A stretch of 64,000 nt of DNA from NCBI GenBank assembly GCA_964409535.1, contig CAYPDQ010000001.1:22993-86992 (forward strand), in the 5' to 3' direction. Below the pieces are notes generated by a model. The model had not been told where the DNA came from. It searched no databases and was given only the letters and a program-made list of their open reading frames with translations. This stretch comes from an uncultured Candidatus Saccharibacteria bacterium. GTDB lineage: Bacteria; Patescibacteriota; Minisyncoccia; UBA6257; 2-01-FULL-56-20. The translations under genes and the position numbers were made by a program. Below, in pieces: positions 1 through 64,000 of the stretch. Positions within the stretch are counted from its first letter, which is position 1. Each line of letters begins with the position of its first letter.

Positions 1-22
1 CTCACCGTGAGCAGGGCTACTT

Positions 23-1270
23 TTATTCGAGATTTACCGGAAAGTAAAATTCAATCCCCTTCTCAATTAAAGAGCGGTTATTGGCCAAAATTTCTTTCTT
101 GAAGTTCCACGCCAAGACGTAATAAACGTCCGGTGGCTCACTAAGCTCTTTCTCTATCACAATCGGGATATGCGAACCCGGCGAATACAATCCGCGGCGC
201 AATTCGTTCTTCTCAACCAGACAATCCAGGTAGTCGGTGCCTATACCGAAGTAGTTAAGCAGGGTGTTGCCCTTGACCGGAGCGCCAAATCCGAATATCC
301 GCTTGCCTGCCTTTTTCGCCTCGCCAAGATATTCAAGATTTTTCTTTTTCATTTCTTTAATCTTCTCTGCAAATTTCAAGTAGGTAGAAAGTTCGCCCAC
401 CTTCGCCTTTTCCTCCTCTCCGATAAGCGTTAAAAGACGTGGCGACTTCTCCCTCGCGTTCTTATGAGTGGCGAAGCCAACAATGGATCCGCCGTGCACC
501 GGCGCAAGATAGGCGTCGAAGAGCGACAACTCGTGAAGATTAAGCAGCGTTTCCAGGTTTCTAAGGTTGTAGTAGAGCAAATGTTCATGATAGATCTGGT
601 CAAAAGCCAGATTTTCCAAGATCTTTTTCATATATAAAAACTGCACCACGAAGATGCCGTCCTCCGCCAAAACCTCTCTTACTCCGTCGGTCACGGAATG
701 AAGTTCTTCCAGATGGAAGAACACTCCTGCCGCGTTAATAACATTAAACTTCCGGCCGAGCTTTCTCGCCGATTCCAGATTGAAAAATGCATGGACGGTA
801 GGAATGCCCGCATCCATCGCCATTTTGGCCGGGGCCTCCGCTGACTCCACGCCCAAAACGTCGTAGCCAAGCTCCTTAAAGTGTTTGAGCTGGGTTCCAT
901 CGTTGGAACCGATATCCAATACTGACTTTCCCGGAGTATCCTTGAAGAACGTCCCGTCCACCTCTTCGGCTACCGACTTAAAGTGGTCACTTAACGTTTT
1001 GGTGACGCCGGAAAGGTAGGTATGCTCGCCAAACATAACCTCCTTGGGAACCGTATAATCAAGCTGAGGCGTCCGGCAGTCCATACAGAAAACAACCCGC
1101 AGGGGATAAAACGGTTCCTTGCCCACCTCTTCTCTCTTCAAAAAATGGTTGCCCCACGGCTGGAAACCGAGGTCCACCGCCGGCTCCAGCTTGGGAGAGC
1201 CACATACCCGGCATTCTTTTATGAGCCGTTCGGGGTCGCAGACGATGTTTTTGGTGATTGATTTTTCCAT
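23..1270 (-). CDS. NDP-hexose C-methyltransferase (TylC3-like class I SAM MTase with N-terminal Cys-rich zinc-binding domain and C-methyltransferase C-terminal domain)
   Basis: 415-aa ORF. N-terminal CxxC...CxxC cluster (CRVCGS...CMDCRT), a central SAM-binding motif (VLDIGSNDG) and a long C-terminal domain typical of the sugar C-3/C-5 methyltransferase family. Divergent from the adjacent dehydratase gene. Confidence 0.7.
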   Translation of the reverse strand: MEKSITKNIVCDPERLIKECRVCGSPKLEPAVDLGFQPWGNHFLKREEVGKEPFYPLRVVFCMDCRTPQLDYTVPKEVMFGEHTYLSGVTKTLSDHFKSVAEEVDGTFFKDTPGKSVLDIGSNDGTQLKHFKELGYDVLGVESAEAPAKMAMDAGIPTVHAFFNLESARKLGRKFNVINAAGVFFHLEELHSVTDGVREVLAEDGIFVVQFLYMKKILENLAFDQIYHEHLLYYNLRNLETLLNLHELSLFDAYLAPVHGGSIVGFATHKNAREKSPRLLTLIGEEEKAKVGELSTYLKFAEKIKEMKKKNLEYLGEAKKAGKRIFGFGAPVKGNTLLNYFGIGTDYLDCLVEKNELRRGLYSPGSHIPIVIEKELSEPPDVYYVLAWNFKKEILANNRSLIEKGIEFYFPVNLE

Positions 1271-1302
1271 ATATTTAGGGTATTTTCTATGAAAACATAT
1301 AT

Positions 1303-2364
1303 ATGCCTAAGTTGAAAGGTAAGACCATCCTCATAACCGGCGGAGCGGGCTTTATTGGGAGCAATGCAGTGGAATACTTCTTTAACAAGTACCCCAATTG
1401 CACTTTTATTGTACTGGACGCTTTGACCTACGCAGGTGATGTAAAAAACATCCCGCAAAACATTCGCAACAGTAAGAACTTCAGATTTTGGTACGGAAAC
1501 GTCAGGAACGCAAAGTTGGTCGAGCATTTGGTGTCCCAATCGGACATCATCATTCATTTCGCCGCCGAAACCCACGTTGCGAGGTCGATTTTTGACGACT
1601 TGAGCTTCTTCGAAACCGACGTCATGGGCACGCAAACCATCGCGAACGCCGTACTGCACAACAAGCGCAAAATTGAAAAATTCATCCACATCTCAACCAG
1701 CGAAGTGTACGGCACCGCGCTCACGCCAAAGATGGGCGAAAATCATCCCCTGAACCCTCAAAGCCCCTACGCCGCCGCCAAGGCCGGCGCCGACCGCCTT
1801 GTCTATTCGTACTTGAGCACCTACCGAATACCGGCCGTGATCGTCAGGCCTTTCAATATATTCGGACCGCGCCAGCATTTGGAAAAATTGATTCCCCGCT
1901 TCGTCACCAGCTGCATTTTAAACGAACCCCTGACTATTCACGGGAGCGGTAAAAGCAGCCGGGACTTCACTTACGTTGAGGACTTGATAAGAGCCCTGGA
2001 TGCCGTCGTAACCGCGCCGGACAAGAAGGTTTTGGGCCAGGTTTTCAACGTAGGTTCCGGTAAAAGCTATTCGATCCGTCAAATCGCAAACCTCATCATT
2101 AAGGTTATAAACAACAGGAGCAGGCATATCAGGTACAGTCAATCCAGTATGAATATCGGCGACCGGCCAGGGCAAGTTTTCCGCCACACTGCAGACAACA
2201 GGAAGATCGGGAAGATATTGGGCTGGCACCCACGCGTTGACTTCAAAGAAGGACTGATCCGAACTATCGATTGGTATACGAGAAACGATGAGTGGTGGCG
2301 CGATAAGATATGGATGCGCCACGTGCCGATCGAAACCGAGGAAGGAAAGACGGAGATGCATTAG
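1303..2364 (+). CDS. NDP-glucose 4,6-dehydratase (extended SDR; dTDP- or CDP-glucose specific)
   Basis: TGGAGFIGS Rossmann motif, YxxxK catalytic region and a length of about 353 aa. Placement next to the E1-type 3-dehydrase suggests a CDP-glucose 4,6-dehydratase role. Confidence 0.8.
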   Translation: MPKLKGKTILITGGAGFIGSNAVEYFFNKYPNCTFIVLDALTYAGDVKNIPQNIRNSKNFRFWYGNVRNAKLVEHLVSQSDIIIHFAAETHVARSIFDDLSFFETDVMGTQTIANAVLHNKRKIEKFIHISTSEVYGTALTPKMGENHPLNPQSPYAAAKAGADRLVYSYLSTYRIPAVIVRPFNIFGPRQHLEKLIPRFVTSCILNEPLTIHGSGKSSRDFTYVEDLIRALDAVVTAPDKKVLGQVFNVGSGKSYSIRQIANLIIKVINNRSRHIRYSQSSMNIGDRPGQVFRHTADNRKIGKILGWHPRVDFKEGLIRTIDWYTRNDEWWRDKIWMRHVPIETEEGKTEMH

Positions 2365-2387
2365 TCCGAGCAAGTCCCGGCCAGAAA

Positions 2388-3623
2388 ATGGGTCCTTCTC
2401 TTAAAAATAAAAAGTTTGTGGCGGGAAAAGATTGGATCTGGTACGCGCCGAACGGCGAGGACGCATTCGGTGATCCTGAAATAAGAGCCGTAACAGATAC
2501 CTTGAAAAAAGGGTGGCTTACAGTCGGAAGAGTAACGGCAGAATTCGAAAACAAAATCGCCCGCCTTTTTGGAAAGAAATACGGCCTTTTTACGAATTCC
2601 GGCTCCTCTGCAAATCTCTTGGCTTTTGCAGTCAGTGGATTTCCAAGGGGCAGCGAGGTGATCACTCCGGCGTGCAACTTCAACACGACAGTGGCGCCAA
2701 TCGTCCAAATGGGCCTGGTACCGGTATTCGTGGACGTAGAAATGGGAAGATACGTGATAGACCCTTCCGTGCTCAAGAAAGCTTTGTCCAAAAGAACCGT
2801 AGCGGTAATGGCGCCGCATCTCATTGGCAACTTCGTTGATCTTCAAAAAATCCGGTCTTTCACAAAGAGGCACGGTTTGGTTTTCATTGAAGACAGCTGC
2901 GACACCATCGGCGGCCTTTTCGACCGCAAAAGATCGGGTGCCTGGAGCGACATCACTACTACAAGTTTCTACGCTTCCCACATAATCACAACCGGCGGCG
3001 CTGGCGGAATGCTGATGACCAACGATAGGAATATAAGAGAAAGGGCCCGTGTTTTAAGGGATTGGGGAAGGGGGATTTCCCGGCACGACGAGAAAATCCG
3101 CTCTCGTCTTTCCACTTTCAGGATTGACGGGAAGCCATACGACAGCGCTTTCGTGTTCGTTGAGCAGGGCTATAATTTCAAACCTACGGAAATGCAAGCT
3201 GCCTTCGGACTGCAGCAACTAAGCCGTTTGTCTAAATTCGCCGGGATTCGCCGCCGTAACTTTAAAAAACTCTTCAACTTCTTCAAGCGGTTTGAAAATT
3301 ACTTTGTGCTGCCGCAAGAAACCCTCAATACCAAAACGAATTGGTTGGCCTTCCCCTTGACGGTAAGAAAATCAGCACCCTTCAAGCGGAACGAAATCGT
3401 CAAATACCTGGAAGACCGCAAAATTCAAACCCGCCCTCTTTTCTCGGGAAATATATTGAAACACCCGGCGTACAGGAACATAAAGCACCGAAGGGTAGGC
3501 AACCTGGAGAATTCGCAGTACATTCTTGAACAATCGTTTTTGATCGGTTTGCACCATGGCCTGAACGACAAAATGCTGGGGTATATGTTTGAGGTGTTCG
3601 ATAATTTTCTAAGTATAAAGTAA
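2388..3623 (+). CDS. DegT/DnrJ/EryC1-family PMP-dependent NDP-4-keto-6-deoxyhexose 3-dehydrase (E1; RfbH/DdhC-like)
   Basis: The frame is open from 2310, but a start at ATG 2388 (MGPSLKNKK...) avoids overlap with the upstream gene. The length (about 411 aa from ATG 2388; 437 for the full ORF from 2310) and the motif layout match the aminotransferase-fold class V family and the RfbH-type 3-dehydrases. Confidence 0.7.
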   Translation: MGPSLKNKKFVAGKDWIWYAPNGEDAFGDPEIRAVTDTLKKGWLTVGRVTAEFENKIARLFGKKYGLFTNSGSSANLLAFAVSGFPRGSEVITPACNFNTTVAPIVQMGLVPVFVDVEMGRYVIDPSVLKKALSKRTVAVMAPHLIGNFVDLQKIRSFTKRHGLVFIEDSCDTIGGLFDRKRSGAWSDITTTSFYASHIITTGGAGGMLMTNDRNIRERARVLRDWGRGISRHDEKIRSRLSTFRIDGKPYDSAFVFVEQGYNFKPTEMQAAFGLQQLSRLSKFAGIRRRNFKKLFNFFKRFENYFVLPQETLNTKTNWLAFPLTVRKSAPFKRNEIVKYLEDRKIQTRPLFSGNILKHPAYRNIKHRRVGNLENSQYILEQSFLIGLHHGLNDKMLGYMFEVFDNFLSIK

Positions 3624-3628
3624 ACAAG

Positions 3629-4561
3629 GTGAAAAAAATCCTGATAACAGGTGGGGCTGGTTTCGTCGGTTCCAACTTCGTTCACGCCCTTACCAAGTCG
3701 GGCGACGAGGTAAATTTAATTGTCAGACCCGAATCCGATCTTTGGCGGATAGAATCGGTCAAAAGCAAGTTGCAACTACACACCTTAGACCTGACCAAGG
3801 CCGAGGAGATAAAAGCATTCGTCGGCAACCTAAAACCGGAGATCATTCTGCATTTCGCAGCTTACGGAGCGTATCCCGGCAGGCCCGCTGACCCTCAAAC
3901 AATGATCTTGACGAACATATTAGGAACTGCAAACCTCTTGGAGGCGTGCGCGGAAACCGGATTTAAGTGCTTTATAAACACCGGCAGCAGTTCGGAATAC
4001 GGCGAAAAAGATCACCCAATTTCAGAAAAAGACTTGCTGGAACCGAACAACCTGTACGGGGTCAGTAAAGCCGCAGGCACCCTGTTCTGCCAGCTGATAG
4101 CAAGAAAAACTGGGTTGCCCATAATCACCGCGCGGCTTTTCTCTCCGTACGGTTATTTTGAAGAAGGCGGTCGTCTAATGCCGAACCTCGCTCAAGCCGC
4201 GCTTGGCGACAAAGAATTCAACGCTCTTTCCCCCGCCGCAGTGCGAGATTTCGTCTTCATAGAGGATGTTATAGATGCCTATATGAAAATGATTAATAGC
4301 CCAGATAGAATCAAGGGGCAGATTTTTAACATCGCATCCGGAAAGCAGTACTCTATCGCCGAGGTGGTCGCGGCAGTGGAAAAAATACTGAATAAGAAAA
4401 TACAAGTCACGTATGGGAAGGTGGAGGCAAAACAACGTGAGCCGAAAATGTGGGTTGCGGATATCTCTAAAGCAAGGGAGGTTCTCGGGTGGTCTCCCGC
4501 TCACTCCTTGGAAGACGGATTGCGCAAGTATATTACTTGGGCTGTCGAAACGAACTCATGA
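3629..4561 (+). CDS. NAD(P)-dependent epimerase/reductase, SDR family (CDP-paratose/abequose synthase-like)
   Basis: GTG start. ILITGGAGFVGSN Rossmann motif, about 310 aa. Its stop overlaps the next ATG (ATGA). Confidence 0.7.
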   Translation: MKKILITGGAGFVGSNFVHALTKSGDEVNLIVRPESDLWRIESVKSKLQLHTLDLTKAEEIKAFVGNLKPEIILHFAAYGAYPGRPADPQTMILTNILGTANLLEACAETGFKCFINTGSSSEYGEKDHPISEKDLLEPNNLYGVSKAAGTLFCQLIARKTGLPIITARLFSPYGYFEEGGRLMPNLAQAALGDKEFNALSPAAVRDFVFIEDVIDAYMKMINSPDRIKGQIFNIASGKQYSIAEVVAAVEKILNKKIQVTYGKVEAKQREPKMWVADISKAREVLGWSPAHSLEDGLRKYITWAVETNS

Positions 4562-5373
4562 TAAAAAAGGACCTGAAAAAGATCGCGAAAGAAGTAAGAC
4601 TGTCGGTCTTGGAGATGATCTCTCGCACGAAAACCGCGCACATAGGCAGCAGTTCCTCCGCTATAGAAATCTTAATCTCTCTATATTTTGAAGTACTAAA
4701 CGTTGATCCGGGCGATCCTTCGAATCCGAACCGGGATCGATTTATTTTGAGCAAAGGTCACGCCGCGGCCGGGCTCTACGCCACCCTGGCCGCAAAAGGA
4801 TTTATAGAAAAGGAGGATCTGAACAAGTACTACGCAAACGGCAGTTTTTTGCCCGGCCACGTAAGTCGGGGCAATATACCGGGAATTGAGGCGTCTACCG
4901 GCTCATTGGGGCACGGTCTGCCGATCGGAACCGGGATGGCGTGGCTGGCAAAAAAAGATGGTCGGCGACACCGCGTTTTCGTTCTCTTGAGCGATGGCGA
5001 ATGCGATGAGGGCTCTACTTGGGAAGCCGTTCTTTTTGCCGGACACCACAGATTAGATAACTTAGTCGCGATCATAGATTACAACAAGTGGCAATCGTTC
5101 GGACGAACCGAAGATATTTTGGATTTAGAACCGTTGGCAGAAAAATGGAGGGCTTTCAACTGGTCGGTCCGAGAAGTAGACGGGCACGATGTGGAAAGAA
5201 TCGTTTCGGTATTGAAGCAAGTCCCCTTTGAGGCATCTCGTCCCAGTGCCGTTATCGCTCACACGGTAAAGGGCAAGGGCTTGCCCTCTTTGGAGGACAA
5301 GCTGGAGTCGCATTACCTTTCCCCGTCCACTGAAGAAATCGAGAAAATCAAAGAAGAGCTTAACCGGCAATGA
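4558..5373 (+). CDS. Transketolase, N-terminal (ThDP-binding) subunit
   Basis: ThDP-binding region GDGECDEG and HxxxGxxLP-like motifs; about 271 aa. Start ATG at 4558 coupled to the upstream stop. Confidence 0.8.
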   Translation: MIKKDLKKIAKEVRLSVLEMISRTKTAHIGSSSSAIEILISLYFEVLNVDPGDPSNPNRDRFILSKGHAAAGLYATLAAKGFIEKEDLNKYYANGSFLPGHVSRGNIPGIEASTGSLGHGLPIGTGMAWLAKKDGRRHRVFVLLSDGECDEGSTWEAVLFAGHHRLDNLVAIIDYNKWQSFGRTEDILDLEPLAEKWRAFNWSVREVDGHDVERIVSVLKQVPFEASRPSAVIAHTVKGKGLPSLEDKLESHYLSPSTEEIEKIKEELNRQ

Positions 5374-6299
5374 GAAAAGCGTTTGTCAGCGCATTAACCG
5401 AGTTGGCCAGGGATAATAAAGACGTCTTCCTTTTAACCGGGGACCTTGGTTTCTCCGTTTTCGAGGATTTTATAAAAATCTTTCCAGGCCAATATTTGAA
5501 CTGCGGTGTTGCCGAACAAAATATGGTCGGAATGGCTGCCGGCCTAGCCATGAACGGCAAGCATGTTTTCGTATATTCAATAGTTCCTTTCGCGACAATG
5601 AGACCTTTTGAGCAGATCAGGAACGACGTTTGCTTGCACAATTTGGGAGTGAAAATAGTAGGCGTGGGCGGCGGATACAGCTACGGCCAACTTGGCGCCA
5701 CGCACCACGCCCTGGAAGATATAGCTATCATGAAAACCCTGCCGAATATGAGGGTTTTCGTGCCGGCGGATCCCATTGAAACGGCCTTGGCCGTTCGCGC
5801 AATTGCCTTTGACGGTCAACCGGCGTACCTGCGGCTCGGCAAGAGCAAAGAGGAAAATCTACATCCAGCACCGTTTGAACTGCAAGTAGGCAAAGCTAAC
5901 GTACTAAGAAACGGCGGCGATTTGACTGTCATCGGCGCCGGGCCCATTCTGCGCAATGCGCTGGGGGCGGCAGAAATTTTATCCGGCCAAGGCATAAACT
6001 GCAGAGTAATTTCCATGACAACGGTGAAACCCTTGGATAAGGATGAGATTATAAGAAGCGCGGGTATGGGCCCTCTCGTCACGGTAGAAGAACATAGCAT
6101 CATCGGCGGCCTCGGAGAATCCGTCGCTGCCGTCCTGACAGAAGCAAATTTAAATTGCGGCTTCAAAAAAATAGGGGTGGAAGACAAATTTATGAAAGTA
6201 GTCGGCGATCAGGACTACCTGCGCGAGCAGAACAAGCTCGGTCCGAGACAACTGGCTGAATCAATATCCGCTTTCTACAATACTATTTCAAAGAAATGA
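5370..6299 (+). CDS. Transketolase, C-terminal (pyrimidine-binding) subunit
   Basis: 309-aa ORF with transketolase Pyr and C-terminal domain features. Its start overlaps the stop of the N-terminal subunit, as in split transketolases. Confidence 0.8.
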   Translation: MRKAFVSALTELARDNKDVFLLTGDLGFSVFEDFIKIFPGQYLNCGVAEQNMVGMAAGLAMNGKHVFVYSIVPFATMRPFEQIRNDVCLHNLGVKIVGVGGGYSYGQLGATHHALEDIAIMKTLPNMRVFVPADPIETALAVRAIAFDGQPAYLRLGKSKEENLHPAPFELQVGKANVLRNGGDLTVIGAGPILRNALGAAEILSGQGINCRVISMTTVKPLDKDEIIRSAGMGPLVTVEEHSIIGGLGESVAAVLTEANLNCGFKKIGVEDKFMKVVGDQDYLREQNKLGPRQLAESISAFYNTISKK

Positions 6300-7258
6300 A
6301 TATTCTTCTTAGTATTTGCATTCCTACGTACAACCAAGTTGGTGAGTTGCGCGAGACCCTCAAAAGCCTCGTGCCCCAACTGAAGGAAGAAGTTGAAGTG
6401 GTAATCGGGGACGACAGTGATAACCTGGACTCCTCCGAAATGATCAAGAGAGAATTCAGCTCTTACCCGATCCGCCACTTCAAAAACGAAAAGCGTCTGG
6501 GTTTTGACAAGAATCTTCTATTCGTCACCGGCCAGGCGCGCGGCCGCTATATCTGGTGGTTCGGCGACGATGTTTTTGAACCAGATGCTCTATCTTATAT
6601 CTTGCCTGTCCTAAAACGGGATCCGGAGATATCTTTCCTATGGGTCAATTCCATCAACTCTTCTTCTTCGGGTCACCGCTTTCCCAGCCTGCCCTACACG
6701 AAAGACAAGATATGGCCGGACGGCAACGAGGTTCTAAAAGATGCTTCAAATCTTCTTGCTTTTGTCTCCGCGATTGTCTTTCGAAAGGAAGATATCGCTG
6801 ATCTAAACGTGGAAAAAATGGAAAAAATCGTGGATCTTGGGTTTATCAATCTTCACATCGTGCTTCATCTTCTTTCAAAGAAAAATAAATTTTATTGTGT
6901 CAGCAAGCCCTTGTTTGAAGTAAAACCTACCGCGCCCGGGATGCACAATTACAATCGTTTTCAAGTTTTGGGCATAAATTACTGTAAAGTTGCTTCCGCG
7001 TTCCGTGGTAAATTCGCTAGAAAATCAATGAGGGTTTTGCTGGCAAATAACTTTGGCCACGTGTGGCGCGGGGTGCTTGTGGGATGGCTGCGGGGATATG
7101 ACACGCCTCGCGGAAAAACCGGGGCGGTCTTAAGGTATTACTGGAGCTTTCCTGAAGCGTGGGCTGCAATGCTTCTCTTTTTGATGCCGAAGTTCGTAAC
7201 CCGGTTTTCGTATTTTTTCTATAAACGAATCCTGCGTCGGACCTATTCTACTGCTTGA
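6296..7258 (+). CDS. Glycosyltransferase family 2
   Basis: N-terminal ICIPTYNQ...DDSD motif typical of GT-A/GT2 enzymes. Confidence 0.75.
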   Translation: MNILLSICIPTYNQVGELRETLKSLVPQLKEEVEVVIGDDSDNLDSSEMIKREFSSYPIRHFKNEKRLGFDKNLLFVTGQARGRYIWWFGDDVFEPDALSYILPVLKRDPEISFLWVNSINSSSSGHRFPSLPYTKDKIWPDGNEVLKDASNLLAFVSAIVFRKEDIADLNVEKMEKIVDLGFINLHIVLHLLSKKNKFYCVSKPLFEVKPTAPGMHNYNRFQVLGINYCKVASAFRGKFARKSMRVLLANNFGHVWRGVLVGWLRGYDTPRGKTGAVLRYYWSFPEAWAAMLLFLMPKFVTRFSYFFYKRILRRTYSTA

Positions 7259-7276
7259 AAAACCCCTTAGGGACGA

Positions 7277-8482
7277 TCACTTCGTCTCATACTGCTCCTC
7301 CACATAACCTTTGCGAAGCCAGGAGGGAAATCGGTATGTCCGCCCGAACCCGCCCATCTCTCTTATTATTTTCGGAATGACAAGGCTTCTGTGTTCCGTA
7401 CCAGAAAATAAACGCGCCTGATGTTCATGGTTTATACTAAGCAGATACTTTGAGCACCTTTTAACTTTGTTCAAATAATCCTCAACAACTTCCTTCCCCA
7501 TCTCAGGAAAGGAGTCCTGGTTAAAAACCAAACCATGCTTTTTGTTGCCGAATTCCCAATAGGGTAAGATGCGAATGGCCTTCCCCTCATCGGGTTCTCC
7601 GTACAGAACAAGCTTAGCGTCCGGCAGCGCTTTGATCAGATGCCACGCTGTCATCACATTCATAACCGGGAGATCAAAAAGAGAATAGTCCCGGAAGCCA
7701 AATCTATGCGCATATACTGCAACTTTACCCAGCCCACCTCCGATTTCCCCAACGGGGGTCTCACTCCCCACTATACTGCTAATTCTCCACGCTGCATAAA
7801 GAGATTGTAGGTCCCGGAATTCAAACAACCCGCTCCTTAGTTCCAATTTAAACAAACCCCCGTCAACCTCGGGCGGAGCGATTTTTATACTCAACTTCTT
7901 TTCTATCTTTTCCACCAACCAATCGGGGTCCGCGTAGATATTCTTCTTTGCAACGTATGGAATGACTGTTTCGTAGGGCAAAATATCCAACGCTTCGGCA
8001 AGCGAAACAAGTATATCTTTTATCAGCGCGGCTTCCCTCCTCCTCAAGTAAGAACTTTTTCTCAAACTCCGGTACTCGGCAACATTACCCGACACACCAT
8101 ATGTGGATTTCCACCGATGCATGTTAGAGAGATAATCCGCGAGAGATTGCGAATCTTCGTCAAGAAGTATTTTAAGCAGCTCACTATGGTACGTCTTCCT
8201 GTTATCGTCCCACGCATCCGGGTATGCTTTTTGTGGTGCATATTTCTCCTCATCCGAGGATGCCCTACGAAAGGCTCCTAAGATTCTCTCTGCTACGGCG
8301 CGGTCCCTCTCACTGGTGTTAAATATAGACACACTTAACTTGCCGTAAGGAAACCCTTCGGGCATAGGATGAAAAAAGAGGTTTCTGTCGTATCGGACGA
8401 AAAATCTTTTAAAGACCTTCATTAGAAGAAGAGGCATACCCCCTTCTTCCAATACGAACTTTATCCTTGAGAAAATTCCCAT
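7277..8482 (-). CDS. Class I SAM-dependent methyltransferase-like protein (putative sugar O-methyltransferase), paralog A
   Basis: 401 aa with an EIGGGLGK glycine-rich SAM-binding motif. About 50% identical to the divergently transcribed ORF at 8566-9786. Confidence 0.5.
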   Translation of the reverse strand: MGIFSRIKFVLEEGGMPLLLMKVFKRFFVRYDRNLFFHPMPEGFPYGKLSVSIFNTSERDRAVAERILGAFRRASSDEEKYAPQKAYPDAWDDNRKTYHSELLKILLDEDSQSLADYLSNMHRWKSTYGVSGNVAEYRSLRKSSYLRRREAALIKDILVSLAEALDILPYETVIPYVAKKNIYADPDWLVEKIEKKLSIKIAPPEVDGGLFKLELRSGLFEFRDLQSLYAAWRISSIVGSETPVGEIGGGLGKVAVYAHRFGFRDYSLFDLPVMNVMTAWHLIKALPDAKLVLYGEPDEGKAIRILPYWEFGNKKHGLVFNQDSFPEMGKEVVEDYLNKVKRCSKYLLSINHEHQARLFSGTEHRSLVIPKIIREMGGFGRTYRFPSWLRKGYVEEQYETK

Positions 8483-8565
8483 TCCATAAATTAAAAGTCG
8501 AATTTATCCGGTTGTAAACCCATTATTTGCGAGCCATGGAGCGCTCTGATAGGATTTAGACGAAA

Positions 8566-9786
8566 GTGAAAGTACTTATCCAAGCAAAAAAAGCGATAAA
8601 CGAAGGAGGGTTGCCGCTCCTATTTGAAAAAATATGGCGGAAACTTCGAACGAGCTACCTGTACTACTTCGCTCCCGCTCACCAGATGCCGAAGGGCTTA
8701 CCTTCGGTACGCGTGGAATTCACAATAACGACGCCCGCCAAGGACGACGTTTTGATAGCAAAGAGAATACTGGCAGCTTTCCAGAAGGCATCTAAAGATG
8801 AGGGCGAACACGCAAATCTCCATAAGTCCGACAAGGATTCATGGGATAATATCGGGAACCAATACCATGCGGATTTCTACCGGATTCTATTTGCAAACGA
8901 TGCGTATCAGGTTGCTGATCGTCTGCGCAATATGCATTCGGACAAGTTGACGTTCGGAATATCGGGTGGTTCAACCGAGTACAATGATCTAATATCCAGC
9001 GCGAGGCTTAGAAGCGAAAAGGGGGTTATTGTAAAAGACATTCTTGTCTCTTTTGCCGAAACGTTAGGAATCTTGCCATACGAAACCAACGTACCGTATA
9101 TGGCAAAAAAGAACATTTATGCCGATTCCGACTGGCTCGTTGACGAAATCGAAAAGAAGATCGGTATCTCTATCATCCCGCCGGAAATCGACGGCGGGTT
9201 GTTCAAGCTCAGGCTAAAGAAAGGATTGTTTGATATGCGAGACCTTTGGTCTTTATATGCAGCCTGGCGTATCAGTCGGATTATCAAAACAAAATCCCGA
9301 GTATGCGAAATCGGTGCAGGCTTGGGCAAATCCGCTTTGTATGCAGACAGGTTCGGCTTTCGGGACTACGCCATTTTTGACCTGCCCATCATCAACGCCG
9401 TCCAAGCTTGGTATCTAATCAAGGCCCTGCCCAAAAGAGCCATTGTGCTCTATGGCGAAAAGCGCGACGAAAAAGATTCTATTAAAATAATGCCTTACTG
9501 GAAATTTATGGAAGGGACCGATTTCTACGAATTGGTGCTGAATGAAGATTCATTCCCCGAAATCGACCGAGAAGTAGTGGACAAGTACTTACAGAAAATG
9601 AAAGAGCGTGCAAGATACTTCTTGAGCATCAACCAGGAATTCGGAGCTCCTGCTTTTGCGGGTGCCAGTCAGAACCACCAAATTGTTCCACACAGGGTTG
9701 AAACTTCGGGTGGATATAAAAGAATCCACCGCTTTCCCTTCTGGCTAAGGAAGGGCTACGTAGAGGAACTGTATGAGATACCATAG
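8566..9786 (+). CDS. Class I SAM-dependent methyltransferase-like protein (putative sugar O-methyltransferase), paralog B
   Basis: 406 aa with an EIGAGLGK motif and the same C-terminal ...RFPFWLRKGYVEELYE ending as paralog A. Confidence 0.5.
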   Translation: MKVLIQAKKAINEGGLPLLFEKIWRKLRTSYLYYFAPAHQMPKGLPSVRVEFTITTPAKDDVLIAKRILAAFQKASKDEGEHANLHKSDKDSWDNIGNQYHADFYRILFANDAYQVADRLRNMHSDKLTFGISGGSTEYNDLISSARLRSEKGVIVKDILVSFAETLGILPYETNVPYMAKKNIYADSDWLVDEIEKKIGISIIPPEIDGGLFKLRLKKGLFDMRDLWSLYAAWRISRIIKTKSRVCEIGAGLGKSALYADRFGFRDYAIFDLPIINAVQAWYLIKALPKRAIVLYGEKRDEKDSIKIMPYWKFMEGTDFYELVLNEDSFPEIDREVVDKYLQKMKERARYFLSINQEFGAPAFAGASQNHQIVPHRVETSGGYKRIHRFPFWLRKGYVEELYEIP

Positions 9787-9788
9787 TA

Positions 9789-10874
9789 TTACAAAGGCAT
9801 CCCCATCATCCTGAATATATCCTCAAAACGCTTTTCCGTGGAGTGGTCGCGGATGGTGCGCTCGTAGCCCCGGCGCGCAATCTCCTCCCGCTCCCCGGGA
9901 TGAGCCAGATAATACCTTATCTTCTCCACTAAGTCTTTTTCGTCTTTATATACCACGATCTCTTCTCCAAGTTTGTAGTAATCCCGCAGGTCGTCCGCGT
10001 CCTCGGTAAGCTCGAACGTACCGCACGCGGGCACCTCAAAGTTCCTGGCTCTTACCCACGAATTCCGTTTCATAGACCACATCCGGACGTTGTCGTAGAA
10101 GTTCCAGATGTCCGGTTTGATGGGAAGTCCTCCTTCTCCCAAGTCTGCGCGACGCAAAAAGAGACGCACAATCGGCCGCCAGCCGACGTAAAACGGGGCT
10201 GTATTCAAAGACAGCACGATTTTACTTCGGTTGATAATGCCAACAAGCTCATCTTGGCTCACCGGCCCCTCCGGCCAACCGGTTCCCCGCACGAACACCG
10301 GTATGCCAGCATTTTTAACATAACTGATGACGCGCTGACGCGTCTTGTTCCAAAGACCGATAAAGCTTACATCGATGTCTTTTTTTCTGTTTTCCAGCTT
10401 CCTGAATTCCTCAAGATCCACGCCCGGTTGATGATGAATGACGTTGTTACACCCAATACTTTTATATTTTTTGACCGCGCGCGAATCGTAGGTCACAATC
10501 CACGTAAAATATTTGGCGACATGGCGGCCGAACCGCTCCCACCGCCATGTGTCGTCATCAGCGATGTAAACGAATGTTGTGAATTTCTGATTGCGCATTT
10601 TTTTGAAAAGTTCCCTGCCCCAATCGTTTTCGCTGAAGCCGGCAATACATACGTCGGGCTTCGCTCGCACGATATGTTCCCAGAGTTTCTTCCTTGCCTC
10701 CTCGCGTCCATAGGTAATAATTGCATCGTCAAAAAAGAAAGCATCCACCGTGTGGCCGCGCGGCTCCGCGGCTTTAGCGAGAGGCACTTGAAGGCGATAA
10801 TTCCCGTCAGCCACGCGAAGCTGTTTCCAGTCCCTGTCCCAGACGTATTTATATGTGACGATGAGGATCTTCAT
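9789..10874 (-). CDS. Glycosyltransferase (GT1-like / CgeB-DUF3880 family)
   Basis: Probable start at the internal ATG (MKILIVTYKY...). The C-terminal region matches the glycosyltransferase group 1 / CgeB family (E...L..Y..G..I). Confidence 0.55.
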   Translation of the reverse strand: MKILIVTYKYVWDRDWKQLRVADGNYRLQVPLAKAAEPRGHTVDAFFFDDAIITYGREEARKKLWEHIVRAKPDVCIAGFSENDWGRELFKKMRNQKFTTFVYIADDDTWRWERFGRHVAKYFTWIVTYDSRAVKKYKSIGCNNVIHHQPGVDLEEFRKLENRKKDIDVSFIGLWNKTRQRVISYVKNAGIPVFVRGTGWPEGPVSQDELVGIINRSKIVLSLNTAPFYVGWRPIVRLFLRRADLGEGGLPIKPDIWNFYDNVRMWSMKRNSWVRARNFEVPACGTFELTEDADDLRDYYKLGEEIVVYKDEKDLVEKIRYYLAHPGEREEIARRGYERTIRDHSTEKRFEDIFRMMGMPL

Positions 10875-11652
10875 GAGGCATATTCCTTTTGAAATTCTCA
10901 TATTCTTCAAGCCACGCGCCGAGCATAGCCGCGTTTTCTTTCCCGACGAGAGACAGCCCCAACATCTCGCGGACAATCGCCTCCTCATCGATCTCGGCAC
11001 GCGGGTCTTTCTCCGCCACTGCCAAGACATTTGGCATCGCATTGCCGCCGTACCGCTCGTAAAACGAATTCGGTGTTAGGCGCCCAAGCGGATTCAAAAT
11101 AGGCAAGTAGAGCGATTCGGGCAAGCGCGCAAATAACTTGCCGACGACGGGTAATTTTTGCGCGTGCTTCGCGACGCCATGCCAGTAGGAACGTATTTTT
11201 ATATTACGGAATCCGGTTTTGTGGAGCACGAATTTGAATTTCCGTTTGTCCCAAAAATCACGGTGTTCCGCCCAAGATGCTTCCTGTGACCCAAAAATGT
11301 GCCGCCCCAATTGGAAACGCCGCCGGAGCGAAGTGGCACGACAGTATTCACGGGCAGACATTTCAAAATCAGGCGTTTCAATGACGAGTATGCCTCTGGG
11401 CTTGAGCCACCGCCGCCAGTTGAGAAGTAAACCTAAAGCGACGGAACGCGTGAAATGTTCAAACAAGTGGTGACTTCGCACCTCATCGACGGTACCTTCG
11501 GGAAAAGACAGCGTCCGGATATCGGCATATCGGTCCGCCCTTGGACGCATTACGCTATGCTCGCTTGGCGGGAAATCAATATTCACATATCCCTCTAAAT
11601 ACTTTTCCCCGCTCCCCAGATGCAGTTTCACCGGCCGCTTTTGCATTTCCAT
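10849..11652 (-). CDS. Class I SAM-dependent methyltransferase
   Basis: 267 aa with a Methyltransf_11-like core (VLDLGCG-like region HLGSGEKYLEGYVNID). Overlaps the downstream GT start by 26 nt. Confidence 0.55.
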   Translation of the reverse strand: MEMQKRPVKLHLGSGEKYLEGYVNIDFPPSEHSVMRPRADRYADIRTLSFPEGTVDEVRSHHLFEHFTRSVALGLLLNWRRWLKPRGILVIETPDFEMSAREYCRATSLRRRFQLGRHIFGSQEASWAEHRDFWDKRKFKFVLHKTGFRNIKIRSYWHGVAKHAQKLPVVGKLFARLPESLYLPILNPLGRLTPNSFYERYGGNAMPNVLAVAEKDPRAEIDEEAIVREMLGLSLVGKENAAMLGAWLEEYENFKRNMPHEDPHRHI

Positions 11653-11661
11653 TCTCCAATA

Positions 11662-12195
11662 TCATACAAGGTTTTTGAACGGATTCACAGAACCTTTCGC
11701 CGCGTCGCGCGCACTTAAAACCGGGTTTTCTGTTGGCCAGTTTATCTTGAACCGCGGATCGTTCCACTTATATGCGAACTGGCGGCCCTGGTCGTAAGAG
11801 CCGGATTGCTTGTAATGCACGATTACACTCTCGGAGAGCGCCAGATAGCCGCTCGCGTGCTTGGGCGGCACGAGAATGCTCAATCTGTTTTCCTCCCCGA
11901 GTTCAACCGAAACCCAATCGCCGAAAGAAGGCGACGCTGTGTCCGCATTGAGCGCCACAAAGAATACTTTTCCCGAAACGCAGGTGATGAGCTTGTAGCG
12001 CACGTCGTCGCCGTGCAGGCCGCGTAAGACGTTCTTCTTTGAAACCGAGATGTCGTCTTCCTCAAAGTGAACGTTAATGCCTAACTCTTTGAGTTTGGTC
12101 TCGTTCCAAATTTCAAGAAAAATTCCCCGCGCATCCGAAAACGGCTCATGCTTCAAAAGCAGCACTCCTTTCAGTTTGGTCTTCTCGATCACCAT
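11662..12195 (-). CDS. rmlC: dTDP-4-dehydrorhamnose 3,5-epimerase (RmlC-like cupin)
   Basis: 177 aa. RGLHGD..., KLITCVSGKVF and conserved His/Lys/Tyr positions of the RmlC family. Confidence 0.85.
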   Translation of the reverse strand: MVIEKTKLKGVLLLKHEPFSDARGIFLEIWNETKLKELGINVHFEEDDISVSKKNVLRGLHGDDVRYKLITCVSGKVFFVALNADTASPSFGDWVSVELGEENRLSILVPPKHASGYLALSESVIVHYKQSGSYDQGRQFAYKWNDPRFKINWPTENPVLSARDAAKGSVNPFKNLV

Positions 12196-12258
12196 GGCAA
12201 GCGTGTCGCTATACTATAAACGCAGAACACAGGAGCTGCAACTTAAATTTAGCCGCGC

Positions 12259-13335
12259 CTAAAACTGCGGATTCCAAGGGATGAATCCCGATTGGTCGCC
12301 TGGATCGGGAATATAGCTGACATCGTCAAGAAGATCCAGGTTCTGGCCAAAATAATAATTCAGCAGAACGCGGAAAGTGTTAACCGGTGTTATGGAATCG
12401 TAAAGAAGCTTGTCTCCTCCATCGGGGAAATAATAGGCGTTAAGGATAGGAAGTGAGTTAATGCCCGGGACAATCAGCTTTTTGGCTCGATCCGGTTCAG
12501 CCAGATTTTTCAGCATATCCTCGTCGTTCGAGAAGCGAAAGCCGTGATCTCCCTGCAGTATTATGATAGGCTCGGGTTCGGAGCGTTCCAGCAACGTATC
12601 TACAAGCTTTACGACTTCTTTGTTGATATACGCTACCTGGCCAAGATAGTTTTCCACTGCGTTTCTCTCGGTGGCCTCTTTCCCTGTAACGAAGTTGCCG
12701 TCGGCGTCAAAAACGTACGGAGCATGAGGCAGTAAAAAGTGAGCGAATACGAAAACCGGAGCGCCTCTCTTCTCTGGAACTTCAGCAAGTTTCCGAAGTT
12801 GGAACTGCACTCTTTCCCACTGCAGGAACCGTCTGTCCAGAAATCTCATTTTCGCCGCGAAACGCACCTCGTTGTTCAGAAAATTTTCCACATGACTGAA
12901 TGCGGTATTTTCCCATACTGCCCATTGGTATGGAGAAAACAGGGTCAAATTTACGTTTTCATCCGCATATCGGTTGAAGTAAGTGAAAGCATCCGCCCCG
13001 AAGTGTAAATACCTGTATCCATAGTAACCCAAAAAGTCTTTAACTGCGTTATCCTCGACCATCTTCAAGTTGCTGTTTGACGCCTGTCGGCTTTGAAGAT
13101 AAATCATATTCAAAGAAGACGGTAGAGATAATCCGGTTGCGTAATAATTACTCAAGCTTTGCTTGGCCACAAAAAATCCCCTCTTTTCAAGCGAGGCCAC
13201 CATCTCATCCTCCTTCTCGAAACCCATTATTTGCCTTATAACGTCCGGCGAGGAGTATGCGTCCAGAATAATATAATATATGTCGCGGAGTTCGCCGACT
13301 GGACCGTTCAATACTACTTCAGCTCTAGCCGGCAA
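12259..13335 (-). CDS. Sulfatase / alkaline-phosphatase-superfamily domain (LtaS / phosphoglycerol-transferase-like), C-terminal part of a split gene
   Basis: 358 aa. It begins DIYYIILDAYSS, which is the metal-binding start of the sulfatase domain. No N-terminal membrane anchor lies in this frame. Confidence 0.6.
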   Translation of the reverse strand: MPARAEVVLNGPVGELRDIYYIILDAYSSPDVIRQIMGFEKEDEMVASLEKRGFFVAKQSLSNYYATGLSLPSSLNMIYLQSRQASNSNLKMVEDNAVKDFLGYYGYRYLHFGADAFTYFNRYADENVNLTLFSPYQWAVWENTAFSHVENFLNNEVRFAAKMRFLDRRFLQWERVQFQLRKLAEVPEKRGAPVFVFAHFLLPHAPYVFDADGNFVTGKEATERNAVENYLGQVAYINKEVVKLVDTLLERSEPEPIIILQGDHGFRFSNDEDMLKNLAEPDRAKKLIVPGINSLPILNAYYFPDGGDKLLYDSITPVNTFRVLLNYYFGQNLDLLDDVSYIPDPGDQSGFIPWNPQF

Positions 13336-13784
13336 TATTTCCCGCTGGGCAGCAAGGTAAGCCCCCCCACCCGGAAGAAGGATAGTAAAACAAACATCCC
13401 CGATGCAGCGAAGAGAGCGTGGTTCACGGCCGATAAGTCCATTGCGGTTTTTCTAATCGCATACAACGCGAAAATGAAAACGGACAAGAGGATAATAAGT
13501 GCCCAACTGTATTGAACTTTAATTAGCGAATTAAATAAAATTCTGTAGATATACTCAAAGGAAAGAGTGAACAAGAGAAAAAGCGAGGCCGCCGGCGCTG
13601 CTTTTTGCGGATCGCGAAGAAAAAACCGTAAAATCCCGAACACTATCGCTCCGAATCCGACGAGAACCGCAACGGCTGCGGGCACCTCTCGCAGGAAAAC
13701 TTCGGCGAAATTCCTGCCCCACAAGAAAATCGCCGGCAGTATAGCAAACAGAAAAGGATGGAAAAGTTGAATTCTTTTAATCAT
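13314..13784 (-). CDS. Polytopic membrane domain (4-5 TM), likely the N-terminal part of the sulfatase/LtaS-like protein
   Basis: 156 aa, hydrophobic throughout. It overlaps the sulfatase ORF by 22 nt in a different frame. Confidence 0.5.
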   Translation of the reverse strand: MIKRIQLFHPFLFAILPAIFLWGRNFAEVFLREVPAAVAVLVGFGAIVFGILRFFLRDPQKAAPAASLFLLFTLSFEYIYRILFNSLIKVQYSWALIILLSVFIFALYAIRKTAMDLSAVNHALFAASGMFVLLSFFRVGGLTLLPSGKYCRLELK

Positions 13785-15193
13785 GCGCTTATCTTTTTCA
13801 TAAGATAGATCAGCCTCTCTGAATCGGCCAATCTCTTTTTGCCCTTGATAGAGAAGTGTTTCCCAAACTTTTTCTCAAACTCTTCTTCGCAGTAAGCCGG
13901 GAAAACATCTCTTCTGGTTGCAAGCAAACGCCCAACTTGTGAGTCGGTTTTCGGAACGAACTCCACAATTAGATTCTTACACAACCTACTGAAATACTCC
14001 GCTATCTTCCCAAAGGGAACGCCGTTGGAGATAGCAAGGTGGTGAACAAGGGCGAGGGCCAGAACCACGTCAGCCCCTCCCCTGCTTTCCAAAGACATTC
14101 TTTCTTGGTTAGCCCAGCCAACGGCGGGACTGGGGTTCGTCAAGTCCAACAAAAGAGGCAACAGGTTTTTTTCCTTCCTCTTTTTCACTTCAAGGTAATT
14201 CTCCTCGACCGCCTTTGGGTCGATATCAAAGGATACGGTTTCGATGCCCCTGTCGCTCGCAAGGCGGCTGAACTTACCGGTGTTCGCGCCGAAATCCCAT
14301 ACGGTTTTGGGATTTGCAGTAGACAAAAAGCCGGAAACGGCTTCCGTCTTTTCCGAAAACGCTTCTACAGAATAATTCGTCTCCTCATAGTAGCTTTGCC
14401 ACTCAGTTCTCTGGTTTTTGAGCAAGAGCCCGTCAACCGCAGATTTCAGGCTGTCTATAAGCGCAATAAGATTCTGGCGCGGGATGCTCCAGTGCGGCAT
14501 AGCCTTGTTGGCCGAGAATCTCTTTTGGCCCATAGCGTGGAGATGCAGATGCGAAACTACAAGCGGGTGGAATAAGGTGCGCATTGGAAGCATGGAGGCC
14601 GCCAAGTCGAGAGGTACGCCGTCGATAAAAACGCGGAAAAATTGATTCATGCGTAAATCCCGGTAGCTCATAAGCGCTAAGGGTGCCAAAAAGTGCTGAC
14701 AGAACTGACGATACCCCACCCAGGGAGATCCCTCTATGTAATTCTCGAACGAGAGCGTATCTATAAACATGGGTTGGCCGTGCCAGAATTGCACATTAAA
14801 GGCGCTTGCGTCTTTCAAAATCATGTTATGATCAAGCGCTTTTTTCTGAACTTCCAAGGTCAAAAGAGCGGCGTCTTTCAGCTGGCTGAAAGACCATTCG
14901 TAAGGATATGATATGAACGGTATCTTTTCGGGAGAAATAATCTTGTAGACCTCTCTTCTTTTAGGGGAATTTAATTTGATTTCCCGATGAGGAACTAATA
15001 GTCCACTACCTATCAATGCTTCGTAAAGCCCAGACTCTTTTGCGCAGTCATAATGTTCCTTATAACAGTAATTTACGTTTCGGTATATCGTTCCGCCCTT
15101 CGCAAAAAGAGAGCCGCCTGGATCTCGAAAAGAACTCGGAATCTCCGTTCGATTAAACCTGCTCATCGGTTTTCTTATCCTCATCTTTTTCAT
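13781..15193 (-). CDS. Two-domain protein with a C-terminal class I SAM-dependent methyltransferase
   Basis: 470 aa. The DFGANTGKFS motif I and the downstream acidic motif place the MTase domain in the C-terminal half. The N-terminal half has no recognisable family. Confidence 0.5.
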   Translation of the reverse strand: MKKMRIRKPMSRFNRTEIPSSFRDPGGSLFAKGGTIYRNVNYCYKEHYDCAKESGLYEALIGSGLLVPHREIKLNSPKRREVYKIISPEKIPFISYPYEWSFSQLKDAALLTLEVQKKALDHNMILKDASAFNVQFWHGQPMFIDTLSFENYIEGSPWVGYRQFCQHFLAPLALMSYRDLRMNQFFRVFIDGVPLDLAASMLPMRTLFHPLVVSHLHLHAMGQKRFSANKAMPHWSIPRQNLIALIDSLKSAVDGLLLKNQRTEWQSYYEETNYSVEAFSEKTEAVSGFLSTANPKTVWDFGANTGKFSRLASDRGIETVSFDIDPKAVEENYLEVKKRKEKNLLPLLLDLTNPSPAVGWANQERMSLESRGGADVVLALALVHHLAISNGVPFGKIAEYFSRLCKNLIVEFVPKTDSQVGRLLATRRDVFPAYCEEEFEKKFGKHFSIKGKKRLADSERLIYLMKKISA

Positions 15194-15413
15194 CCAGTGG
15201 CGTCCCGGCTTGATCGGAGCCGAAAGGTTTTTTCAACCTCCGCCACAATACTCTGAGGTAAAAAGCTGCGCCCAAAATGCCCGCCAAAATTGCTTGAACT
15301 ATGAAGCTGCCTGTTCCCAAGTCAATATAAGCTTCGGCGGTTAGCGGATTCACCAGTCCCAAGAACGAAAGAAGCAAAATCCATGCCGTCATTTCTTGCT
15401 TAGAAAGTATCAT
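15153..15413 (-). CDS. Small membrane protein (2 TM)
   Basis: 86 aa with two hydrophobic helices and a charged C-terminus. Confidence 0.35.
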   Translation of the reverse strand: MILSKQEMTAWILLLSFLGLVNPLTAEAYIDLGTGSFIVQAILAGILGAAFYLRVLWRRLKKPFGSDQAGTPLDEKDEDKKTDEQV

Positions 15414-15437
15414 GGATGCGATAGGATAGGATAGGAT

Positions 15438-16004
15438 TCAGTGCAGTTGAGGGATTATTTCCTCGCACCAGGCGTGGAGCACCAGCGCGTGAATTTCCTG
15501 GACGCGCGCCGTCGTGCTGGACGGCACGATAATAGCTACGTCGCACTTCTCCCGCGCCGCGCCGCCGTCCCCGCCCAAGAGCCCGACGACTTGAAGCCCT
15601 TTTTTCTTTGCTTCCTCCATTGCTAAGAGGACATTCCGTGAATTGCCACTCGTCGTGATTCCCAAAAATACATCTCCTCTATCACCGAATGTCTGCACTT
15701 GCCTTGCGAATACGCCGTCGTATCCGAAATCGTTCGCCCAAGCGGTTAAAAAAGAAGTGTCCGTGGTAAGCGCCAAAACAGGATAGCCGCTGCGCTTTTC
15801 TTTCTTCAACGTCGCTACGAATTCCGCCGCGAAATGCTGGGCGTCGGCGGCGCTTCCGCCGTTCCCAGCGACAAGTATTTTCCCGCCGCCCAAAAGCGCC
15901 GCCCGGAGCAATTCCCCGGCCTTTTCAAAGCCGGTCCCGAAAGACGGGTCCGAACCGACTTTCCGGAGTAAATCTTCCAATTCCCGCGCGCTTTCTGCAA
16001 ACAT
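15438..16004 (-). CDS. gmhA: D-sedoheptulose-7-phosphate isomerase (SIS domain)
   Basis: 188 aa. GNGGSAADAQHFAAE and SGNS motifs typical of GmhA. Confidence 0.85.
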   Translation of the reverse strand: MFAESARELEDLLRKVGSDPSFGTGFEKAGELLRAALLGGGKILVAGNGGSAADAQHFAAEFVATLKKEKRSGYPVLALTTDTSFLTAWANDFGYDGVFARQVQTFGDRGDVFLGITTSGNSRNVLLAMEEAKKKGLQVVGLLGGDGGAAREKCDVAIIVPSSTTARVQEIHALVLHAWCEEIIPQLH

Positions 16005-16014
16005 GGTGCTAAAA

Positions 16015-16908
16015 TTATAACTTGATCCAGCCCTCGGACACTATCTCCGCCGGATGCCCGTCTGCGTACCATCTCTCCGGCGCAACCACGATCTTCCCGG
16101 GGTTCTCGTTCAACCATGCACCCCACCAAGAGAAAGTGCTGTTGGCGACAATATTGTGTTTACAAAGCGACATAAACCGCAAATGAGAAGCGCCGCTGGG
16201 TCCGCCCAAAGACTCTTCAACAAAGGTCGCAGGGGAGGTTATTTTCAGATTCTCACGGCACCACGGGACATCGTCGGAGAAAACGAAGAAATGTAACTGT
16301 TTGACGCGAGAGGAAACATAAGTAATCGCGCGGCTGTAGTAATTAAGGTCGGTTTTCCCGTGCAGGTCCTCCACTCTTTTCATAGTCGCATAATCCCCCC
16401 GGCGGATATGCACGGAAACGGAGTTGGTTTTCCGAATTTCTTCTGCGAACCGCGCCGCTTCGCCAGTCAGTCCGTCCCTGAATCTGAACGCCGCCTTTAC
16501 ATCCTCCGCCGCCTCGCGGAAATATTTTTCCGTCTGCCAGCGGCCCCAGAGCACTGCATTGTCCCGGGTCATAAGCACGTCTGGATCAAAATGCCGCTCA
16601 TCCTTTTCTTTTACGATGCGGCATATCCCAAGCGTGCGGCGCAGCTGCATTAAAGCGAGGTCAAGTCCGAGCCAAAAGCCGGGAACCGGCAGAGCGGAGG
16701 AAGTCCGGGAAAGGAACGAAAATCGCGGCTTGAGCATAAAACCGTCCAGCGCGTAAGTGCGGTAGGCAAAATCCCTTCGCGGAAAGCGGTCGTTCAAAAA
16801 TGTCGTATCCAAAAGGAGTTCGCTCTTGTTTTTCTTCGCGAGGTTCAAGCCCAAAGCGTATTGGAACATCTGGTTGCCCAGGCCGCCGCGAAGGAAAACG
16901 GTTATCAT
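16015..16908 (-). CDS. Glycosyltransferase family 11 (alpha-1,2-fucosyltransferase-like)
   Basis: GGLGNQMFQYA motif near the N-terminus. The start ATG overlaps the stop of the upstream epimerase (ATGA). Confidence 0.75.
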   Translation of the reverse strand: MITVFLRGGLGNQMFQYALGLNLAKKNKSELLLDTTFLNDRFPRRDFAYRTYALDGFMLKPRFSFLSRTSSALPVPGFWLGLDLALMQLRRTLGICRIVKEKDERHFDPDVLMTRDNAVLWGRWQTEKYFREAAEDVKAAFRFRDGLTGEAARFAEEIRKTNSVSVHIRRGDYATMKRVEDLHGKTDLNYYSRAITYVSSRVKQLHFFVFSDDVPWCRENLKITSPATFVEESLGGPSGASHLRFMSLCKHNIVANSTFSWWGAWLNENPGKIVVAPERWYADGHPAEIVSEGWIKL

Positions 16909-17891
16909 GCACTCCGCGCTTTCACCACTTGCTCCGCGACCCACGCATATGTCTTGCGCAAACCGTCTTCCAGTTTTGCCGACGGCGCCCAGCCAAGTTT
17001 CTCCCGGATAAGCTTGTTATCCGAGTTCCGCCCGCGGACGCCCAAGGGGCCGGGAACGTGCTTTACCGAAAGTTTTTTTCCGGCAATCCGCATAACCGTA
17101 TCCGCAAGCCGGTTTATGCTAACCATCTCTTCCGAGCCGATGTTCACCGGTCCGGTAAAATCCGAGTCCATCAAACGCCTCACTCCTTCCAGGCATTCAT
17201 CAATATAGAGGAAGGATCGCGTCTGCTCGCCGTCGCCCCAAATCTCTATCTCTCTCCCGTCCGCAGTTTCCGCAACCTTGCGGCAGATCGCCGCAGGGGC
17301 TTTCTCTCTTCCCCCTCGCCACGTTCCCTCCGGCCCGAAAATATTGTGGAAGCGGGAGATGCGCACGTTCAAGCCGTAGTTTCTGTTAAAGGCGAGGTAT
17401 AAGCGCTCGCTGAAAAGCTTCTCCCAGCCGTACTCGCTGTCCGGTTCCGCAGGGTAGGCGGAGTCCTCCGAACATTTGGGGTTCTGGGGGTCGGTCTGAT
17501 TGCGAGCGGGGTAAATGCACGCCGAAGAGGAGTAGAAAACTTTCCTTATACCTTTTTTATGTCCGTAGAAAACGGCATGTAGGTTGATCTGGGCGGAATT
17601 GTGCATTACGTTAGCATCGTTGTCGCCGGTGAAGATATAACCCGCTCCGCCCATGTCCGCTGCGAGTTGATAGACCTCATCGAATGGCCGGTCCAAAACC
17701 TTTTCCCAGGTGCCCTCCAGTCGCAGATCGCCGATCACAAAATCGTCCGCCGCTGTTTGGCTGAACTCCGGGTATTTCAAATCCACGCCACGCACCCAGA
17801 AGCCCTCGTTTTTCAAGCGGCGGACCAGATGGCTGCCGATGAAGCCGCCGGCGCCGCAGACCAATGCATTCTTTTTATTGCTGCTTGCCAT
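16905..17891 (-). CDS. GDP-mannose 3,5-epimerase homolog (extended SDR; product GDP-L-galactose / GDP-L-gulose)
   Basis: 328 aa. Long colinear matches to plant and bacterial GME: GAGGFIGSH, SSACIYP, RFHNIFGPEGTWRGGREKAPAA.CRK, GPLGVRGRNSDN.LI.EKLGWAP. Confidence 0.75.
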   Translation of the reverse strand: MASSNKKNALVCGAGGFIGSHLVRRLKNEGFWVRGVDLKYPEFSQTAADDFVIGDLRLEGTWEKVLDRPFDEVYQLAADMGGAGYIFTGDNDANVMHNSAQINLHAVFYGHKKGIRKVFYSSSACIYPARNQTDPQNPKCSEDSAYPAEPDSEYGWEKLFSERLYLAFNRNYGLNVRISRFHNIFGPEGTWRGGREKAPAAICRKVAETADGREIEIWGDGEQTRSFLYIDECLEGVRRLMDSDFTGPVNIGSEEMVSINRLADTVMRIAGKKLSVKHVPGPLGVRGRNSDNKLIREKLGWAPSAKLEDGLRKTYAWVAEQVVKARSA

Positions 17892-17894
17892 TTG

Positions 17895-18518
17895 CTATTT
17901 GTCGCTCTCCGGCAATTCTTCTAAAACGCCTTGAACCCTTTCGTCCGATGACCAGTTGTTCGCGATTCTCTCTCCCACTTCTCTGGCTTTCTCAAAATCC
18001 CCGACCAAGCGGTAAGCGTCGAAAAGTCCGTAAAGGAACTGGGGCCGATCCGGCGAAAGACGCAAGCCCTTCTCGAAATAAGCTATGGTTGCGGCGAGAT
18101 GCCGTCCGTCCCGGGTTTTCATGAGCGCCGCCTGATGCATCAGGCCCAGTACATAGAGATCCTGGCTGAAACTCATCCCCCGGCCGCGCTCAATGATCGG
18201 AGTATAGAACGACTCCGCAAAATTGACCAACCTTTCCGGCTCGGCGGTTCCTCCCTGGATCAAATCCAAAACCATCCCGGTCGCCTGGCGCACGAGTTCC
18301 TCCTGGCCTATCGGCGAGGGCGCAAGAAGCGGACCGGACATTATGCTCTCAAACAGTTCCGGAGTGAGCTTGTCGTTTGCGGAAATCGTCTCCACCGCCC
18401 GCATCCCGCGAATGAAAGCGGCGGACTTTCTCATTGGAAGGAAACTGCCCAAGTACGCGAGAGCGACGAGCATCGCCGCGAGCGTCACGCCGATGGTTTT
18501 TCTAATGAGCGGTTGCAT
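17895..18518 (-). CDS. Hypothetical membrane-anchored protein
   Basis: 207 aa with an N-terminal hydrophobic segment and no recognisable domain. Confidence 0.35.
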   Translation of the reverse strand: MQPLIRKTIGVTLAAMLVALAYLGSFLPMRKSAAFIRGMRAVETISANDKLTPELFESIMSGPLLAPSPIGQEELVRQATGMVLDLIQGGTAEPERLVNFAESFYTPIIERGRGMSFSQDLYVLGLMHQAALMKTRDGRHLAATIAYFEKGLRLSPDRPQFLYGLFDAYRLVGDFEKAREVGERIANNWSSDERVQGVLEELPESDK

Positions 18519-19854
18519 TCTTATATAGAATATGGCTGGCGAACGCGAGGAAGATGAAAACGTTCATATATATCGGCAGGACGTCAAAAAGCACCAGGCC
18601 CTGAACGAGATAACCGACCGGCAGGGCGAGCATCAAACCCTTCAAAACCGGCCCGCGCTGCGCCTTCTTGAGCAACTCCCAAAAGAAAGTCGCCCAAATC
18701 CCCAGGAAAGCCGCGAGGCCGAGAATTCCGGTTTCCGCAAGGTAGTCGAAGACGATACTGTGCGCACGATCGAACCAGGTCTCGGTGTTTTGACCGGGCA
18801 CGAAGTGGCGCGGATCGAGATACCTGTCAAAAACTGCGCTGAAATTTTCCGGTCCCCATCCCAAAAGCGGCCGCTCCTTGAATCCCTGCCACGCCGAATT
18901 CCATGTCCAAAGACGGGTTTGCACGGTTTCGGCGCCGAAGTTCAAGTCCAAAAGCCGGCCGCCGGCGAAATTATTTAAGAAATCGGCGCCACGCACGGAA
19001 AAAAGAACACCTCCGGTCAAAACTAAAACTAAGAGTGCCGCTATGCTGAATTTCCGGAGCTGGCCTTCGTCCTTCAGGGCCGCGAACGCCAGAAACGCGA
19101 CAACTGCCGCGCCCAGCCCCAAAAAGGCGCCGCGTGTCTGGCTCAACATAAAGAAAAGAAGGAAAACAAAGAGCAACCCCGAGTAGGCAAGGGCGACTGG
19201 GAGTCGCCGGCTTTTTCCGCTCCACCAAAGCCACAATGCGTAAAACATTGAGAACATAAGATAAGGAGCCACGTAGGCGGGATTGCCCAAAGAACCTTGG
19301 AACCGCGCAAGGGGGTGAAAAAGACGGCCTAAGGTGGAAGGAGCAAAAGGTTTATCCTCGGCGCGATATTGGCCAAAAAATCCAGGCACGAATCCGGCAG
19401 CAAGCACGCCGTACAAAATCATGAGTATGGCGGCCGCAAGAGACAGCCAGAACAACTTTCGCCAGTCCTTTTCTTCCCGGAAAAGCAACGCGAGCAAAAC
19501 GAAGAAAGCGTAATAGTGCAGCATCTGAAATCCGCCGTCGCCGCGTTCGTAGTTAGACCAGAAAGCGGCGCTTGCGTCATAGGCAAAAATGGAAGCTAAA
19601 AGGAAAACGCCGACGAAGACACTTACGGCAATAACTAGCGGCTTACGGAAAAGTTCTTTCAACCGCTGGGGAGCAATCTTCGCTCCCTCCGGGTCAAATG
19701 CCCACCACAGGATGAAAGAAGCCAGCGCCATCTCCACCGCCACCCGGAAAAAGTAGTACTTGCCGCCGATGAACGGGAAGAAAGTGGAGGGCAAAACCAC
19801 GACCACGGCGAAGACCGAGGCGTAGAGAAAAAATTTGGAGAGCTTAAGGAACAC
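18502..19854 (-). CDS. O-antigen ligase / polymerase family (Wzy_C-like) integral membrane protein
   Basis: 450 aa, at least 10 TM segments and a large periplasmic loop typical of WaaL/Wzy. Confidence 0.6.
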   Translation of the reverse strand: MFLKLSKFFLYASVFAVVVVLPSTFFPFIGGKYYFFRVAVEMALASFILWWAFDPEGAKIAPQRLKELFRKPLVIAVSVFVGVFLLASIFAYDASAAFWSNYERGDGGFQMLHYYAFFVLLALLFREEKDWRKLFWLSLAAAILMILYGVLAAGFVPGFFGQYRAEDKPFAPSTLGRLFHPLARFQGSLGNPAYVAPYLMFSMFYALWLWWSGKSRRLPVALAYSGLLFVFLLFFMLSQTRGAFLGLGAAVVAFLAFAALKDEGQLRKFSIAALLVLVLTGGVLFSVRGADFLNNFAGGRLLDLNFGAETVQTRLWTWNSAWQGFKERPLLGWGPENFSAVFDRYLDPRHFVPGQNTETWFDRAHSIVFDYLAETGILGLAAFLGIWATFFWELLKKAQRGPVLKGLMLALPVGYLVQGLVLFDVLPIYMNVFIFLAFASHILYKNATAH

Positions 19855-19855
19855 G

Positions 19856-21349
19856 TTACTTGGCGTATTCCACCGCCCGGACCTCCCGTATGACGTTCAC
19901 TTTTATCTCGCCGGGATATTTGAGTTCCGACTGTATCCGGTTCGCGATCTCCCGCGCCAACTCCAGTGCCCGGAAGTCGTCCACTTTCTCCGGCACAACG
20001 AAGACCCGCAGCTCCCGCCCGGCGGAAATGGCGTAGGCCTGCTTCACCCCCGGGAACTCCAGCGCGATCTTCTCCAGGTCGGCCAGACGCTTGATGTAGT
20101 TCTCCACACTATCCCTACGCGCTCCCGGCCGGGCGGCGGAGATCACGTCCGCCGCGGTTATGACGTAGGCCTCGGGATTGGCGTAGGGATAGTCCTCGTG
20201 GTGGGACTGCATCGCTTCTATCACCCGGTCGTCAATGCCGTACTTTTTCAAAATCTTCCGGCCGATCTCCACGTGCGTGCCTTCCACTTCATGGTCGATC
20301 GCTTTGCCAATGTCGTGGAGAAGCGCGGCTTTTCTCGCCACCTCCACGTTCAGCCCCAACTCCGCGGCGATCATCGCCGCGATATAAGCCATCTCGACGG
20401 AGTGAGTGAGAACGTTCTGGCCGTAACTCGTACGGAAATGCAGACGGCCGATGAGTTGGAGTATCTCTTTAGGCATATCATACACTCCGACCTCCATCGC
20501 CGCCGCCTCCCCTATCTCCAAGATCCGCTTTTGCATCTCCTCTTTCGCTTCCTCCACCTTCTCCTCTATTTTCGCCGGCTGGATGCGCCCGTCCTTTATG
20601 AGCTTGGCCAAAGCCAGGCGCGCGATCTCCCGCCGGTAGGGATCGAAAGAAGAGATGACCACGGCATCCGGGGCTTCGTCGATTACGAACTCCACTCCGG
20701 TCGCCCGTTCCAGGGCGCGGATGTTCCGCCCTTCCCGGCCGATGATCTTGCCCTTAATCTCTTCGTTCTCCAGAGGGAAAACGCTCGTAGTCACCTCCGA
20801 TATGTGGGAACGGGCATAGCGCTGCAAGGCGACGGTGATCACGTCCATCGCTTTCTTCTCTATCTCCTCGTGCCGCTCCTTGTCCATTTTCTGGAGGGTT
20901 TGGGCAAGCTCCTGGGCGTTGTCTTCCCGAACCTTCGCCAAAAGCTCGCGCTTGGCCTCTTCCCGGCCCAAACCGCTCACCCGCTCCAATTCCGCAACCG
21001 CGTTCTTCCTGACCTCTCCGATCTTCTCCGTTTCCGCCGCGAGTTCTCCCGTCTTCCGCCGCAACTCTTCTTCGCTCTTGCCCAGAGCGGAAACTTTCTT
21101 GTCCAGATTTTCCTCCCGCTCCAAAAGGCGGGACTCCAACTCGGCGATTTTATCCCGCCGCTTTTCTTCTTCTTTCTTCGCTTCCTCTAAGAGGGAAGCG
21201 GCCTTTTCCTTGGCTTCAAGGATTACCTCCTTGGCCTGAGATTCCGCCGATTCTTTAAGCTTTTGCGCCCGCTGCCGGCGCAAAAGATACCCGAAGACGA
21301 CGCCCAAAACCAAGCCCAGCCCCGCAAGGGCTAAAGAGTTTATATCCAT
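19856..21349 (-). CDS. rny: Ribonuclease Y (N-terminal TM, KH and HD domains)
   Basis: 497 aa. Coiled-coil N-terminus, KH (IIGREGRNIRALE) and HD (LLHDIGKA) domains. Confidence 0.9.
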   Translation of the reverse strand: MDINSLALAGLGLVLGVVFGYLLRRQRAQKLKESAESQAKEVILEAKEKAASLLEEAKKEEEKRRDKIAELESRLLEREENLDKKVSALGKSEEELRRKTGELAAETEKIGEVRKNAVAELERVSGLGREEAKRELLAKVREDNAQELAQTLQKMDKERHEEIEKKAMDVITVALQRYARSHISEVTTSVFPLENEEIKGKIIGREGRNIRALERATGVEFVIDEAPDAVVISSFDPYRREIARLALAKLIKDGRIQPAKIEEKVEEAKEEMQKRILEIGEAAAMEVGVYDMPKEILQLIGRLHFRTSYGQNVLTHSVEMAYIAAMIAAELGLNVEVARKAALLHDIGKAIDHEVEGTHVEIGRKILKKYGIDDRVIEAMQSHHEDYPYANPEAYVITAADVISAARPGARRDSVENYIKRLADLEKIALEFPGVKQAYAISAGRELRVFVVPEKVDDFRALELAREIANRIQSELKYPGEIKVNVIREVRAVEYAK

Positions 21350-21689
21350 GGAATTTGATATTTAAATTCTTCATGAGGTTGACGTTTTAGATGACTCCAT
21401 CATAGCACTTCGCTGCGCCCCCGGTCAACTGCGCTCCGGCCTTCGCCCTCGGAGGCCCGGCGTCGGTTTTCGTAGAGCAGAAAACCGCGCCTGCATCTCG
21501 GCCAAATCGTTCCTACTCTTCTTGCACGGGTAGATGTTTAGTTGTGGACGATGATTCTTTTAACCACGTCGTATCTGACGTCAGAACCAATGTAGATTTG
21601 GCCTCCGATAGCGCCTCCTCCGGGCGAAGGCCTGCGCGCTGGGCAGGCATTGGATCTATAGGCCGCTCCTGATTCCGCTAAGCAGACCG

Positions 21690-21805
21690 TCTCGCAGGCC
21701 GAGCGGGCAGGGTGTCCGAAGGACGAGCGAGGCCGAATGGCCAGCGAAAACCCTCGCTGGGGGTTTGAGCGGTAGCGAGGGCATAGCCCTGCGTGGCGCG
21801 AAGCC
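21690..21805 (+). ncRNA. Candidate structured RNA (weak SRP-RNA-like hairpin motif GUCC-GAAG-GAC...AGC) in a 470-bp noncoding gap
   Basis: GC-rich noncoding region with extensive self-complementarity. GGGCAGGGTGTCCGAAGGACGAGCGAGG loosely resembles the domain IV hairpin of 4.5S RNA. The boundaries are guesses. Confidence 0.2.
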
Positions 21806-21822
21806 GTACAATATAAACCGAT

Positions 21823-23355
21823 ATGGCGAAAAGCGTAGTGCTTATAATCCTGGACGGCTGGGGTATAGGCCCGGAAAACGACGCCAATCCGATGCACGTG
21901 GTGAAACCGGAAATCTTCAAGTTTCTGGAGGAAAACTATCCGGTGACGAGCCTGCAGGCCTCGGGCATATCGGTGGGTCTCCCCTGGGGCGAGGTCGGAA
22001 ACAGCGAGGTCGGGCATCTCACTTTGGGCGCGGGCAAAGTCATCTACCAGTACTATCCCAAAATCACAATGGCCGTCCAAGACGGCACGTTTTTTGAGAA
22101 TCCCGCGTTAAAGAATGCCTTCACACATGCGAAACAAACCGGCAGCAGCGTGAATTTGGTGGGGCTTTTGACCAAAGCAAACACTCACGCGTCGCTCGAC
22201 CATCTTCAAGCGCTCCTAAAAATGGCGGAAAAAGAGGGTTTAGATCGGGTGAATCTCCATCTTTTCGCCGACGGCCTGGACAGCCCGCCCAAGTCCCTGC
22301 CGCAATTCCTTAAGCAAATCCCCCTGGACAAACTCGCGACCTTAACCGGCCGCTACTACGCAATGGATCGGAACGAGTCCTGGCAACTGGTAGGGAAGGC
22401 CTACGAGATAATGACCTCCCCCGGCGAGCCGACCGGAGAACTCGGCGCGCTTTTGGACACTTTTTATAAAAGGGGTATGTCCGAGGAGTTCCTACCGCCT
22501 TTACGGCTCCTCCCCGGCCGCGAGATAAAAGACGGCGATGCCCTAATCTTCTTCAACTTCCGAGAGGACGGAATCCGGGAGTTAAGCGCCGCCTTCCTCC
22601 AGCCCGATTTCCAAAACTTCCCCCGGAAACAATTCCAAAACCTGTACCTCGCTACCCTTACCCGCTACAGCGAAAGCTTCCAAAATCCCGTTGCTTTCCC
22701 GGCGGACAAGGTGGAGCGCCCCTTGGGCCGGGTCCTCTCCGAGGCGGGGAAGAGCCAGCTTCGCCTTGCGGAGACCTACAAGTACGCCCACGTGACCTCC
22801 TTCTTCAACGGCTATCGGGAAGAAGCGTTCAAGAACGAGTACCGGGCGCTCGTGCCTTCGCTCCAGATAACCCACCCGGACGAGAGGCCGGAGCTTATGG
22901 CCGCGGCAGTGACCGACCGCTTGGTCCAGGCGGTCCAAGGCGGCGGCTTTGACTTTATCCTCGTAAACTATTCCAACCCGGACACCATCGCCCACACCGG
23001 CAACTACGATGCCTGCCTCCAAGCGGTGCGGGTTATGGATCGGGAGATCGGACGGGTTTTGAAGGCAGTTGAAAGTACGGACACGACGCTCGTCCTCACC
23101 TCCGACCACGGTAACCTGGAGGAGGTTCTAAGTCCGTTGACCGGCATCATTGAGACCCAGCACGACCCCAACCCCGTCCCGCTCCATCTCGTGGGCGCGG
23201 AGTTCAAAGGCAAAAAGTTCGTCAACTGGCGGGACATTCGGAACGAAACCGTGGGTATTCTCGCGGATGTCGCCCCGACCGTGCTCGCGCTTATGGGCAT
23301 TCCGCAGCCGCCGGAGATGACCGGGAAAAACCTGCTCAAAGAACTAGTGTTATAA
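21823..23355 (+). CDS. gpmI: 2,3-bisphosphoglycerate-independent phosphoglycerate mutase
   Basis: 510 aa. N-terminal LIILDGWG and the iPGM metal-binding domain. Confidence 0.9.
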   Translation: MAKSVVLIILDGWGIGPENDANPMHVVKPEIFKFLEENYPVTSLQASGISVGLPWGEVGNSEVGHLTLGAGKVIYQYYPKITMAVQDGTFFENPALKNAFTHAKQTGSSVNLVGLLTKANTHASLDHLQALLKMAEKEGLDRVNLHLFADGLDSPPKSLPQFLKQIPLDKLATLTGRYYAMDRNESWQLVGKAYEIMTSPGEPTGELGALLDTFYKRGMSEEFLPPLRLLPGREIKDGDALIFFNFREDGIRELSAAFLQPDFQNFPRKQFQNLYLATLTRYSESFQNPVAFPADKVERPLGRVLSEAGKSQLRLAETYKYAHVTSFFNGYREEAFKNEYRALVPSLQITHPDERPELMAAAVTDRLVQAVQGGGFDFILVNYSNPDTIAHTGNYDACLQAVRVMDREIGRVLKAVESTDTTLVLTSDHGNLEEVLSPLTGIIETQHDPNPVPLHLVGAEFKGKKFVNWRDIRNETVGILADVAPTVLALMGIPQPPEMTGKNLLKELVL

Positions 23356-23793
23356 GGGCGCTCGGCCTCGCGGCTCGTCGGGGTCGGCGTTGTTTTGCTC
23401 CCCGCCCGAAACGCTGCGCGTATCGCTGCGGGCGGGCAGCGGCAAAACCCACCTGTGTCCCTGCCTGCCGGCAGGCAGGTCGGCCAGCCGACCGAGCACA
23501 TAAGGAACTTATGTACTCGGACCAAGCTCAGCTTGGCCTGCGACACACCCCGCCGAGCCGCCAGGCCTCGCCGTACGGGAGCGCAGCCCCGCTTCCCGAG
23601 GTAACCTGAAGCGGAGGCGGCGTCAAAATGAAGGAGGGAGGCGAAGATTTTACGGTAAGGAAATTTGATGGTCCGATGGTTGCGAGGGGAACTGTCAAAT
23701 TTCCCCGTAAAATCGAGCCGAGCGACTGTCATTTTCGCCGCCGGAGCGGGTTCTGAGGGAAGCGGGGCGGAGCGGCTGTGGTAGAATAGAGCT

Positions 23794-24150
23794 ATGAGGT
23801 TTTTGGCCAAAATAATCCTCGCGGTCGTCGTGAACGGCGTGGCGCTTATGGCGGCGGCGTACTTCCTGCCCGGTTTTGAGCTAAAGAACGACCTTGTCGC
23901 CGTCGCCTGGATCGCACTGGCGCTCACTGCCTTGAACTACACCGTGAAGCCGGTCCTCAAGCTCTTCCTGGGGCCGATAATAGTGCTCACCCTTGGCCTG
24001 GGGCTTGTTATCGTAAACGCGGTCATTCTTTATCTCCTTGACATTTTCTCGCCAGATCTTACCATTCAAGGCGCTTTGACCCTCATTTACGCCTCGGTTT
24101 TGATCGGCGTCGTGAACTTCATCTTCCACCTGGCGACCAAGAAAAGTTAG
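23794..24150 (+). CDS. Phage_holin_4_2 / DUF360-family membrane protein
   Basis: 118 aa, 4 TM, colinear with the PF04020 consensus (VNAVAL...PG...LTLGL). Confidence 0.6.
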   Translation: MRFLAKIILAVVVNGVALMAAAYFLPGFELKNDLVAVAWIALALTALNYTVKPVLKLFLGPIIVLTLGLGLVIVNAVILYLLDIFSPDLTIQGALTLIYASVLIGVVNFIFHLATKKS

Positions 24151-24166
24151 CATCTTATATACTTAT

Positions 24167-24379
24167 ATGCTCATCCCGATACTTCAGATAATAGTTTCCG
24201 TCGCGCTCATAGTCCTTATCCTGCTTCAGGAACGCTCGGCGGGGCTTTCCGGCATCTTCGGCGGAGAAGGCGGTTTTTACCAGACGCGGCGCGGTCTGGA
24301 AAAATTGATCTTTGTTGCGACTATCGTTCTTACGATCGTCTTCCTTGCGCTTGCGGTTCTGCAGTTGTACCTCGGCTGA
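24167..24379 (+). CDS. secG: Preprotein translocase subunit SecG
   Basis: 70 aa, two TM segments and the LLQ...G.GG motif. Confidence 0.65.
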   Translation: MLIPILQIIVSVALIVLILLQERSAGLSGIFGGEGGFYQTRRGLEKLIFVATIVLTIVFLALAVLQLYLG

Positions 24380-26010
24380 TGACATCGCTAAAAAAAATTT
24401 TCCTGGCGTGGAACCTGCGGGAGCGGTTCATCTTCTGGATCGCGGCCGGAGTGTTTTTCGTGAGCTCCGTCGCCCTCGCCGGCGCGGCTCTTCAGGAATC
24501 GACCACCGTCGTCCCGGCAAAAGGCGGGGAATACATTGAGGGCGTCGTCGGCCAGCCGACCTACGTGAACCCGGTTCTCGCCGCGAGCGAAGCGGACAAG
24601 GTCCTGGTTCGCCTCCTTTTCGCCAACCTCACTGCTCTTGCCGACAAGATCGAGCCGGAGGAATCTGGAAGGGTCTGGCGGGTGCGCCTCAAGGAGGATC
24701 TGCGCTGGTCGGACGGCGCGCAGCTCACCTCGGACGATGTGATCTTTACGGTAGAACGGATCCAGGATCCCGAAACCCAGTCGCCGCTATTTATGAGCTG
24801 GCAAGGGGTGGCGGCGAACCGCTTGAGCGAGCTGGAAGTCCAATTTAATCTGGTTGCGCCATACCCGTTTTTCACCCAGAACCTGGAAGGGCTGTATATT
24901 TTGCCCAAACATATTTTCGCGGACACGCCCTCCGCCAACTGGCGGCTTTCAAAATATAATCTGGAACCGGTCGGCAGCGGCCCCTATAAATACGAGAAAC
25001 ACCTCCTATCTCCGAATGGCTTCGTGGACAATTACCTCCTCGCAGAAAATCCGGCTTACGTCGGCGGGGCGCCGCTCATCCAAAAATTCGGAGTCCGCTT
25101 TTTCTCCAAAGCGGAGGATCTCGTAAAAGCGTTCAATGTCGGGGAGGTCGGCGGCTTTGCCGGCCTCACCCCCGAAGCCGTATCCCAGGTTAACCGCCCC
25201 TATCAATCCCTCTCTTTCCAGTTGCCTAGCTACTACGCGGTCTTCTGGAACCAAAGCCAGAACCTGGCGCTCAAAGACAAAACAGTGCGCAAGGCCTTGA
25301 GTTTGGCGGTGGATCGCAGCCAGCTTGTGCAAGATATTTTCGGTGGACGGGCGGCGGCAGTGGATGGCCCCGCTCCTTCGGCGGGCGAGCCGGTCGCGGC
25401 CCTCGCACCCGAAGAAATCGCATCCATTTTAGATGAAGCCGGTTGGAAGGCGGGCGAAAACGGCGCCCGGGAAAAGGCCGTAAAAAACGGTAAAATCCCC
25501 CTGGAATTCACCCTGACCCTGCCGGATGTGCCCTTCCTTCTCAAAACCGCGGAAGAGCTTAAAACCGCCTGGGAGAAAATCGGCGCGCGGGTGAATCTAT
25601 CGCCGGTCGCGGCCCAAGAGATCGCCCAAGGACCGATCAAAAACCGTGAGTATCAGGCGCTCCTCTTCGGTAACATAATGAACCCGCCCGGGGACCTCTA
25701 TTCTTTCTGGCATTCCAACGAGCGTTTCTACCCGGGATTGAATCTTTCCCTCTATAGCAACCCGGAGGCAGATAAAATTATGGAATCCATCCGGCGCGAG
25801 TTCGATCCCGCGACGCGGGAAGAAAAACTCGCGGAACTGAATACGATCATCAAAAGCGACTACCCTGCGGCGTTCCTCTATTCTCCGAGCTATGAGATGA
25901 TCGCGACCAAAGACCTGCGCGGCGTATCTACCGGCCTCGTCTCCGACCCGGCGGACAGGTTCCGGAACGTGAATCAGTGGCACCTCAAAACCGCGCGGGC
26001 GCTTAAATAA
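24379..26010 (+). CDS. Extracellular solute-binding protein, family 5 (peptide/nickel ABC-type SBP fold), membrane-anchored
   Basis: 543 aa, N-terminal TM/signal, SBP_bac_5-like core. Confidence 0.65.
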   Translation: MTSLKKIFLAWNLRERFIFWIAAGVFFVSSVALAGAALQESTTVVPAKGGEYIEGVVGQPTYVNPVLAASEADKVLVRLLFANLTALADKIEPEESGRVWRVRLKEDLRWSDGAQLTSDDVIFTVERIQDPETQSPLFMSWQGVAANRLSELEVQFNLVAPYPFFTQNLEGLYILPKHIFADTPSANWRLSKYNLEPVGSGPYKYEKHLLSPNGFVDNYLLAENPAYVGGAPLIQKFGVRFFSKAEDLVKAFNVGEVGGFAGLTPEAVSQVNRPYQSLSFQLPSYYAVFWNQSQNLALKDKTVRKALSLAVDRSQLVQDIFGGRAAAVDGPAPSAGEPVAALAPEEIASILDEAGWKAGENGAREKAVKNGKIPLEFTLTLPDVPFLLKTAEELKTAWEKIGARVNLSPVAAQEIAQGPIKNREYQALLFGNIMNPPGDLYSFWHSNERFYPGLNLSLYSNPEADKIMESIRREFDPATREEKLAELNTIIKSDYPAAFLYSPSYEMIATKDLRGVSTGLVSDPADRFRNVNQWHLKTARALK

Positions 26011-26088
26011 GGGTCTTTGCCCGCGAGGACGAGTCCCTTGGCGGCGAAGTCCGAGCGTCGCAAACACCTTAATTTTAACAAAATTGGC

Positions 26089-27174
26089 ATGGATCCGTTT
26101 CTAAAAAACATCCTGGAATTCAACCGCCAGCTTACGACGGCCGGGCTCCAGCTCTCCAACCTCAAGCGGCTGAAAAAAGGCGGCTATGACTCCGTTCTCA
26201 TAGTCGGAATGGGCGGCTCTGGCCTCGCCGGCGAACTTCTGAAAGATGTGCAGGAGGAATTGGGACTCAAGGTTCCGGTTTTCACCTGGAAAGATTACGG
26301 CCTGCCCGAACCGGAAACGTTCGGTGCAAAGAAACCGCTCTACCTCTTCGTCTCTTTCTCCGGCAACACCGAAGAAACACTCTCCGGCTTCAAATCTGCT
26401 CTAAAACCTAAAACCTATAACCTAAAACCTCATTCCATTGCGGCCGTTGCCCACGGCGGCGAACTCGCCCGCCTCGCGAAGCGCGCGGGAGCACCACTGG
26501 TTCTCTTTCCGGCCGCAGATCCCGTTAGAAGTCCGACATTCGGCCCCGCGAATGTCGGCAGAAACCGGGGGTTTCTTACTTCTAACGGGACAGACTTGAA
26601 TCCCAGGCAATATACTGGTAGGATGTTCTACGCACTGATCCAAGTACTCCGGGCCGCCCGCCTTATTTCTTCCGAGCCGCAGACCTACATCCGGCTCCAA
26701 CCCGCGTCTTTCAAAAAGGAGGGTGCATATCTCGCCAAACGCCTTAAGGGCAGGGTCGTGCTCCTCTACACCGACCGGCGAAGCCATGGCCTGGGCTATG
26801 TCTGGAAAGCTAAATTAAACGAAACCGCAAAGCAGCTCGCTTTCCTGAACGCCGTGCCTGAGATGAACCACAACGAGCTCACCGGCCTTGTTTTCCCAAA
26901 AACCAAGCTGGCCGCGCTATTCATAAGCGATACGTCCGCCCCTGCGGCCGGGGCAGGGCGGACGCGGAAAAGAATCCGGATCAATCTCAAACTTTTAAAG
27001 AAGAAAGGGGTGCAAGCAGAGGAAGTTCCGCTCCAGGGCAAGAGCCGGATGGAGAAGATGTGGAATTCCATAATGCTCGCGGACTGGACCGCATACGAAC
27101 TTGCCAAGATGAACGGCGCGGACCCGGCGGAGATCAAAATAGTTGAAGAGTTGAAAAGTTCGATGAAAAAATAA
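26089..27174 (+). CDS. Bifunctional phosphoglucose/phosphomannose isomerase (SIS domains)
   Basis: Start chosen at the internal ATG (MDPFLKNIL). SIS motifs GMGGSGLAGE and SFSGNTEET. Contains a heptamer-repeat insert (LKPKTYNLKP). Confidence 0.7.
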   Translation: MDPFLKNILEFNRQLTTAGLQLSNLKRLKKGGYDSVLIVGMGGSGLAGELLKDVQEELGLKVPVFTWKDYGLPEPETFGAKKPLYLFVSFSGNTEETLSGFKSALKPKTYNLKPHSIAAVAHGGELARLAKRAGAPLVLFPAADPVRSPTFGPANVGRNRGFLTSNGTDLNPRQYTGRMFYALIQVLRAARLISSEPQTYIRLQPASFKKEGAYLAKRLKGRVVLLYTDRRSHGLGYVWKAKLNETAKQLAFLNAVPEMNHNELTGLVFPKTKLAALFISDTSAPAAGAGRTRKRIRINLKLLKKKGVQAEEVPLQGKSRMEKMWNSIMLADWTAYELAKMNGADPAEIKIVEELKSSMKK

Positions 27175-27186
27175 TCTTGGCCGAGA

Positions 27187-27272
27187 GCCCAGGTGGTGGA
27201 ACTGGCAGACACGCAGCGTTCAGGGCGCTGTGGCCGCAAGGTCGTGGGAGTTCAAATCTCCCCCTGGGCACC
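27187..27272 (+). tRNA. tRNA-Leu (anticodon CAG), type II with long variable arm
   Basis: Folded by eye: acceptor GCCCAGG/CCTGGGC, 3-bp D-stem GTG/CAC, anticodon loop TTCAGGG, variable stem-loop, T-arm GGGAG-TTCAAAT-CTCCC, discriminator A then CC. Confidence 0.8.
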
Positions 27273-27278
27273 GAAAAA

Positions 27279-29030
27279 ATGATCAAAAAAACAATTAAAA
27301 CCAAAACGGTCTCTCCGCACGGGCGTCTGCACGTCAAGACGGCAAAGATAGCCGAAGACAAAGAGCCGCCGGTGCGCTGGGCGGCTTTGGGCGGCTTGGA
27401 GGAGATCGGCCGGAATATGATGTTCTTGGAGTACAAGAACGAGATCATCATAATTGACGTCGGCTTGCAATTCCCGGAGGAAGAAACACCCGGGGTGGAC
27501 TACATCATCCCCAACGTCTCTTATCTGGAGGCGAGGCGCGATAAGATCCGCGGCATCGTCATCACCCACGGCCACTACGACCACATCGGCGCCCTGCCCT
27601 ACGTTCTGGGGAAACTGGGCAACCCCCCGATATACGCCACCCAGCTCACCAAAGAAATAATCCTGAAGCGGCAGGAGGACTTCCCGAACATGCCCAAGCC
27701 GGTTTTCATCGTGGTCAAAGCCGGCGAGACCCACCAGCTTTCGGAACACTTCATCTTGGAGTTCTTCGCGGTGGAACACAACATTCCGGAGGGCGTAGGC
27801 ATGGTCGTAAGCACTCCGGCTGGCAAAGTTGTCCATCCCGGCGAGTTCAAATTTGACTACGACCGCGACGGCAAACCACGCAATATGGACGTCTGGGAAA
27901 ACGTCGGCAAGCAGGGCATCCACACCCTGTTCCTGGATTCCACCGGCGCGGAAGTCCCGGGTTGGTCCCTTTCCGAACGGGTGGTGGAAGAGGAGCTGGA
28001 GAAACTCTTCCGGGCGGCCAAGGGCAGGATAATCGTCGCGACTTTCGCCTCCCTCCTCGGCCGCATCGCGGAGATCGTGAAGATCGCCGAGCGTCTCGGC
28101 CGGCACATTGCTCTCTCCGGCTATTCCTTGAAAACCAACATGGATATCGCCTTGAGCTTGGGCTACGTCAAGGTAGAACAGGGTACCATAGTCCGGCTGG
28201 AAGACATCCACAAGTACCGGGATGACAAGCTCTTGATCCTCTCCACCGGCGCCCAGGGCGAACCGCGGGCAAGCCTGGTCCGGATCGCAAGCGGCGAGCA
28301 CAAACAGGTTACCTTAAAGAAAACGGATACCGTCATCCTTTCCTCGTCCATCGTCCCGGGGAACGAAGCCAGCGTCCAGATATTAAAGGACAATATCGCC
28401 CGCCAGTGCCCGAACGTTTTCCACTATAAGATGCTGGACATCCATTCGAGCGGCCACGCGCCGATAGAGGAATTAAAGACCGTGATGAAACTGGTGAAAC
28501 CGCATTTTTTCCTTCCGATCCACGGCTATTACTTTATGCGCATGCGGAACGCCCGCCACGCCCAGGAGGTCTTGGGACTGCCGCCGGAGAGAACCATCGT
28601 TGCCGACAACGGCCTAGTAGTAGAAATGCGCAAGGACAGGGTGGTGCTCACCGAAGAACAGGTGCCCGCCTCCTACGTGATGGTGGACGGCTTGGGTGTG
28701 GGCGACGTGGAAGAAGTCGTGCTGCGGGACCGCCGGAGCCTAGCCCAAGAGGGAATGGTCGTCGCCATCGTGACCATAGACCGCAACCGCGGCGGGCGTC
28801 TCCTAAAGAATCCGGACATCATCTCCCGCGGCTTCATCCTCCTCAAAGAGAACCAGGAAATTCTGGAAGGCATCCGCAAGCGCATCCGGGGCATCATTTC
28901 CCGCTTGCCCGCCCACCAGACAGTGGAACCGGACTATCTGAAGGCGCTCATCCGCGACCAGATCGGCCAGTTCCTTTATAACAAGACGAAACGCAGGCCG
29001 ATGATATTGCCCGTGGTTATAGAGATATAG
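27279..29030 (+). CDS. rnj: Ribonuclease J (metallo-beta-lactamase / beta-CASP)
   Basis: HGHYDHIG motif, beta-CASP and RMMBL regions. Start moved to ATG 27279 (MIKKTIKTK) so it does not overlap the tRNA. Confidence 0.85.
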   Translation: MIKKTIKTKTVSPHGRLHVKTAKIAEDKEPPVRWAALGGLEEIGRNMMFLEYKNEIIIIDVGLQFPEEETPGVDYIIPNVSYLEARRDKIRGIVITHGHYDHIGALPYVLGKLGNPPIYATQLTKEIILKRQEDFPNMPKPVFIVVKAGETHQLSEHFILEFFAVEHNIPEGVGMVVSTPAGKVVHPGEFKFDYDRDGKPRNMDVWENVGKQGIHTLFLDSTGAEVPGWSLSERVVEEELEKLFRAAKGRIIVATFASLLGRIAEIVKIAERLGRHIALSGYSLKTNMDIALSLGYVKVEQGTIVRLEDIHKYRDDKLLILSTGAQGEPRASLVRIASGEHKQVTLKKTDTVILSSSIVPGNEASVQILKDNIARQCPNVFHYKMLDIHSSGHAPIEELKTVMKLVKPHFFLPIHGYYFMRMRNARHAQEVLGLPPERTIVADNGLVVEMRKDRVVLTEEQVPASYVMVDGLGVGDVEEVVLRDRRSLAQEGMVVAIVTIDRNRGGRLLKNPDIISRGFILLKENQEILEGIRKRIRGIISRLPAHQTVEPDYLKALIRDQIGQFLYNKTKRRPMILPVVIEI

Positions 29031-32000
29031 CCAGCTTTACGCTTTTGCCGTTTATTCTTATCTCTTCCATGCCTGTCCCGACCTGCCCCGACTGAAACGT
29101 CGGGGCCGCAGCGTCGGGACTTTCGCCTTCGGAAACGCTCCGAAGGTAGGTTTTTTTACGGTCAAACAATTCCAGCGCTTTCTTAACGTCGGTGTCGTCG
29201 GTCTTATAGGTAAGCGCCGCCATTTCTCCCACCTTGAGTCCCTGCTTCTTGCGCAGTTCCTGAACTGCCCGTTCCAAAGCGCGCACCATACCTTCCAGGC
29301 GCAGCTCATCGGAAATCGAGGTGTCCAGATAGAAATTCAGAACCCGAGAGACCCCCGCCATCACTTCTATATTCTCCCCTTTCTCGCTCGAGAGGGTCGG
29401 GTCGAATTTCTTCACGTTCAACTCGCCCAAAAGTACCTGCATCAACTCCGCGCTGGGGGTCATATCTTCCTTGGTGAAGAACGCGAGGCGCGGCAGGGGC
29501 TGGCGCACCGGAACGTTCAGGGTTTTCCTCACCGCCTGGCCCAAGGACGCCGCTTCCCGGACGGTTGCCATATCCCGCAGGAGATCTTTCTCCTCCGGCG
29601 CAAGCTCTCTCGCTTCCGGCCAGTCCGAAAGATGCACCGATTCATCAGGTTTTAGGTTATAGGTTTTAGGTTTTAGATCCTGGTAGATAAGTTCGGAGAT
29701 ATACGGCATAACCGGTGCGATAACTTTGGAGGCGTTCAAAAGCGAGTGCCGCAGAACCGCGAAAAACTCCGTGTCCGTCCGGCCGCGGCTGCGGCGCAAG
29801 TACCAAGTGGAGAGATCGTCAACGTATTCGGAGATAATGCGCGTCGCGCGGACGGTATCGTATCGATCCAGATTTTCAGTCACTCCGTTAACTAACTCCT
29901 GGGTGCGTACGGCTATCCAGCGGTCAAGAATATTCGCGGTCTTCCCGGCCAAGCCGCCCGGCGGCGGCTCGTATCCCGCCTCCGCGGCGTATGTCTGATA
30001 ATAATTGAAGACGTTCCAGAGGATGAGGACCACCTTCCGGTACGTGTTCTGCACCTCTTTCTCGCTGAAGTTCAGATTATCCGCCTGCATCACCACCGAG
30101 TTCGTAAGATAGAAGCGCAACGCATCCACGCCGTATTTATTGATCACCTCCCACGGATCCGGGAAATTGCCTTTGGACTTGCTCATTTTGGAGCCGTCTT
30201 CGGCCAAAATCGTGCCGGTCGTGACCACGTTCTCAAACGGCGCCTTGCCGAAAAGGGCGTAGGAGACGACGTGCATCACGTAGAACCACGCCCGGGTCTG
30301 GGCGATGTATTCCGCCACGAACTGCGCCGGCAGGCGCTTGTCTCCCGACGCTCTCGGTCGGGACCCCGACTCCCGACTCGTCGGGACGTCGGGGAAAAAC
30401 TCCTTATTATCAAAAGGATAGTGATACTCCGCAAAGGGCATTGAGCCCGCTTCCACCCAGGAATCAAAGATTTCCTTTACCCGTCGCGCTTCCCCGCCGC
30501 AGGTCGGGCACTTTAAAACCACATCATCAATGTACGGCCGGTGGAGATCATCAATGCCCACGCTTATCTCAAACGGCTCTCCCGTCCTCGGATAGCCCAG
30601 CTCCGAGCCGTAGTACTTCTGGACCAACCACAGCGGGTCGCCATGGCCGACAATTAGAATCCTCTTGTTTTGGTAATTTTTATCCGCTTCCTTTATGAAG
30701 CTGACCATCCGCGCCTGGATCTCGGTCCATGTTTCCCCGCCCTCCGGCGCTTCCGTCCAACGGTCGCGTTTAGAAGCGAACTCTTCGTGATATTCTTTCT
30801 CACTCCTACCCTCAAAAGTGCCGGTGTTGTACTCCCGCAAGCGCTTGTCGGTCTTTGCCTCCACCCCAAGCACCTTGCCGACGATCTCGGCCGTACGCCT
30901 GGTTCTCAAAAAGTCGGAGGTGAATATTAGGTCCACGCCGCCCTTGGCCTTTATTTTCTCGGCAATTCCCTCCGCCTCTTTCACTCCTTTCTCCGTCAGA
31001 TCATATTTATCATTTTCTGTCCGTCCATTCACGACCTCCCGGACGTTCTTCTCCGCCTCTCCGTGGCGGGTGAAATAGAAAGTATTGGTGCTCAAGCCCA
31101 GTTCCTTAATGCTCCCCACCACAACCGGCGGGCAATTTTTATCACCTGCCTGCGCAGGCAGGCATTTCCAGACCGGAATCGGATTTCCCCAATAGCGGTT
31201 GCGGGAAATGTTCCAGTCCGGCGCGGATTCCACGCTTTTCTCATAGCGGCCGTGCTTCAAATGCTCCGGGAACCAGTTTATCTCCCTGGAGTTGGAGTCA
31301 ATCAGTTCTTTTTTCATCTTCTGGATGTTGATGAACCATGCCGGAATCGCATTGTAGTAGAGAGGATTGCCGCATCTCCAGCAGTGCGGATAGGAGTGGG
31401 TCACTTTTTCTTTGCGTAGAAGCAAGCCACGCTTCTCCAGGTCGGCGATTATGATTGAATCGGCATCTTTGAAATACTTGCCGCGCAGGAATTCCGGCGC
31501 CTTGTCGTTGAACTTGCCTCTGTCGTCCAGCATCGGCACGACCGGGAGCCCAACTTTCTGACCCAACTCGTAGTCCTCTTCGCCATAGACGACCGCAGTG
31601 TGCACGATGCCTGTGCCTTCCTCGGTGGAAACGAAGTCAGCTGCGTACACCTTAAAAGCGGCCTGCCCTTCGGAGCCTTGGCGAAGAATGGGGATGTCAA
31701 AAAGCGGTTCATACTCCAAACCGACGAGTTCCGAGCCCTTGAATTCTTCCACTATGTCATTGCGAGGCGCCGTAGGCACCGCGGCAATCCCTTGAGATTG
31801 TTTCCCGCCACTGCCCTGCATCGCGGTCGCAACGACGGCACTAACCCTATCTTTCGCTAAAATGTAAAACTCCTCCTCAACTCTAACTTTCACGTAATCA
31901 ATCTTTTCTCCCACCGCTAACGCAACGTTTCCAGGCAAGGTCCATGGTGTCGTAGTCCAAGCCAGAAGATAGGTGTTTGGTGTTAGGTTATAGGTTTTAG

Positions 32001-32643
32001 AATCACTTTTAACATTTGAGCTTTTAACCTTGAACTTCACAAAGACGGCGTCTTCCACGACGTCTTTGTATGAATTGTCCATCGCCACTTCAAAGTTGGA
32101 AACCGGCGTCTCGCATCTCGGGCAGTACATCAAAACCTTCCGGCCCTCGTACACCAGCCCTTTGTCGTAAATTTGCTTGAACGCCCACCAGACCGACTCC
32201 ATATAGTCCCTGTCCATCGTCTTGTAGGAGTTCTCAAAGTCAATCCAGCGCGCGATTCGCCGGACCATCTTCCCCCATTCGTCTGCGAACATAAGCACCT
32301 TCTCCCGGCAGGTGCGGTTGAATTTCTCTATCCCGATCTCTTCTATCTGCTTCTTGCCGGAGATGCCCAGTTCCCGCTCCACAACTTCTTCTATCGGCAG
32401 GCCGTGGCAGTCCCAGCCCCAGCGGCGACGGACGAAACGGCCCTTCATCGTCTGGTAGCGGGGAAAGAGGTCTTTGACGGTGGATGCCAAAATATGCCCG
32501 TAGTGCGGGAGGCCGGTAGCAAAAGGCGGCCCGTCGTAAAAAGTGTAGGGCTTGCCGCCTTTAGTCTTCTCTAATGACTTTTGGAAAACCCGGTTCTTTT
32601 CCCAGAAGTCCAGTATCTTTTCTTCCAGCTCTTTCGGATTCAT
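29017..32643 (-). CDS. ileS: Isoleucyl-tRNA synthetase (type 2, eukaryote-like) with an inserted histidine-phosphatase (PGAM-like) domain
   Basis: 1208 aa. HYGH/KMSKS class I motifs, editing domain and zinc-finger CPTCGG. An insert of about 170 aa with an RHGE His-phosphatase signature lies between ...VVVGSIKELG and GIDDLHRPY. Confidence 0.9.
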   Translation of the reverse strand: MNPKELEEKILDFWEKNRVFQKSLEKTKGGKPYTFYDGPPFATGLPHYGHILASTVKDLFPRYQTMKGRFVRRRWGWDCHGLPIEEVVERELGISGKKQIEEIGIEKFNRTCREKVLMFADEWGKMVRRIARWIDFENSYKTMDRDYMESVWWAFKQIYDKGLVYEGRKVLMYCPRCETPVSNFEVAMDNSYKDVVEDAVFVKFKVKSSNVKSDSKTYNLTPNTYLLAWTTTPWTLPGNVALAVGEKIDYVKVRVEEEFYILAKDRVSAVVATAMQGSGGKQSQGIAAVPTAPRNDIVEEFKGSELVGLEYEPLFDIPILRQGSEGQAAFKVYAADFVSTEEGTGIVHTAVVYGEEDYELGQKVGLPVVPMLDDRGKFNDKAPEFLRGKYFKDADSIIIADLEKRGLLLRKEKVTHSYPHCWRCGNPLYYNAIPAWFINIQKMKKELIDSNSREINWFPEHLKHGRYEKSVESAPDWNISRNRYWGNPIPVWKCLPAQAGDKNCPPVVVGSIKELGLSTNTFYFTRHGEAEKNVREVVNGRTENDKYDLTEKGVKEAEGIAEKIKAKGGVDLIFTSDFLRTRRTAEIVGKVLGVEAKTDKRLREYNTGTFEGRSEKEYHEEFASKRDRWTEAPEGGETWTEIQARMVSFIKEADKNYQNKRILIVGHGDPLWLVQKYYGSELGYPRTGEPFEISVGIDDLHRPYIDDVVLKCPTCGGEARRVKEIFDSWVEAGSMPFAEYHYPFDNKEFFPDVPTSRESGSRPRASGDKRLPAQFVAEYIAQTRAWFYVMHVVSYALFGKAPFENVVTTGTILAEDGSKMSKSKGNFPDPWEVINKYGVDALRFYLTNSVVMQADNLNFSEKEVQNTYRKVVLILWNVFNYYQTYAAEAGYEPPPGGLAGKTANILDRWIAVRTQELVNGVTENLDRYDTVRATRIISEYVDDLSTWYLRRSRGRTDTEFFAVLRHSLLNASKVIAPVMPYISELIYQDLKPKTYNLKPDESVHLSDWPEARELAPEEKDLLRDMATVREAASLGQAVRKTLNVPVRQPLPRLAFFTKEDMTPSAELMQVLLGELNVKKFDPTLSSEKGENIEVMAGVSRVLNFYLDTSISDELRLEGMVRALERAVQELRKKQGLKVGEMAALTYKTDDTDVKKALELFDRKKTYLRSVSEGESPDAAAPTFQSGQVGTGMEEIRINGKSVKLAISL

Positions 32644-32900
32644 CCCGTTAGAGACAGGAAACGCCTTAAGCGGTTCTCGAGGTAGCGTTTGCCTGGGCCA
32701 CTCTTTAGGTACTTTTCTCGCGACCTTGCGTCATCTTCATTGAGACACGCCTCGTAGTATACGAGGTTCCAGGGGGCACGGCTCTTAGTCCAGGTTGATT
32801 TGCCTTCGTTATGCTGCTTAAGACGTTTCCGTAAGTCGTTCGTGCTACCGGTGTACCAATAGCTGCTTTTCTTGCTTTGGATAACATAGGTGTAGTACAT
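32640..32900 (-). CDS. GIY-YIG nuclease-family protein (about 86 aa), bounded by terminal inverted repeats
   Basis: MYYTYVIQSKKSSYWYTGSTNDLRKRLKQHN is a canonical GIY-YIG motif. The frame is open up to GTG 32930. 14-bp inverted repeats ATCCCGTTAGAGAC lie at 32641-32655 and 32907-32921. Confidence 0.7.
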   Translation of the reverse strand: MYYTYVIQSKKSSYWYTGSTNDLRKRLKQHNEGKSTWTKSRAPWNLVYYEACLNEDDARSREKYLKSGPGKRYLENRLRRFLSLTG

Positions 32901-32921
32901 AAGCTTGCGGTCTCTAACGGG
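32641..32921. mobile_element. Small TIR-bounded element carrying the GIY-YIG ORF (putative founder of a MITE-like family)
   Basis: The left end TCATCCCGTTAGAGACAGGAAAC and the right end AAGCTTGCGGTCTCTAACGGGAT are inverted copies. The same ends recur without the ORF at 46780-46899, 51438-51512 and, degenerate, at 50906-50936. Confidence 0.55.
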
Positions 32922-32943
32922 ATTAAGCACGAATCTAAAAATA

Positions 32944-34707
32944 TCAGATTTTTTCCGGTGCGGAAATACCGAGGAGGCCGAGGCCGGTTTTCATAACACC
33001 GGCGGCTACGGCGACGAGCGCAAGCCGCGCCTCCCGCCTTTCCTTGTCTTCATCTTTGAGTATCGGCGTGGATTCATAGTAGGAATTAATCGCGTTCGCG
33101 AGTTCGTAGAGATAAACGGCGACGGCATTCGGGGCGCACGCCGCAGCCGCGGATTTCACTGCCTCCGGGAACTCCGCCATTTTCCTGATTAGCGCGAGTT
33201 CATTCTCTTCAATAAGGCGCGCTGCGTTCCACGTTCCACGTTCCACGCCCCGTGATTTGCGCAAGATACTGCGCAAACGTGCATAGGTGTATTGGAGATA
33301 CGGCCCGCTGTCACCCTGGAAAGAGATTGATTTGTCCATGTCAAAAACAATGTCCCGGCCGACGCCCTGTTTCAAGATGGAGTAACGGATGGCGGCCAGG
33401 GCCACTTTTTCTTCTATCTCTTCGCGTTCTCTTTTGGTAAGCTCCTTGCGTTCGGCTACTTTTTTAGCCACCGCTTCTTTCAGCTGGTCAATCAGCGCCT
33501 CCGCGGTGATAACCTCGCCGGTGCGGGAGGACATTTTACCCGAAGGTAAGCGCATCATGCCGTGGCTAAGATGGACTGTTTTCTCCGCCGCTTCCGGCAC
33601 TACCTGCTCCATCGCTTTCAAAACCACTCTGAAGTATTCATTGATTTCGTTTCCGGTCACGATAAACGATGCGTCCGGGTGATACAGGTCAAATTTTTTC
33701 TGGTTCAGTCCCAGCTCCTTGGCCTCATACGTCGGCAAGCCCTGGGAGTTTATAAACACTCTGTTGTGCAGGCCGTACTTCTCGCCGGGAAAGATAATCG
33801 CGCCTTCACTTTTTTGAAACACCTCCGGATGGGCCTTAACGAGCTTCACACCCACCGGTCCAACTTCGCTTTCAAAGAAATAATGGACGAACTTCGTGCC
33901 CAGCCGCCTATAAATCGTCTCAAAATAGTCTAAGCTCCACTTGCGGCCGAGATCGTATAATCTGTTTATTTCTTTGTCTGAACGGTTGTATACCTTGACG
34001 TTTATATCCTCCACTTGCTTCCTTAGCTCATCCTTATCTGGACCACCCCTCAAAGAACCGCTGATATCTTTCATATCGTAAGCGCCAGAGCCAACAGTAT
34101 ATGCATTAGCGAGATATCTTATTTTCTTATCTAGAGCGTCTCCTTTTCTGGGCAAGCTGCCTTGCAAAATATAGAGAATACCCCAAATGGTTTTAGCCAC
34201 ATGCAAACCAACGTCGCCCTGGTAATTCACGCGCAAGACCTTGGCCCCGGCGGCCTCGTGGAGGCGGGCGATGGCTTCGCCGATGACATTGGTCATGAGA
34301 TGCCCAATGTGAAACTGCTTGAACGGGTTGGGGTCGGTGTACTCCACCATCACTTTCTTGCCTTTGAGCAAATCCAGACGGCCATAATCGCGGCTTGCGG
34401 CAATCTGCGCGAACTCCTCTTGGATGGCTTTCTCCGACAGCCAAAAGTTTATGAATCCCGGCGGGGCGACCTGAACATTTTGAATAAATCTCTGCGGGGC
34501 GACTTTCCGGACTCTCTCCGCGATTTCTTCAGCCACCGCCATCGGGCTGCGGCCCTTTTCCTTGGCCAAACGCAAGGCGAGGTTCGTGGAGTAGTGGCCA
34601 AATTCAGATTTAGCAGCCAGAGACAAGTCAAAATCGGCATGTTTGCCTGCCTGCGCAGGCAGGCCTGCCGCCTTCTTCAAGAGTTGAGCAAGCTTTCGCC
34701 GTATCAC
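32944..34707 (-). CDS. argS: Arginyl-tRNA synthetase
   Basis: 587 aa with the HIGH-region (FHIGHLM), Add-1 N-domain and DALR anticodon-binding domain. Confidence 0.9.
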   Translation of the reverse strand: MIRRKLAQLLKKAAGLPAQAGKHADFDLSLAAKSEFGHYSTNLALRLAKEKGRSPMAVAEEIAERVRKVAPQRFIQNVQVAPPGFINFWLSEKAIQEEFAQIAASRDYGRLDLLKGKKVMVEYTDPNPFKQFHIGHLMTNVIGEAIARLHEAAGAKVLRVNYQGDVGLHVAKTIWGILYILQGSLPRKGDALDKKIRYLANAYTVGSGAYDMKDISGSLRGGPDKDELRKQVEDINVKVYNRSDKEINRLYDLGRKWSLDYFETIYRRLGTKFVHYFFESEVGPVGVKLVKAHPEVFQKSEGAIIFPGEKYGLHNRVFINSQGLPTYEAKELGLNQKKFDLYHPDASFIVTGNEINEYFRVVLKAMEQVVPEAAEKTVHLSHGMMRLPSGKMSSRTGEVITAEALIDQLKEAVAKKVAERKELTKREREEIEEKVALAAIRYSILKQGVGRDIVFDMDKSISFQGDSGPYLQYTYARLRSILRKSRGVERGTWNAARLIEENELALIRKMAEFPEAVKSAAAACAPNAVAVYLYELANAINSYYESTPILKDEDKERREARLALVAVAAGVMKTGLGLLGISAPEKI

Positions 34708-35210
34708 TTTTCAATTTTAACAAGGCGCAGCTCACCGCGGAAGAGCGATGCGAAAAACGTCTTCAAGGTGTCGTAGATGACCGGCAGTTCCAGGTAATCT
34801 ATCGCGATCGCCGCCCAGGCAAGCCAGAGCGGGAAGGCCACGAGCGAGCCGCCCATGAACTTCTGGAGTACGAACTCGTCCGTAATCCAAAGTATGTGCA
34901 GCCACTGGGAGTTCAAAAAGAGAAGCATCCAGACGCTCTTCCAGTTGAAGCCCCGGCGCAGCTCGTCTATGTAGATTAGCGAAACGCCCAAAAGCGCCGG
35001 GATCTCGGTGTAGTCCACGAGCACCAGGAGTGTTTGCCAGAAAGCGTGCAGCGGGAAATAGCTCTCCGCAAAAAGGCGCATAGCGACCACGTGCGCGGAG
35101 AGCCACCAAAGGTGAGTAAGTTGCAGCAAAAACAAGCCGGTGGAAAGTCCGACCGTCAAAAGGTAGTTCCGCTCGTACCAGGACCAGAATTTAGCGACAA
35201 ATTTACGCAT
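34704..35210 (-). CDS. Hypothetical integral membrane protein
   Basis: 168 aa with 4-5 TM. The stop and start are coupled with argS. Confidence 0.35.
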   Translation of the reverse strand: MRKFVAKFWSWYERNYLLTVGLSTGLFLLQLTHLWWLSAHVVAMRLFAESYFPLHAFWQTLLVLVDYTEIPALLGVSLIYIDELRRGFNWKSVWMLLFLNSQWLHILWITDEFVLQKFMGGSLVAFPLWLAWAAIAIDYLELPVIYDTLKTFFASLFRGELRLVKIEK

Positions 35211-35237
35211 TGGGCTATACTAATAAAGAATTCTACT

Positions 35238-35711
35238 ATGAGCAATGCTGACTCACCAAAAGTTCTCGCCGAAAACCGGCGTGCCAGATTCGACTACGAT
35301 ATCCTTGAGACATACGAGGCGGGATTGGAGTTGATCGGCCAAGAGGTTAAAAGCGTGAAGGGGGGCAAGATGCAAATTTCCGGAAGCTATGCGCTCATCC
35401 GCCCGCCAGCATCCGGGCGGGCAGGGGGCGGCGAGGCCTGGCTCACGAACTCCGTCATCCCGCCGTACCAGCCGAAAAATGCGCCGCCGGACTACGACCC
35501 GGAACGCAGCCGCCGCCTCCTCCTGCGCAAAGAGGAGTTAAAGAACCTCTCCGGCCGTCTGCACGAGAAAGGGCTCTCGCTTCTGCCCCTCCGGGCCTAC
35601 GCCAAGCGCGGCTTCGTCAAAGTGGAACTCGGACTCGGCCGCAGCCGCAAAAAGAGCGACAAGCGCGAGTTCCTGAAAAAGCGCGCCGCGGAAAGAGAAA
35701 TGAGGGGCTAG
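35238..35711 (+). CDS. smpB: SsrA-binding protein SmpB
   Basis: Start at the internal ATG (MSNADSPKVLAENRRARFDYDI). Colinear with the SmpB consensus (NR.A...Y.I.E..EAG..L.G.EVKS...G) and the basic C-tail. Confidence 0.85.
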   Translation: MSNADSPKVLAENRRARFDYDILETYEAGLELIGQEVKSVKGGKMQISGSYALIRPPASGRAGGGEAWLTNSVIPPYQPKNAPPDYDPERSRRLLLRKEELKNLSGRLHEKGLSLLPLRAYAKRGFVKVELGLGRSRKKSDKREFLKKRAAEREMRG

Positions 35712-36121
35712 CGTTTCGGCTCTGGCCCCTTCGATTCGCCGTCAAACCTGCCGCCGGTAAGGATCCAGGTGCCGCGCACCGTTTTCACGCTGTAGTAGAG
35801 AGCCAAGAGGAAAATTATCGCCAAAACCTGATTCACAAAGAAAAAGTATATTTCTTCCTCAAAATTGGCGTAGGCGCGGACGGTATAGTATTCAAAACTG
35901 ACTACCGCGAAAATAGAAACGAGAAGGTTCAGGACGTTGCTCCAGAATTTGGCCGGGGTAGTGACGCCGGCGGCGATGTCCACCACTATCACCGCGAATA
36001 TTGTCACGTAGAGCGGCAAAGAAATGTCCTTCCAGAAGAGAGGCAGAGAGAGCGCCATCACGAACGCCGCCACGAGAAAAAACCGCCGCACCTTGTCCCC
36101 ATAGTAATGCAACATCGGCAT
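35708..36121 (-). CDS. Hypothetical membrane protein (4 TM)
   Basis: 137 aa, hydrophobic. Confidence 0.3.
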   Translation of the reverse strand: MPMLHYYGDKVRRFFLVAAFVMALSLPLFWKDISLPLYVTIFAVIVVDIAAGVTTPAKFWSNVLNLLVSIFAVVSFEYYTVRAYANFEEEIYFFFVNQVLAIIFLLALYYSVKTVRGTWILTGGRFDGESKGPEPKR

Positions 36122-36147
36122 AGTTCTATAATTGTATCATAAGCGCT

Positions 36148-36975
36148 ATGGGTAGGTTATTAACATTTCTCGTTATTCTCTCGCTGCCTTCCGTCTCTTT
36201 CGCCGCCGCGACGGTGAACGTGCCATCCGCCATTTATCAAGGCGATGCTGTGGTTGCGAAAATCCAAGGCGGAACGCCGGTCTCGGCCGTCTTTGACGGC
36301 GCCGAGGCCGCGTTTTTCCCGTACCAAGGCGGGTACCGCGCGGTTTTCGGCATCCCGCCAGCCAAAAATCCGGGCGTATACAAGCTGCGCCTGGAGTTCG
36401 CGGACGGCACATCTTTAGAGAAGAAAATTGCTGTCCGCACAAAGAATTTCCCGAAAGTTGCCCTCGGCATCCCGGAAAAACTGGGGCTTACCCCAAGCGG
36501 CCTCGTAGAGAAACTCCAAACCAAGAAAATCAACTTGGATGAAATATTCGGCAAAAAGACAGGCGATATTTTCTTCAGCCAGCCCTTCGGCCTCGCGCTC
36601 GCGGATAACCGCAAAATCAGCAGCGTTTTCGGAGAAATAAGAAAAACCGGGGACACGGAGATCCGCCATTTAGGAACGGACTTCACTGCCGAAAAAGGCG
36701 CGGCGGTGGGCGCGATAAACGCGGGCGTGGTGCGCAAGGCGTACTTTGACACCGTCTACGGCAATTCGGTCATCGTGGACCACGGCCAGGGGATTTTCTC
36801 TTTCTACATCCACCTGGACAAAATCAAAGTTAAAGAGGGTGACGTTTTGAAAAAAGGCGCCATCGTCGGTACGGTGGGCTCAAGCGGCTACTCCACCGCT
36901 CCGCACCTGCACCTCTCGGTGAAGGTCGGCGGCGTCCCGGTGGACCCGGTTGGGTTTGTGAGAAGTTTTAAATAA
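36148..36975 (+). CDS. M23-family metallopeptidase (LytM-like), secreted
   Basis: Signal peptide. HxxxD and GSSG.S..PHLH motifs (HLGTDF...VGSSGYSTAPHLHLSV). Confidence 0.8.
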   Translation: MGRLLTFLVILSLPSVSFAAATVNVPSAIYQGDAVVAKIQGGTPVSAVFDGAEAAFFPYQGGYRAVFGIPPAKNPGVYKLRLEFADGTSLEKKIAVRTKNFPKVALGIPEKLGLTPSGLVEKLQTKKINLDEIFGKKTGDIFFSQPFGLALADNRKISSVFGEIRKTGDTEIRHLGTDFTAEKGAAVGAINAGVVRKAYFDTVYGNSVIVDHGQGIFSFYIHLDKIKVKEGDVLKKGAIVGTVGSSGYSTAPHLHLSVKVGGVPVDPVGFVRSFK

Positions 36976-36988
36976 CGAACTTCTTCCT

Positions 36989-38053
36989 CTATGGTATTTT
37001 GAAAACGAATGCGCCCCCTCCGCCGGCACCACCCGCCGGATTGCTGTTGCCCGTTGTAGACCCGCCGCCGCCACCACCGTAACTTCCGCTTAGACCGGAG
37101 GTGGTCCAACCTCCTCCTCCGCCGCCGGCGCTTTCGTTATACTGCTTAAAACCATAACCTGCGTCTTTCCAGCCCCAACAGCCTCCGTTTTGACCCGTGT
37201 AGCCGCTTGAGTTTCCCCACGGAGCCGCGCCCGCTGTCACGCCGTTACCACCATAGCCGCCCGCGCCGCCGGAACCGTCGATCTGCCAGTCGCAGGACCC
37301 GCCCGCGCCGCCGCCGCCGCCAGTGCTTCCAGAAACGCTCTCTCCCGCGCCACCCGCAAGGTACGTACCAGCGCCGTTTCCTCCTATTCCACCGCGCGTG
37401 CCCGTGCCAGCCAGTACTTGTCCGTACGTGCCGCCGCTTGGGCAACCCGCACCAGCACCGCCACTAAGCTGGACAATGTAATTCCCAAGATTGTCCCGCA
37501 AACTAGTCTCGCCGCCGCTCGCAGCCGACCCCCCGCCGGCGCCAACCAGCAAGGTGTAGGTTTTAGAGGAGTCAAGCGTTACCGAGGTTTGGAAATTAGT
37601 GCTTGCGCCACCGCCGCCGCCCGGCCCTGAATATCCGCAAAACGGGCCTCCCCCACCACCGCCAGCCGCGCCGCCGAAGGACACGGAGGTACTAGTATTT
37701 ATCGTTATCGTATAGGCGCCCGAGGTCGTGAGCGCCAGCTGGCCAACCCAGAGGTCCTGGCTGCCAGACGCAGCTCCGCTATAGGTGATAATGGGATGGT
37801 CAACGACGGTAGCGCAGCTTGGCTTGCCGGAACGGAAGCGCGACCACTCCGTAGTGGTGTTAGTGGGAACGAAGATCGGCTTACTGCAGTTGTTTGTAAC
37901 CCGCTTCAGGACACCGAATTCGTTGACGTCGGTGTAGTTGCCTACGGTTACCTGGTAACTCGTGGCGGCCTTAAGAAAGGACGCCCCGAAAAACGCAAAA
38001 GCGATAGTGAGAATCAGAATCTTTATTGCATTTATGTCGCGCAACTGCTTCAT
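36989..38053 (-). CDS. Glycine-rich secreted protein
   Basis: 354 aa. Signal peptide followed by long poly-Gly/Ser/Ala tracts. Confidence 0.45.
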   Translation of the reverse strand: MKQLRDINAIKILILTIAFAFFGASFLKAATSYQVTVGNYTDVNEFGVLKRVTNNCSKPIFVPTNTTTEWSRFRSGKPSCATVVDHPIITYSGAASGSQDLWVGQLALTTSGAYTITINTSTSVSFGGAAGGGGGGPFCGYSGPGGGGGASTNFQTSVTLDSSKTYTLLVGAGGGSAASGGETSLRDNLGNYIVQLSGGAGAGCPSGGTYGQVLAGTGTRGGIGGNGAGTYLAGGAGESVSGSTGGGGGAGGSCDWQIDGSGGAGGYGGNGVTAGAAPWGNSSGYTGQNGGCWGWKDAGYGFKQYNESAGGGGGGWTTSGLSGSYGGGGGGSTTGNSNPAGGAGGGGAFVFKIP

Positions 38054-39525
38054 CGTTGCTGTTTCAGCTCCCTCACCTCTTCCCTCAACTCACGCACTTG
38101 ATTACTTAACTCCTTAATCGCTTCAGTCATCGGCGCCGCGATAACGCCGTAGTCCACGCTCTTCAAGCCGGTGTTGGGATCGGTCTTTACCGCCTCCGGC
38201 AAAACCCTTTCCACCTCCTGGGCGATGAAGCCCACGCTTAGCTTCCCGGATTCTTTCCATCTAAAAGAGACGCCGTTCAGATTCTCAACAATTTCCAATC
38301 CGCCGACGGGCGCAACATCCGCTTTAAGCCGGGCGTCTGAAGGATAGTAGTATGCGTTTGCTTGGATGTTGCCATTCACGGTCAGCACCTCGGGAATCGT
38401 CGATGTCCCGATGCCGACGTAGCCGGCTCTTGTAATTCTCATTTTTTCATTAATATTTCCGCTTGAATCGGACGTAGCAAAATACATGTCGCCCGAAGCA
38501 ATGCCGGAACCGGGTGCGTTCCAAACGCCGACTTGTCCGATCGGATAGGCCGTCCCAGCCGACGTCGCACCTTCAAATTGCAAAGCGGTTCCCGCACCTG
38601 CTGTGGTGTTGAGATTGGTGAGGAATTGTGCGGCAGTCACGGTTTGTGGCTGGGTGCCGCTCTGATCGCGGCGCACGTCCAGCCTCGCCCCTGGCCCCGT
38701 TGTCCCGATGCCGACGTAGCCGCTGGTATCGATCCTCATCCGCTCGGTAGGCGTGATTTGGGTTCCGTCAGCTACTGTTGACGCAGCGTCCGTAAAGAAT
38801 TTAATACCTCCATTGTAATCCAAGCGGATTGCGTTTCGCCCAATGGAGCTGCCATAACTCGAGACATAAATATCTGCCGCAGTTCCACCGCGCAAACCCG
38901 TAGCCAGAACAAGACCTGCACTAGAATATGGCGCCCAGATATTCGCATAATTGGCCGAGGTACCGCCCCAAGCCAGCGCCCTGCCGGCTGTAGCGTTTCC
39001 CAAATCTAGTACGCCAGACGGGTTCGTCGTCCCGATGCCAACCAAGCCGTTCTTTACCGCCAGAACGTCCGAGGACTGGTTCTGGACGACGAGGGCGCCG
39101 TCAGTTCCTATTCTCAATATAGTGGAGGTGCTTGCCCCTCGGGAGAGCTTCAAGATGTTGTCGCCGGTGGAGTTGAACACTTCCAGGCGGGCGCCAAAGG
39201 AGGTTGTGCCTATCGCAACATTCCCGGAGTTGTAGTAAATATCACTGCCAGAGGTGGTCCATTGGGAGGTGCTAACCTGGGACCAAGCTGTTTTGCAGTC
39301 CCCGGCGATGCACAGAGTGGAGGTGGCGTTCACCCCTATCCCGGAGAGAGTGGACGAGGAATAGAAACTACCTACCTTAATCTGGAGAGATGAGCCGGTA
39401 TTAAGAAGCCCGGAGATGTTGCCGTTCGGAGGATCCTGGGTGGGGTTGGTCCAGGCGAATACGTAAGTTGCAATGCCCAGAACGAAAAGAGCAATGATAA
39501 ATGCCGCTCCAAGGATCCGCTTCAT
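38050..39525 (-). CDS. Secreted tail-fibre-like protein with C-terminal intramolecular-chaperone (peptidase S74) domain
   Basis: 491 aa. Signal/TM then AWTNPTQDPPNGN, repetitive beta-rich body, and a C-terminal DARLKADVAPV...GVSFRWKE...GFIAQEVE...VDYGVI...KEL matching the phage endosialidase/tail-fibre chaperone domain. Confidence 0.65.
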   Translation of the reverse strand: MKRILGAAFIIALFVLGIATYVFAWTNPTQDPPNGNISGLLNTGSSLQIKVGSFYSSSTLSGIGVNATSTLCIAGDCKTAWSQVSTSQWTTSGSDIYYNSGNVAIGTTSFGARLEVFNSTGDNILKLSRGASTSTILRIGTDGALVVQNQSSDVLAVKNGLVGIGTTNPSGVLDLGNATAGRALAWGGTSANYANIWAPYSSAGLVLATGLRGGTAADIYVSSYGSSIGRNAIRLDYNGGIKFFTDAASTVADGTQITPTERMRIDTSGYVGIGTTGPGARLDVRRDQSGTQPQTVTAAQFLTNLNTTAGAGTALQFEGATSAGTAYPIGQVGVWNAPGSGIASGDMYFATSDSSGNINEKMRITRAGYVGIGTSTIPEVLTVNGNIQANAYYYPSDARLKADVAPVGGLEIVENLNGVSFRWKESGKLSVGFIAQEVERVLPEAVKTDPNTGLKSVDYGVIAAPMTEAIKELSNQVRELREEVRELKQQR

Positions 39526-39587
39526 ACCTTAATTCTACCTCATCTAATATGAAGTCAAGCGAAGATGTGGATAAGCAGCTTTTTCAG

Positions 39588-39904
39588 TGGAGATGGGCGG
39601 AGTTGAACCGCCGTCTAAGGAAGTTATCGGAGAATCATCTACGAGCGTAGTTCGCCGAAAGCAAACGGAATGCCCCGCTAAGTTTAGTCCCGCGGTAGGC
39701 GGAGCCCTAACGTACGGAACGAGCCCCCTTGTATAAGACCGGGTTCCCGCTAAGAGACACAGCGAGACCGATCCTCCGGCTTAAGCGTAAGCGAACGCCG
39801 GAGCTGCAACTTTATTGTTGGCAGTTAATGTTTTGTGCGAGTTTTGCGCCATCGCGGGCGGCTCGCCGACTCCCGACTCTTCCTTATCGATGCCTTGCAT
39901 CCCC
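39588..39904 (-). ncRNA. ssrA: tmRNA (ssrA)
   Basis: The reverse complement begins GGGGAUGCAAGG and ends GACGGCGGUUCAACUCCGCCCAUCUCCA (T-arm GGCGG-UUCAACU-CCGCC). Acceptor pairing GGGGAUG/CAUCUCC. An internal ORF GCC AAC AAU AAA GUU GCA GCU CCG GCG UUC GCU UAC GCU UAA gives the tag ANNKVAAPAFAYA. smpB is 3.9 kb away. CCA is not encoded. Confidence 0.8.
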
Positions 39905-40068
39905 GGTGCTACAACCACTGCAATGACATAGGTGGCTGTGCCAAATTGTCAATTGCGAGAACGCTCGTTGCTAAACCCTTGTGGTTGTAGCACCGGGCAT
40001 CCCCGTATGCAATTTTCAATTGCAAGCGCATTATACCCCGGCACAGCGCAAAAATCAACCCCTACTCT

Positions 40069-40365
40069 TCACTCTTTCGCCGCCAGGTAGATAACCTCCA
40101 ATATTATATAAACCAATACGGGGTAGCCGATCATTGCCGAAATTGCGACCACGTCCACCATTCCCCCGCCGGTGAGATAAGCGTTCTTGAATATGCCGCT
40201 CCAGGGGTAGATAACGATGTCGCTCACCTTATATACCAGGTCAACTATCACCGCTATCGGGTTCGCCGCCAGGAACTTCAGAACTATCCGCACCGCAAGG
40301 AACACCTCGAAGAGGCCGAGGAAGTATTTTATGTACCGGGCCAGGGAATGGGCCGGGAAAGTCAT
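40069..40365 (-). CDS. YggT-family membrane protein
   Basis: The C-terminal 99 aa of the 174-aa ORF match the YGGT family (two TM). The upstream part of the ORF is probably spurious antisense of infC. Confidence 0.5.
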   Translation of the reverse strand: MTFPAHSLARYIKYFLGLFEVFLAVRIVLKFLAANPIAVIVDLVYKVSDIVIYPWSGIFKNAYLTGGGMVDVVAISAMIGYPVLVYIILEVIYLAAKE

Positions 40366-40399
40366 ACCCACAATCTTATCTTGCACTGCACAGAAATCA

Positions 40400-40939
40400 A
40401 TGCTATCCTCTGTGCGTAACAACTTTCCCATCCCCATACTTAAGCCGCGAATCAACAACCAGATAACCGCGCCGGAACTCCGGGTGATCGGAGAGAACGG
40501 GGAGAACTTGGGGGTGATGCCCAGGGACAAGGCGCTTGCGCTCACGAGAGCCGAAGAGGGTCTTGACCTTATAGAGGTTGTGCCCGGCGCCAATCCGCCG
40601 GTCGTGCGCCTGATGAGCTACGACAAGTACCGCTATGAGCAGGAGAAGGCGGAGAAAAAGGAGCGGCGGGCGATAAAGTCCGCGAGCATAAAGCGGGTGC
40701 AGATAAGCCCGCGGGCCGCGAGCCACGACCTCCAAGTGAGGATCAAGCAACTGGAAGAGTTCCTGGCGGAAGGCCATCCGGTGGAAGTGTATGTCCGCCT
40801 GCGCGGCCGGGAAAAATACAACAAGGGCTGGGCGAACGCCAAACTCCAGGAATTCCTGAAAATGATAAGCGTGGAATACAAAATAGTGAGCGCGCCGAAG
40901 TTCGCGCAAGGGTTAAGCGTCCAAATTGCAAAGAAATGA
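40400..40939 (+). CDS. infC: Translation initiation factor IF-3
   Basis: INNQITAPELRVIGENGE...DLIEV...PPV.RLM.Y.KY.YE matches the IF-3 N- and C-domains. The exact start is uncertain because infC commonly uses a non-AUG start; the ATG at 40400 gives 179 aa. Confidence 0.8.
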   Translation: MLSSVRNNFPIPILKPRINNQITAPELRVIGENGENLGVMPRDKALALTRAEEGLDLIEVVPGANPPVVRLMSYDKYRYEQEKAEKKERRAIKSASIKRVQISPRAASHDLQVRIKQLEEFLAEGHPVEVYVRLRGREKYNKGWANAKLQEFLKMISVEYKIVSAPKFAQGLSVQIAKK

Positions 40940-41091
40940 AAACGAGGAAAAGCATAACCAAGAGGATACGGATAACCCGACGGGGCAAGATCATCCGGCG
41001 GCCGATGGCGGTGGATCATTTCCGCACCCGCAAGAGTAAAAAGAGCATCCGCAGCAAACGCAAAACCCTCGGTTTGGATTTCCCGCTCTAA
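40936..41091 (+). CDS. rpmI: 50S ribosomal protein L35
   Basis: A 51-aa basic ORF (MKTRKSITKRIRITRRGKIIRRPMAVDHF...) missing from the ORF track because it is under 60 aa. ATGA overlap with infC and the expected position between infC and rplT. Confidence 0.75.
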   Translation: MKTRKSITKRIRITRRGKIIRRPMAVDHFRTRKSKKSIRSKRKTLGLDFPL

Positions 41092-41117
41092 AACCTAACA
41101 CCTAATCACTAATTAGT

Positions 41118-41462
41118 ATGCCCAGAGTAAAACGCGGCACAATAGCACATAAGAAGCGCGAGCGGGTTTTGAAACTGACCAAGGGTTTTCACTGGGGACG
41201 GAAATCCAAAGAACGCGCGGCGAAAGAGGCCCTGCTTCACGCGCTCTCCCGCAAGTTCCGCGGACGCAAAGAGAAAAAACGCAACTTCCGCAATTTGTGG
41301 AACGTCCGGATAAACGCCGGCGCACGCGCGGAGGGCGTTTCTTACAGTAAACTCATCGCCGGACTCAAAAAGAAAGGCGTAAAGCTGGACCGGAAGATCC
41401 TCGCCGACCTCGCCAAGAACGAACCAGCGGTGTTCAAGAAGGTGGTGGCGTTTACAAAGTAG
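41118..41462 (+). CDS. rplT: 50S ribosomal protein L20
   Basis: MPRVKRG...HKKRERVLK..KG..G is the canonical L20 N-terminus; 114 aa. Confidence 0.9.
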   Translation: MPRVKRGTIAHKKRERVLKLTKGFHWGRKSKERAAKEALLHALSRKFRGRKEKKRNFRNLWNVRINAGARAEGVSYSKLIAGLKKKGVKLDRKILADLAKNEPAVFKKVVAFTK

Positions 41463-41751
41463 CTCCGTAGCGTTTTAAATCCACTCTGCCGCGGAGAATT
41501 TTCACGCCCTCTTTTTCCAAGAGTTCGGTTTTCTTCTTTAGTCCGCCAGCGTAGCCGCCAAGCGACCCATCGGAGGCGACGACGCGGTGACAGGGCACGC
41601 GGGGAGCGCGCGGATTCTTGTTCAAGGCATTGCCCACCGCCCGGAAAGCCCGCGGCCTGCCGACGGCCCGGGCGACATCTTTATACGCGGCGACCTTACC
41701 GCGCGGGATGCGGCTTAGGGCGGCGAGTACTTTTTTCGCGAAGGAAGTCAT
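41452..41751 (-). CDS. ogt: Methylated-DNA--protein-cysteine methyltransferase (DNA-binding/active-site domain)
   Basis: 99 aa with the PCHRVV active-site motif and HTH region. Confidence 0.8.
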   Translation of the reverse strand: MTSFAKKVLAALSRIPRGKVAAYKDVARAVGRPRAFRAVGNALNKNPRAPRVPCHRVVASDGSLGGYAGGLKKKTELLEKEGVKILRGRVDLKRYGATL

Positions 41752-42193
41752 AAGCGTGTTTCAAGACCTTTTGGCTGTCGCGATATTTGCCCAAAATTTT
41801 CTGGCCCTCGGGATAGAGAAGCCAGGCGTAGCCCTGGTGTTCTTTGGAGACCTTGATTACGGGGTTCGACGTTTCCGCAAGATAAAAGATGACTATTTTA
41901 AAGTACGGCTGCCCCGCGCGCCGGAAGTAAAATCTCTCATAGGTTTTGAAATTCTTCACCAGGCGCAGGTCGCCTCCGGTGAGACCGGTTTCTTCTTTGG
42001 TTTCCCGGAGCGCTGCGGCCAAACTTCTTTCCTCCGACTCGATCTTGCCTTTGGGGAAGTTCCAATAATTATGGCCGTGGTACAAGATCAAAAATTTCGG
42101 GCCTTCCTCCGTCCGGCGGTAAACGATTATGCCAGCGGAAATCTCTCGCCTGGTCTTCACTTGAGCATTTTTAACGTCTTTTGGAGGGGCCAT
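41696..42193 (-). CDS. NUDIX hydrolase
   Basis: Nudix box GKIESEERSLAAALRETKEETGL; 165 aa. Confidence 0.8.
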   Translation of the reverse strand: MAPPKDVKNAQVKTRREISAGIIVYRRTEEGPKFLILYHGHNYWNFPKGKIESEERSLAAALRETKEETGLTGGDLRLVKNFKTYERFYFRRAGQPYFKIVIFYLAETSNPVIKVSKEHQGYAWLLYPEGQKILGKYRDSQKVLKHAYDFLREKSTRRPKPHPAR

Positions 42194-43923
42194 GCGTTTA
42201 TTACGTCTTTTTTCTCCGCCCAGCCGCGGCGGGCCTGGGCAATGCCGTATTCCAGATAGTCAAAATGGTTCGGGGCATGCGCATCGGAATCAACCGCAAG
42301 TTTCACCCCTACTGCGACGCATTCCCGAATGTGGTCGTCTTTCAAATCCAGGCGATCCGGGTAGGCGTCTATTTCCATAATCGTCCCGGTTTTCTTGGCG
42401 GTCTGTATGAGTTCCGCCATATCCACCTCGTAGGCCGCGCGCCGCTCTATCACCCGGCCAGTCGGGTGGAAGATTATGTCCACATGCCGGTTCGCCATCG
42501 CCCGTTTTATCCGCTCGGTTTGCTCCGTTTTCGGCAAGCTGAAGTAGGAATGGACCGACGCGCCGACCACATCCAGTTTCGCCAATACCGCATCTGGCAA
42601 ATCCAGCGAGCCGTCTTTCAATATATCACACTCCGTTCCCTTTAGGACGCGGAACGTGGAACGTGAAGCGCGGAGCGCGCGATTGACCAGGTCAATTTCA
42701 GCCATTTGCTTCAAAATCCGCTTCTCGTCCAAACCGTGGGTCATCGCCAGGCGCTTGGTATGGTCGGTAATCGCGATGTACTTCAACCCGCGGGCCATGG
42801 CGGCCTTGGCCATATCCAGGATAGACGCGTTGCCGTCGGTCCAGTCGGTCTGAACCTGCAAATCGCCTTGTAAATCCTCGTAGCCAATTAGTTTGGGCAA
42901 GGCGTGTTTCTTCGCCAGTTCAATTTCGCCCATATTTTCCCGCATCTCCGGCGGGATGTGGTCCATTCCCAAGGCCTTATACAGCTCTTCCTCGGTTCTG
43001 CCGGCGATCTGGCGTTTGCCCTTCCACAGGCCGTACTCGTTCAATTTATACCCCTTGTTCATCGCGATCTGGCGGAGGGCGACGTTGTGATCCTTGGAGC
43101 CGGTGAAGTAATTCAAGGCCGCGCCATAGGACTCCGCCGGCACCACCCGCAGGTCCACGTCCAGGCTCGCCTCGCCGAAGCCTCCGGCGTAGCGCGGGCC
43201 GGAGGCGATCTTTATCGCGGACTTGGTCTCGCCGTGGGCGTAGACCCGCACCACCTGCGGCATGTTCACAAAATAGTCCATCATCGCTTTCGGTTTGCGG
43301 GATACCGCAAGCACGTCCACGTCACCGATGGTCTCCTTCCGCCGCCGGACGGAGCCAGCGACGACGAGTTTCTCCACCCCCGGCACGCGCCGGAGCATCT
43401 CCTCCATCTTACGGATCTCCGGTTCGGAAAAGCCCAAAAGCCGCCGGCCGCCGGACTTTTTCAGGAACTCAATCCCCTTCAAGATGTTCTCTTCCGATTT
43501 CTTCCCGAAGCCGGCGAGGTTGCGGATCTTCCCCGCCTTCGCCGCCTTTTCCAGGTCGGCGAGAGTCTTCACGCCCAGCTTCTGATAGAGCTTTTTTATG
43601 GATTTCGGCCCCAGTCCTTCCACCGTGGTGAGGGTCGCGAGGTCCACTGGCGTTTTTTTCTTCAACTCCGCATGGTACTTCACTTTGCCGGTTTTCAGAT
43701 ACTCCTCGATCTTCTCCGCGATACTCGCACCAACGCCGGGAATATCCAGGAGCGCCTTCATACTGTCACGTTTGTAAACGTCGGCGACGCTCTCTTCCAT
43801 CCCGCTCACAATCTGCGCAACCTTCTCGTAGGCGCGGGGCTTGAACGCCACGTCCTGCATCTCCAAGTACTCCCCGATCTCGGCGAGGATCCGCGCGATC
43901 TCCTGGTTGGAAACGTGTCTCAT
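42157..43923 (-). CDS. DNA polymerase X family with C-terminal PHP domain (PolX)
   Basis: 588 aa. HhH N-domain, Pol-beta-like nucleotidyltransferase core (GS.RR.KETIGDVD) and PHP histidinol-phosphatase motifs (HTK, H.H). Confidence 0.8.
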   Translation of the reverse strand: MRHVSNQEIARILAEIGEYLEMQDVAFKPRAYEKVAQIVSGMEESVADVYKRDSMKALLDIPGVGASIAEKIEEYLKTGKVKYHAELKKKTPVDLATLTTVEGLGPKSIKKLYQKLGVKTLADLEKAAKAGKIRNLAGFGKKSEENILKGIEFLKKSGGRRLLGFSEPEIRKMEEMLRRVPGVEKLVVAGSVRRRKETIGDVDVLAVSRKPKAMMDYFVNMPQVVRVYAHGETKSAIKIASGPRYAGGFGEASLDVDLRVVPAESYGAALNYFTGSKDHNVALRQIAMNKGYKLNEYGLWKGKRQIAGRTEEELYKALGMDHIPPEMRENMGEIELAKKHALPKLIGYEDLQGDLQVQTDWTDGNASILDMAKAAMARGLKYIAITDHTKRLAMTHGLDEKRILKQMAEIDLVNRALRASRSTFRVLKGTECDILKDGSLDLPDAVLAKLDVVGASVHSYFSLPKTEQTERIKRAMANRHVDIIFHPTGRVIERRAAYEVDMAELIQTAKKTGTIMEIDAYPDRLDLKDDHIRECVAVGVKLAVDSDAHAPNHFDYLEYGIAQARRGWAEKKDVINAWPLQKTLKMLK

Positions 43924-46454
43924 TACTCTGCTTTTTGGAACTGGAAATTCTCGCCTGAAAAAACCAACCGGACTTTCTGCCCCCGGACAATGCCTTTCCT
44001 CAAAAGCGTCTCCGCCAAGGGCGCGCGAATTTGGTCATCTATCACCCGCCGCAGGGGCCGTGCGCCGAAAGCCGGGTTGTAGCCCAGTTTTGCGACTTGT
44101 TTGGTTGCGGATGGATCGACATCCAGGTAGATCCCCTGGTCCTCCAAGGCCTTGGCCAGGTCTTTGAGGTTGAGGAGCGCGATCTTCTCCACCTCGGGAG
44201 GCGTGAGGTCCCGGAAGACGATTATCTTGGAAAAGCGATTCAGGAGTTCCGGCTTGAAAACGTCGGTTAGCCGCGCCTTCAGGTACTCCGCGATCTGGCT
44301 CATATTCTGGCCCTGGCGTAGGGCGTCGTTTATGAGGTCGGAATGGGCGTTCGATGTGGCGATGATTATCGTGTTCGTGAAATCCACCGTCCGGCCGAGG
44401 TTGTCGGTCAGGCGCCCGTCGTCCAGAACCTGGAGGAAAAGATGGAGGATATCCGGGAATGCTTTTTCAAATTCGTCCAGGAGCACCAAGCTGTACGGCT
44501 TCTGGAGCACCGCATCGGTCAAGGCCCCGGAGATCGTTCCATCTGGAGAACCGATGAAGCGGTAGAAGCTCTGTTTGTCCTGATATTCGGTCATATCAAA
44601 ACGCACCATTGCCCCCTCCGAGCCGAACTGCACCCGGGCGAGTATCTTCGCGAGCTCCGTCTTGCCAACGCCGGTCGGGCCCACGAAAAGGAACCCGGCG
44701 ATCGGCCCGCCTTTGCGGGCGAGGCCGCTGCGATACTCCCGCAGAGCGTTCGCCACGGCCTTGACCGCTTCTTCCTGGTCTATCAGCCGCTCGTGAATGA
44801 TGTTTTCCAGGTTCAAGAGCTTTTCCGCTTCCGCGCCGGTCGCCTCGTGGATCGGGACATTGATCTTCTCCTCCGCCGCTTTTACAACCTCCTCTGGCCC
44901 CAGGAACTTCCCGCGCCCCTGGGCGACCGCGGCCAAGGCGCTTTTCAAAAGTTCCTCTGCGCTCGTCGGCAGGAACTTGTTCCTAAAATGTTTCTTCGCC
45001 AAACTCACCGCCATCTTCACCGCCCCGAAACTTATGAAAATCCCGGTGCGCGCCTCCAAAAGCAGGGCGTCGTAGATCAAAATTTTCTCCGCCTCCGACT
45101 CGGTCACCTCGTCCACCCGGATGACCTCAAAATTGGACGCGAAGTCGCTCCGCGGCTCTACGAACTGCTTGTATTCCCGCGGCCAAGTCGCGCCGATAAC
45201 CGGGAAAATGTTGCTCTTTAAAATAGGCATCAAGCCGTCCGCGGCGGAAAGGTACTCCGCGCCGGAGGTCTTGACCAGATTGTGAACATCCGGGATGTAG
45301 AGGATGACGTTCCCGGCCATAAATATCTCTTCCGCTATCGTCTGGATACGCTTTTGAACTTCTTCCGGCGAGGCGCCGGCGACAAGTTCTCCTAAGCGCA
45401 GCTCTACTAAGCGCCGGTCGAAAAGTTCCGGCGGAACGTTGTCTTTGGTGAGCTCCAGAGCCAAGTGCGCCACAAGCGTTTCCTTGCCTATCCCGGGTTC
45501 GCCGACTAAAAGCGCATTGGGATCCGTCGGCCTGGAAAGGGTCTCCACAAGCCGCCGGTATTCCGTTTCGTGCCCGACGAGAAACCCAACTTCGTACCTC
45601 CGGGCCGCGTCGGTGAGATCGGAGCTGAACCTGTCCAGGGTCAGGGTCGGACGACTGGTCCAGGCGCGGTTCATAACCCGATGGCGCAAGCCACGCTCGC
45701 CGCCCCGGACTACAGCGCTCAATGTATCCGGCAAGCGCCGCCACCAACCGGAGAATTGACGCCTGGCTCCGCCGAAAATCATCGCGTTCGCGATGTCGCC
45801 GGGCTTCAAAGAGAAAGTGCCGAAGATGCGCTTGACGAACGCGCAGCGCACATAAGGCAAGGCGGAGAAAAGATCGGCTACCTGTATGAATCTCTGCTTG
45901 TCTTCTAAAGCGTTACGCAATGCTTCTTTCATCAATGCCTGGAGTTCGCTTTGGGCCTCGTCCCGCCGGAAACCGCCGTTGCTTTTTCCGCTTTCCTCAA
46001 GCAGGTCTTCCAGTTTCTGCCTGAACTCCGGAAGCGGCACGTCCAAGCGACGCAACCCGTCCTTGACCTCTTTCGCGCCCAAGAGCTGCCTCACTACTTC
46101 CAGGAAAAAATCGCGATCCGTGACCGTTGCCCGGTCGTAAGCGTGCTCGATCACGGAAAAGGCCCGGGGGGTGATAAACCTTGCGAGATTCACTCTGCCG
46201 CTTTGGGGCAATTCGTGAAGCTCTCGATCGGCCTGATGTATGTGGACCACCCGGTCTATGAGAAATAGCGCGACAAGCACCCCCAGCCAGCTCAGCCAGT
46301 TAAGGTCGGAAACCAGGAAGGTAAAGCCGGCGGCAAGGAGGATGAGATAGCTCAAATAGCCCACGACTCGCGTGAGAAGCCGGCCGGGAAGAGTCATCCG
46401 CAGGCGCGGGTCGTCGAAATAGTATTCCGCCGGTTTAGAAACTCCTGAAGGCAT
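43923..46454 (-). CDS. ClpA/ClpB-family AAA+ ATPase with N-terminal transmembrane segments
   Basis: 843 aa with two AAA modules (GEPGIGKET... and GPTGVGKTELAK). Two hydrophobic helices near the N-terminus. The D1 Walker A is atypical (GKE rather than GKT). Confidence 0.75.
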   Translation of the reverse strand: MPSGVSKPAEYYFDDPRLRMTLPGRLLTRVVGYLSYLILLAAGFTFLVSDLNWLSWLGVLVALFLIDRVVHIHQADRELHELPQSGRVNLARFITPRAFSVIEHAYDRATVTDRDFFLEVVRQLLGAKEVKDGLRRLDVPLPEFRQKLEDLLEESGKSNGGFRRDEAQSELQALMKEALRNALEDKQRFIQVADLFSALPYVRCAFVKRIFGTFSLKPGDIANAMIFGGARRQFSGWWRRLPDTLSAVVRGGERGLRHRVMNRAWTSRPTLTLDRFSSDLTDAARRYEVGFLVGHETEYRRLVETLSRPTDPNALLVGEPGIGKETLVAHLALELTKDNVPPELFDRRLVELRLGELVAGASPEEVQKRIQTIAEEIFMAGNVILYIPDVHNLVKTSGAEYLSAADGLMPILKSNIFPVIGATWPREYKQFVEPRSDFASNFEVIRVDEVTESEAEKILIYDALLLEARTGIFISFGAVKMAVSLAKKHFRNKFLPTSAEELLKSALAAVAQGRGKFLGPEEVVKAAEEKINVPIHEATGAEAEKLLNLENIIHERLIDQEEAVKAVANALREYRSGLARKGGPIAGFLFVGPTGVGKTELAKILARVQFGSEGAMVRFDMTEYQDKQSFYRFIGSPDGTISGALTDAVLQKPYSLVLLDEFEKAFPDILHLFLQVLDDGRLTDNLGRTVDFTNTIIIATSNAHSDLINDALRQGQNMSQIAEYLKARLTDVFKPELLNRFSKIIVFRDLTPPEVEKIALLNLKDLAKALEDQGIYLDVDPSATKQVAKLGYNPAFGARPLRRVIDDQIRAPLAETLLRKGIVRGQKVRLVFSGENFQFQKAE

Positions 46455-46782
46455 AGAAGATCAAGATTGGAAGAACGAGTATCCAGACAAGATACGCTGC
46501 GGCGAAGATCGCCGCCCAAAAAAGATACACGCCTACACCGATGATTATCCGCACGGAGCGGAAAATTACGCCCAAGACCCGGCCGATCACGGAGTAGTCC
46601 TTGTACAGGGGTTGGAAGAAGTGTTTCAGAGTTATTTTCACTGCAAATGTCCGGTCCAGATATTCCAAAAGAGCGGTGAACGCATAAGCAAATCGCCGGG
46701 AAGCGTCCACGTACCAATGGTGAAAGAAGTCGGTCAGCCGGAAGAAAAACCGCCCGACAAGATATACCAGGGCAAAGTCCAT
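46435..46782 (-). CDS. Hypothetical membrane protein (2-3 TM)
   Basis: Start taken at ATG 46780-46782 (MDFALVY...), which lies inside the left TIR of a MITE copy. Confidence 0.35.
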   Translation of the reverse strand: MDFALVYLVGRFFFRLTDFFHHWYVDASRRFAYAFTALLEYLDRTFAVKITLKHFFQPLYKDYSVIGRVLGVIFRSVRIIIGVGVYLFWAAIFAAAYLVWILVLPILIFYAFRSF

Positions 46783-46899
46783 CCCGTTAGAGGCAGGAAA
46801 CTTTCGTTTCCGAAGGTTTTGCAAGCCGGTGCGACCACGGCTGTTTCTCCGCCCTGTGCACTATTACCCCACACACAAGCTTGCGGTCTCTAACGGGAT
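46780..46899. mobile_element. MITE-like, ORF-less derivative of the GIY-YIG TIR element
   Basis: CATCCCGTTAGAGGCAGGAAAC ... AAGCTTGCGGTCTCTAACGGGAT. Both ends are nearly identical to the ends at 32641 and 32921, with about 75 bp of unrelated interior. Confidence 0.55.
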
Positions 46900-46920
46900 C
46901 CATGCCTCAATTATACCCTC

Positions 46921-47541
46921 TTAGAACAATTTTGCCTGCGGCGGCGGTGGCTTTCTGGATTCAGCGACTGCCGGAGCTGCGGCGAGAAGCGCGTCCGCCT
47001 GCGTGAGTATCGCCGGCAGTTTCTTCACGCTGTCCAGAAACTGGTTCATCGCTTCCGTCCCGCGCAAGGCCGCCGCCGGATGAAGTACCGGCACGATGAG
47101 TCGCCCACCGGCCTTAAACACCTTCCCCTGGTCGCGAGTGATCTTCGCGGTCGGCAGGAAAAAATTCATCGCAAACCGGCCGAGGGCGACTATGACCTTG
47201 GGGTTTATTATTTCCACCTGTTTTGCAAGGTACGGCTTGTACACCTCAATTTCCTCCGGCAGAGGGTCGCGGTTGTCCGGCGGGCGGCGCTTCAAGATGT
47301 TCGTGATGTAAACGTCTTCCCGCTTCCAGCCGATGCTCTGGAGCGCCTGGTTCAAAAGCTGGCCGCCTCGGCCGACGAAGGGGCGCTTCTCCAGGTCTTC
47401 GTAGTAGCCCGGCGCTTCTCCGATGAACATCGCCTTGCAGTCCGGATTGCCCTCTCCGAAAACCAAATTGGTCGTAAGCGGGAGGGTTCTATCCGCCGCC
47501 ATTTCCGACTCCAAATTGCGCAAGGCCTCGCTTTTATTCAT
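46921..47541 (-). CDS. Uracil-DNA glycosylase, family 4
   Basis: GEAPG..E...G.PFVG..G.LL motif of UDG family 4; 206 aa. Confidence 0.8.
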   Translation of the reverse strand: MNKSEALRNLESEMAADRTLPLTTNLVFGEGNPDCKAMFIGEAPGYYEDLEKRPFVGRGGQLLNQALQSIGWKREDVYITNILKRRPPDNRDPLPEEIEVYKPYLAKQVEIINPKVIVALGRFAMNFFLPTAKITRDQGKVFKAGGRLIVPVLHPAAALRGTEAMNQFLDSVKKLPAILTQADALLAAAPAVAESRKPPPPQAKLF

Positions 47542-48007
47542 TTCGGCGCGCTCTCTTCTCTTGCGCCGTGACCGCGTGAATTTCCTCCGTGAGCCGGTTA
47601 TTGATCTTAATCAGGCGGTGGATCTCGTCCTCTAATTTCAAGATCGCTTCGGCGTCCTTGAAGGTTTGCTCCGCCTGTCTGTCGGAGGCGCGGCTCAACA
47701 CCTGTTGCCCTACCGCAAGAATTGGCAGGGCGAGGAGTTGAACTAGGTTGCTTAGAAAAAGCAGGAAGATGAACGGATACGGGTCCCGGCGGAAAATACC
47801 GATACCCGCCGATGCAAGAAGTATCCAGCCGAACATCCAGAGAACCAGGATGTAGAACGTCCACATGGAGCCGAACTTTTTCGCGACGAACGCCGCAATG
47901 CGACCGTTCAGACCCACACTCTCGTCGCTCGTCTTGCGCGGCCCTTCACTCTCCCGCTCACCTATCCGGGGATGGGGAGTATGTTTAAGCAAATTGCCGT
48001 CCATCAC
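47534..48007 (-). CDS. DUF1003-like membrane protein
   Basis: 157 aa with two TM and a C-terminal coiled coil. Confidence 0.4.
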   Translation of the reverse strand: MMDGNLLKHTPHPRIGERESEGPRKTSDESVGLNGRIAAFVAKKFGSMWTFYILVLWMFGWILLASAGIGIFRRDPYPFIFLLFLSNLVQLLALPILAVGQQVLSRASDRQAEQTFKDAEAILKLEDEIHRLIKINNRLTEEIHAVTAQEKRARRNE

Positions 48008-48370
48008 CTAAACAGTATACCAAAAGCCATCATATGTTTTTGTGTATCTTTACAACACGGCTCGAACTCATTTTATCCGAAATTCCTGACCAAAACCAGC
48101 TGCTCTGCCCCGCCGCGCCCGAGCCGCAAGCGAAGCCCCGCCGCTCTGTTCGTCCAGAACAGAGCCGAGCAGAAAAATTGCCTTCTCATTTTTTTGTTTT
48201 TTGCGCGCACCGATTTTTTCTTTTAGAAGGTAAGGCAATTTTTCTGCGAGGTAGTGCCACTTGGTGGCACAGCGGCGGGGTGGAGCGAATTGGATTTTTC
48301 AGGAATTTTTGCTAAAATAGTTTCTAACGTGGTTGTAAAGCCACACCACTACAAAACTGAACGGCTTTTT

Positions 48371-48409
48371 TGAGGCCAATTCGTGGGCGGCTCGCAGAGC
48401 CGCCCATTG
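48371..48409 (+). terminator. Terminator-like hairpin (10-bp perfect stem TGGGCGGCTC/GAGCCGCCCA, loop GCAG, then TTGATTTTG)
   Basis: Perfect inverted repeat followed by a T-rich tract, in the AT-rich noncoding region left of the recombinase. Confidence 0.3.
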
Positions 48410-48675
48410 ATTTTGCGGCGATGAATTCTCTCCGCTCGGCGGCCTGATGGTCGCCTCGCGATTGGCCAAAACGAGGTTCGCTCTTGTGCGATTTTAAATT
48501 CTGTCTTTTTTTGAATTTGCTTTGCCCAAAACAAAAAGAATTTTTGCTTTCTTTCTAAAAGTGATATACTGAAAATGCGCAAACTGAACGAGAATTCTTT
48601 TTTAATGGCCGTCCCAGACTTATCTAAGATTTCTTAGGTTTGCGCACTGGGGCGGTCATTTAAGTTTTAAAAATT

Positions 48676-50206
48676 ATGGAAAATATTTCACCGCAAAAAT
48701 TCTTTTTGTACGCCCGCAAGTCCACCGATGTTGAGGACAAACAAGTTTTGTCCATTGAGGCCCAACTAACAGAATTGCGCGCCTTTGCAAAAACAGAAGG
48801 GCTAAATGTCTTTGAGGAATTTGTGGAGAAGCAAAGCGCGAAAATTCCCGGCCGCCCCATTTTCAATTCCATGCTCAACCGGATTGAGAGAGGTGAAGCT
48901 AACGGCATAGTTTGTTGGAACCCCGACAGATTGGCGCGCAATTCTGTTGACGGTGGACGAATAATTTATCTTTTGGACTGCGGGCGTATTGTTGCGCTCA
49001 AGTTTCCAACGTTCTGGTACGAAAATACCGCGCAAGGAAAATTTATGCTCAATATCGCTTTTGGGTAAAGCAAATACTACATTGATTCACTTTCGGAAAA
49101 TGTAAAGCGTGGGTTGCGCCAAAAAGTAAGACGCGGAGAATATCCTGGCCTTGCGGCAGTGGGATATATCAATGACCCACGCACTAAAACTGTTGTGGTA
49201 GATAGAAAAAAATCAGTGGTAATTCGCAAGGCCTTTGAGTTATACGCGCAAAACGGCTCGCGCCTTGAAGATGTTTCAAATTTTTTGGCGCAACAAGGCA
49301 TTACCACGTCAGGCGACAAGAAGCTTCACCGAGACAGAATTTCTTTTATCCTTTCCAACCCTTTTTACTATGGACACTTTCGTTATGCCGGCGAAATTCA
49401 CGAAGGAAAGCACCAGCCAGTCATCTCAAAGAAAATTTTTGATAAAGTCCAAGAAGTTTTACGGCAAAGAGGAAGGTCGATGAAAGCCAAATGGGAGCCG
49501 CAAGCTCTGTGCGGGATTTTGAAATGCGGAACTTGCGGCATGAGCATTACCGGCGAATACAAGGTTAAGAAGCAGAAAAATGGCAATGTTCACGAGTATG
49601 TCTATTATCACTGCTCCAAACGCTCTAAAATTATGAAATGTCCCGAACCTTGTATTCGCCAAGAAGAACTGGACAACCAGCTTTCCTCTTTACTACAAAA
49701 ATTTTCTTTGAGAGCAGATTGGGCGGAACAAATGAACACGATGCTTGAAAAAGACAAAAAGGAATCCGCCCAATTCTGCACCGCTTTTGTTCAAGAAGCG
49801 AGCACCAAAATCCAAAGTATCAAAGTTAAGCTCCAGCGACTTTTAGACGGCTATCTTGAGCAAGTCATCGAGCAAGAAGTTTACAGAACAGAAAAAGCTA
49901 AACTTCTCTCCGAGAAAAAGTCGCTGGAGGAACAAATCACCAATCTTGAACAAAAGCGGACTGGCTGGTTAGAACCTATGGAGAATTGGATAAAAGAGGC
50001 AAGTTCCTTGCCTAAAATCGCACAAGAGAGCAACCTTTTTGCTAAAAAGGTTGCCTACCGAACTTTGTTCGGTTCGAACCTCATTCTGCACAACCGCGAG
50101 GCGCGGCTTGTCGCGCCGAGCAGAGAGGATTTGTCGGGGGAAAACGCTTGGGCGGCACTTCGTGCCGCCCATCAAATCGCTTCAAAAAAGCCTTTCAGTT
50201 TTGTAG
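48676..50206 (+). pseudogene. Large serine recombinase (resolvase catalytic domain, recombinase domain and zinc ribbon) interrupted by an in-frame TAA
   Basis: The N-terminal ORF (48676-49068) has the catalytic Ser motif YARKST and ends ...NIAFG-TAA. The same frame continues SKYYIDSLSENVKRGL... into the recombinase and Zn-ribbon domains (CGTCG...HCSKRSKIMKC). The frame then runs on through the tRNA with no natural stop. Confidence 0.65.
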
Positions 50207-50281
50207 TGGTGCCCCCGGCAGGAATCGAACCTGCATCACCTCCTTCGGAGGGAGATATCCTATCCATTGAACGACGAGGGC
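50207..50281 (-). tRNA. tRNA-Arg (anticodon CCG), CCA encoded
   Basis: The reverse complement is GCCCTCG-TC-GTTC-AATGGATA-GGAT-A-TCTCC-CTCCGAA-GGAGG-TGAT-GCAGG-TTCGATT-CCTGC-CGGGGGC-A-CCA. The T-loop TTCGATT is conserved and the anticodon loop reads CU-CCG-AA. Confidence 0.75.
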
Positions 50282-50298
50282 ATATCTCGTCTACTGCG

Positions 50299-51417
50299 CT
50301 AATTTACTACAAAGTAATAGACTTCGTAAACCGCGCCGAGGATGAAGACGAGTACCAGGAGATTGACCAGAAGCTTTTGGGCCGCGCTGAACGCAAGCGC
50401 ACGCTTACCCACGAGGAGGATCAGGAGGTACTCCAAGCCAAGGAACACGCCCCCGGCAAGACCGAGAACCTTCAAAAAATCGCCGAAGCCCGCGAGCAAG
50501 AGAAGAGGCGGCAAGAGAAACACCACCGCCGCAGCCAAAAGCCGCGAAGAGCCGAGGTCGTGAACCAGAGAGTTTCTTATCTCCAAGCCAATAGGGATGT
50601 AAGAAGTCCAGATAGCGAAAAACCCCAGAACCACGACCGACAGAAATTTCCACGCTGGCCACTCTCCCAGCCCGCTTACCGTGTCCGGCGTGACCGCAGA
50701 GATAGTTCCAAGTACACCCACGACGAAAAGAAGGTACAAGAAAGCAGCCGCGTAAATCCCTGCGGTCATTGCCCTGCGGGAACTCCCGGACGCCTGCCCC
50801 GCGCGTTTGCTGTAATCGAACGCGGGCTCCACCGCCGTCCAGGCGGCAAGCGAGAAAAGAACCGGGCCGAACGGCAGGAAAATCTCTTTCCAATTGATCG
50901 CCGCGAATCCCGTTAGAGAGTTTTTCTCTAATGGAACGAAAACGCCGAAGAAAACCAAGCCGATTATAAGCGCCATCATCACTGCGCCGAGGAATTCGGA
51001 GAACAAAAGCCGCCGCAGGCCCAAGAGAATGGGGAGTGAACCTGCAAGCCAGAAGAGGAACGTTCCCAAAGTTCTCGTGCCGGGACGGAGGAGTTCGGAA
51101 AATTCCCCGGCGAGTATAAGATAAGTGACGAGCGCCAAGGTCAGGCCTCCGATTATGACCACAACTCCGAAAATCCTCCCGCCAGTCCCAAAATATCTCG
51201 CCGTGAGTCCCAGAAGGCGCTTACTCCCGCCATCCGCCTCCAAAACCCGATAGTACAGGGAGTGGGCGAAGGACAAGAAAAATGCGATTACCGTGAGGTA
51301 CAAGACGCCAAGGAGCCAGCCCGACCGGAGAAACACGTAGGGTAAGGAAAAAAGACCTGCGCCAACCGCGGTCGCTGCGACCAGCACCGCTATCCACACG
51401 AAACGTCCTACTTTCAT
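50299..51417 (-). CDS. APC-superfamily-like amino-acid permease (10-11 TM)
   Basis: 372 aa, polytopic. Contains an in-frame copy of the TIR motif (PLEKNSLTGF) at 50906-50936. Confidence 0.45.
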   Translation of the reverse strand: MKVGRFVWIAVLVAATAVGAGLFSLPYVFLRSGWLLGVLYLTVIAFFLSFAHSLYYRVLEADGGSKRLLGLTARYFGTGGRIFGVVVIIGGLTLALVTYLILAGEFSELLRPGTRTLGTFLFWLAGSLPILLGLRRLLFSEFLGAVMMALIIGLVFFGVFVPLEKNSLTGFAAINWKEIFLPFGPVLFSLAAWTAVEPAFDYSKRAGQASGSSRRAMTAGIYAAAFLYLLFVVGVLGTISAVTPDTVSGLGEWPAWKFLSVVVLGFFAIWTSYIPIGLEIRNSLVHDLGSSRLLAAAVVFLLPPLLLLAGFGDFLKVLGLAGGVFLGLEYLLILLVGKRALAFSAAQKLLVNLLVLVFILGAVYEVYYFVVN

Positions 51418-51437
51418 CAGTAACTTTCGCTTCGTAA

Positions 51438-51512
51438 ATCCCGTTAGAGGCAGCCCGCCCTAAAGGCCCCTCCGGGGCGCGCTTGCGCGCGGGCTCGGCC
51501 TCTAAACGGGAT
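51438..51512. mobile_element. MITE-like copy of the TIR element (75 bp)
   Basis: ATCCCGTTAGAGGC ... GCCTCTAAACGGGAT flanking a GC-rich palindromic interior. Confidence 0.45.
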
Positions 51513-51762
51513 AAACCTTGTCGCCTTGCCGGACCTTTTCCCGGACTTTTATCCCGACCTCCTGGCCCTTTTTGGCCTTGTCTGCCGGCTTGTGGTCGTA
51601 CTGCATGGAGGAGATCTTATCTTCAAAATCGGTGGTCGCGCCGCGGAAGCGGACCTTGGTTCCGGTCTCAACCGGTTTCGTGAACCTGACTATCGCCACT
51701 TCCAGATGGCTGTAGTAGTGGGTCACTTCGCCGATGGGTTCTGGCTCCGAGTTTTTAGGCAT
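51502..51762 (-). CDS. Hypothetical small protein (beta-barrel-like)
   Basis: 86 aa, no confident family. Confidence 0.3.
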   Translation of the reverse strand: MPKNSEPEPIGEVTHYYSHLEVAIVRFTKPVETGTKVRFRGATTDFEDKISSMQYDHKPADKAKKGQEVGIKVREKVRQGDKVYPV

Positions 51763-51807
51763 AAAAATATTTTGAGTATCGACCTTTTGTTTATATGTTT
51801 AAACATT

Positions 51808-52404
51808 TCATAGTTCTCTCTCCTCCGCTTCAATCATTTTCACCAACTTATCCAAGAGCTTGGCCGGGTCGGTGTCAAAGACGACCTTGCCCGTGCCGCG
51901 GCCAGCGCGCTCAATTATCTCCGGGATAAGGTCGGTGGTGCCGCCGGTGCCCAAAAGCACCCCTTGCGGCTTCTGGTCCTCGAACGCATCGGTGAATTCG
52001 TTCAAGGTCCCGATCCTGCCACCGACAGTCACGACCGCATCCGCCGCACGGGTGAGAAGCAGGTTCCGGCCGGAGTAGCCGAAGCCGGTGTAGACGATGA
52101 GGTCGTGATAGTCCAAGGGCAGGCGGTAGGTCTTGACGTGCTGGATCTTGGAGTAGGCCGGGGAGAAGCCGATGACGATCCCCCGGGCTTTCTTCGCCCC
52201 CTTCGCCGCCCAGTATGGCGCGCCGGTCGTCGCTCCGGTCACGAGCACCATATCCCGCTCTGCGACGAGTTGCCCAAGCATCTCCGTTTTCTCCAACATC
52301 TCCGGCGGGAACTTGTCGGTAGAAGCAGTGCCGGAAATACAGATCTTATATTTGAGATATGAAAGGTCGCTGGCGTGTTCGTGGTTATGATTGTGGTTAG
52401 ACAT
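51808..52404 (-). CDS. LOG-family / TIGR00725-like Rossmann-fold nucleotide-binding protein
   Basis: GGRIGTLNEF corresponds to the LOG PGGxGTxxE signature. His-rich N-terminus. Confidence 0.55.
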   Translation of the reverse strand: MSNHNHNHEHASDLSYLKYKICISGTASTDKFPPEMLEKTEMLGQLVAERDMVLVTGATTGAPYWAAKGAKKARGIVIGFSPAYSKIQHVKTYRLPLDYHDLIVYTGFGYSGRNLLLTRAADAVVTVGGRIGTLNEFTDAFEDQKPQGVLLGTGGTTDLIPEIIERAGRGTGKVVFDTDPAKLLDKLVKMIEAEEREL

Positions 52405-52498
52405 GAGTTAAAAGTTTAAAAATCAAAATGCAAAGTTTAGGAATCGTTCCGCTTTGCGGAACTCGTTAATTTTTAACTTTGATATTTTCATTTTACAT

Positions 52499-53878
52499 TT
52501 ATTGTAGCATATAGCTCTCCCCCGCCTGCGGTATTGCCGTCTCAAGCGCCAGCTCATCTCTTATCCTCTGGGCAAGCGCCGCGCTTGATTCCGCCTCGCC
52601 CTGGACCACAAAGACCTTCTTGAGCGTTAGGCGCATCGGCCGGAGCCAGTTCAAAAGCCGGGGCTGGTCGGCATGGGCGGAGTAGCCGGATATTTGCCGC
52701 ACCCTGCATCGCACCGGAATCTCTTCCCCGAAAATCTTAACGCTTCTTGCTCCCTCTAAAATTTTCCTGCCCAAGGTCCCGGCGCTTTGGTAGCCGACGA
52801 AAAGGATGGTGCTCTTCGGGTCGGAGAGATACCGCCGCTCGTGGTGCAGAATTCGCCCGCCGTTCGACATCCCGCTTCCCGCGATGACCACCTTGGGCGG
52901 CGGCACATCGTTTATCGCCTTGGACTCCTCCGTGGTCAAAGTGAGGCGCAAACCGGGGAAGTTGAACAGGTCATCCCCGGCATAGGCCTGGGCGACGGTC
53001 TCCTCATCAAAGTAGTCCTTGTATTTTTTGTAGACCGCGGTGAGTTTGATCGCCAAAGGACTGTCTATGAAAACCGGCACCCGCGGCACGCGGCCCTTCT
53101 CCACAAGGTTGTTCAGGTGAAGCAGGAGGTCCTGGGTGCGCTCCATCGCGAACGCGGGGATCATCAACACCCCGCCTGCCTGGACCGTGTCCTCAATAAC
53201 GTCTTCCAGGAGCTCCTGGCGCTTGTCCTCGCCCTCGTGCACCCGGCCGCCGTAGGTGGATTCTATCACCGTATAATCCGCCGATTTCAGAATCTCCGTA
53301 TCCCGGATTATCGGCGCGGGGTAGTTGCCCAAGTCACCGGAGAAAAGAACCGTGCGACCCTCCGCCTCGATTCGCACTATCGCCGAGCCCAAGATGTGTC
53401 CGGCGTTGTAGAGGGTTGCCTCAATGCCGCCGACTTTGACCGGCTTGTGATACGGAACTCCTTCCCACAGCTTCATAACCTCGTCTATTTCGGAGACGGT
53501 GTAAAGCGGCGCTTTACCCTCGCGTTCTGCTTCCTTTTTAAGGAGGCCTTCGGAGTCGGTGAGGAGCAGTTCAGAAAAATCCCGGCAGGGCGGAGTAGAG
53601 TAAATTTTTCCACGGAAGCCGTCTTTCCAAAGTTTTGGCAAAAGGCCGATATGGTCAACGTGAGAGTGGGTTACGAAAACCGCCTTAATGTCCTTGGGGC
53701 TGTAGGGAAATGGCTCAAAGTTCTTGCGCTCCGCGAAGTTCCCGCCCTGATGCAGGCCGCAGTCAATAAGTATCCGTGTCGCTTGTCCCTTATCGCTTGT
53801 CTCCAAAAGATAGTTTGAGCCGGTTACCGTGCCCGCCCCGCCGTAGAAGATTATCTTCATATTGTTGCGATAAGCCAT
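52499..53878 (-). CDS. Beta-CASP family MBL-fold ribonuclease (CPSF73/RNase J-related)
   Basis: THSHVDHIG motif 2, beta-CASP motifs and a C-terminal RMMBL region; 459 aa. Confidence 0.7.
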   Translation of the reverse strand: MAYRNNMKIIFYGGAGTVTGSNYLLETSDKGQATRILIDCGLHQGGNFAERKNFEPFPYSPKDIKAVFVTHSHVDHIGLLPKLWKDGFRGKIYSTPPCRDFSELLLTDSEGLLKKEAEREGKAPLYTVSEIDEVMKLWEGVPYHKPVKVGGIEATLYNAGHILGSAIVRIEAEGRTVLFSGDLGNYPAPIIRDTEILKSADYTVIESTYGGRVHEGEDKRQELLEDVIEDTVQAGGVLMIPAFAMERTQDLLLHLNNLVEKGRVPRVPVFIDSPLAIKLTAVYKKYKDYFDEETVAQAYAGDDLFNFPGLRLTLTTEESKAINDVPPPKVVIAGSGMSNGGRILHHERRYLSDPKSTILFVGYQSAGTLGRKILEGARSVKIFGEEIPVRCRVRQISGYSAHADQPRLLNWLRPMRLTLKKVFVVQGEAESSAALAQRIRDELALETAIPQAGESYMLQ

Positions 53879-53983
53879 TATATCACACCCGGTTCTGCCC
53901 TTGACATTTGGTGTGTTTTTTAATACAATTTAGCCCGAATTGGATTCGCTCGTTGACCACTTAACTCACACGCGGGAGGTCGT

Positions 53984-54280
53984 ATGCGTTGTCGTCCGGA
54001 AGTTTCCCAAGGGTGCGTCCGGTTCACGACCGGCGCGAGCGTCGTCACCTACCGGCTCGGCCCCAGCGGCCGGGTGGTGAAGGCGAGTCAGGTTGACTTC
54101 GCGCCGGACTGCAGCCCCAGCGGGATGGAACTGCGGAAGTTCGAGCATCAGGCCGCAGCTATCCTGCACAGGCAGAGACGCGAGAACGAAGCGCGACCCA
54201 AGCGGCGGGATCGCGCTACGCAAACCAAGCCGGGCACGCACGCCTGGCGCAACGGGACGGCCACGGCGCGGCTGTTCTGA
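53984..54280 (+). CDS. Hypothetical protein in a high-GC islet
   Basis: GGGAGG Shine-Dalgarno 6 nt upstream of the ATG. Arg-rich and low complexity. About 66% GC against about 55% in the surroundings. Confidence 0.3.
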   Translation: MRCRPEVSQGCVRFTTGASVVTYRLGPSGRVVKASQVDFAPDCSPSGMELRKFEHQAAAILHRQRRENEARPKRRDRATQTKPGTHAWRNGTATARLF

Positions 54281-54291
54281 AAGGAGTTTGT

Positions 54292-54528
54292 ATGCGATTC
54301 GGACCTCTGCTCATCGGCGCCGGGTTCCTCATGATGTTCACTGGTGCGGGGACAAGTGACATGGAGATGGCGATCGGCGAGAACGTCCGCGCCTTCACCG
54401 GCCTGCCGCTCGCAGTTCTGGGCCTCATCACGCTCGCCGCGGGGATGTGGCTCCTCGCACCTGGCGACGAGCGACAAAGCGAGAAGCCGGAGGAGAAGAA
54501 AGAGTCCCGCCGTCAGCGGGCCTCCTGA
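54292..54528 (+). CDS. Small membrane protein (2 TM) in a high-GC islet
   Basis: AAAGGAG Shine-Dalgarno 7 nt upstream of the ATG, two hydrophobic helices and a charged tail. Confidence 0.4.
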   Translation: MRFGPLLIGAGFLMMFTGAGTSDMEMAIGENVRAFTGLPLAVLGLITLAAGMWLLAPGDERQSEKPEEKKESRRQRAS

Positions 54529-54578
54529 ACCTGCCGCACCGAACGAGAAGGCCGACTCCACCCCAGCGGAGCCGGCCT

Positions 54579-55892
54579 TTATACTTTCAACGCCTCTTCC
54601 ACTATTTTCTTATCGCTCCAAGGGATCTTTCTGCCGCCCGCGACGCACATCCAGACCTCGCCGCCCTTGCCGGTTAGGACGACCATATCCCCTTTTCCGG
54701 CCAGAGATATGGCCTTCGCTATCGCCTCGCGCCGGTCAGATATCTTGTAGGTTTTAGGTATTAGGTTTTGGGTTTTAGACGCAGAAAGCACGCCCTTCTC
54801 AACGTCGTCAATAATTTTCATTGGATCCTCGTCATAGGGATCTTCGTTCGTCAAAATCAGCTCGTCGCAGTATCCGGCCGCGATCTTGCCCATCGCCGCC
54901 CGCTTCCATACATCCCGGCCGCCGCCCTGGGAGCCCAAAATTCCTATCACCCGGCGCGGCTTGAAGAGCTTCGCCGCTTCGTATATCGCTGTCAAGCTTG
55001 CCGGTTCGTGCGCGTAGTCAACTATGACTTTGAATCCCCGCCCCTCCACGATTTCCGCCCGGCCCGGCAAAGCGCGGGCACCTGCAAGCGCCTCCCGAAT
55101 CTTCGCCATTGGAACGCTTTGAGAGAGCCCAACGCAGATCGCCGCCACTGCGTTGTACACATTAAACTCGCCGATTAGCGGTGTCACGAATTTCTCGCCG
55201 TTCAAACTGAACTCCGTCCCGCTCGGCGACAGCTTTACATTTGATATCTGGAACACTTTCTGCATCCCGAGCTCCACGTTTCGCGTTTTGAGAGAATATC
55301 CGTATTTCGTTTTTACCCCCGGTCCCAGAAAGTACTCCACGTTTGGGTCATCCAGATTGTAGACACCAACACCATTTTCCCTTTTCGCGACCTCCTTAAA
55401 AAGATTCAGTTTTGCCTCCCGGTACTTTAGAAAACTGCCGTGGCGCTCAATGTGTTCCGGCGTGAGATTCGTGAAAACCGCAACTCGGTAGTTTATAAAC
55501 TTGTGCCGGTATTGCAGTATGCCTTCGGAGGAGGTCTCAACCACTGCGTAGCGGCAGCCCTCCCGGACCATCTGCCGCAGAAGTTTCTGCAGGGCGAAAC
55601 GCCCGGGCATGGTTTGCTTGGTGTCATTCACCCACTCCCTGCTTCCAATCCGGTAATTCAGGGTGGTCAAAAGTCCGGTTTTATAACCCGCCGCGGACAG
55701 AATATCTGCGATGAGATTTGCCGTCGTCGTCTTGCCCTTGGTGCCGGTCACGCCTATCGCCGTAAGTTTCCGCGACGGGAAACCGTAGAAAAGCGCCCCC
55801 AAGAAAGCCAGAGAAAAGTGGTACGGCTTGGATAGAAATGGCAGCTCGGCGAGGAACCGCACGAAAGGTAGCCGCTTCAGAAAGGAGATCAT
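54579..55892 (-). CDS. Mur ligase family protein (MurE/MurF-like)
   Basis: GVTGTKGKTTT P-loop and the Mur ligase middle and C-terminal domains; 437 aa. Contains the heptamer-repeat insert (KTQNLIPKTYKI). Confidence 0.7.
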   Translation of the reverse strand: MISFLKRLPFVRFLAELPFLSKPYHFSLAFLGALFYGFPSRKLTAIGVTGTKGKTTTANLIADILSAAGYKTGLLTTLNYRIGSREWVNDTKQTMPGRFALQKLLRQMVREGCRYAVVETSSEGILQYRHKFINYRVAVFTNLTPEHIERHGSFLKYREAKLNLFKEVAKRENGVGVYNLDDPNVEYFLGPGVKTKYGYSLKTRNVELGMQKVFQISNVKLSPSGTEFSLNGEKFVTPLIGEFNVYNAVAAICVGLSQSVPMAKIREALAGARALPGRAEIVEGRGFKVIVDYAHEPASLTAIYEAAKLFKPRRVIGILGSQGGGRDVWKRAAMGKIAAGYCDELILTNEDPYDEDPMKIIDDVEKGVLSASKTQNLIPKTYKISDRREAIAKAISLAGKGDMVVLTGKGGEVWMCVAGGRKIPWSDKKIVEEALKV

Positions 55893-56470
55893 TTCTTGCC
55901 GCTTAAAATTTTGAGCGCCTCTTTGAGGCGGGCGGTTATGTCTTTTGTTTCGGCCGATACCTTTTGCAGAGCTTCCCGGGCGTCGTCCCTGCGGTAGCCC
56001 AGGCCGGTGAGCGTTTCCGCCAGATCCGCGTCCGTTTCCATTTTGCTTAGCGCCGCCTGGGAAAGTTCTACCTCCACCTTGTGCCGCAGCTCCAAAACTA
56101 TCCGCTCCGCGGTCTTCCTGCCGATGCCGGAGGCGCGGGTCAAAACGTCCGGCCGCCCTTCTTTTATCGCGGCGGCGATGCTTTTATGGTCCGCGAGGTC
56201 AAGTATCGCCAAGGCCGACTTCGGGCCCACTCCCGCGACGGAATTCAAAAGCTCAAAAAGATTAAGTTCTTCCGGGGACGAGAAGCCGTAAAGATCCAGG
56301 GCGTCCTCCCGCACGTGGAGATGGGAATACAAGGATACCTCTCCACCCGGCGCGGGGAGTTTGGAAAGCAAGCGGCCGTGGACCGACACCTTAAGACCGA
56401 TGCCGCCGACTTCAACCACTATAAAACCGTTGCCCTTGTGTTTTAATCTGCCAGCAACGCTCCAGATCAT
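55889..56470 (-). CDS. ruvA: Holliday junction DNA helicase RuvA
   Basis: OB-fold N-domain, tandem HhH (VAGVGPKSALAIL, ASGIGRKTAERIV) and C-terminal domain III. Confidence 0.85.
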   Translation of the reverse strand: MIWSVAGRLKHKGNGFIVVEVGGIGLKVSVHGRLLSKLPAPGGEVSLYSHLHVREDALDLYGFSSPEELNLFELLNSVAGVGPKSALAILDLADHKSIAAAIKEGRPDVLTRASGIGRKTAERIVLELRHKVEVELSQAALSKMETDADLAETLTGLGYRRDDAREALQKVSAETKDITARLKEALKILSGKK

Positions 56471-56536
56471 TTGCAAATTTTACAGCTTTCTATATACTAC
56501 CTACCACCTACTACATACTACATACTAATCCCCAAA

Positions 56537-56812
56537 ATGCCCATCACTCAATCTGCAAAAAAAGCTCTGCGCCAGTCCGCGCGGCGGCGGGAAAGGAATC
56601 TGAAGGCGAAGAAAGCGCTGAAGTCGGCGGTGAAGGACTTGCGCCGCCTGGTTAAGGCCAAGCAGGGGGAAGATGCGGTGAAGCTCCTGCCCAAAACCTA
56701 CAAAGTACTGGATAAAGCCGCCAAAAACGGCGTAATAAAGAAGAACGCCGCGAGCCGCCTCAAATCGCGCCTCGCTCAACTTATCAATAAGTCCACCAGG
56801 ACCTCCTCGTAG
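56537..56812 (+). CDS. rpsT: 30S ribosomal protein S20
   Basis: Start at the internal ATG (MPITQSAKKALRQSARRRERN). Colinear with S20. Confidence 0.85.
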   Translation: MPITQSAKKALRQSARRRERNLKAKKALKSAVKDLRRLVKAKQGEDAVKLLPKTYKVLDKAAKNGVIKKNAASRLKSRLAQLINKSTRTSS

Positions 56813-57543
56813 TCGCACTTGCCGGACTTTACCGCCAGGTCGTAGGCCGCGAAGCGCGGTAATTTTTCCGGCCATTGATAGGCAAGGATATTGAATATCT
56901 TTCCCGCCGGTTCGTTCCTCGCGAAAAGCCCCTCCAGGGTCGTGAGGCGCCGACCTGGGTTTGGGCTTGTGAGTCCCTGCATCGTCTCCCAAAAGTCCGG
57001 AGTGAGTAGAACATCCAAACGCTCCAAGTCCTCACGCTTTATAGTCCGTCGCGGGAGAAGAGAAAGTTTTTGGAGTTCGGTCATAAGCCGCCAGCTGTCA
57101 CCTTCGTAAGCCGCCGCCAGAAATTCAAACGCGGCTGGTGCGAGTTCCACGCTCAAATCCCCGGCCGCCTGCTTTATGAACGCCCGCCAGGACGCGCTCT
57201 TAAGGAGGGGGAATTCCTGGGTGAGGCCGCTCGCTAAGCCCTTCGGCGGTTTCTCCGAATCAGATATAAGCAGGGTGGCCGCTTTATCTTTGGAAAACTT
57301 TTTTATTTCCTCCAGAAATTTTTTATCCGAAACTTCGGAAAGACCGGTCAAAACCGCGAGTTTAAACGGCTCAAACATTGACTGGTTGCCGACAAAATCC
57401 CGGAATCTCGCAAGCGCGCCCTCCTCGGAAAGATCAAAAAATCCTACCCCTAAGCCGGAATGTTTTTTGCGGAACTCGGCGATCAGTTCCCGCTTCTTTT
57501 GTTCCCGCCGATAATCATCCGGGCCATATAGGAAAACGATCAT
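56776..57543 (-). CDS. holA: DNA polymerase III delta subunit (HolA-like)
   Basis: N-terminal LYGPDDY and the delta-subunit fold length; 255 aa. Confidence 0.6.
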   Translation of the reverse strand: MIVFLYGPDDYRREQKKRELIAEFRKKHSGLGVGFFDLSEEGALARFRDFVGNQSMFEPFKLAVLTGLSEVSDKKFLEEIKKFSKDKAATLLISDSEKPPKGLASGLTQEFPLLKSASWRAFIKQAAGDLSVELAPAAFEFLAAAYEGDSWRLMTELQKLSLLPRRTIKREDLERLDVLLTPDFWETMQGLTSPNPGRRLTTLEGLFARNEPAGKIFNILAYQWPEKLPRFAAYDLAVKSGKCDYEEVLVDLLIS

Positions 57544-59210
57544 CTCTTTGCGGCCGCCTTCATAAACTCAACGAAAAGAGGGTGCGGGCGGAGGGGACGG
57601 GATTTCAGTTCCGGGTGGAATTGGGTACCGAGGAAAAACGGATGCGCGTTCCGCGGCAACTCCGCTATTTCCATAAGTCGTCTGTCCGGGGAGACGCCAG
57701 AGAAAACCAACCCTTTTCTCTCTAAGCGTTTAGTGTATGCGGGATTCACTTCATAGCGATGGCGGTGGCGCTCGGAGATCACCATATTGGACCTATTGGT
57801 CCTATAGGACTTATCGGACCTATAGGAGCCGTAAGCCGTAGTTCCGGGCTTGAGCCGCGCCGGCCAGGCGCCCAAGCGCATAGTCGCCCCGTAGTGCTTC
57901 TCCGCAACGTTCTTTTTCTGCTCCGGCATTATGTCTATGACCGGATGCGGCGTCTTGGGACTTATCTCCGTAGTATGCGCGCCCCGCAGTTTCAGGACGT
58001 CCCGCGCGAACTCCACGACTGCGAGTTGCATGCCGTAGCACAGGCCAAAGTACGGGATTTTGTTTTCCCGGCAGTATCTCACAGCGGCAATCTTCCCTTC
58101 CACCCCGCGGCTGCCGAAACCGCCGGGAACGATTACGCCGTTATAACCAGAAAGCTCTTTGACGCTTTTCGGATTTTTCTCAAACTTCTCCGAGTCCAAC
58201 CAGACGATCTCGGGCTTCGCCCCGACCGCGGCCCCGGCGTGTTTTACCGCCTCAATAACCGAAATATAGGAGTCCTCCAAAACGAAATCCCCCGTGCCGA
58301 AATACTTGCCGACGATGCCGATTTTGACCGCGCGCTTCGCGTCCTTCGCCGCAAGGACCTTCTTCCGCCACTCCCGCATATCCTTCCGCCGGGTCTTAAG
58401 CCCCAAGCGGGTAAGCAGCTTTTCGCCCAAGCGATCTTTCTCAAAGTTCAGCGGCACCTCGTATACGCTTGAGACGTTCGGAGCGGAGATCACACAGCCC
58501 CGCGGGATGCTGCACATAAACTCAATTTTCTCCTTGCGCTTCTCATCCAGTGGCACCGCTGCCCGGGCGAGGATCATATCCGGGTGGACGCCGACGGAAT
58601 TCAAGCTCCGGACCGCGTGCTGGGTCGGCTTGGTTTTGAGCTCCGTCCCGCCCGCGCCCAGAGCCGGCAGGAAGCTCACAAGCACCAGGACCACGTCCTC
58701 CGGGCTTTTGATCTTCAGCATCCTCACCGCCTCCAGGAAAAGGATGTTCTCATACTCCCCGGCGGTGCCGCCGACCTCCACGATCGCGATCTCCGCCTTG
58801 TCTTTTTTGGCCGCGCGGTTTATCCGGTCAATGACCTCCAGCGGTATCCGCGGGACCACTTCCACCTGCTTGCCGCCGTATTCCAGATTGCGCTCCCGCT
58901 GTATCACCGAGAGATATACGCTACCGGTCGTCATATAGTTCGCCCGGCTCATATCCCGGTTCAAGAAGCGCTCGTAGTTGCCCATATCCTGATCGCACTC
59001 CGTGCCGTCATCCAAAACAAAAACCTCACCGTGTTCGGTGGGGTTCATTGTTCCGGCATCCACATTCACATAGGGATCAATTTTGAGGGCGGTCACCCCG
59101 TAGCCCCGGGACTGCAGGATCTTCCCGATGGCCGAGGCGGCGATGCCCTTGCCGACCCCGGACATCACGCCCCCGACCACGAATATGTACTTTGGTGTTT
59201 TACGTTTCAT
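57540..59210 (-). CDS. pyrG: CTP synthase
   Basis: 556 aa. Synthetase domain (GGVMSGVGKG) and glutamine amidotransferase (GLCYGMQ, HRHRYE). Contains a 9-mer tandem-repeat insert. Confidence 0.9.
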   Translation of the reverse strand: MKRKTPKYIFVVGGVMSGVGKGIAASAIGKILQSRGYGVTALKIDPYVNVDAGTMNPTEHGEVFVLDDGTECDQDMGNYERFLNRDMSRANYMTTGSVYLSVIQRERNLEYGGKQVEVVPRIPLEVIDRINRAAKKDKAEIAIVEVGGTAGEYENILFLEAVRMLKIKSPEDVVLVLVSFLPALGAGGTELKTKPTQHAVRSLNSVGVHPDMILARAAVPLDEKRKEKIEFMCSIPRGCVISAPNVSSVYEVPLNFEKDRLGEKLLTRLGLKTRRKDMREWRKKVLAAKDAKRAVKIGIVGKYFGTGDFVLEDSYISVIEAVKHAGAAVGAKPEIVWLDSEKFEKNPKSVKELSGYNGVIVPGGFGSRGVEGKIAAVRYCRENKIPYFGLCYGMQLAVVEFARDVLKLRGAHTTEISPKTPHPVIDIMPEQKKNVAEKHYGATMRLGAWPARLKPGTTAYGSYRSDKSYRTNRSNMVISERHRHRYEVNPAYTKRLERKGLVFSGVSPDRRLMEIAELPRNAHPFFLGTQFHPELKSRPLRPHPLFVEFMKAAAKR

Positions 59211-59229
59211 GTTTCACGCTGCGTGTCCC

Positions 59230-60561
59230 CTATTCCACTGCCACTTCCTTGCGCGGCACAAGCGCGGGGTCGGTCGGCAGGATGAAATAGAATGTGCTGC
59301 CGCGGCCGAGCTCCGACTCCGCCCACATCTCGCCGCCGTGCGCCCGGATGATGTTCCTCGCAATGTAGAGACCGAGCCCCGAGCCCTCGGTCTGGAATTT
59401 CAAAGCATTTGAGCTGCGGAAGAACTTGGTGAAAACCCTGGGCACCTCCTCCGAAGGTATCCCGATGCCCGTGTCCTTCACGCTAACCTCCACGTAGGGC
59501 TTGTCCGGAAGCGGAGCCGCCTTCACTGTGACGCTGCCGCCCTGGACATTATAGCGCACCGCGTTGTCCACAAGGTTCTGGACGACCATAGAGAGCTTCT
59601 GCGGGTCGATCGTAAGCTGGAGCAGTTTCTCCTTCGGCCGGTCAAAGTATAACTTCAGACCGGCGCGCTCCACCTGCGGCATGGCTTCCGTGAGGATCTT
59701 ATCCAAGAAAGGAACAATGTCCGCCGTCTCAAAGTTGTAGCCGAAGCGCCCTTCCTCGATCCTCGTTGTGTCAAGCAGATCCTCCACCAGGTTCATTAGC
59801 TTGCGGGAAGAGGTAAGGGTTTTTTTGACCAGTTCTCTCGTTGCGTCGTTCAAGCCCTCTTCCCCGGCGAGCGACTCCAGCGCCCAGTTGATCTCGCTTA
59901 TCGGCGTGCGCAACTGGTGGGAGGCGACGGTGATGAAATCGGTCTTGGCTCGGAGGAGGGTTATCTCCCGGGTGCGATTGCGGATTATTTTCATAAAGCC
60001 CAGGAGCTTGCCGCTCGCGTCCGCGATCGGCGCGGTCGCGACCCGCAACTCCAAAACCGGCGCGCCGAAAGACAAATCCGTAACCTGGGGGTACTCCCCC
60101 GGCTTGGAGCGGGGAGCGACGACCGGCGCCAAGGACGGGAACATCACCTGGGCAAGGAGCCGGCTCCTTTCGTTCTCCACATCCTGGGGCGTGAGCCGCC
60201 GGCCGATGACCTCCTCCGCCTTGAGGCCGAATATCGTTTCTGCGGCGGAATTAAAAAAGGAAACGACGAGGTTCTGGTCGTAAACCACTATTCCGTCCTC
60301 CAATCCCAGAACTATCCCCTTAAGCTTATTGCGTTCCAACTGCACATCCCGATTCAGTTTCGCCGTCCAAGTGGAGGTAAAGAAAACCGCGACCCCGACG
60401 AATACGAGCAAGCTCCCGGTGAGGAGCGGCCAGGGAAACGGCAGGAAGAGAATTTCCACGGCCAAAACCGCGAGGAGGAGGGGCAAGAGAAGCCAGAAAG
60501 CCTGCATCTCCCTGGCGCGCAGGAAAAGACCGGAGCCGAGGAATCTTTTGAAAAAACTCAT
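59230..60561 (-). CDS. Sensor histidine kinase (2 TM, PAS-like, HisKA, HATPase_c)
   Basis: H-box ASHQLRTPI and N/G1/G2 boxes (DNAVRYN, DTGIGI, GSGLGL). No response regulator is adjacent. Confidence 0.8.
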   Translation of the reverse strand: MSFFKRFLGSGLFLRAREMQAFWLLLPLLLAVLAVEILFLPFPWPLLTGSLLVFVGVAVFFTSTWTAKLNRDVQLERNKLKGIVLGLEDGIVVYDQNLVVSFFNSAAETIFGLKAEEVIGRRLTPQDVENERSRLLAQVMFPSLAPVVAPRSKPGEYPQVTDLSFGAPVLELRVATAPIADASGKLLGFMKIIRNRTREITLLRAKTDFITVASHQLRTPISEINWALESLAGEEGLNDATRELVKKTLTSSRKLMNLVEDLLDTTRIEEGRFGYNFETADIVPFLDKILTEAMPQVERAGLKLYFDRPKEKLLQLTIDPQKLSMVVQNLVDNAVRYNVQGGSVTVKAAPLPDKPYVEVSVKDTGIGIPSEEVPRVFTKFFRSSNALKFQTEGSGLGLYIARNIIRAHGGEMWAESELGRGSTFYFILPTDPALVPRKEVAVE

Positions 60562-60577
60562 TGCGTATATTCTAACA

Positions 60578-61480
60578 TTAAAAAATACTCCCCTGCGATG
60601 AGTTCTTGGCCAGCCGAGCGCCGTTTTGCATCCGCTTGATCAACGTCTCAAACCCCAGCTCCCTGAAATAGTCGGCGAGCTTCGCGGAGTCAAACTTGGG
60701 CGTCAAAGCCGCTATACTTTTCGCTCCGCCCCCGTCCCCGCTCTGGAGCGTGACCAGCTCCCGGTTCAGCTCCAGCTCCTTTTTGTACGGGAAAATTTTC
60801 TCCTTGAACCTTTTGTACTTCTCCGGACTTTTGAAGAACGTTTCCAGGCTTCCGACCTCGGAAAGTATTGCCTGGGCGGTTTTGGGCCCCACCCCCGGCA
60901 CACCTTTCACGTTATCCGACGGGTCGCCGACCAGTGCTTTGTAGTCAACCATCTGCTCCGGCTTCAGGCCGTACCTAACTCTGACCGCTTCCGTGTCGTA
61001 GGTCTGCGTCTCGCTCACTCCTTTCTTGAACGTGCGCACGACGACCTTGTCTCCGCGGACGAGCTGGAGGGTGTCCAGATCGCCGGTCAGGATTACAACC
61101 TTAACCTCCGGCTCCTTGCCAAATTTTCTTGCGAGAACCGCGATCAGGTCGTCCGCCTCCATCCCGGGCTCGTCAAACGTTTTCACGCCGAACTTGCGGA
61201 AAAGCTCCGGCGCTTCAATAAGCTGGGAAACGAGTTCCGTGGGCGTCGGCGGCCGGTGAGCTTTGTACTCCGGGTATTTTTCTTCCCGGAAGGTCGGCTC
61301 CGGCCGGTCAAAGCAGGCGGCGACGTAGTCCGGTTTACCCTCCCGGAAAATCTTGAGAAGCACGCTCGCCAAGCCGTACAAGGCACCCGTCGGCCTCCCG
61401 TCCGGCGCGGTCAAAGGCGGCAGAGCGTGGAACGCGCGGTGGATGATAGAGTTGGCATCGATGAGGAGAAGGGTCTTCAT
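60578..61480 (-). CDS. 5'-3' exonuclease (Pol I N-terminal / FEN-like)
   Basis: LLLIDANSIIHRAF..., acidic-residue clusters and an H3TH motif (GV.GVGPKTA). Start at the internal ATG MKTLLLID. Confidence 0.8.
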   Translation of the reverse strand: MKTLLLIDANSIIHRAFHALPPLTAPDGRPTGALYGLASVLLKIFREGKPDYVAACFDRPEPTFREEKYPEYKAHRPPTPTELVSQLIEAPELFRKFGVKTFDEPGMEADDLIAVLARKFGKEPEVKVVILTGDLDTLQLVRGDKVVVRTFKKGVSETQTYDTEAVRVRYGLKPEQMVDYKALVGDPSDNVKGVPGVGPKTAQAILSEVGSLETFFKSPEKYKRFKEKIFPYKKELELNRELVTLQSGDGGGAKSIAALTPKFDSAKLADYFRELGFETLIKRMQNGARLAKNSSQGSIF

Positions 61481-61504
61481 AAGTTTAAAACGCAAATATC
61501 AAAG

Positions 61505-61963
61505 TTAAAAATTTATGATTTTTAAATTTTTAATTTCTATCACCCGTTCGTTTTCCTTTCTCCCGTGTTTGAGCTTCACCCAAACTGCGTTCTTTGGTAT
61601 TAGGCGTCCCACCTTCTCCGCCCACTCCACGAGCACGATGTTCCGCGGGTCAGCCACTATTTCCTTGAACCCCAACTCTTCTAACTCCTGCGGTTTCTTC
61701 AGACGGTACGCGTCCACGTGGTAAACGTTGCCGAACCGCCGCATAAGAATGAACGTAGGACTCGCCGCCCTGCGCCGGATACCCAAGCTGCTCAAGAATC
61801 CCTGAACAAAAGTGGTTTTGCCCGCGCCGAGCTCCCCGGTCAGGGCGAAAACCCTATAACGGGATTTTGTCTTCGTCTTCCGCGCGAGGCGCCCCGCTAA
61901 TCGTTTCGTCTCCTCCGAAGAAAAACTGCGATAAGTGGCCATAGTCCTTTGCGGCACCATCAA
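61505..61963 (-). CDS. tsaE: tRNA threonylcarbamoyladenosine biosynthesis protein TsaE
   Basis: LTGELGAGKTTFVQG P-loop; 152 aa. Confidence 0.8.
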   Translation of the reverse strand: MMVPQRTMATYRSFSSEETKRLAGRLARKTKTKSRYRVFALTGELGAGKTTFVQGFLSSLGIRRRAASPTFILMRRFGNVYHVDAYRLKKPQELEELGFKEIVADPRNIVLVEWAEKVGRLIPKNAVWVKLKHGRKENERVIEIKNLKIINF

Positions 61964-62961
61964 AGCAACTCTCCGGGTCTTTTTATGCCAAGATGCTCGT
62001 AGGCGGCAGCCAAAACCACCCGGCCGGCGGGGGTGCGCTGGAGAAAACCCAAGCTCATAAGATACGGCTCATAGATGTCTTCAATCACCCCTTTTTCGTC
62101 GCTCAGGGCCGCCGCGAGAGTGCTAAGACCCACCGGCCCGCCGCCGAACTTGCCAATAATGATCTCCAGAAGCCGCCTGTCTTGAGGCTCCAGACCGCGC
62201 TCATCGATATCCAAAAGCTCCAAGGTCTTTCTCGCAACCGCCGCGTCAATCTCGTTTTTGCCCTGGACCTCGGCATAGTCCCGGGCACGTTTCAGAAGCC
62301 GGTTCGCGACCCGCGGCGTTGCGCGGGAGGCCCGGGCGAGGATCTCGACCGCTTCCGGAGAAATGTTCGCGCCCAAGATCGCCGCGGAGCGCGAGAGGAT
62401 CCTCTTGATGTCCTCCAAAGAGTAATACTCCAACCGGAAAGTCGCGCCGAAGCGCGAGCGCAGGGGCTGGGACAAGAGATTCTCCCGCGTGGTCGCGGCA
62501 ATGAGGGTAAATGGCGGCAAGTCCAAGTTCAAACTGCGCGCGGATGGACCCTTGCCGACCATGAGATGGAGTTTCCGCACCTCCATCGCCGGGTACAAAA
62601 CTTCCTCGATCAAGTGGTTTATCCGGTGTGCCTCGTCTATGAATAAAATGTCCTGCGGTTCCAGGTTGGTGAGGATGGCGGCGATGTCGCCCATCTTCTC
62701 CAGAGCCGGGCCGGAGGTGGTCTTGACCGCACCTCCCAATTCACGCGCGACGAGGTAAGCCAAGGTGGTTTTGCCCAGCCCGGCTTGCCCGCAGAAAAGA
62801 ACGTGATCCATCGCCTCGCCGCGCTTCTTCGCGGCCTCGATTATTATCCGGAGGTTTTTCTTGGTCTTGTCCTGACCAACGTACTCCGTCCAGGAGGCGG
62901 GCCGGAGCGCCTGCTCGACGCTCGAATCATCTCCGTTTCCGTTTTTAGGCCTGTTTTTCAT
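61960..62961 (-). CDS. ruvB: Holliday junction DNA helicase RuvB
   Basis: AAA+ motifs G.AGLGKTTLA and DEAHR with the winged-helix C-terminus; 333 aa. Confidence 0.9.
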   Translation of the reverse strand: MKNRPKNGNGDDSSVEQALRPASWTEYVGQDKTKKNLRIIIEAAKKRGEAMDHVLFCGQAGLGKTTLAYLVARELGGAVKTTSGPALEKMGDIAAILTNLEPQDILFIDEAHRINHLIEEVLYPAMEVRKLHLMVGKGPSARSLNLDLPPFTLIAATTRENLLSQPLRSRFGATFRLEYYSLEDIKRILSRSAAILGANISPEAVEILARASRATPRVANRLLKRARDYAEVQGKNEIDAAVARKTLELLDIDERGLEPQDRRLLEIIIGKFGGGPVGLSTLAAALSDEKGVIEDIYEPYLMSLGFLQRTPAGRVVLAAAYEHLGIKRPGELL

Positions 62962-62972
62962 ACTTTTTTACA

Positions 62973-63001
62973 CCTTGACAATAAGTGATTTATATGCTAA
63001 G
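62973..63001 (+). promoter_or_regulatory. Candidate sigma70-type promoter (TTGACA-17-TAAGAT)
   Basis: Near-consensus -35 and -10 hexamers with 17-bp spacing in the ruvB-pilB intergenic region. No plus-strand CDS lies downstream. Confidence 0.3.
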
Positions 63002-63229
63002 ATGTCTGCCGTTAACGTTGCCGGCCCAAACCTGGGGGCAGGAATTGTTTTATGTTAAGGACGGCTTGGTTTCGGCGAAGCCGCTCCTCGAAGCAATTCT
63101 AACCTCTTTTAACTACGTTAAAAAGAGACCCTTCTATCCCCGTTTATTCGGGAATAGCCCCCAGATCTGGTCCGGCAATCCCGACGTTTTGGTCGGCACC
63201 CCGACCTCCACAAGGAGCGTCGGGGTTTC

Positions 63230-64000
63230 CTATTTCTCCCACTTGATAGGGCCAGTGATCCTCTCTACTTCCTCTAAGCTGGTTATGCCGGTGATTGACT
63301 TCAAAATCCCGTCTTCCTGGAGGGTCACGATCCCCTGTTCCTGCGCCAGTTTCCACAGCGCCACTTCCGACGCATCTTTCAAGATCAGCTCTTGCATTTC
63401 CGGCCCGCCTTCCAAAAATTCAAATATGCCGATGCGGCCCTTATAGCCGGTGCCGTTGCACTCCGCGCAGCCGGCCGGAGCGTAGAGGACCGGCTTTCTG
63501 TAGCCGTCCTTCTCTACTCTTGAAGGAAGTTTTTGAAGGAACACGGCGATCTTGCTTTTCAATTCCGGCGCGAGTTCCAGTTCTTTCTTGCACGCGGGAC
63601 AGAGCTTCCGGACCAATCTTTGGGCGATGACCAAAGAAAGCGCCGGGCCCACCGTTTGCGGTTTGGCGTTCAAATTCAAAAGCCGCGGCACGGCGCCGAT
63701 CGCGTCGTTCGTGTGAAGCGTGGACAAAACCATATGCCCGGTGAGAGACGCCTGGAGAGCGATATCCGCCGTCTCGGCGTCGCGGATCTCGCCGACCAGA
63801 ATTACGTCCGGGTCCTGGCGCATTATGGAGCGCAGGCCGCCGGCGAAAGTGTAGCCCACCTCCGTGTTGGTCTGGGTCTGCTCAATGCCCTCTATCCGGT
63901 ACTCTATCGGGTCCTCAATCGTGATTATCTTTATCTCCGGGCTGTTCATATGCCGCAGGAAGGCGTACAGGGTCGTGGTCTTGCCGCTGCCGGTCGGGCC
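63230..64000 (-). CDS. Type II/IV secretion-system ATPase (GspE/PilB family), 5'-truncated by the window end
   Basis: Walker A GPTGSGKTTTLYA is encoded at 63950-64000, upstream of the ORF-track start. Asp box, Walker B, His box and the C-terminal tetracysteine motif (CPAC...CAEC) are present. Confidence 0.8.
   Translation of the reverse strand, partial: GPTGSGKTTTLYAFLRHMNSPEIKIITIEDPIEYRIEGIEQTQTNTEVGYTFAGGLRSIMRQDPDVILVGEIRDAETADIALQASLTGHMVLSTLHTNDAIGAVPRLLNLNAKPQTVGPALSLVIAQRLVRKLCPACKKELELAPELKSKIAVFLQKLPSRVEKDGYRKPVLYAPAGCAECNGTGYKGRIGIFEFLEGGPEMQELILKDASEVALWKLAQEQGIVTLQEDGILKSITGITSLEEVERITGPIKWEK

Follow-up and report, generated by a model that had tools for sequence, protein, structure and literature searches.

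In a Patescibacteria (CPR)-like bacterium, a Wzx/Wzy-type surface-glycan locus contains a sugar-nucleotide tailoring line that encodes a two-subunit transketolase-like enzyme, which probably adds a C2 side branch to a rare sugar and does not serve central metabolism. The operon lies in a 64-kb stretch of DNA, referred to here as the window. Its best predicted product is a two-carbon-branched 3,6-dideoxyhexose, because the 3-dehydrase groups with RfbH/E1 and the transketolase-like family is both altered and sugar-nucleotide-linked. With somewhat better than even confidence, we favour a scheme in which the pair would place the branch at C4 of an NDP-4-keto-3,6-dideoxyhexose, followed by reduction by a short-chain dehydrogenase/reductase (SDR).

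The operon spans positions 1303-7258 on the forward strand. It encodes an RmlB-like NDP-hexose 4,6-dehydratase, 'type A' (1303-2364, 353 aa), an RfbH/E1-like 3-dehydrase that lacks the Fe-S cysteine motif (2388-3623, 411 aa; longest ORF from 2310), an extended SDR (3629-4561, 310 aa; Pfam Epimerase/GDP_Man_Dehyd), a transketolase-like N-half with the diphosphate-binding (PP) domain (TK-N; 4558-5373, 271 aa; longest ORF from 4489), a C-half with the pyrimidine-binding and C-terminal domains (TK-C; 5370-6299, 309 aa) and a family-2 glycosyltransferase (GT2; 6296-7258; Glycos_transf_2, E 2.4e-18). A TylC3/TcaB9/MtmC-family sugar 3-C-methyltransferase (23-1270, reverse strand, 415 aa) is divergent from the operon across a gap of 32 bp. 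Positions 2388 and 4558 are the most likely starts of the 3-dehydrase and TK-N; the exact sequences of the resulting 411-aa and 271-aa products are already recorded and agree with Logan gene calls. Every gene named in the first-pass annotation was present, with strong family matches and tight packing. ATGA overlaps were found at the SDR/TK-N, TK-N/TK-C and TK-C/GT2 junctions, the second being the overlapping stop and start already described for the split transketolase. The third overlap indicates that the operon continues into the GT2 gene, which is translationally coupled to TK-C and is a candidate transferase of the modified sugar. A GT2 gene immediately follows the pair in loci L020 and L016, and lies no more than two genes away in L014, L021 and L022.

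TK-N matched Transketolase_N (E 2e-46), with 159 bits for this family versus 25 bits for E1_dh, and TK-C contained Transket_pyr and Transketolase_C domains. The closest solved structure is the canonical split transketolase of Carboxydothermus hydrogenoformans (TK-N against 6YAK, 229 bits; TK-C against 6YAJ, 220 bits and about 42% identity), which shares the two-gene layout, the ThDP motif and the donor-side His. TK-N keeps the equivalents of human transketolase His37, His77, His110 and His258 together with the ThDP motif DG...N. The ThDP-activating Glu and key His and Arg residues were 100% conserved in 201 members of the family, and the pair retains the donor-side His and the Arg/Ser that bind substrate phosphate in transketolase. 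Unlike the C. hydrogenoformans enzyme, which reads THAG...GEDG and has a different gene context, the window pair reads VGGG...GQLG and has neither the channel His nor the Asp. The TK-C signature VGVGGGYSYGQLGATHH stands where canonical transketolases have ..H.G....GEDG..H, and it was found in 201/201 relatives. Aligned with the human enzyme, Gly100 corresponds to His416 and Leu108 to Asp424. Gly replaced the substrate-channel His (416 in human, 469 in yeast) in all 201 relatives. The Asp (human 424, yeast 477) reads the acceptor 2-hydroxyl in transketolases and is stereo-determining; in the 201 relatives this position was Leu, Tyr, Ala or another residue, never Asp. As judged from these alignments, the cofactor and donor machinery is intact and the acceptor channel is altered. 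A hydrophobic residue in place of the Asp would suit an acceptor with a deoxy carbon beside the carbonyl. The retained Arg/Ser could also accommodate a phosphorylated, non-nucleotide substrate, an observation that speaks against branching at C4.

The intact ThDP-binding site, donor-side residues and phosphate-binding Arg would also be compatible with a working transketolase, either a housekeeping enzyme or one dedicated to supplying sedoheptulose 7-phosphate to a heptose pathway of the locus. GmhA is encoded in the window (15438-16004; TIGR00441, 180 bits), an HddA-like kinase and a GmhB-like phosphatase in the upstream flank (L001), and the pair also has heptose genes nearby in L018, L004, L005, L099 and, together with a transaldolase, L014. 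The heptose genes of the window locus and the 10 kb upstream also count against C4 branching. No other transketolase was found in the 74 kb examined. We nevertheless consider a working transketolase very improbable, since the channel His and the Asp that reads the acceptor, which every transketolase studied has, are missing from 201/201 family members. No heptose gene was found within 8-10 kb in four of seven CPR loci (L016, L020, L021 and L022), and L020 carries two such pairs 4 kb apart. For a pentose-phosphate enzyme there would be no rationale for an SDR::TK-N fusion or for coupling to SDR and GT2 genes. The halves are therefore not read as an ordinary central-metabolism enzyme, given the altered channel and a sugar-nucleotide linkage in nearly every locus examined.

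This linkage was apparent from a metagenome scan, in which pattern matches were confirmed as relatives (529 of the first 600 listed). At least 529 relatives were thus found in one scan, with further cassettes in Alphaproteobacteria, Paenibacillus and archaea; such pairs, called rare in glycan loci by the first-pass annotation, are common. Among the matches listed, 28 metagenome loci were adequately flanked; sugar-nucleotide genes lay within 5 kb of the pair in 27 of these, and heptose genes in none (0/28). Within the same distance and set, a DegT-family gene was present in 22 loci (E1-like in 16), a 4,6-dehydratase in 17 and an SDR ortholog in 16. SDR orthologs (38-54% identity) lie immediately upstream of TK-N in 7/7 CPR loci compared, in each of which SDR, TK-N and TK-C make up a triad of orthologs, partnered by either of two unrelated dehydratase types. 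Among the matches listed, an SDR ortholog also had this position directly before TK-N in 16 of the 35 metagenome loci whose flanks were long enough to tell. The usual gene order is cytidylyltransferase, CDP-glucose dehydratase, SDR, TK-N, TK-C and RfbH. Two cultured bacteria carry related arrangements: rfbF, rfbG, an oxidoreductase, rfbH, TK-N and TK-C in Methylovirgula sp. HY1, and rfbF, rfbG, a methyltransferase, an SDR::TK-N fusion and TK-C in Paenibacillus cellulosilyticus. Of the seven CPR loci, L021 and L022 have the triad with no 3-dehydrase in the operon, and in about 40% of metagenome loci among the matches listed it is paired with a Lys-type aminotransferase instead, so the acceptor is not always a 3,6-dideoxy sugar. 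In archaeal loci such as L004, the neighbours of the pair include HldE/GmhA-like and radical SAM genes, and a 4,6-dehydratase is absent. These three contexts count against branching at C4.

The window dehydratase belongs to the dTDP-glucose 4,6-dehydratase family (TIGR01181, 310 bits, under the cut-off of 365) and matched dTDP-glucose 4,6-dehydratases in the PDB with 187-234 bits. Orthologs with 66-72% identity occupy the same position in L020, L018 and L022. Its catalytic motif is TSE where RmlB has TDE (STSEVYG aligned with STDEVYG). The earlier label of NDP-glucose 4,6-dehydratase therefore holds for the RmlB-like family, and with this replacement 'NDP-glucose' and the nucleotide type can be taken only as tentative. 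The product should be an NDP-4-keto-6-deoxy sugar. The TSE motif, like the absence of a nucleotidyltransferase from our searches, is a point against C4 branching: no nucleotidyltransferase, E3-type reductase or second transketolase was found across the 64-kb window, in line with the earlier remark that it holds no cytidylyl- or thymidylyltransferase and no E3. That remark placed the missing genes perhaps upstream of position 1, and none of the three was found in the 10 kb upstream (L001).

The 3-dehydrase is a DegT-family protein (E 9.5e-82). It scored 391.7 bits with the RfbH model NF011936 (cut-off 423), versus 197 bits for PseC and 136 for ArnB. Like E1 (DdhC/RfbH/AscC) and ColD, it has the DegT fold with His replacing the aminotransferase Lys: this His corresponds to E1 His220, and a counterpart of Cys193 is retained. 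It therefore sides with RfbH/E1 and not with ArnB/PseC-type aminotransferases. The dehydrase His was present in 31/31 E1-like neighbours of transketolase-like pairs. Overall similarity is highest to E1 (Yersinia E1, 3bcx, 288 bits, versus 188 bits for ColD). Unlike E1 and like ColD, however, the protein lacks the [2Fe-2S] ligands Cys251, Cys253 and Cys261 ('WGRGISRHDEKIRS'), with only two Cys in its whole length. The 'E1-type' assignment thus stood for overall similarity and the catalytic His, but not for the three Fe-S cysteines. By its sequence, the enzyme represents an offshoot of the E1 branch that has no cluster and is also present in L020, L018 and L026. Its predicted product is an NDP-4-keto-3,6-dideoxy sugar, formed by loss of the C3 hydroxyl. 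Because the Fe-S cysteines are absent, its mechanism is likely ColD-like and reductase-independent, which would account for the missing E3; this reductase is probably unneeded rather than hidden upstream.

We propose that the RmlB-like dehydratase would first form an NDP-4-keto-6-deoxyhexose, from which the His-containing dehydrase would strip the C3 hydroxyl, its PMP probably being regenerated by transamination in ColD fashion. The transketolase-like ThDP enzyme would then pick up a C2 unit and join it to the C4 ketone, so that C4 becomes a tertiary alcohol bearing an acyl branch, which would be glycolyl if the donor were hydroxypyruvate or a ketose and acetyl if it were pyruvate. The translationally coupled SDR would reduce the branch carbonyl, and the downstream GT2 would move the branched 3,6-dideoxy sugar onto the glycan. 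This scheme would parallel the yersiniose A route of Yersinia pseudotuberculosis, in which DdhA-D are followed by YerE and YerF (PMC9306805). Both would comprise a 4,6-dehydratase, a PMP-dependent 3-dehydrase, ThDP-dependent C2 addition at a C4 ketone and an NAD(P)H reductase acting on the branch, the yersiniose route starting from a nucleotidyltransferase (PMC9306805), and many relatives of the window cassette share the CDP-glucose entry genes rfbF, rfbG and rfbH. YerE, in contrast, is a single polypeptide of acetolactate-synthase/decarboxylase fold, which a two-subunit transketolase-fold enzyme would replace in the window. The window also differs in its dehydrase without the Fe-S motif, the lack of E3 and a dehydratase that is RmlB-like rather than CDP-type.

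The SDR carries the motifs GGAGFVGS and S...YGVSK, confirming the extended SDR annotated earlier, and is predicted to reduce the new side-chain carbonyl in a YerF-like step. Its nearest solved relatives are 4-epimerases and 4-reductases, with no side-chain reductases among them. These relatives would also fit a pair that works on a sugar nucleotide in another way, by attacking a C3 ketone, by lengthening the chain from an aldehyde into a linear higher-carbon sugar, or, as DesAB does with steroids, by splitting off a two-carbon ketol side chain, the SDR making or removing the carbonyl used. We regard this as possible but unlikely. It is consistent with the many triads found with aminotransferases or without a 3-dehydrase, and with radical SAM enzymes in archaea. 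Enzymes of the alpha-keto acid dehydrogenase type are known to branch sugars at C3 (PMC12247030), and the steroid desmolase DesAB is a split transketolase with a non-canonical role (PMC3735941). The commonest architecture, however, combines the triad with a full CDP-3,6-dideoxyhexose set, which yields a C4 ketone and no other carbonyl; yersiniose is an exact chemical precedent for attack at C4, and no aldehyde-generating oxidase is conserved with the pair. A dehydratase, a 3-dehydrase and one SDR would be enough for a plain, unbranched 3,6-dideoxyhexose of the abequose, paratose or ascarylose type, with the transketolase-like genes as inactive passengers or in a regulatory or structural role. 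This is scarcely credible for a conserved, full-length pair whose ThDP-activating Glu and key His and Arg residues are invariant in 201 members, kept across bacteria and archaea and fused to the SDR through its N-half in one lineage.

Branching of 4- or 3-keto sugars has precedents in ThDP enzymes of two other folds, YerE-like enzymes and alpha-keto acid dehydrogenase-like pairs (PMC12247030, PMC9306805). The latter, E1-like alpha/beta pairs of aldgamycin, paulomycin, kibdelomycin, avilamycin and others, put an acetyl C2 branch on 3- or 4-keto deoxysugars, and a reduction often follows (PMC12247030). They resemble the window pair in having two subunits, the beta subunit with Transket_pyr and Transketolase_C, but their alpha subunit is of E1_dh type whereas the window N-half is clearly Transketolase_N, and they belong to actinomycete antibiotic clusters. 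Split transketolases for sugar branching have hitherto only been proposed, in Streptomyces: for the hydroxyacetyl branch of miharamycin and amipurimycin, without in vitro characterisation, with 13 further Streptomyces clusters carrying such genes (PMC12247030, section 2.3). Compared by description, these share with the window family a two-gene transketolase in a sugar-tailoring cluster and a proposed C2 ketol addition to a keto sugar. They are confined to secondary-metabolite clusters of Streptomycetes, whereas CPR bacteria, archaea, an alphaproteobacterium and a Paenibacillus carry the window family in loci for cell-surface glycans.

The family of the C-methyltransferase, previously described as a TylC3-like NDP-hexose enzyme, was confirmed by Pfam (Methyltransf_13/14/23, E 2.5e-49), with the Zn-binding CRVC...CMDC of Methyltransf_13 present, and by its closest solved structures, the sugar 3-C-methyltransferases MtmC, TcaB9 and KijD1 (4rv9, 241 bits; TcaB9, 188 bits). 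Such a gene lay within 5 kb of the pair in 2 of the 28 adequately flanked metagenome loci among the matches listed. The C-methyltransferase is an accessory gene outside the conserved module, and a sugar both C-methylated and C2-branched is therefore not implied; of the earlier prediction, the two-carbon-branched 3,6-dideoxyhexose stands as the best one. The substrate of the methyltransferase may be the same 4-keto intermediate or a second sugar within the glycan.

The first-pass annotation of the start of the window was confirmed gene by gene, as an ORF map and family scans recovered each gene it had named. A sugar 3-C-methyltransferase gene with zinc, SAM and Methyltransf_14 domains (23-1270, minus strand) is divergent from a series of plus-strand genes encoding a 4,6-dehydratase (1303-2364), an RfbH-like 3-dehydrase (2388-3623), an extended SDR (3629-4561), a Transketolase_N half (TK-N, 4558-5373), a Transket_pyr plus Transketolase_C half (TK-C, 5370-6299) and a family-2 glycosyltransferase (GT2, 6296-7258). 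ATGA overlaps were found at the SDR/TK-N, TK-N/TK-C and TK-C/GT2 junctions. The longest ORFs of the 3-dehydrase and TK-N start too far upstream; the products called in public assemblies are a 411-aa dehydrase and a 271-aa TK-N, and these exact sequences are on record.

The cassette forms the edge of a glycan locus of about 20 kb in the window, the rest of which encodes O-methyltransferases, glycosyltransferases, an RmlC-like epimerase, GmhA and a Wzy-like protein. The recovered locus covering the window start (L001) showed that it extends at least 10 kb further upstream of position 1, with genes for a B12-radical SAM enzyme, two SDRs, glycosyltransferases, an HddA-like kinase, a GmhB-like phosphatase, a second Wzy-like protein and a flippase. 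The G+C content of the glycan locus (1-20000) was 0.46-0.52 versus 0.54-0.59 in the adjoining housekeeping region (20000-64000; RNase Y, iPGM, RNase J, ArgRS, ClpB-like, CTP synthase and RuvB), which is consistent with horizontal acquisition. The closest named homologs of the window proteins were from Candidatus Brennerbacteria, Wolfebacteria and other Patescibacteria, which places the source organism among CPR-type bacteria. Two further features flank the cassette. The nearest gene beyond position 1, some 60 bp upstream and tail-to-tail with the C-methyltransferase gene, encodes a 561-aa B12-binding radical SAM protein (L001 11306-12991) that weakly resembles radical SAM C- and P-methyltransferases; genes of this kind were found within 8 kb of relatives of the TK-N/TK-C pair in 5 of 22 loci. 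Downstream of GT2, two divergent paralogs of about 400 aa (7277-8482, minus strand; 8566-9786, plus strand) share about 50% identity; they had no Pfam match and matched TIGR04371, a model for NanM-type putative sugar O-methyltransferases.

The nearest solved structure to the TK-like pair was the split transketolase of Carboxydothermus hydrogenoformans (229 bits for TK-N and 220 bits for TK-C), and matches to solved structures had E values from 1e-64 to 1e-84. TK-N carries the ThDP motif (G/S-D-G...N) as SDGE...DYN, aligned to that of the human and Carboxydothermus enzymes, and the cofactor-activating glutamate (TK-C E49, human E366) was kept in 201/201 relatives, a set including metagenome loci. 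The equivalents of the donor-side histidines (human H37, H77, H110 and H258, yeast H481) are all His in the window pair, that of yeast H481 in all 201 relatives as well, and those of human Arg318, Ser345 and Arg474 are present. Two positions in TK-C differ. The substrate-channel histidine (human H416, yeast H469, E. coli H461), which is His in the human and Carboxydothermus enzymes compared, is replaced by Gly100, and by Gly in 201/201 relatives. The stereospecificity aspartate (human D424, yeast D477), which binds the acceptor C2 hydroxyl, is replaced by Leu108; the relatives have L, Y, A, Q, M, N, F or S at this position and none of the 201 has Asp. A signature, VG.G.G.SYG..G.THH, was common to all of the best 120 database homologs. 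Judging from these alignments, the Gly/non-Asp change is a trait of the family and not a peculiarity of the window gene.

Because the donor and cofactor residues are kept while the channel His and Asp are replaced, the donor half of the active site looks intact and the acceptor channel remodelled. The channel looks wider, and hydrophobic where transketolase reads a hydroxyl, and would be expected to fit a ring ketone with a deoxy carbon next to it. In an NDP-4-keto-hexose, the distance from carbonyl to phosphate could be close to that in erythrose 4-phosphate, which could be why the phosphate-binding arginines stay. Since two defining features, the channel His and the Asp, fail, the sequence does not support classing the pair as a canonical transketolase (EC 2.2.1.1).

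The gene context of the pair was compared in seven CPR loci: the window, L020 (Brennerbacteria), L018, L014 (Levyibacteria), L016 (Saccharimonadales), L021 and L022 (Wolfebacteria). An orthologous SDR (38-54% identity) lies directly 5' of TK-N and TK-C in 7/7 of them, and this SDR/TK-N/TK-C triad goes with one or the other of two dehydratase types that are unrelated to each other. Type A, found in the window, is RmlB-like with a TSE motif; type B shows the SDK motif known from CDP-glucose 4,6-dehydratases and follows a gene resembling glucose-1-phosphate cytidylyltransferase (TIGR02623, 241-259 bits). A single-protein scan of genome contigs returned 12 loci, and a metagenome scan with the family alignment confirmed at least 529 relatives among the 600 pattern matches listed. 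Genes within 5 kb were scored in the 28 metagenome loci with at least 4 kb upstream and at least 2.5 kb downstream. Any sugar-nucleotide gene was present in 27/28, a DegT-family gene in 22 (16 of them E1-like), a 4,6-dehydratase in 17, the SDR ortholog in 16 and a nucleotidyltransferase in 12. The most frequent order was nucleotidyltransferase, CDP-type dehydratase, SDR, TK-N, TK-C, E1-like; in a second recurrent layout, a Lys-containing aminotransferase comes right after TK-C. The family is widespread in surface-glycan loci of CPR bacteria and of DPANN or other archaea, and is also present in some cultivable bacteria. Complete genomes with the family include Levyibacteria CP066685. Among the cultivable bacteria, plasmid pHY1 of Methylovirgula sp. 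HY1 carries rfbF, rfbG, an oxidoreductase gene, rfbH, TK-N and TK-C, and Paenibacillus cellulosilyticus has rfbF, rfbG, a methyltransferase gene, a gene for a 635-aa SDR::TK-N fusion, and TK-C; both pairs (WP_255565200 and WP_255565201 in Methylovirgula, WP_110042955 and WP_110042956 in Paenibacillus) have the family signature. The fusion points independently to joint action of the SDR and the ThDP enzyme.

Two loci have additional features. In the Candidatus Brennerbacteria locus L020 (JACPEK010000004.1, 13033-20930), the syntenic cassette is followed 4 kb downstream by another TK-like pair that shares the non-canonical signature. Its neighbours encode an aldo-keto reductase, an RmlC-like epimerase, a classical short-chain SDR and two B12-radical SAM proteins, and the locus would hold two putative branching modules. 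The locus of Candidatus Methanoperedens sp. BLZ2 (L004, 4828-18412) has genes for an HldE-like kinase/nucleotidyltransferase, GmhA and two radical SAM proteins (one SPASM) upstream of the pair, and for two C-methyltransferase homologs, a short SDR and a B12-radical SAM protein downstream; a 4,6-dehydratase is absent from these coordinates. This archaeal layout is a different way of feeding the TK-like pair.

These contexts bear on whether the pair is a working transketolase, either a housekeeping enzyme or a supplier of sedoheptulose 7-phosphate. Heptose genes do occur in the window locus and a few other loci, and no second transketolase was found in the 74 kb seen (window plus upstream). Against this stand the missing channel His and Asp, the 0/28 metagenome loci with heptose genes within 5 kb, the two pairs in one locus, and the SDR::TK-N fusion and translational coupling; the gene context also speaks against ketol transfer in the pentose phosphate pathway. 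We consider a working transketolase decidedly improbable. Supply of sedoheptulose 7-phosphate for heptose synthesis, suggested by the GmhA, HddA-like and GmhB-like genes of the locus, was rejected as the main explanation on the basis of the 0/28 count and the active-site analysis. That the pair is an inert passenger is very unlikely given its conservation.

The 3-dehydrase sides with the RfbH/E1 branch and not with aminotransferases (392 bits against the RfbH model versus 197 for PseC and 136 for ArnB). Its score against NF011936, the NCBI RfbH equivalog, was 391.7 bits, close under the cut-off of 423. Compared with solved proteins it matched Yersinia E1 at 288 bits, ColD at 188 and all others at 145 or less. 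The description of this protein as E1-type held for the catalytic histidine: its SFYASH aligned with SFYPAH of 3bcx, placing a His at E1 His220, the position of the PLP-binding Lys. It did not hold for the Fe-S ligands and the E3 partner. The [2Fe-2S] cluster of E1 is bound by C193, C251, C253 and C261 (C-X57-C-X1-C-X7-C). The window protein, with 2 Cys in total, keeps only the C193 equivalent, and GISRHDEKIRS takes the place of the CxC...C loop (Cys251/253/261). An E3-type reductase (Fer2/FAD_binding_6/NAD_binding_1) was absent from the Pfam results for the window and L001. The first-pass annotation had suggested that E3 and nucleotidyltransferase genes may lie upstream of the window, and neither was found in the 10 kb above position 1.

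Because the ligand loop is replaced and no E3 gene lies in the window or the 10 kb upstream, the simplest reading is that the 3-dehydrase works like ColD, with PMP regenerated by transamination and without external electrons. The catalytic His, without an Fe-S motif or a reductase partner, is the combination of features seen in ColD-type enzymes. As the similarity to ColD is below that to E1 (188 versus 288 bits), this is a mechanistic analogy and not family membership. The same cluster-less subtype was found in the loci L020, L018 and L026. The E1-like relatives beside TK-like pairs had the His in 31/31 cases and kept the cysteines in 19/31. A cluster-less offshoot of E1/RfbH may have converged on ColD-like chemistry.

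The window dehydratase has the catalytic motif T-S-E where RmlB has T-D-E, together with a Y-x-x-x-K motif (YAAAK). Its score against TIGR01181 was 310 bits, under the equivalog cut-off of 365, and it was not assigned to RmlB (dTDP-glucose 4,6-dehydratase). Because the GDP-mannose dehydratase family uses T-S-E, the protein is still likely to be an active dehydratase.

From the identity, conservation and linkage of these parts, which are observed, we infer all the chemical steps of the following route. The 4,6-dehydratase would form an NDP-4-keto-6-deoxy sugar, from which the 3-dehydrase would strip the C3 hydroxyl. The TK-like enzyme would then add a ThDP-bound two-carbon unit to the C4 ketone, the SDR would reduce the side-chain carbonyl and GT2 would transfer the finished sugar. 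The branch would be a glycolyl group with hydroxypyruvate or a ketose as donor, and an acetyl group with pyruvate. Because the residues binding the distal part of a ketose phosphate are lost, the sequence leans weakly towards a small keto acid. The first-pass reading of a C-branched, possibly two-carbon-branched or C-methylated 3,6-dideoxyhexose is partly supported, its two-carbon branch being retained in sharpened form. As a tentative proposal, possible but short of probable, the Gly/non-Asp TK-like heterodimer would be a third sugar-branching ThDP class, transferring a ketol (glycolaldehyde) unit from hydroxypyruvate or a ketose to the C4 ketone of NDP-deoxysugars, and the SDR-reduced product would be a 4-C-(1,2-dihydroxyethyl)- or glycolyl-branched 3,6-dideoxyhexose. 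To our knowledge, no such sugar has been reported in cell-surface glycans. The pair may alternatively perform a different reaction on a sugar nucleotide, such as C3 attack, chain extension or cleavage. The triad was also found without a 3-dehydrase, with aminotransferases and, in archaea, with radical SAM enzymes. We regard such a reaction as rather unlikely.

The C4 branching route follows the same logic as the yersiniose A pathway (PMC9306805), although the fold of the ThDP enzyme differs. As in the YerE/YerF layout, a ThDP enzyme and an NAD(P)H reductase lie beside putative NDP-4-keto-3,6-dideoxyhexose genes, in the window and in related loci. Since the folds differ, the cassette would work like YerE/YerF without its enzyme being a member of the YerE family. 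Among ThDP enzymes, YerE-like proteins and alpha-keto acid dehydrogenase-like pairs are established as catalysts of keto-sugar branching (PMC12247030). Transketolase-type branching has been proposed for miharamycin, amipurimycin and 13 Streptomyces clusters, all with split genes and none characterised (PMC12247030, section 2.3). A non-exhaustive literature search returned no paper tying such genes to rfbH/CDP-glucose cassettes or glycan loci. Searching for transketolase with O-antigen, Leptospira rfb or glycosylation islands likewise returned nothing relevant. Transketolase genes may be present at the rfb locus of Leptospira.

Branched-chain sugars are uncommon and antigenic, and they find use as chiral tertiary alcohols. 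Two classes of ThDP enzyme are known to form such sugars, and a transketolase class is so far a proposal from a few Streptomyces clusters; for a new class of sugar-branching enzyme, the cassette offers a good candidate. The window pair belongs to a large family defined by sequence which, in lineages far apart, is tied to the classical route to 3,6-dideoxyhexoses. This suggests unusual branched deoxysugars in the surface glycans of CPR bacteria and small archaea, and makes the cassette a candidate source of such sugars on the surfaces of uncultivated microbes. Cultivable sources exist in Methylovirgula sp. HY1 and Paenibacillus cellulosilyticus, in which the hypothesis is testable. If it is true, TK-like genes annotated as transketolase may have entered metabolic reconstructions of small genomes as pentose-phosphate enzymes. 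Such an annotation in CPR or small archaeal genomes should not count as evidence for the pentose phosphate pathway.

The C-methyltransferase has all three TylC3/TcaB9-type domains in Pfam (N-terminal 4-Cys zinc, SAM-binding Rossmann and C-terminal Methyltransf_14) and contains CRVC...CMDC. Its closest solved relatives were MtmC (241 bits), TcaB9 (188 bits) and KijD1. It was found near the TK-like pair in just 2/28 loci and therefore lies outside the conserved module. Acting with the RmlC-like epimerase and the additional SDRs, it may convert the same 4-keto intermediate into a second sugar that carries a C-methyl group.

Several features were noted elsewhere in the window. A 491-aa Peptidase_S74 protein (38050-39904; endosialidase chaperone of phage tail-fibre type) adjoins a tmRNA gene (39587-39904), and could be either a fibre of the cell surface or the relic of a prophage at a classic integration site. 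A patch of low G+C (48000-51000; 0.44 versus about 0.56 around it), which may be the remnant of an integrated element, contains an ORF (49114-50916, plus strand) with serine-recombinase 'Recombinase' and Zn-ribbon domains. A tRNA-Arg(CCG) gene (50207-50281) lies on the opposite strand inside the coordinates of this ORF, which was probably over-called. A 1208-aa class I aminoacyl-tRNA synthetase of the Ile/Val/Leu type (29017-32643, minus strand; tRNA-synt_1 and Anticodon_1) has its catalytic domain interrupted by an unusual histidine-phosphatase insertion (His_Phos_1, residues 523-676). Finally, a tRNA-Leu(CAG) gene (27187-27272) overlaps the start of the listed RNase J ORF (27177), and the true RNase J start must therefore be further downstream.

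Follow-up and report, generated by a model that had tools for sequence, protein, structure and literature searches.

Bacterial family-11 glycosyltransferases (GT11) include the α-1,2-fucosyltransferases FutC, WbsJ and WbgL and the colitosyltransferase WbgN; HxRRGD(Y) is the nucleotide-sugar (donor) binding motif of α-1,2- and α-1,6-fucosyltransferases. Fucosyltransferases of several families, AtFUT1 included, accept GDP-L-galactose, and with AtFUT1 (in the mur1 mutant), FUT8 and FucTA, L-galactose takes the place of L-fucose on the same acceptor when GDP-L-galactose is available (PMC8787198). The enzyme that makes this donor is GDP-mannose 3,5-epimerase (GME or GM35E), and the roles of its catalytic residues have been described (PMC6678494). 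In the cyanophage S-SCSM1, a GME (ORF123) and an α-1,2-fucosyltransferase (ORF126) are annotated a few genes apart, but the same cell-wall cluster, described by annotation only, also holds Gmd (ORF121) and Fcl (ORF122) (PMC9602691), so that no donor can be inferred from it. This annotation is all that we found in the literature on a bacterial GME-GT11 pair or a bacterial L-galactosyltransferase, and the searchable literature returned no characterized GT11 with GDP-L-galactose as donor.

CPR bacteria (Patescibacteria) live attached to host cells, and to our knowledge almost nothing is known about their surface glycans. Here, we describe a GME homolog and a GT11 encoded next to each other in a 64,000-nucleotide stretch of a CPR genome (the window). 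As predicted from their sequences, GME probably provides the rare sugar GDP-L-galactose and GT11 probably attaches L-galactose to a surface glycan.

Layout of the GME-GT11-GmhA locus

The GME, GT11 and GmhA genes are part of a long, dense minus-strand glycan-assembly array of ∼9.8–19.9 kb (Table 1). An earlier note on this DNA had the stop codon of the SDR gene overlapping the GT11 start as ATGA, and this can be read directly in the sequence: the junction is '...agt gcA TGA taa cc', with a GGAG a few bases upstream of the GT11 ATG, and in another assembly of the same population (L165) an independent gene caller gives identical 328- and 297-residue genes with the identical 4-nt overlap. The GT11 sequence itself traces to SRA runs SRR5161805 and SRR5161795. 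The ATG is the correct GT11 start, because the Pfam GT11 profile aligns from residue 1 and the homologs (297–300 residues) cover 100% of the query; a GTG at 16944 was considered as the start and rejected, as profile and homologs begin at the ATG. Overlaps of 4 nt between same-strand neighbors are frequent in bacteria and are weak evidence by themselves. The informative evidence of linkage is instead that GME-GT11 adjacency recurs in other genomes, both in CPR relatives (L081, L082, L084, L085 and L170) and in unrelated genomes (L001, L005 and L009).

The upstream part of the array is likewise conserved. The Wzy_C protein keeps its syntenic position in relatives, and a counterpart of the TPR protein (∼205–214 residues) occupies the same position in seven of them (L081, L082, L083, L084, L168, L169 and L170); elsewhere in the CPR (L007), it forms a fusion with Wzy_C. 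A scan for promoters found a single good σ70-like site, upstream of RNase Y at 21399..21428, and a scan for terminators found no convincing intergenic terminator within the array, both scans being uninformative for CPR.

Table 1. Features of the glycan-assembly array and its surroundings, in window coordinates
Feature	Coordinates	Strand	Basis or remark
GDP-mannose 3,5-epimerase (GME/GM35E) homolog, extended SDR, 328 aa	16905..17891	minus	ORF list and sequence
GT11 (α-1,2-fucosyltransferase-like) glycosyltransferase, 297 aa	16015..16908	minus	ATG at 16908, stop at 16015
GmhA-type sedoheptulose-7-phosphate isomerase (SIS domain), 188 aa	15438..16004	minus	starts 10 nt past GT11 stop
ATGA, GT11 start overlapping GME stop	16905..16908	minus	read in sequence
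TPR-containing protein, 207 aa, 3 nt upstream of GME	17895..18518	minus	Pfam TPR_19 weak, 23.8 bits (25-bit cut-off)
Wzy_C/O-antigen-ligase-family membrane protein, 450 aa, heads conserved module	18502..19854	minus	Pfam Wzy_C 6.5e-19
RmlC-like cupin 3,5-epimerase, 177 aa	11662..12195	minus	Pfam dTDP_sugar_isom 1.9e-47
Glycosyltransferase, Glyco_trans_1_2 C-terminal domain	9789..11042	minus	Pfam Glyco_trans_1_2 1.3e-30; real start probably downstream of 11042
Small membrane protein, 86 aa	15153..15413	minus	ORF list
Methyltransferase-like protein, 470 aa	13781..15193	minus	ORF list; weak Pfam Methyltransf_23
Membrane protein, 156 aa	13314..13784	minus	ORF list
Sulfatase-family protein, 358 aa	12259..13335	minus	ORF list; weak Pfam Sulfatase
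GT2 glycosyltransferase	6296..7258		

Assignment of the epimerase and the glycosyltransferase

The SDR had been placed in the GME family, as opposed to grouping with Fcl or the UDP-glucose 4-epimerases, and bit scores agree with that placement. In a phmmer search of the PDB, the SDR matches five GME chains at 335–348 bits, with Arabidopsis GME (2c59) at the top (348 bits, E = 4.9e-103), versus at most 94 bits for all non-GME SDRs (Fcl, UXS and GalE among them), the best Fcl scoring 94. The Pfam Epimerase model covers residues 9–252 (137 bits), and among the NCBIfam models there is no GME match, the best being Fcl at 104 bits (cut-off 500). An Fcl, GalE or RmlB identity is ruled out by the bit scores.

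The sequence is ∼51% identical to AtGME (PDB: 2C59) over 320 columns and, as far as sequence can tell, the SDR belongs to the GDP-mannose 3,5-epimerase family; the peptide motifs quoted in the earlier note are all present in the translation. The NAD-binding GxxGxxG/A motif is found as GAGGFIG at residues 13–19, and the S123/Y154/K158 triad corresponds to S143/Y174/K178 of AtGME with a constant offset of +20, as do the Cys/Lys pair, C125 (in SSACIYP) and K197 (in GGREK), to C145 and K217, and the supporting Arg, R286 (in GVRGRN), to R306. The extended-SDR architecture and all of these elements are shared with both AtGME and the Methylacidiphilum fumariolicum enzyme MfGM35E (PMC6678494), and the GxxGxxG motif, S123, C125, Y154, K158, K197 and R286 are invariant or nearly so across 87 bacterial homologs. 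Compared with the plant enzyme, the window protein is ∼50 residues shorter at the two ends, and the predicted GME is part of an operon for a CPR surface glycan, not of an ascorbate or cell-wall pathway.

Enzymes of this family had been called uncommon in bacteria, a statement that does not hold: a genome scan gives at least 598 related stretches from many phyla, and in a protein search with at least 8000 candidates the best 120 are all 75–81% identical to the window GME. Across phyla, identity within the family is 69–81%. The survey corrects the published impression of few bacterial GMEs (18 UniProt entries in a 2019 count; PMC6678494). Conservation within the family is unusually high and its distribution is wide, which makes the present locus only moderately unusual.

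The assignment of the downstream gene to family 11 proved sound as well. Residues 1–295 of GT11 align with positions 1–295 of the 298 in Pfam PF01531 (1.5e-34), the HxRRGDY motif is present as HIRRGDY (residues 167–173; 16390..16410), and STFSWWGAWL is found near the C-terminus. Of the motif residues, R169 and D172 show no variation among 29 orthologs, while conservation of H167 and R170 is at least 90%. A search of the PDB by sequence found no relative of GT11; with an AlphaFold2 model (pLDDT 89.9, pTM 0.90), however, Foldseek returned GDP-fucose fucosyltransferases (NodZ, AtFUT1, POFUT1 and FUT8) at all of ranks 1–29, with E values from 6e-6 to 2e-4 and TM scores of about 0.45–0.53. The modeled GT11 thus has a fucosyltransferase-type, GT-B-like fold. 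PF01531, HxRRGD and this fold are what it has in common with the bacterial α-1,2-fucosyltransferases; it differs from them in that GME, and not Gmd/Fcl, is its partner, which would imply GDP-L-galactose as its natural donor.

The donor of GT11

The best support for this donor is comparative. The window is assigned to the Patescibacteria through its relatives (Liptonbacteria, Paceibacterota and Minisyncoccia), and syntenic loci share a slot with the gene order iPGM/RNase Y/Wzy_C/∼210-residue protein/X/GT11. Six loci have GME at X; four have Gmd there, alone or with Fcl (L083, L167, L168 and L169), and the Gmd of L083 passes its cut-off with 518 bits. The GT11 proteins downstream of X are orthologs, with 55–70% identity in the syntenic Patescibacteria loci and 55–60% to the window GT11 for those beside Gmd/Fcl. 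The alternation of GME with Gmd/Fcl ahead of orthologous transferases suggests that GT11 uses GDP-L-galactose, as the earlier note, which allowed for L-gulose too, had proposed; it strengthens that proposal, which we still infer rather than observe. The situation resembles a natural version of the GDP-L-galactose use by AtFUT1, FUT8 and FucTA, with the difference that the latter come from mutant or in vitro settings and concern eukaryotic GT37, GT23 and GT10 enzymes, while here a native bacterial GT11 would be at work.

From the families and the conserved gene order, we infer which donor and linkage GT11 uses, that the glycan contains heptose and what becomes of it, in a model to which, taken whole, we give a probability of roughly 0.6. 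GME would be self-sufficient: its bound NAD+ would transiently oxidize C4 of GDP-mannose, C125/K197 would invert C5 and C3, and re-reduction of the 4-keto group would yield mainly GDP-β-L-galactose, with GDP-L-gulose as a by-product. The co-translated GT11 would then accept GDP-L-galactose, whose sugar is 6-hydroxy-L-fucose, as a substitute for GDP-L-fucose and add an α-linked L-galactose to the growing glycan, for which GmhA would begin the supply of heptose; the later heptose steps, and the source of GDP-mannose, would have to be encoded outside the window. The upstream Wzy_C/TPR pair would polymerize or ligate the product. If the model is true, this lineage places L-galactose on a glycan that receives L-fucose in close relatives, one gene (GME) having been swapped for two (Gmd and Fcl) ahead of the same transferase in a natural replacement of a donor pathway; the locus would also offer a ready-made enzyme pair for L-galactosides, enzymes explicitly asked for in the GM35E biocatalysis literature (PMC8787198).

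Alternatively, GT11 could be an ordinary α-1,2-L-fucosyltransferase that uses GDP-L-fucose made by a Gmd/Fcl pair encoded outside the window, the GME product going to another transferase (the Glyco_trans_1_2 protein or the GT2 in Table 1). Its orthologs do adjoin Gmd/Fcl in four relatives, and the GME-paired GT11s form no group separate from the Gmd/Fcl-paired ones and are not separable from them by sequence; a dedicated L-galactose specificity is therefore not evident, and GT11 may be promiscuous or may be fed GDP-fucose from elsewhere. Six GT11 columns (68, 72, 180, 183, 185 and 234) do differ between the two kinds of pairing, but with six sequences against four, three of the four from one clade, a possible signature at these positions is only a lead. 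Furthermore, in most bacterial GME loci the neighboring transferase is a GT4 rather than a GT11: the WcaI-family GT4 is the commonest glycosyltransferase adjoining GME (35 of 80 loci), compared with 11 of 80 genomes that have a GT11 no more than 10 kb from GME. A metagenome scan with GT11, which served as background and returned mostly distant GT11s (33–41% identity), has a GME near GT11 in 3 of 80 loci (L085, L136 and L156), with no GmhA found in any of them.

Against an ordinary fucosyltransferase stands the position of GME, which sits exactly in the Gmd/Fcl slot of syntenic relatives with its stop overlapping the GT11 start. NCBIfam profiles and tblastn found neither Gmd nor Fcl in the 64-kb window (half of the 128.7-kb contig), and in none of the six GME-type loci is Gmd/Fcl next to GT11, GME being directly upstream of it in each. 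Nor were they identified in the 12–17 kb available for L081, L082, L084 and L170, where some SDRs are unclassified, L085 comprising only 3.4 kb. CPR genomes are small and seldom carry redundant nucleotide-sugar pathways. On balance, we consider it unlikely that GT11 is an ordinary fucosyltransferase.

We hold it to be highly improbable that the product used is GDP-L-gulose, formed by epimerization at C5 alone, a proposal made for BlmG in the bleomycin pathway, and that the glycan contains L-gulose. GM35E enzymes do release GDP-L-gulose besides GDP-L-galactose, and BlmG, a homolog with 42% identity, has been associated with an L-gulose product (PMC6678494). The partner here, however, is a fucosyltransferase-type GT11, a class whose known donors are L-galacto-configured, and the interchange with Gmd/Fcl points to an analog of L-fucose, that is, to L-galactose and not L-gulose.

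GmhA and the heptose genes

The protein encoded 10 nt past the GT11 stop matches Pfam SIS_2 (5.8e-22), and its 12 best PDB matches are all phosphoheptose isomerases, led by that of C. jejuni (1TK9, 161 bits; DiaA reaches 121), which upholds the statement that a GmhA-type isomerase adjoins the pair. Its best NCBIfam matches are also GmhA models, though below their cut-offs (gmhA TIGR00441, 180.5 versus 209.45; PRK13936/NF010546, 187.3 versus 276), and the DiaA model scores lower (127).

The further claim that heptose belongs to the same polymer is plausible. The linkage of GmhA to the pair is kept in relatives, with GmhA directly after GT11 in L081 and L084 and after one intervening 280-residue ORF in L082, whereas in the window Pfam and tblastn found no HddA, HddC, GmhB, ManB or ManC, and GmhA is the sole heptose gene; we therefore assume that the substrates are made elsewhere in the small CPR genome. 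Some close relatives additionally have HddA-like and HddC/GmhB-like genes. Other nucleotide-heptose pathway genes (kinase, phosphatase and nucleotidyltransferase) are present in L082, L168 and L169, and in L082 an HddA-like kinase and an NTP-transferase/HAD fusion downstream of GmhA correspond to a GDP-heptose route, the HddA-like proteins of the related loci scoring 132–165 bits against a curated cut-off of 600. Because heptose genes also accompany the Gmd versions of the locus, heptose probably enters this glycan as a second sugar, rather than being the substrate of GME.

GDP-heptose amounts to GDP-mannose with an extension at C6, a position where fucosyltransferases tolerate substituents. 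GME could thus make GDP-L-galacto-heptose in a single enzyme, for transfer by GT11, which would explain the GmhA attached to the pair; in C. jejuni, whose GmhA is the nearest to that of the window, the same conversion for the capsule takes three enzymes (PMC10680097), to which GME would be a one-enzyme alternative. Moreover, GME in distant phyla has GmhA and/or HddA-like and GmhB genes as neighbors, as in L002 (NTP-transferase, HddA-like, GmhA, GT26, GME) and L024 (HddA-like, GmhA, GmhB, GME), and heptose genes are likewise near GME in L047, L055 and L001. We consider such a heptose donor very unlikely, since heptose genes are missing from the vicinity of GME in ∼75 of 80 loci, the CPR lineage also has them beside Gmd/Fcl (L168 and L169), a search of the alignment for a residue signature found no column that sets the heptose-linked GMEs apart from the other 78, and the 69–81% identity across phyla with an invariant active site argues for one substrate.

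Beyond GmhA, relatives L081 and L084 continue directly with the RmlC-like gene (143.5 bits against the NCBIfam rmlC model in the window protein, cut-off 155.75), followed by the Glyco_trans_1_2 glycosyltransferase. In the window and L165, four genes (12259..15413) that are absent from L081 and L084 separate GmhA from the RmlC-like gene.

Three adjoining genes and the identity of the epimerase

Both the ORF list and the sequence itself place three minus-strand ORFs, encoding the SDR, the GT11 glycosyltransferase and the GmhA-like protein, exactly where the earlier note had put them, and gene calls are identical in L165 (same population, different assembly). The overlap described in the note can be read directly as an ATGA at 16905..16908 that contains both the stop of the SDR and the start of GT11, and the same 4-nt overlap occurs in L165; 10 nt separate the GT11 stop from the GmhA start. 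The listed GT11 ORF begins at GTG 16944, a start that we reject in favor of ATG 16908 because the Pfam alignment runs from residue 1 and homologs of 297–300 aa span the full protein. Overlaps of 4 nt are frequent among neighboring bacterial genes, so the overlap alone has little meaning, and it is the recurrence of the adjacency that counts.

Features discussed in the text, in window coordinates
Feature	Position	Strand	Length	Remark
Lower-GC block	1..9.8 kb			23..7258: 46–50% GC (55–58% elsewhere)
SDR	1303..2364		353 aa	rejected as Gmd
NanM-type protein	7277..8482	-	~400 aa	putative sugar O-methyltransferase
NanM-type protein	8566..9786	+	~400 aa	putative sugar O-methyltransferase
GmhA-like SIS-domain protein	15438..16004	-	188 aa	
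GT11 glycosyltransferase	ATG 16908 to stop 16015	-	297 aa	
GME-type SDR	16905..17891	-	328 aa	
RNase Y	19856..21349	-		
Bifunctional PGI/PMI	26017..27174			
Class-I aminoacyl-tRNA synthetase	29017..32643	-	1208 aa	IleRS/ValRS-like
Peptidase_S74 protein	38050..39525	-	491 aa	tail-fibre-like
GC dip	48–50 kb			GC 0.44
Serine-recombinase ORF	49114..50916			

Against all PDB sequences, the window SDR scores 335–348 bits (E ~1e-99 to 1e-103) with five GDP-mannose 3,5-epimerase (GME, or GM35E) chains and at most 94 bits with GDP-fucose synthase (Fcl), UDP-xylose synthase and GalE, which come next; it thus groups with GME, as the note had proposed, and an Fcl or GalE identity is ruled out. It is ~51% identical to the Arabidopsis enzyme (AtGME) over 320 aligned columns, with the key residues uniformly shifted by 20 positions, and shares its NAD motif (GAGGFIG, residues 13–19), catalytic triad (S123, Y154 and K158, i.e., AtGME S143, Y174 and K178), acid/base pair for C5/C3 epimerization (C125 and K197; AtGME C145 and K217) and supporting Arg (R286; AtGME R306), with residue roles as described in PMC6678494. 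These key residues are invariant or nearly so in an alignment of 87 bacterial homologs. No NCBIfam model claims the SDR, for which the best match, Fcl, reaches 104 of the required 500 bits, hence the generic labels in the sources. Judged by its sequence, the protein is very probably a true GM35E, i.e., a further member of the known family.

The view that GME is uncommon in bacteria is contradicted by at least 8000 protein candidates and by a scan of one genome per species in which at least 598 stretches, from many phyla, encode relatives. The best 120 protein candidates are all 75–81% identical to the window GME, many of them from Patescibacteria and Neomarinimicrobiota. The best 80 stretches come from Bacteroidota, Acidobacteriota, Planctomycetota, Chloroflexi, Nitrospirae, Ignavibacteria, Alpha-, Gamma- and Deltaproteobacteria (cultured Bradyrhizobium and Emticicia included) and several CPR groups, together with one Nanoarchaeia MAG. 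Identity to the window GME among the aligned homologs from these best stretches, covering about a dozen bacterial phyla and the Nanoarchaeia MAG, is 69–81%, very high for such a phylogenetic spread and far above that of the adjoining glycosyltransferases, which points to very strong constraint, to frequent horizontal transfer or to a combination of the two. The literature picture of 18 bacterial UniProt entries in 2019 and one characterized bacterial GME (MfGM35E), plus BlmG and the A201A enzyme (PMC6678494, PMC8787198), is an older view.

Donor of the GT11 transferase

An end-to-end PF01531 match (1.5e-34) and the motifs HIRRGDY (residues 167–173) and STFSWWGAWL (close to the C-terminus) mark the transferase as a GT11 member; R169 and D172 are invariant in 29 orthologs. 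A PDB sequence search detected no solved structure. The AlphaFold model is confident (pLDDT 89.9, pTM 0.90), and its best structural matches, NodZ, Arabidopsis FUT1, POFUT1 and FUT8 (E 6e-6 to 2e-4), are GDP-fucose-dependent fucosyltransferases. GDP-L-galactose is accepted by fucosyltransferases of several families, AtFUT1 among them (review PMC8787198).

In a set of 80 GME loci drawn from different species, 11 have GT11 no more than 10 kb from GME, and in L001, L005 and L009 it is directly downstream. The most telling of three comparative lines on the GT11 donor is an apparent swap of donor pathways among Patescibacteria relatives. L081, L082, L084 and L170 preserve the module iPGM, RNase Y, Wzy_C, ~210-aa protein, GME, GT11, and in L085 the GME-GT11 pair is present. 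Four further relatives (L083, L167, L168 and L169) carry an orthologous GT11, 55–60% identical to that of the window, with upstream synteny kept in three of the four, and in these the slot before GT11 holds, in place of GME, Gmd plus Fcl (L083, L167 and L169) or Gmd (L168). Gmd of L083 passes its cut-off with 518 bits, and Fcl is the best match of its partner (296 bits). A one-gene GDP-L-galactose route and a two-gene GDP-L-fucose route would therefore alternate before the same transferase.

The 64-kb window holds neither Gmd nor Fcl, tblastn with the L083 proteins giving superfamily-level matches only. This absence and the swap favor the addition of L-galactose by GT11, which the note had proposed with L-gulose as an alternative, whereas overall identity does not separate GME-paired from Gmd/Fcl-paired GT11s, and a WcaI-family GT4, often immediately upstream, is the commonest transferase next to GME (35 of 80 loci across bacteria). 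We put the probability that GT11 transfers L-galactose at roughly 60%. The alternation across syntenic CPR loci is of modest comparative interest and leads to the testable prediction that L-galactose takes the place of L-fucose at one glycan position. The searchable literature yielded no description of a bacterial GT11 natively supplied by GME; the nearest precedent is a cyanophage cluster annotated with GME and an alpha-1,2-fucosyltransferase, which, however, also carries Gmd and Fcl (PMC9602691).

GmhA and heptose

The best NCBIfam matches of the 188-aa protein are GmhA models (180.5 against a cut-off of 209 and 187 against 276), and its 12 best PDB matches are all phosphoheptose isomerases, C. 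jejuni GmhA first; on these matches it is classed as GmhA-like. GmhA directly follows GT11 in L081 and L084 (77% and 72% identical to the window protein), and in L082 (61%) a 280-aa ORF of unknown family intervenes. Beyond GmhA, L082 carries an HddA-like GHMP kinase, a second SIS protein and an NTP-transferase/HAD fusion, by family assignment parts of a GDP-heptose pathway. The 64-kb window contains no heptose kinase, phosphatase or nucleotidyltransferase and no ManB or ManC for GDP-mannose, only the bifunctional PGI/PMI. The note's reading of GmhA as a sign of heptose in this polymer is thus reasonable but incomplete: GmhA is kept beside GT11 in relatives, but the rest of the pathway is missing from the window, and we give heptose in this glycan even odds.

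That GME itself acts on GDP-heptose was considered because it is embedded in heptose operons of distant phyla (L001, L002, L024, L047 and L055; e.g., NTP-transferase/HddA-like/GmhA/GT26/GME in L002 and HddA-like/GmhA/GmhB/GME in L024). However, these GMEs are not set apart from the others by any alignment column, the active site is invariant, the majority of GME loci lack heptose genes and those of the CPR lineage that carry Gmd instead (L168 and L169) have heptose genes too, leaving this reading with a low probability.

Surrounding genes in the window and in relatives

The three genes belong to a tight minus-strand array (overlaps or gaps of at most 63 nt) running from RNase Y down to ~9.8 kb through a Wzy_C-family membrane protein, a TPR protein, GME, GT11, GmhA, a small membrane protein, a methyltransferase-like, a membrane and a sulfatase-family protein, an RmlC-like cupin, a methyltransferase and a Glyco_trans_1_2 transferase. 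The four genes between GmhA and the cupin are absent in L081 and L084. Wzy_C and TPR form one fused protein in other CPR genomes, and the pair resembles O-antigen ligase/oligosaccharyltransferase-type enzymes.

The lower-GC block encodes an NDP-hexose (dTDP-glucose-like) 4,6-dehydratase, an RfbH-like 3-dehydrase, an SDR, a GT2, a sugar C-methyltransferase and a transketolase split into separate N- and C-half genes. Its gene content suggests a pathway to a 3,6-dideoxy or branched-chain sugar, but the split transketolase may instead just provide sedoheptulose-7-P. The 353-aa SDR is nearest to dTDP-glucose 4,6-dehydratase (310 bits; gmd only 73). The two NanM-type proteins of this block are divergently oriented and lack a Pfam match; at 47 and 53 bits, both narrowly pass the subfamily cut-off of 44.

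Of the 80 GME loci, 15 have a nucleotide-sugar dehydrogenase (TIGR03026) no more than 6 kb from GME, and in L024 and L073 it directly follows GME, which prompts one to ask whether those clusters produce a GDP-L-hexuronic acid. The syntenic L081 has pentose-phosphate/RuMP genes among the glycosyltransferases of its glycan cluster, a 6-phospho-3-hexuloisomerase (HxlB, 190 bits, above cut-off) adjoining ribulose-phosphate 3-epimerase (11253..12490). In two Gmd/Fcl-type loci, genes of toxin-antitoxin or abortive-infection type abut GT11 within the glycan cluster: HicB-like, Polbeta/NTP_transf_2 and HepT-like genes in L167 (5498..7726) and AbiEi/AbiEii in L168 (6972..8557).

Elsewhere in the window, the aminoacyl-tRNA synthetase (tRNA-synt_1 plus Anticodon_1) carries a His_Phos_1 domain (histidine phosphatase/phosphoglycerate-mutase-like) at residues 523–676, placed between the halves of its catalytic domain. 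The protein with a C-terminal Peptidase_S74 (endosialidase chaperone) domain and the region where the serine-recombinase ORF adjoins a sharp GC dip (48000..50916) may represent a mobile-element remnant.

Follow-up and report, generated by a model that had tools for sequence, protein, structure and literature searches.

A dispersed TAAAACC heptamer repeat lying in frame in housekeeping genes of a Candidatus Saccharibacteria contig

Heptamer arrays and their host genes

The 64-kb stretch of DNA that was analysed as a whole (the window) carries five (TAAAACC)n-like arrays, here called family F1, four of which are in frame in the genes for PGI/PMI, IleS (two arrays) and a MurE-type Mur ligase, the fifth lying at the junction of rpmI and rplT (Table 1). 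A sequence-only reading of the window had listed these five copies as a dispersed family built on one heptamer unit and placed in frame in housekeeping genes, and all five were recovered where it had put them. The identities of the host genes were confirmed by Pfam, and five window regions match (TAAAACC)3 at 17 or more of 21 positions, compared with 0.05 expected from codon shuffles. Allowing up to two mismatches to an F1 14-mer gave 12 matches in the window (0.62 expected), and six period-7 arrays of any unit were found (0.1 expected). Among the periods 4–12 scanned in the window none was enriched besides 7, and TRF reported period 7 with 4.3–4.4 copies at four window loci. A chance or compositional origin is ruled out by the shuffles. 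The density of F1 is five per 64 kb or about 0.08 per kb; four of the five F1 copies and six of the eight heptamer arrays of the window lie inside ORFs. Further unit families are present (Table 1), and the CTACMTA array between ruvA and rpsT has an orthologous array in the related locus L250 (positions 8483-8514). Across 933 kb of related loci we counted 119 heptamer unit families.

Table 1: Positions of the F1 arrays, their host genes and other repeats in the window.
Feature	Position	Strand	Context
Bifunctional PGI/PMI gene (bact-PGI_C SIS domain)	26017-27174	+	Pfam, orthologs
F1 array, CTAAAACCTAAAACCTATAACCTAAAACCT, canonical 30-mer C-TAAAACC-TAAAACC-TATAACC-TAAAACC-T	26401-26430	+	in frame in PGI/PMI gene, encodes LKPKTYNLKP
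73-nt palindromic insertion	26519-26591		in frame in PGI
ileS with inserted His_Phos_1 domain	29017-32643	-	Pfam
F1 array, ileS site 2, exact PGI/PMI 30-mer	29647-29676	-	aa 990-999, loop of the anticodon-binding region before SVHL
F1 array, ileS site 1 (TAAAACC TATAACC TAACACC AAACACC TAT..), partly degenerate	31970-32000	-	encodes SKTYNLTPNTY, aa 215-225, hairpin before YLLAWTTTPW
Second heptamer family CGTTCCA/TGGAACG, 3.3 copies	33225-33247		in frame in argS
F1 array, rpmI-rplT junction	41088-41112	+	TAA of the first unit (41089-41091) is the rpmI stop codon
CGTTCCA-family array	42647-42679	opposite orientation relative to transcription	in frame in PolX-PHP gene
MurE-type Mur ligase gene	54579-55892	-	Pfam
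F1 array in murE (TAAAACC CAAAACC TAATACC TAAAACC TAC..)	54748-54778	-	in frame, encodes SKTQNLIPKTYK
Third heptamer family CTACMTA	56490-56527	+	intergenic, ruvA / rpsT

A variant unit had been said to stand exactly where TAA would fall in frame, and this is true of every coding copy: the in-frame TAA is replaced by TAT in PGI and in ileS site 2, by TAT twice in ileS site 1 and by CAA and TAC in murE. The further claim that the reading frame is selectively maintained agrees with these replacements; it is weakened by the presence of TATAACC in non-coding arrays of other phyla as well, so that the TAT unit is not solely the product of selection after insertion. Read on the sense strand, the arrays encode L-K-P-K-T-x-N. 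Their sense RNA is G-free and unstructured, with predicted folds of the four coding copies at 0 to -2.5 kcal/mol (MFE) and z-scores of at least 0 for arrays of 25–31 nt, and no inverted repeat was found in the F1 arrays. At the gathering threshold Rfam reported for the whole window a tmRNA and one tRNA only.

In alignments of PGI, IleS and MurE the array sites are variable loops. Mapping of the insertion point onto a structure, as the sequence-only reading had proposed, placed the PGI copy at the end of a helix and in the loop before strand 134–138 of a confident AlphaFold (AF2) model, in which the LKPKTYNLKP segment is well ordered (pLDDT about 88). Over 57 hosts, hydrophobic residues stand at +2 to +6 past the array (p = 1.2e-5). 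The arrays sit in helix-to-strand loops that are structurally permissive, in enzymes that are essential.

Two independent Logan assemblies (L246 and L247) are 100% identical to window positions 52126-59022 including the murE array, and these identical assemblies, together with arrays in more than 100 unrelated contigs, rule out an assembly artefact. The two contigs come from the same population and showed no polymorphism in length or sequence. We also rejected a contingency SSR for phase variation: the arrays are found in essential genes of housekeeping type, in mid-gene position and with interruptions, and their lengths are equal between assemblies.

The array sites in relatives and in metagenomes

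At the orthologous site of the related locus L002 the PGI array is 100% identical to that of the window and lies inside a 47-nt identical run, while the two genes are 76% identical overall; a run of this length was reached by 7 of 20000 permutations (p ~3.5e-4). The loop has a constant length in the whole close clade, with a decayed array in L245 (CTAAAACCCGAAACCCGCGGCCTAAAACC, encoding LKPETRGLKP) and the same length without an array in L243. For ileS site 2 we found a decayed array in L001 (KTKTQNLKSE) and none in L002 (LNRRAETP), and at site 1 the arrays of both relatives are longer or decayed. The murE loop of L248 holds a decayed and shorter array (AKPNLKLHK); that of L250 holds an array of the TACNACC/TACYACC type, identical in length to the TAAAACC-type array of the window. 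All units of this L250 array show the same A-to-C change and match the arrays found 1.8 kb upstream in L250 itself. In general, relatives at 70–80% identity vary at the same sites in unit number, unit type and decay, as opposed to the two identical assemblies of the same population. Arrays occur at 0.9–1.7 per 10 kb in the window, L002, L248 and L250, and none were found in L243, L249, L001 and L245.

These comparisons do not support the clean in-frame insertion that had been proposed, since the length of the PGI loop is constant in its clade and the loops of murE and of ileS site 2 are longer than those of close relatives by 3 and 4 aa and not by 7 aa. The net change in length at array loops ranges from 0 to +5 aa (observed 0, +3, +4 and +5), which contradicts a simple insertion of 21 nt (three units, 7 aa). 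Peptides already present at the same positions in orthologs had been named as a sign of ancestral sequence. Such peptides do occur in part, because the loop has held a heptamer array since before the lineages split; they are not an ordinary ancestral peptide.

Recurrence of the motif had been described within the window, and our scans of genome contigs and metagenomes found it to be wide outside of it; all counts from these scans are lower bounds, and the source genome was not included. At least 123 TAT-interrupted metagenomic arrays were found. Among the matches listed, ORFs of 100 aa or more contain 55 of the 123 arrays in sense orientation and not one in antisense orientation. Listed hosts, which are probably of CPR origin, include TIM, PGK, TsaD, TsaE, ValS, IleS, MurE and UvrA. 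One 20-mer recurs at the same site in orthologs of TIM, ValS, MurE, RsmI, PGK and TsaD with flanks that are only 56–80% identical, although such same-site and identical-sequence results were ascertained by exact-match search, which does not capture the frequency of decayed or alternative versions. In genomes of higher GC content the AT-rich array stands out from its flanks. The arrays have three to six units, variable boundaries and ragged partial units, and in the metagenomic set no target-site duplication was seen. The array of L150/L238 (QFFQNLLKPKTYNLKPDELK) had the look of a distantly related counterpart of the one at ileS site 2; its host proved to be UvrA and not IleS.

Among the matches listed, pure arrays from many phyla and from viruses lie outside coding sequence, and the TAAAACC unit is also found in Chamaesiphon, Moorena, Trichodesmium and other cyanobacteria as well as in Bacteroidota. 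A phage vector was considered and rejected, since arrays on viral contigs are pure and non-coding only. The Patescibacteria-labelled genome loci listed likewise have pure arrays in non-coding positions (L013, L014, L059, L094), where they are common in spacers. Five of the six TAT-interrupted in-ORF arrays listed come from Patescibacteria-type MAGs and the sixth (L027) is labelled just 'bacterium'. In this CPR/Patescibacteria lineage and in many other likely CPR genomes, (TAAAACC)n arrays are present in transcribed spacers and enzyme loops.

Candidate explanations for the arrays

We lean towards regarding the five F1 copies as a heptanucleotide SSR family that evolves in concert and has the encoded peptide as a passenger, an explanation that we place slightly on the probable side. 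The array DNA stays near-identical in genes that otherwise diverge around it, and so acts like a DNA repeat that homogenises itself and not like an ordinary protein segment; the 47-nt identical run shared with a relative of 76% identity suggests that the arrays evolve in concert through slippage, misalignment or conversion. Neighbouring sequence would be rewritten in a 7-nt register towards the dominant unit of the genome, both by slipped or misaligned replication inside an array and by template switching or gene conversion from one array to another of the same genome. Selection would then purge products with a frameshift, a stop or a poorly tolerated peptide, leaving as survivors of this filter only arrays in sense orientation in loops before beta-strands; the peptide would be no functional module. 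The decay of the peptide in L245, L001 and L248 indicates that it is not constrained. Concerted rewriting is further supported by the murE loop, where units have turned over in register without a change in length (window versus L250), and by the patchy array activity among relatives, and the selection filter by the separation of pure non-coding arrays from TAT-interrupted ones in ORFs among the Patescibacteria-labelled loci listed. Variable boundaries and unit numbers are what one would expect of SSRs and not of a discrete element, and the excess of the family over chance, the sense orientation of the ORFs and the loop location also speak for this explanation.

Several points count against this SSR explanation. 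No direct conversion or slippage event was observed, and L246 and L247 show no polymorphism. A slippage of one unit would be lethal in these genes, which leaves steps of 21 nt or rewriting at constant length as the only workable modes, and the length differences of 0, +3, +4 and +5 aa are explained neither by a simple step of 21 nt nor by rewriting alone. For RecA-type conversion from one locus to another, about 30 nt of homology is little. Moreover, one unit is dominant in distant CPR lineages and also present in cyanobacteria, Bacteroidota and viruses, for which local slippage alone is insufficient.

A discrete tiny mobile element that is pasted into genes by some enzyme, in analogy to RPEs or the small dispersed repeats of cyanobacteria, seems unlikely to us; either the 30-mer or the 21-nt super-unit TATAACC-TAAAACC-TAAAACC would serve as this element. 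It would account for the two exact copies of the 30-mer in the window, which are separated by 3.2 kb, lie in the unrelated PGI/PMI and ileS genes and have no similarity in the flanks, and for further copies in L002, L027 and, among the matches listed, 25 of 123 metagenomic arrays. The rpmI-rplT copy also adds about 23 nt relative to L249, where the spacer has only about 3 nt, and a genuine palindromic in-frame insertion in PGI of the window shows that the genome tolerates such insertions. Unlike a discrete element, the arrays have neither fixed boundaries nor a fixed number of units, and terminal inverted repeats, target duplications and secondary structure are absent. The unchanged loop length in the PGI clade, decayed arrays at the same sites and different unit types of the same length in the murE loop of relatives argue against pasting as well, and no candidate enzyme was identified.

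We give similarly little credence to a nucleotide-level signal, either a DUS-like motif spread by transformation-biased conversion or the DNA or mRNA binding site of a protein working in a 7-nt register, with coding copies located where the peptide is tolerated. Uptake sequences (USS/DUS) are single fixed motifs with about one copy per kb, present in both orientations and enriched through uptake bias, and they reportedly reside in weakly conserved parts of proteins, read in frames whose peptides are tolerated. F1 resembles them as a nucleotide-level motif that is maintained across species in tolerant coding segments, and its identity exceeds that of the flanks by far, both inside a lineage and from one lineage to another, genomes of higher GC content included. 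The identical patch in PGI even reaches 17 nt past the array, all copies are sense-oriented with a G-free and unstructured RNA, and the presence in some lineages next to decay in their sisters is reminiscent of shifting uptake 'dialects'. However, F1 is a variable tandem array at less than a tenth of that density, and this build together with long pure intergenic arrays is typical of SSRs and not of a fixed motif. The occurrence of the TAAAACC unit in non-coding arrays of unrelated phyla and viruses, and of several other heptamer units acting alike in the same genomes, also speaks against a dedicated signal. No binding protein or uptake bias is known for F1-type arrays, nor is an uptake bias known in CPR. 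It is equally doubtful that a lineage-restricted, sequence-specific process writes or restores canonical (TAAAACC)n / TATAACC arrays in loops of essential genes across CPR, be it uptake-like biased conversion in natural transformation or a templated heptamer-synthesising enzyme; if true, protein loops of reduced genomes would be continuously overwritten by a DNA-level drive common to distant lineages.

Selection of the peptide (K)PKTYNLKP itself as an interaction, localisation or processing tag, with the repeat DNA as a by-product of codon choice, is highly improbable: the peptide does recur in dozens of unrelated enzymes and is well ordered in the PGI model, but close relatives substitute it freely (LKPETRGLKP, IKEKGFKLQA, AKPNLKLHK, PTTYHLPPTTYK), window and L002 agree at every synonymous position of the PGI array, which the peptide does not require, the rpmI-rplT copy and the pure spacer arrays are non-coding, cleaved prepilin-type leaders (L027, L207) contain the peptide as well, and versions encoded by non-repeat codons have so far been consistently absent.

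Relation to known repeats

Heptamers are an over-represented class of long SSRs in many bacteria, for which polymerase slippage has been proposed as the cause, and Calothrix PCC 7601 has three tandem heptanucleotides (STRR); the same summaries describe STRR/heptamer SSR families as mainly intergenic and under-represented in ORFs (summarised in PMC4679880, PMC4692102). With its 7-nt head-to-tail unit, many dispersed loci, several families per genome and pure intergenic arrays F1 resembles the STRR, from which it differs by lying in frame in long ORFs (four of the five window copies and 55 of 123 metagenomic arrays listed), several of these arrays being in housekeeping enzymes. In Geobacter, heptamer elements of four units occur inside genes (PMC2700814), and F1 shares with them about four tandem heptamers per locus, the dispersal over intragenic and intergenic sites and more than one array per gene, as in ileS. 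The Geobacter elements are GC-rich and are read as regulatory RNA elements, and their reading frame, their orthologous sites and their recurrence across lineages are not analysed in the report on them (PMC2700814). TAACTGA direct repeats have been described from Beggiatoaceae, cyanobacteria and Bacteroidetes (PMC4679880) and GGGNATC repeats from Xanthomonas and Nostoc (PMC4692102). Here the likeness is one heptamer in scattered phyla with no known transfer mechanism and in short arrays (about four units being preferred in GGGNATC), near the starts or stops of ORFs and partly overlapping stop codons as the rpmI copy does. In contrast to F1, both are mostly found in 5' UTR or intergenic positions, and GGGNATC forms G-quadruplexes, whereas the sense RNA of F1 is free of G and of structure. 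We found no relevant report on heptamer repeats in Patescibacteria/CPR or on the TAAAACC unit. Dispersed heptanucleotide SSRs are already known, and the variant here is the coding, in-frame placement.

Heptamer SSRs are the most over-represented long SSRs of bacteria and are described as avoiding coding sequence. The same heptamer array stands in frame in IleS, ValS, MurE, TIM, PGK, PGI, TsaD and UvrA of apparently many CPR genomes, where it recurs site for site with its nucleotide sequence conserved, which offers a natural system in which the homogenisation of a repeat can be measured against a neutral background, the diverging host gene. It might also provide a DNA-level source for many odd loop insertions in CPR proteins. 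Caution is needed when CPR marker genes are annotated, aligned or used in phylogenomics, as such segments may be convergent or converted and not homologous. Should a dedicated drive exist, whether through biased uptake or through synthesis from a template, sequence would be spreading through whole genomes by a new mechanism.

The Rickettsia RPEs, with which F1 had been compared, are said to be palindromic, about 100-150 bp long and cleanly absent from orthologs. The analogy stands for a dispersed repeat that lies in frame at structurally tolerant positions of essential proteins, and fails for the rest: F1 is 25–31 nt long, tandem and non-palindromic, it overlays pre-existing variable loops and it shows no clean presence or absence; an RPE-like palindrome is ruled out by the unstructured arrays. 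Heptanucleotide SSR/STRR families are nearer to F1 than the RPEs are (PMC4692102, PMC4679880, PMC2700814). The RPE-like object of the window is the 73-nt palindromic in-frame insertion in PGI (Table 1).

Heptamer arrays in the window

The window stems from a Patescibacteria (CPR) genome, and the best named relatives of its IleS, PGI and MurE are found in Doudna-, Lipton- or Wolfebacteria-type MAGs. All five copies of the heptamer family (TAAAACC)n, F1, claimed by an earlier sequence-only reading were found where it had placed them, and the family is far above chance: an F1 14-mer with up to two mismatches yields 12 hits where 0.62 are expected, regions matching F1 at 17/21 positions or more number 5 against 0.05 in codon shuffles, and among the repeat periods 4 to 12 period 7 alone is enriched (6 vs 0.1). 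In pure (TAAAACC)n each of the six reading frames meets a stop once per 21 nt, and the claimed avoidance of in-frame TAA holds in 4/4 coding copies, which carry TAT, CAA or TAC instead. Relative to the local transcript all five copies have the sense orientation. The copy at the rpmI-rplT junction supplies the rpmI stop codon with its first TAA and fills the 26-nt spacer before rplT. As two independent assemblies are 100% identical over 52126-59022, an assembly artefact is ruled out for the murE copy at least.

Repeats and other features of the window
Feature	Position	Strand	Context
F1 copy, PGI	26401-26430	+	30-mer CTAAAACCTAAAACCTATAACCTAAAACCT, read LKPKTYNLKP
F1 copy, ileS site 2	29647-29676	-	30-mer CTAAAACCTAAAACCTATAACCTAAAACCT, identical to PGI copy, read LKPKTYNLKP
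F1 copy, ileS site 1	31970-32000	-	read SKTYNLTPNTY
F1 copy, rpmI-rplT	41088-41112	+	starts within last rpmI codons
F1 copy, murE	54748-54778	-	read SKTQNLIPKTYK
CGTTCCA/TGGAACG family	33225-33247		argS, in frame
CGTTCCA/TGGAACG family	42647-42679		PolX-PHP gene, in frame
CTACMTA/CCTACYA array	56490-56527		between ruvA and rpsT; likewise in related locus L250 (8406-8514)
9-nt tandem repeat TATAGGACC x 4.8	57785-57827		in frame in CTP synthase (pyrG GATase domain)
GATAG x 3.6 array	15420-15437		adjoins gene start
73-nt element	26519-26591	+	inside PGI gene, in frame, 25 aa DPVRSPTFGPANVGRNRGFLTSNGT
Further members of 73-nt element family	32642-32923, 46781-46899, 51438-51512, 50907-50936
Inserted His_Phos_1 (histidine-phosphatase) domain	IleS aa 523-676, ileS 29017-32643	-	inside catalytic/editing region
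tRNA-Leu(CAG), 86 nt	27187-27272	+	ARAGORN; gap between PGI and RNase J

Apparent rewriting of arrays at orthologous loops

That the copies are insertions stands only in part, as some loops are longer than in orthologs (IleS site 2, MurE) but the PGI loop is constant in length across the whole close clade; it is 4-5 aa shorter in more distant orthologs. At this PGI site locus L002 from another genome carries the identical 30-mer, L245 a decayed array (CTAAAACC-CGAAACC-CGCGGCC-TAAAACC, read LKPETRGLKP) and L243 an unrelated sequence of the same length. At IleS site 2 the window has in the alignment 4 aa more than L002 (LNRRAETP) and most orthologs, and L001, with an IleS ~81% identical to that of the window in global alignment, holds a decayed array of similar length (KTKTQNLKSE). 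IleS site 1 is a hypervariable hairpin with decayed or longer arrays also in L001 and L002. The MurE loop has 3 aa more than in relatives 77-80% identical, whose loop reads AKPNLKLHK and is array-like in its DNA too, and L250 MurE (69% identical) contains an array of TACYACC units (PTTYHLPPTTYK) of exactly the window's length with C for the window's A in every unit, this unit matching L250's own arrays 1.8 kb upstream, adjoining rpsT. Because orthologous PGI, IleS and MurE sites hold perfect, decayed or different-unit arrays, heptamer arrays in these loops predate the split of the lineages, the arrays having apparently been rewritten in register, decayed in some lineages and perfect in others.

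The PGI genes of window and L002 are 76% identical in DNA and share a 47-nt identical run, the 30-mer plus 17 nt downstream, which is the longest in the gene and of a length reached in 7/20000 permutations. Elsewhere peptide and DNA decay freely (L245, L001, L248). Array density is patchy among relatives, with 0.9-1.7 per 10 kb in the window, L002, L248 and L250 and no arrays in L243, L249, L001 and L245. Such a mix of arrays that are perfect in some lineages, decayed in others and turn over their units in register marks a repeat family evolving in concert, not a conserved peptide.

What was observed comprises location, frame maintenance, loop position, decay and turnover in relatives, excess nucleotide identity, sense-only orientation and wide recurrence. 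From this we infer, with somewhat better than even confidence, that slippage or misalignment inside an array, together with conversion or template switching from one array to another, would homogenise the units, with selection purging frameshifts, stops and poorly tolerated peptides. A discrete mini-element spreading by copy and paste is improbable, since boundaries are ragged, neither target duplications nor structure are present and loop lengths are unchanged.

In an AlphaFold2 model of PGI (79 sequences, mean pLDDT 90.1) the copy falls, in the structure mapping which the sequence-only reading had proposed, in a helix-to-strand loop, with LKPKTYNLKP (aa 122-131, pLDDT ~88) covering the end of helix 112-122, a short helix and the loop before strand 134-138. 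Because residues +2 to +6 past the array are significantly hydrophobic in 57 non-redundant public host proteins (p = 1.2e-5), arrays are located just before beta-strands. Loops that run from helix to strand in alpha/beta folds generally face away from the active sites, and such a placement fits tolerance filtering. Unrelated odd inserts, e.g. CHSGPDPESRFQNLDSRFRSPRR and ATRHSPLATRNNHYSPSETRDPSGE, occupy the F1 loops in the CPR ortholog proteins P0298 and P0300 (MurE) and P0010, P0013, P0035 and P0020 (IleS); they look like translations of other repeat families, and therefore repeat colonisation of loops seems general in CPR proteins.

Distribution and known systems

The motif also recurs beyond the window, in public genomes and metagenomes. 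Scanning one genome per species for TAAAACCTAWAACCTAAAACC gave at least 120 stretches. Among the matches listed, pure arrays are non-coding and come from cyanobacteria, Bacteroidota, Desulfobacterales, Acidobacteriota, archaea and CPR, and TAT-interrupted arrays lie in long ORFs of six loci, all encoding ..PKTYNLKP.., of which L018, L044, L067, L083 and L084 are Patescibacteria, Yanofskybacteria, Saccharibacteria or Paceibacterota MAGs and L027 bears no label beyond 'bacterium'. A metagenome scan for AAAACCTATAACCTAAAACC, a 20-mer with exactly one open frame per strand, gave at least 123 arrays; a long sense ORF (at least 100 aa) encloses 55 of the 123 listed and a shorter one (50-99 aa) another 17, and no array falls in an antisense ORF of 100 aa or more, where the reading would encode G-F-R-F-x-V-L. 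The full 30-mer is present in 25 of them. Hosts identified by Pfam are TIM, TsaD, TsaE, RsmI-type methylase, PGK, UvrA, RNase HII, PEP-utilising enzyme, IspG and class II aaRS, BLAST to the window's IleS adds IleS and related class I aaRS, and sequence motifs suggest ValS, MurE and prepilin-type leaders among the rest. CPR is the presumed origin of these metagenomic hosts, given low GC, groundwater as sample source and sequence contexts that match named Patescibacteria MAG contigs exactly (L018 = L212, L067 = L224). Divergent orthologs with flanks only 56-80% identical carry the array at the same site, in TIM across four lineages (locus GC 35-59%), in ValS, MurE and RsmI across three each and in PGK and TsaD across two each. 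Viral contigs hold pure, non-coding arrays only. Three IMG/VR contigs of ~2.5 kb (L252, L256, L276) have 13-18 perfect TAAAACC units at both ends in direct orientation and are probably small circular elements containing one long array.

A signal at the nucleotide level (an uptake-sequence-like motif, for instance, or a site bound in 7-nt register) would account for the identity across lineages, but we regard it as unlikely given the low density, the tandem and variable architecture, the occurrence in unrelated phyla and viruses and the similar behaviour of many other heptamer units. Related loci (933 kb) contain 119 heptamer families with 354 arrays, many in ORFs, 126 of these arrays being ascertained by the search itself. 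Selection of the peptide itself is very hard to sustain, as it is freely replaced in relatives and one copy is non-coding.

Homogenisation filtered by selection stays our preferred reading. The closest known kind of F1 is the heptanucleotide long simple-sequence repeat (SSR), with which it shares the tandem 7-nt unit and the dispersal of one unit over many loci alongside other unit families, but F1 is mainly coding. Heptamers are the over-represented long-SSR class with polymerase slippage as proposed cause, and occur in cyanobacteria as STRR (as summarised in PMC4679880, PMC4692102). No transfer route is known for the TAACTGA arrays common to Beggiatoaceae, cyanobacteria and Bacteroidetes (PMC4679880). 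Four is the favoured unit number of GGGNATC arrays, some of which run over a stop codon (PMC4692102), and in Geobacter metallireducens there are 49 elements of four heptamers each, intragenic as well as intergenic (PMC2700814). F1 does not fit contingency loci or, by its density and architecture, uptake sequences, and the proposed likeness to Rickettsia palindromic elements (RPE) was lost with the lack of both a palindrome and clean presence/absence. Of the sequence-only reading the observation is confirmed and the interpretation partly supported. The literature searched yielded no account of heptamer arrays lying in frame in CPR, which does not disprove that one exists. F1 in the window is modest. 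What is unexpected is the wider pattern behind it: across apparently many CPR genomes one heptamer array lies in frame in numerous essential genes and is found again at equivalent sites, conserved in its nucleotides, which gives a testable handle on the spread of heptamer repeats.

Other repeats and elements

The two CGTTCCA/TGGAACG copies have opposite orientations relative to transcription and, in contrast to TAAAACC, their unit is free of stop codons in all six frames. The CTACMTA/CCTACYA unit fills the murE loop of L250 (10317-10356), the window's own loop holding TAAAACC. L248, a close relative, has two heptamer arrays in inverted orientation, (AGTCAGG)n then (CTTGACY)n, in its ruvB-LTD spacer (2061-2205), and these could pair into a long hairpin.

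What is genuinely RPE-like in the window is the 73-nt element, which has terminal inverted repeats of 12-13 bp (ATCCCGTTAGAAGT...ACTTCTAACGGGA), two inner hairpins and an RNA MFE of -42 kcal/mol (z = -6.9). It is present in L002 with loop changes only and missing from all 49 other aligned PGI orthologs, and its 25-aa insert is disordered (pLDDT <50, AlphaFold2). In the further members the same closing stem, ATCCCGTTAGAG...CTCTAACGGGAT, encloses interiors that vary from 30 to 282 nt; all are stably folded and without Rfam match at gathering threshold, and a copy lies in L250 (11331-11447). Two members stop precisely at an ATG start codon (TCTAACGGG-ATG), one belonging to ileS and the other to a minus-strand gene at ~46782, and the family could represent MITE-like elements or stems sequestering the 5' UTR.

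The tRNA-Leu(CAG), not reported by Rfam at gathering threshold, overlaps the TTG that mechanical calling set as start of the RNase J ORF. The His_Phos_1-in-IleS architecture is shared by more than 100 of 120 listed orthologs, the named ones being Patescibacteria-type MAGs.
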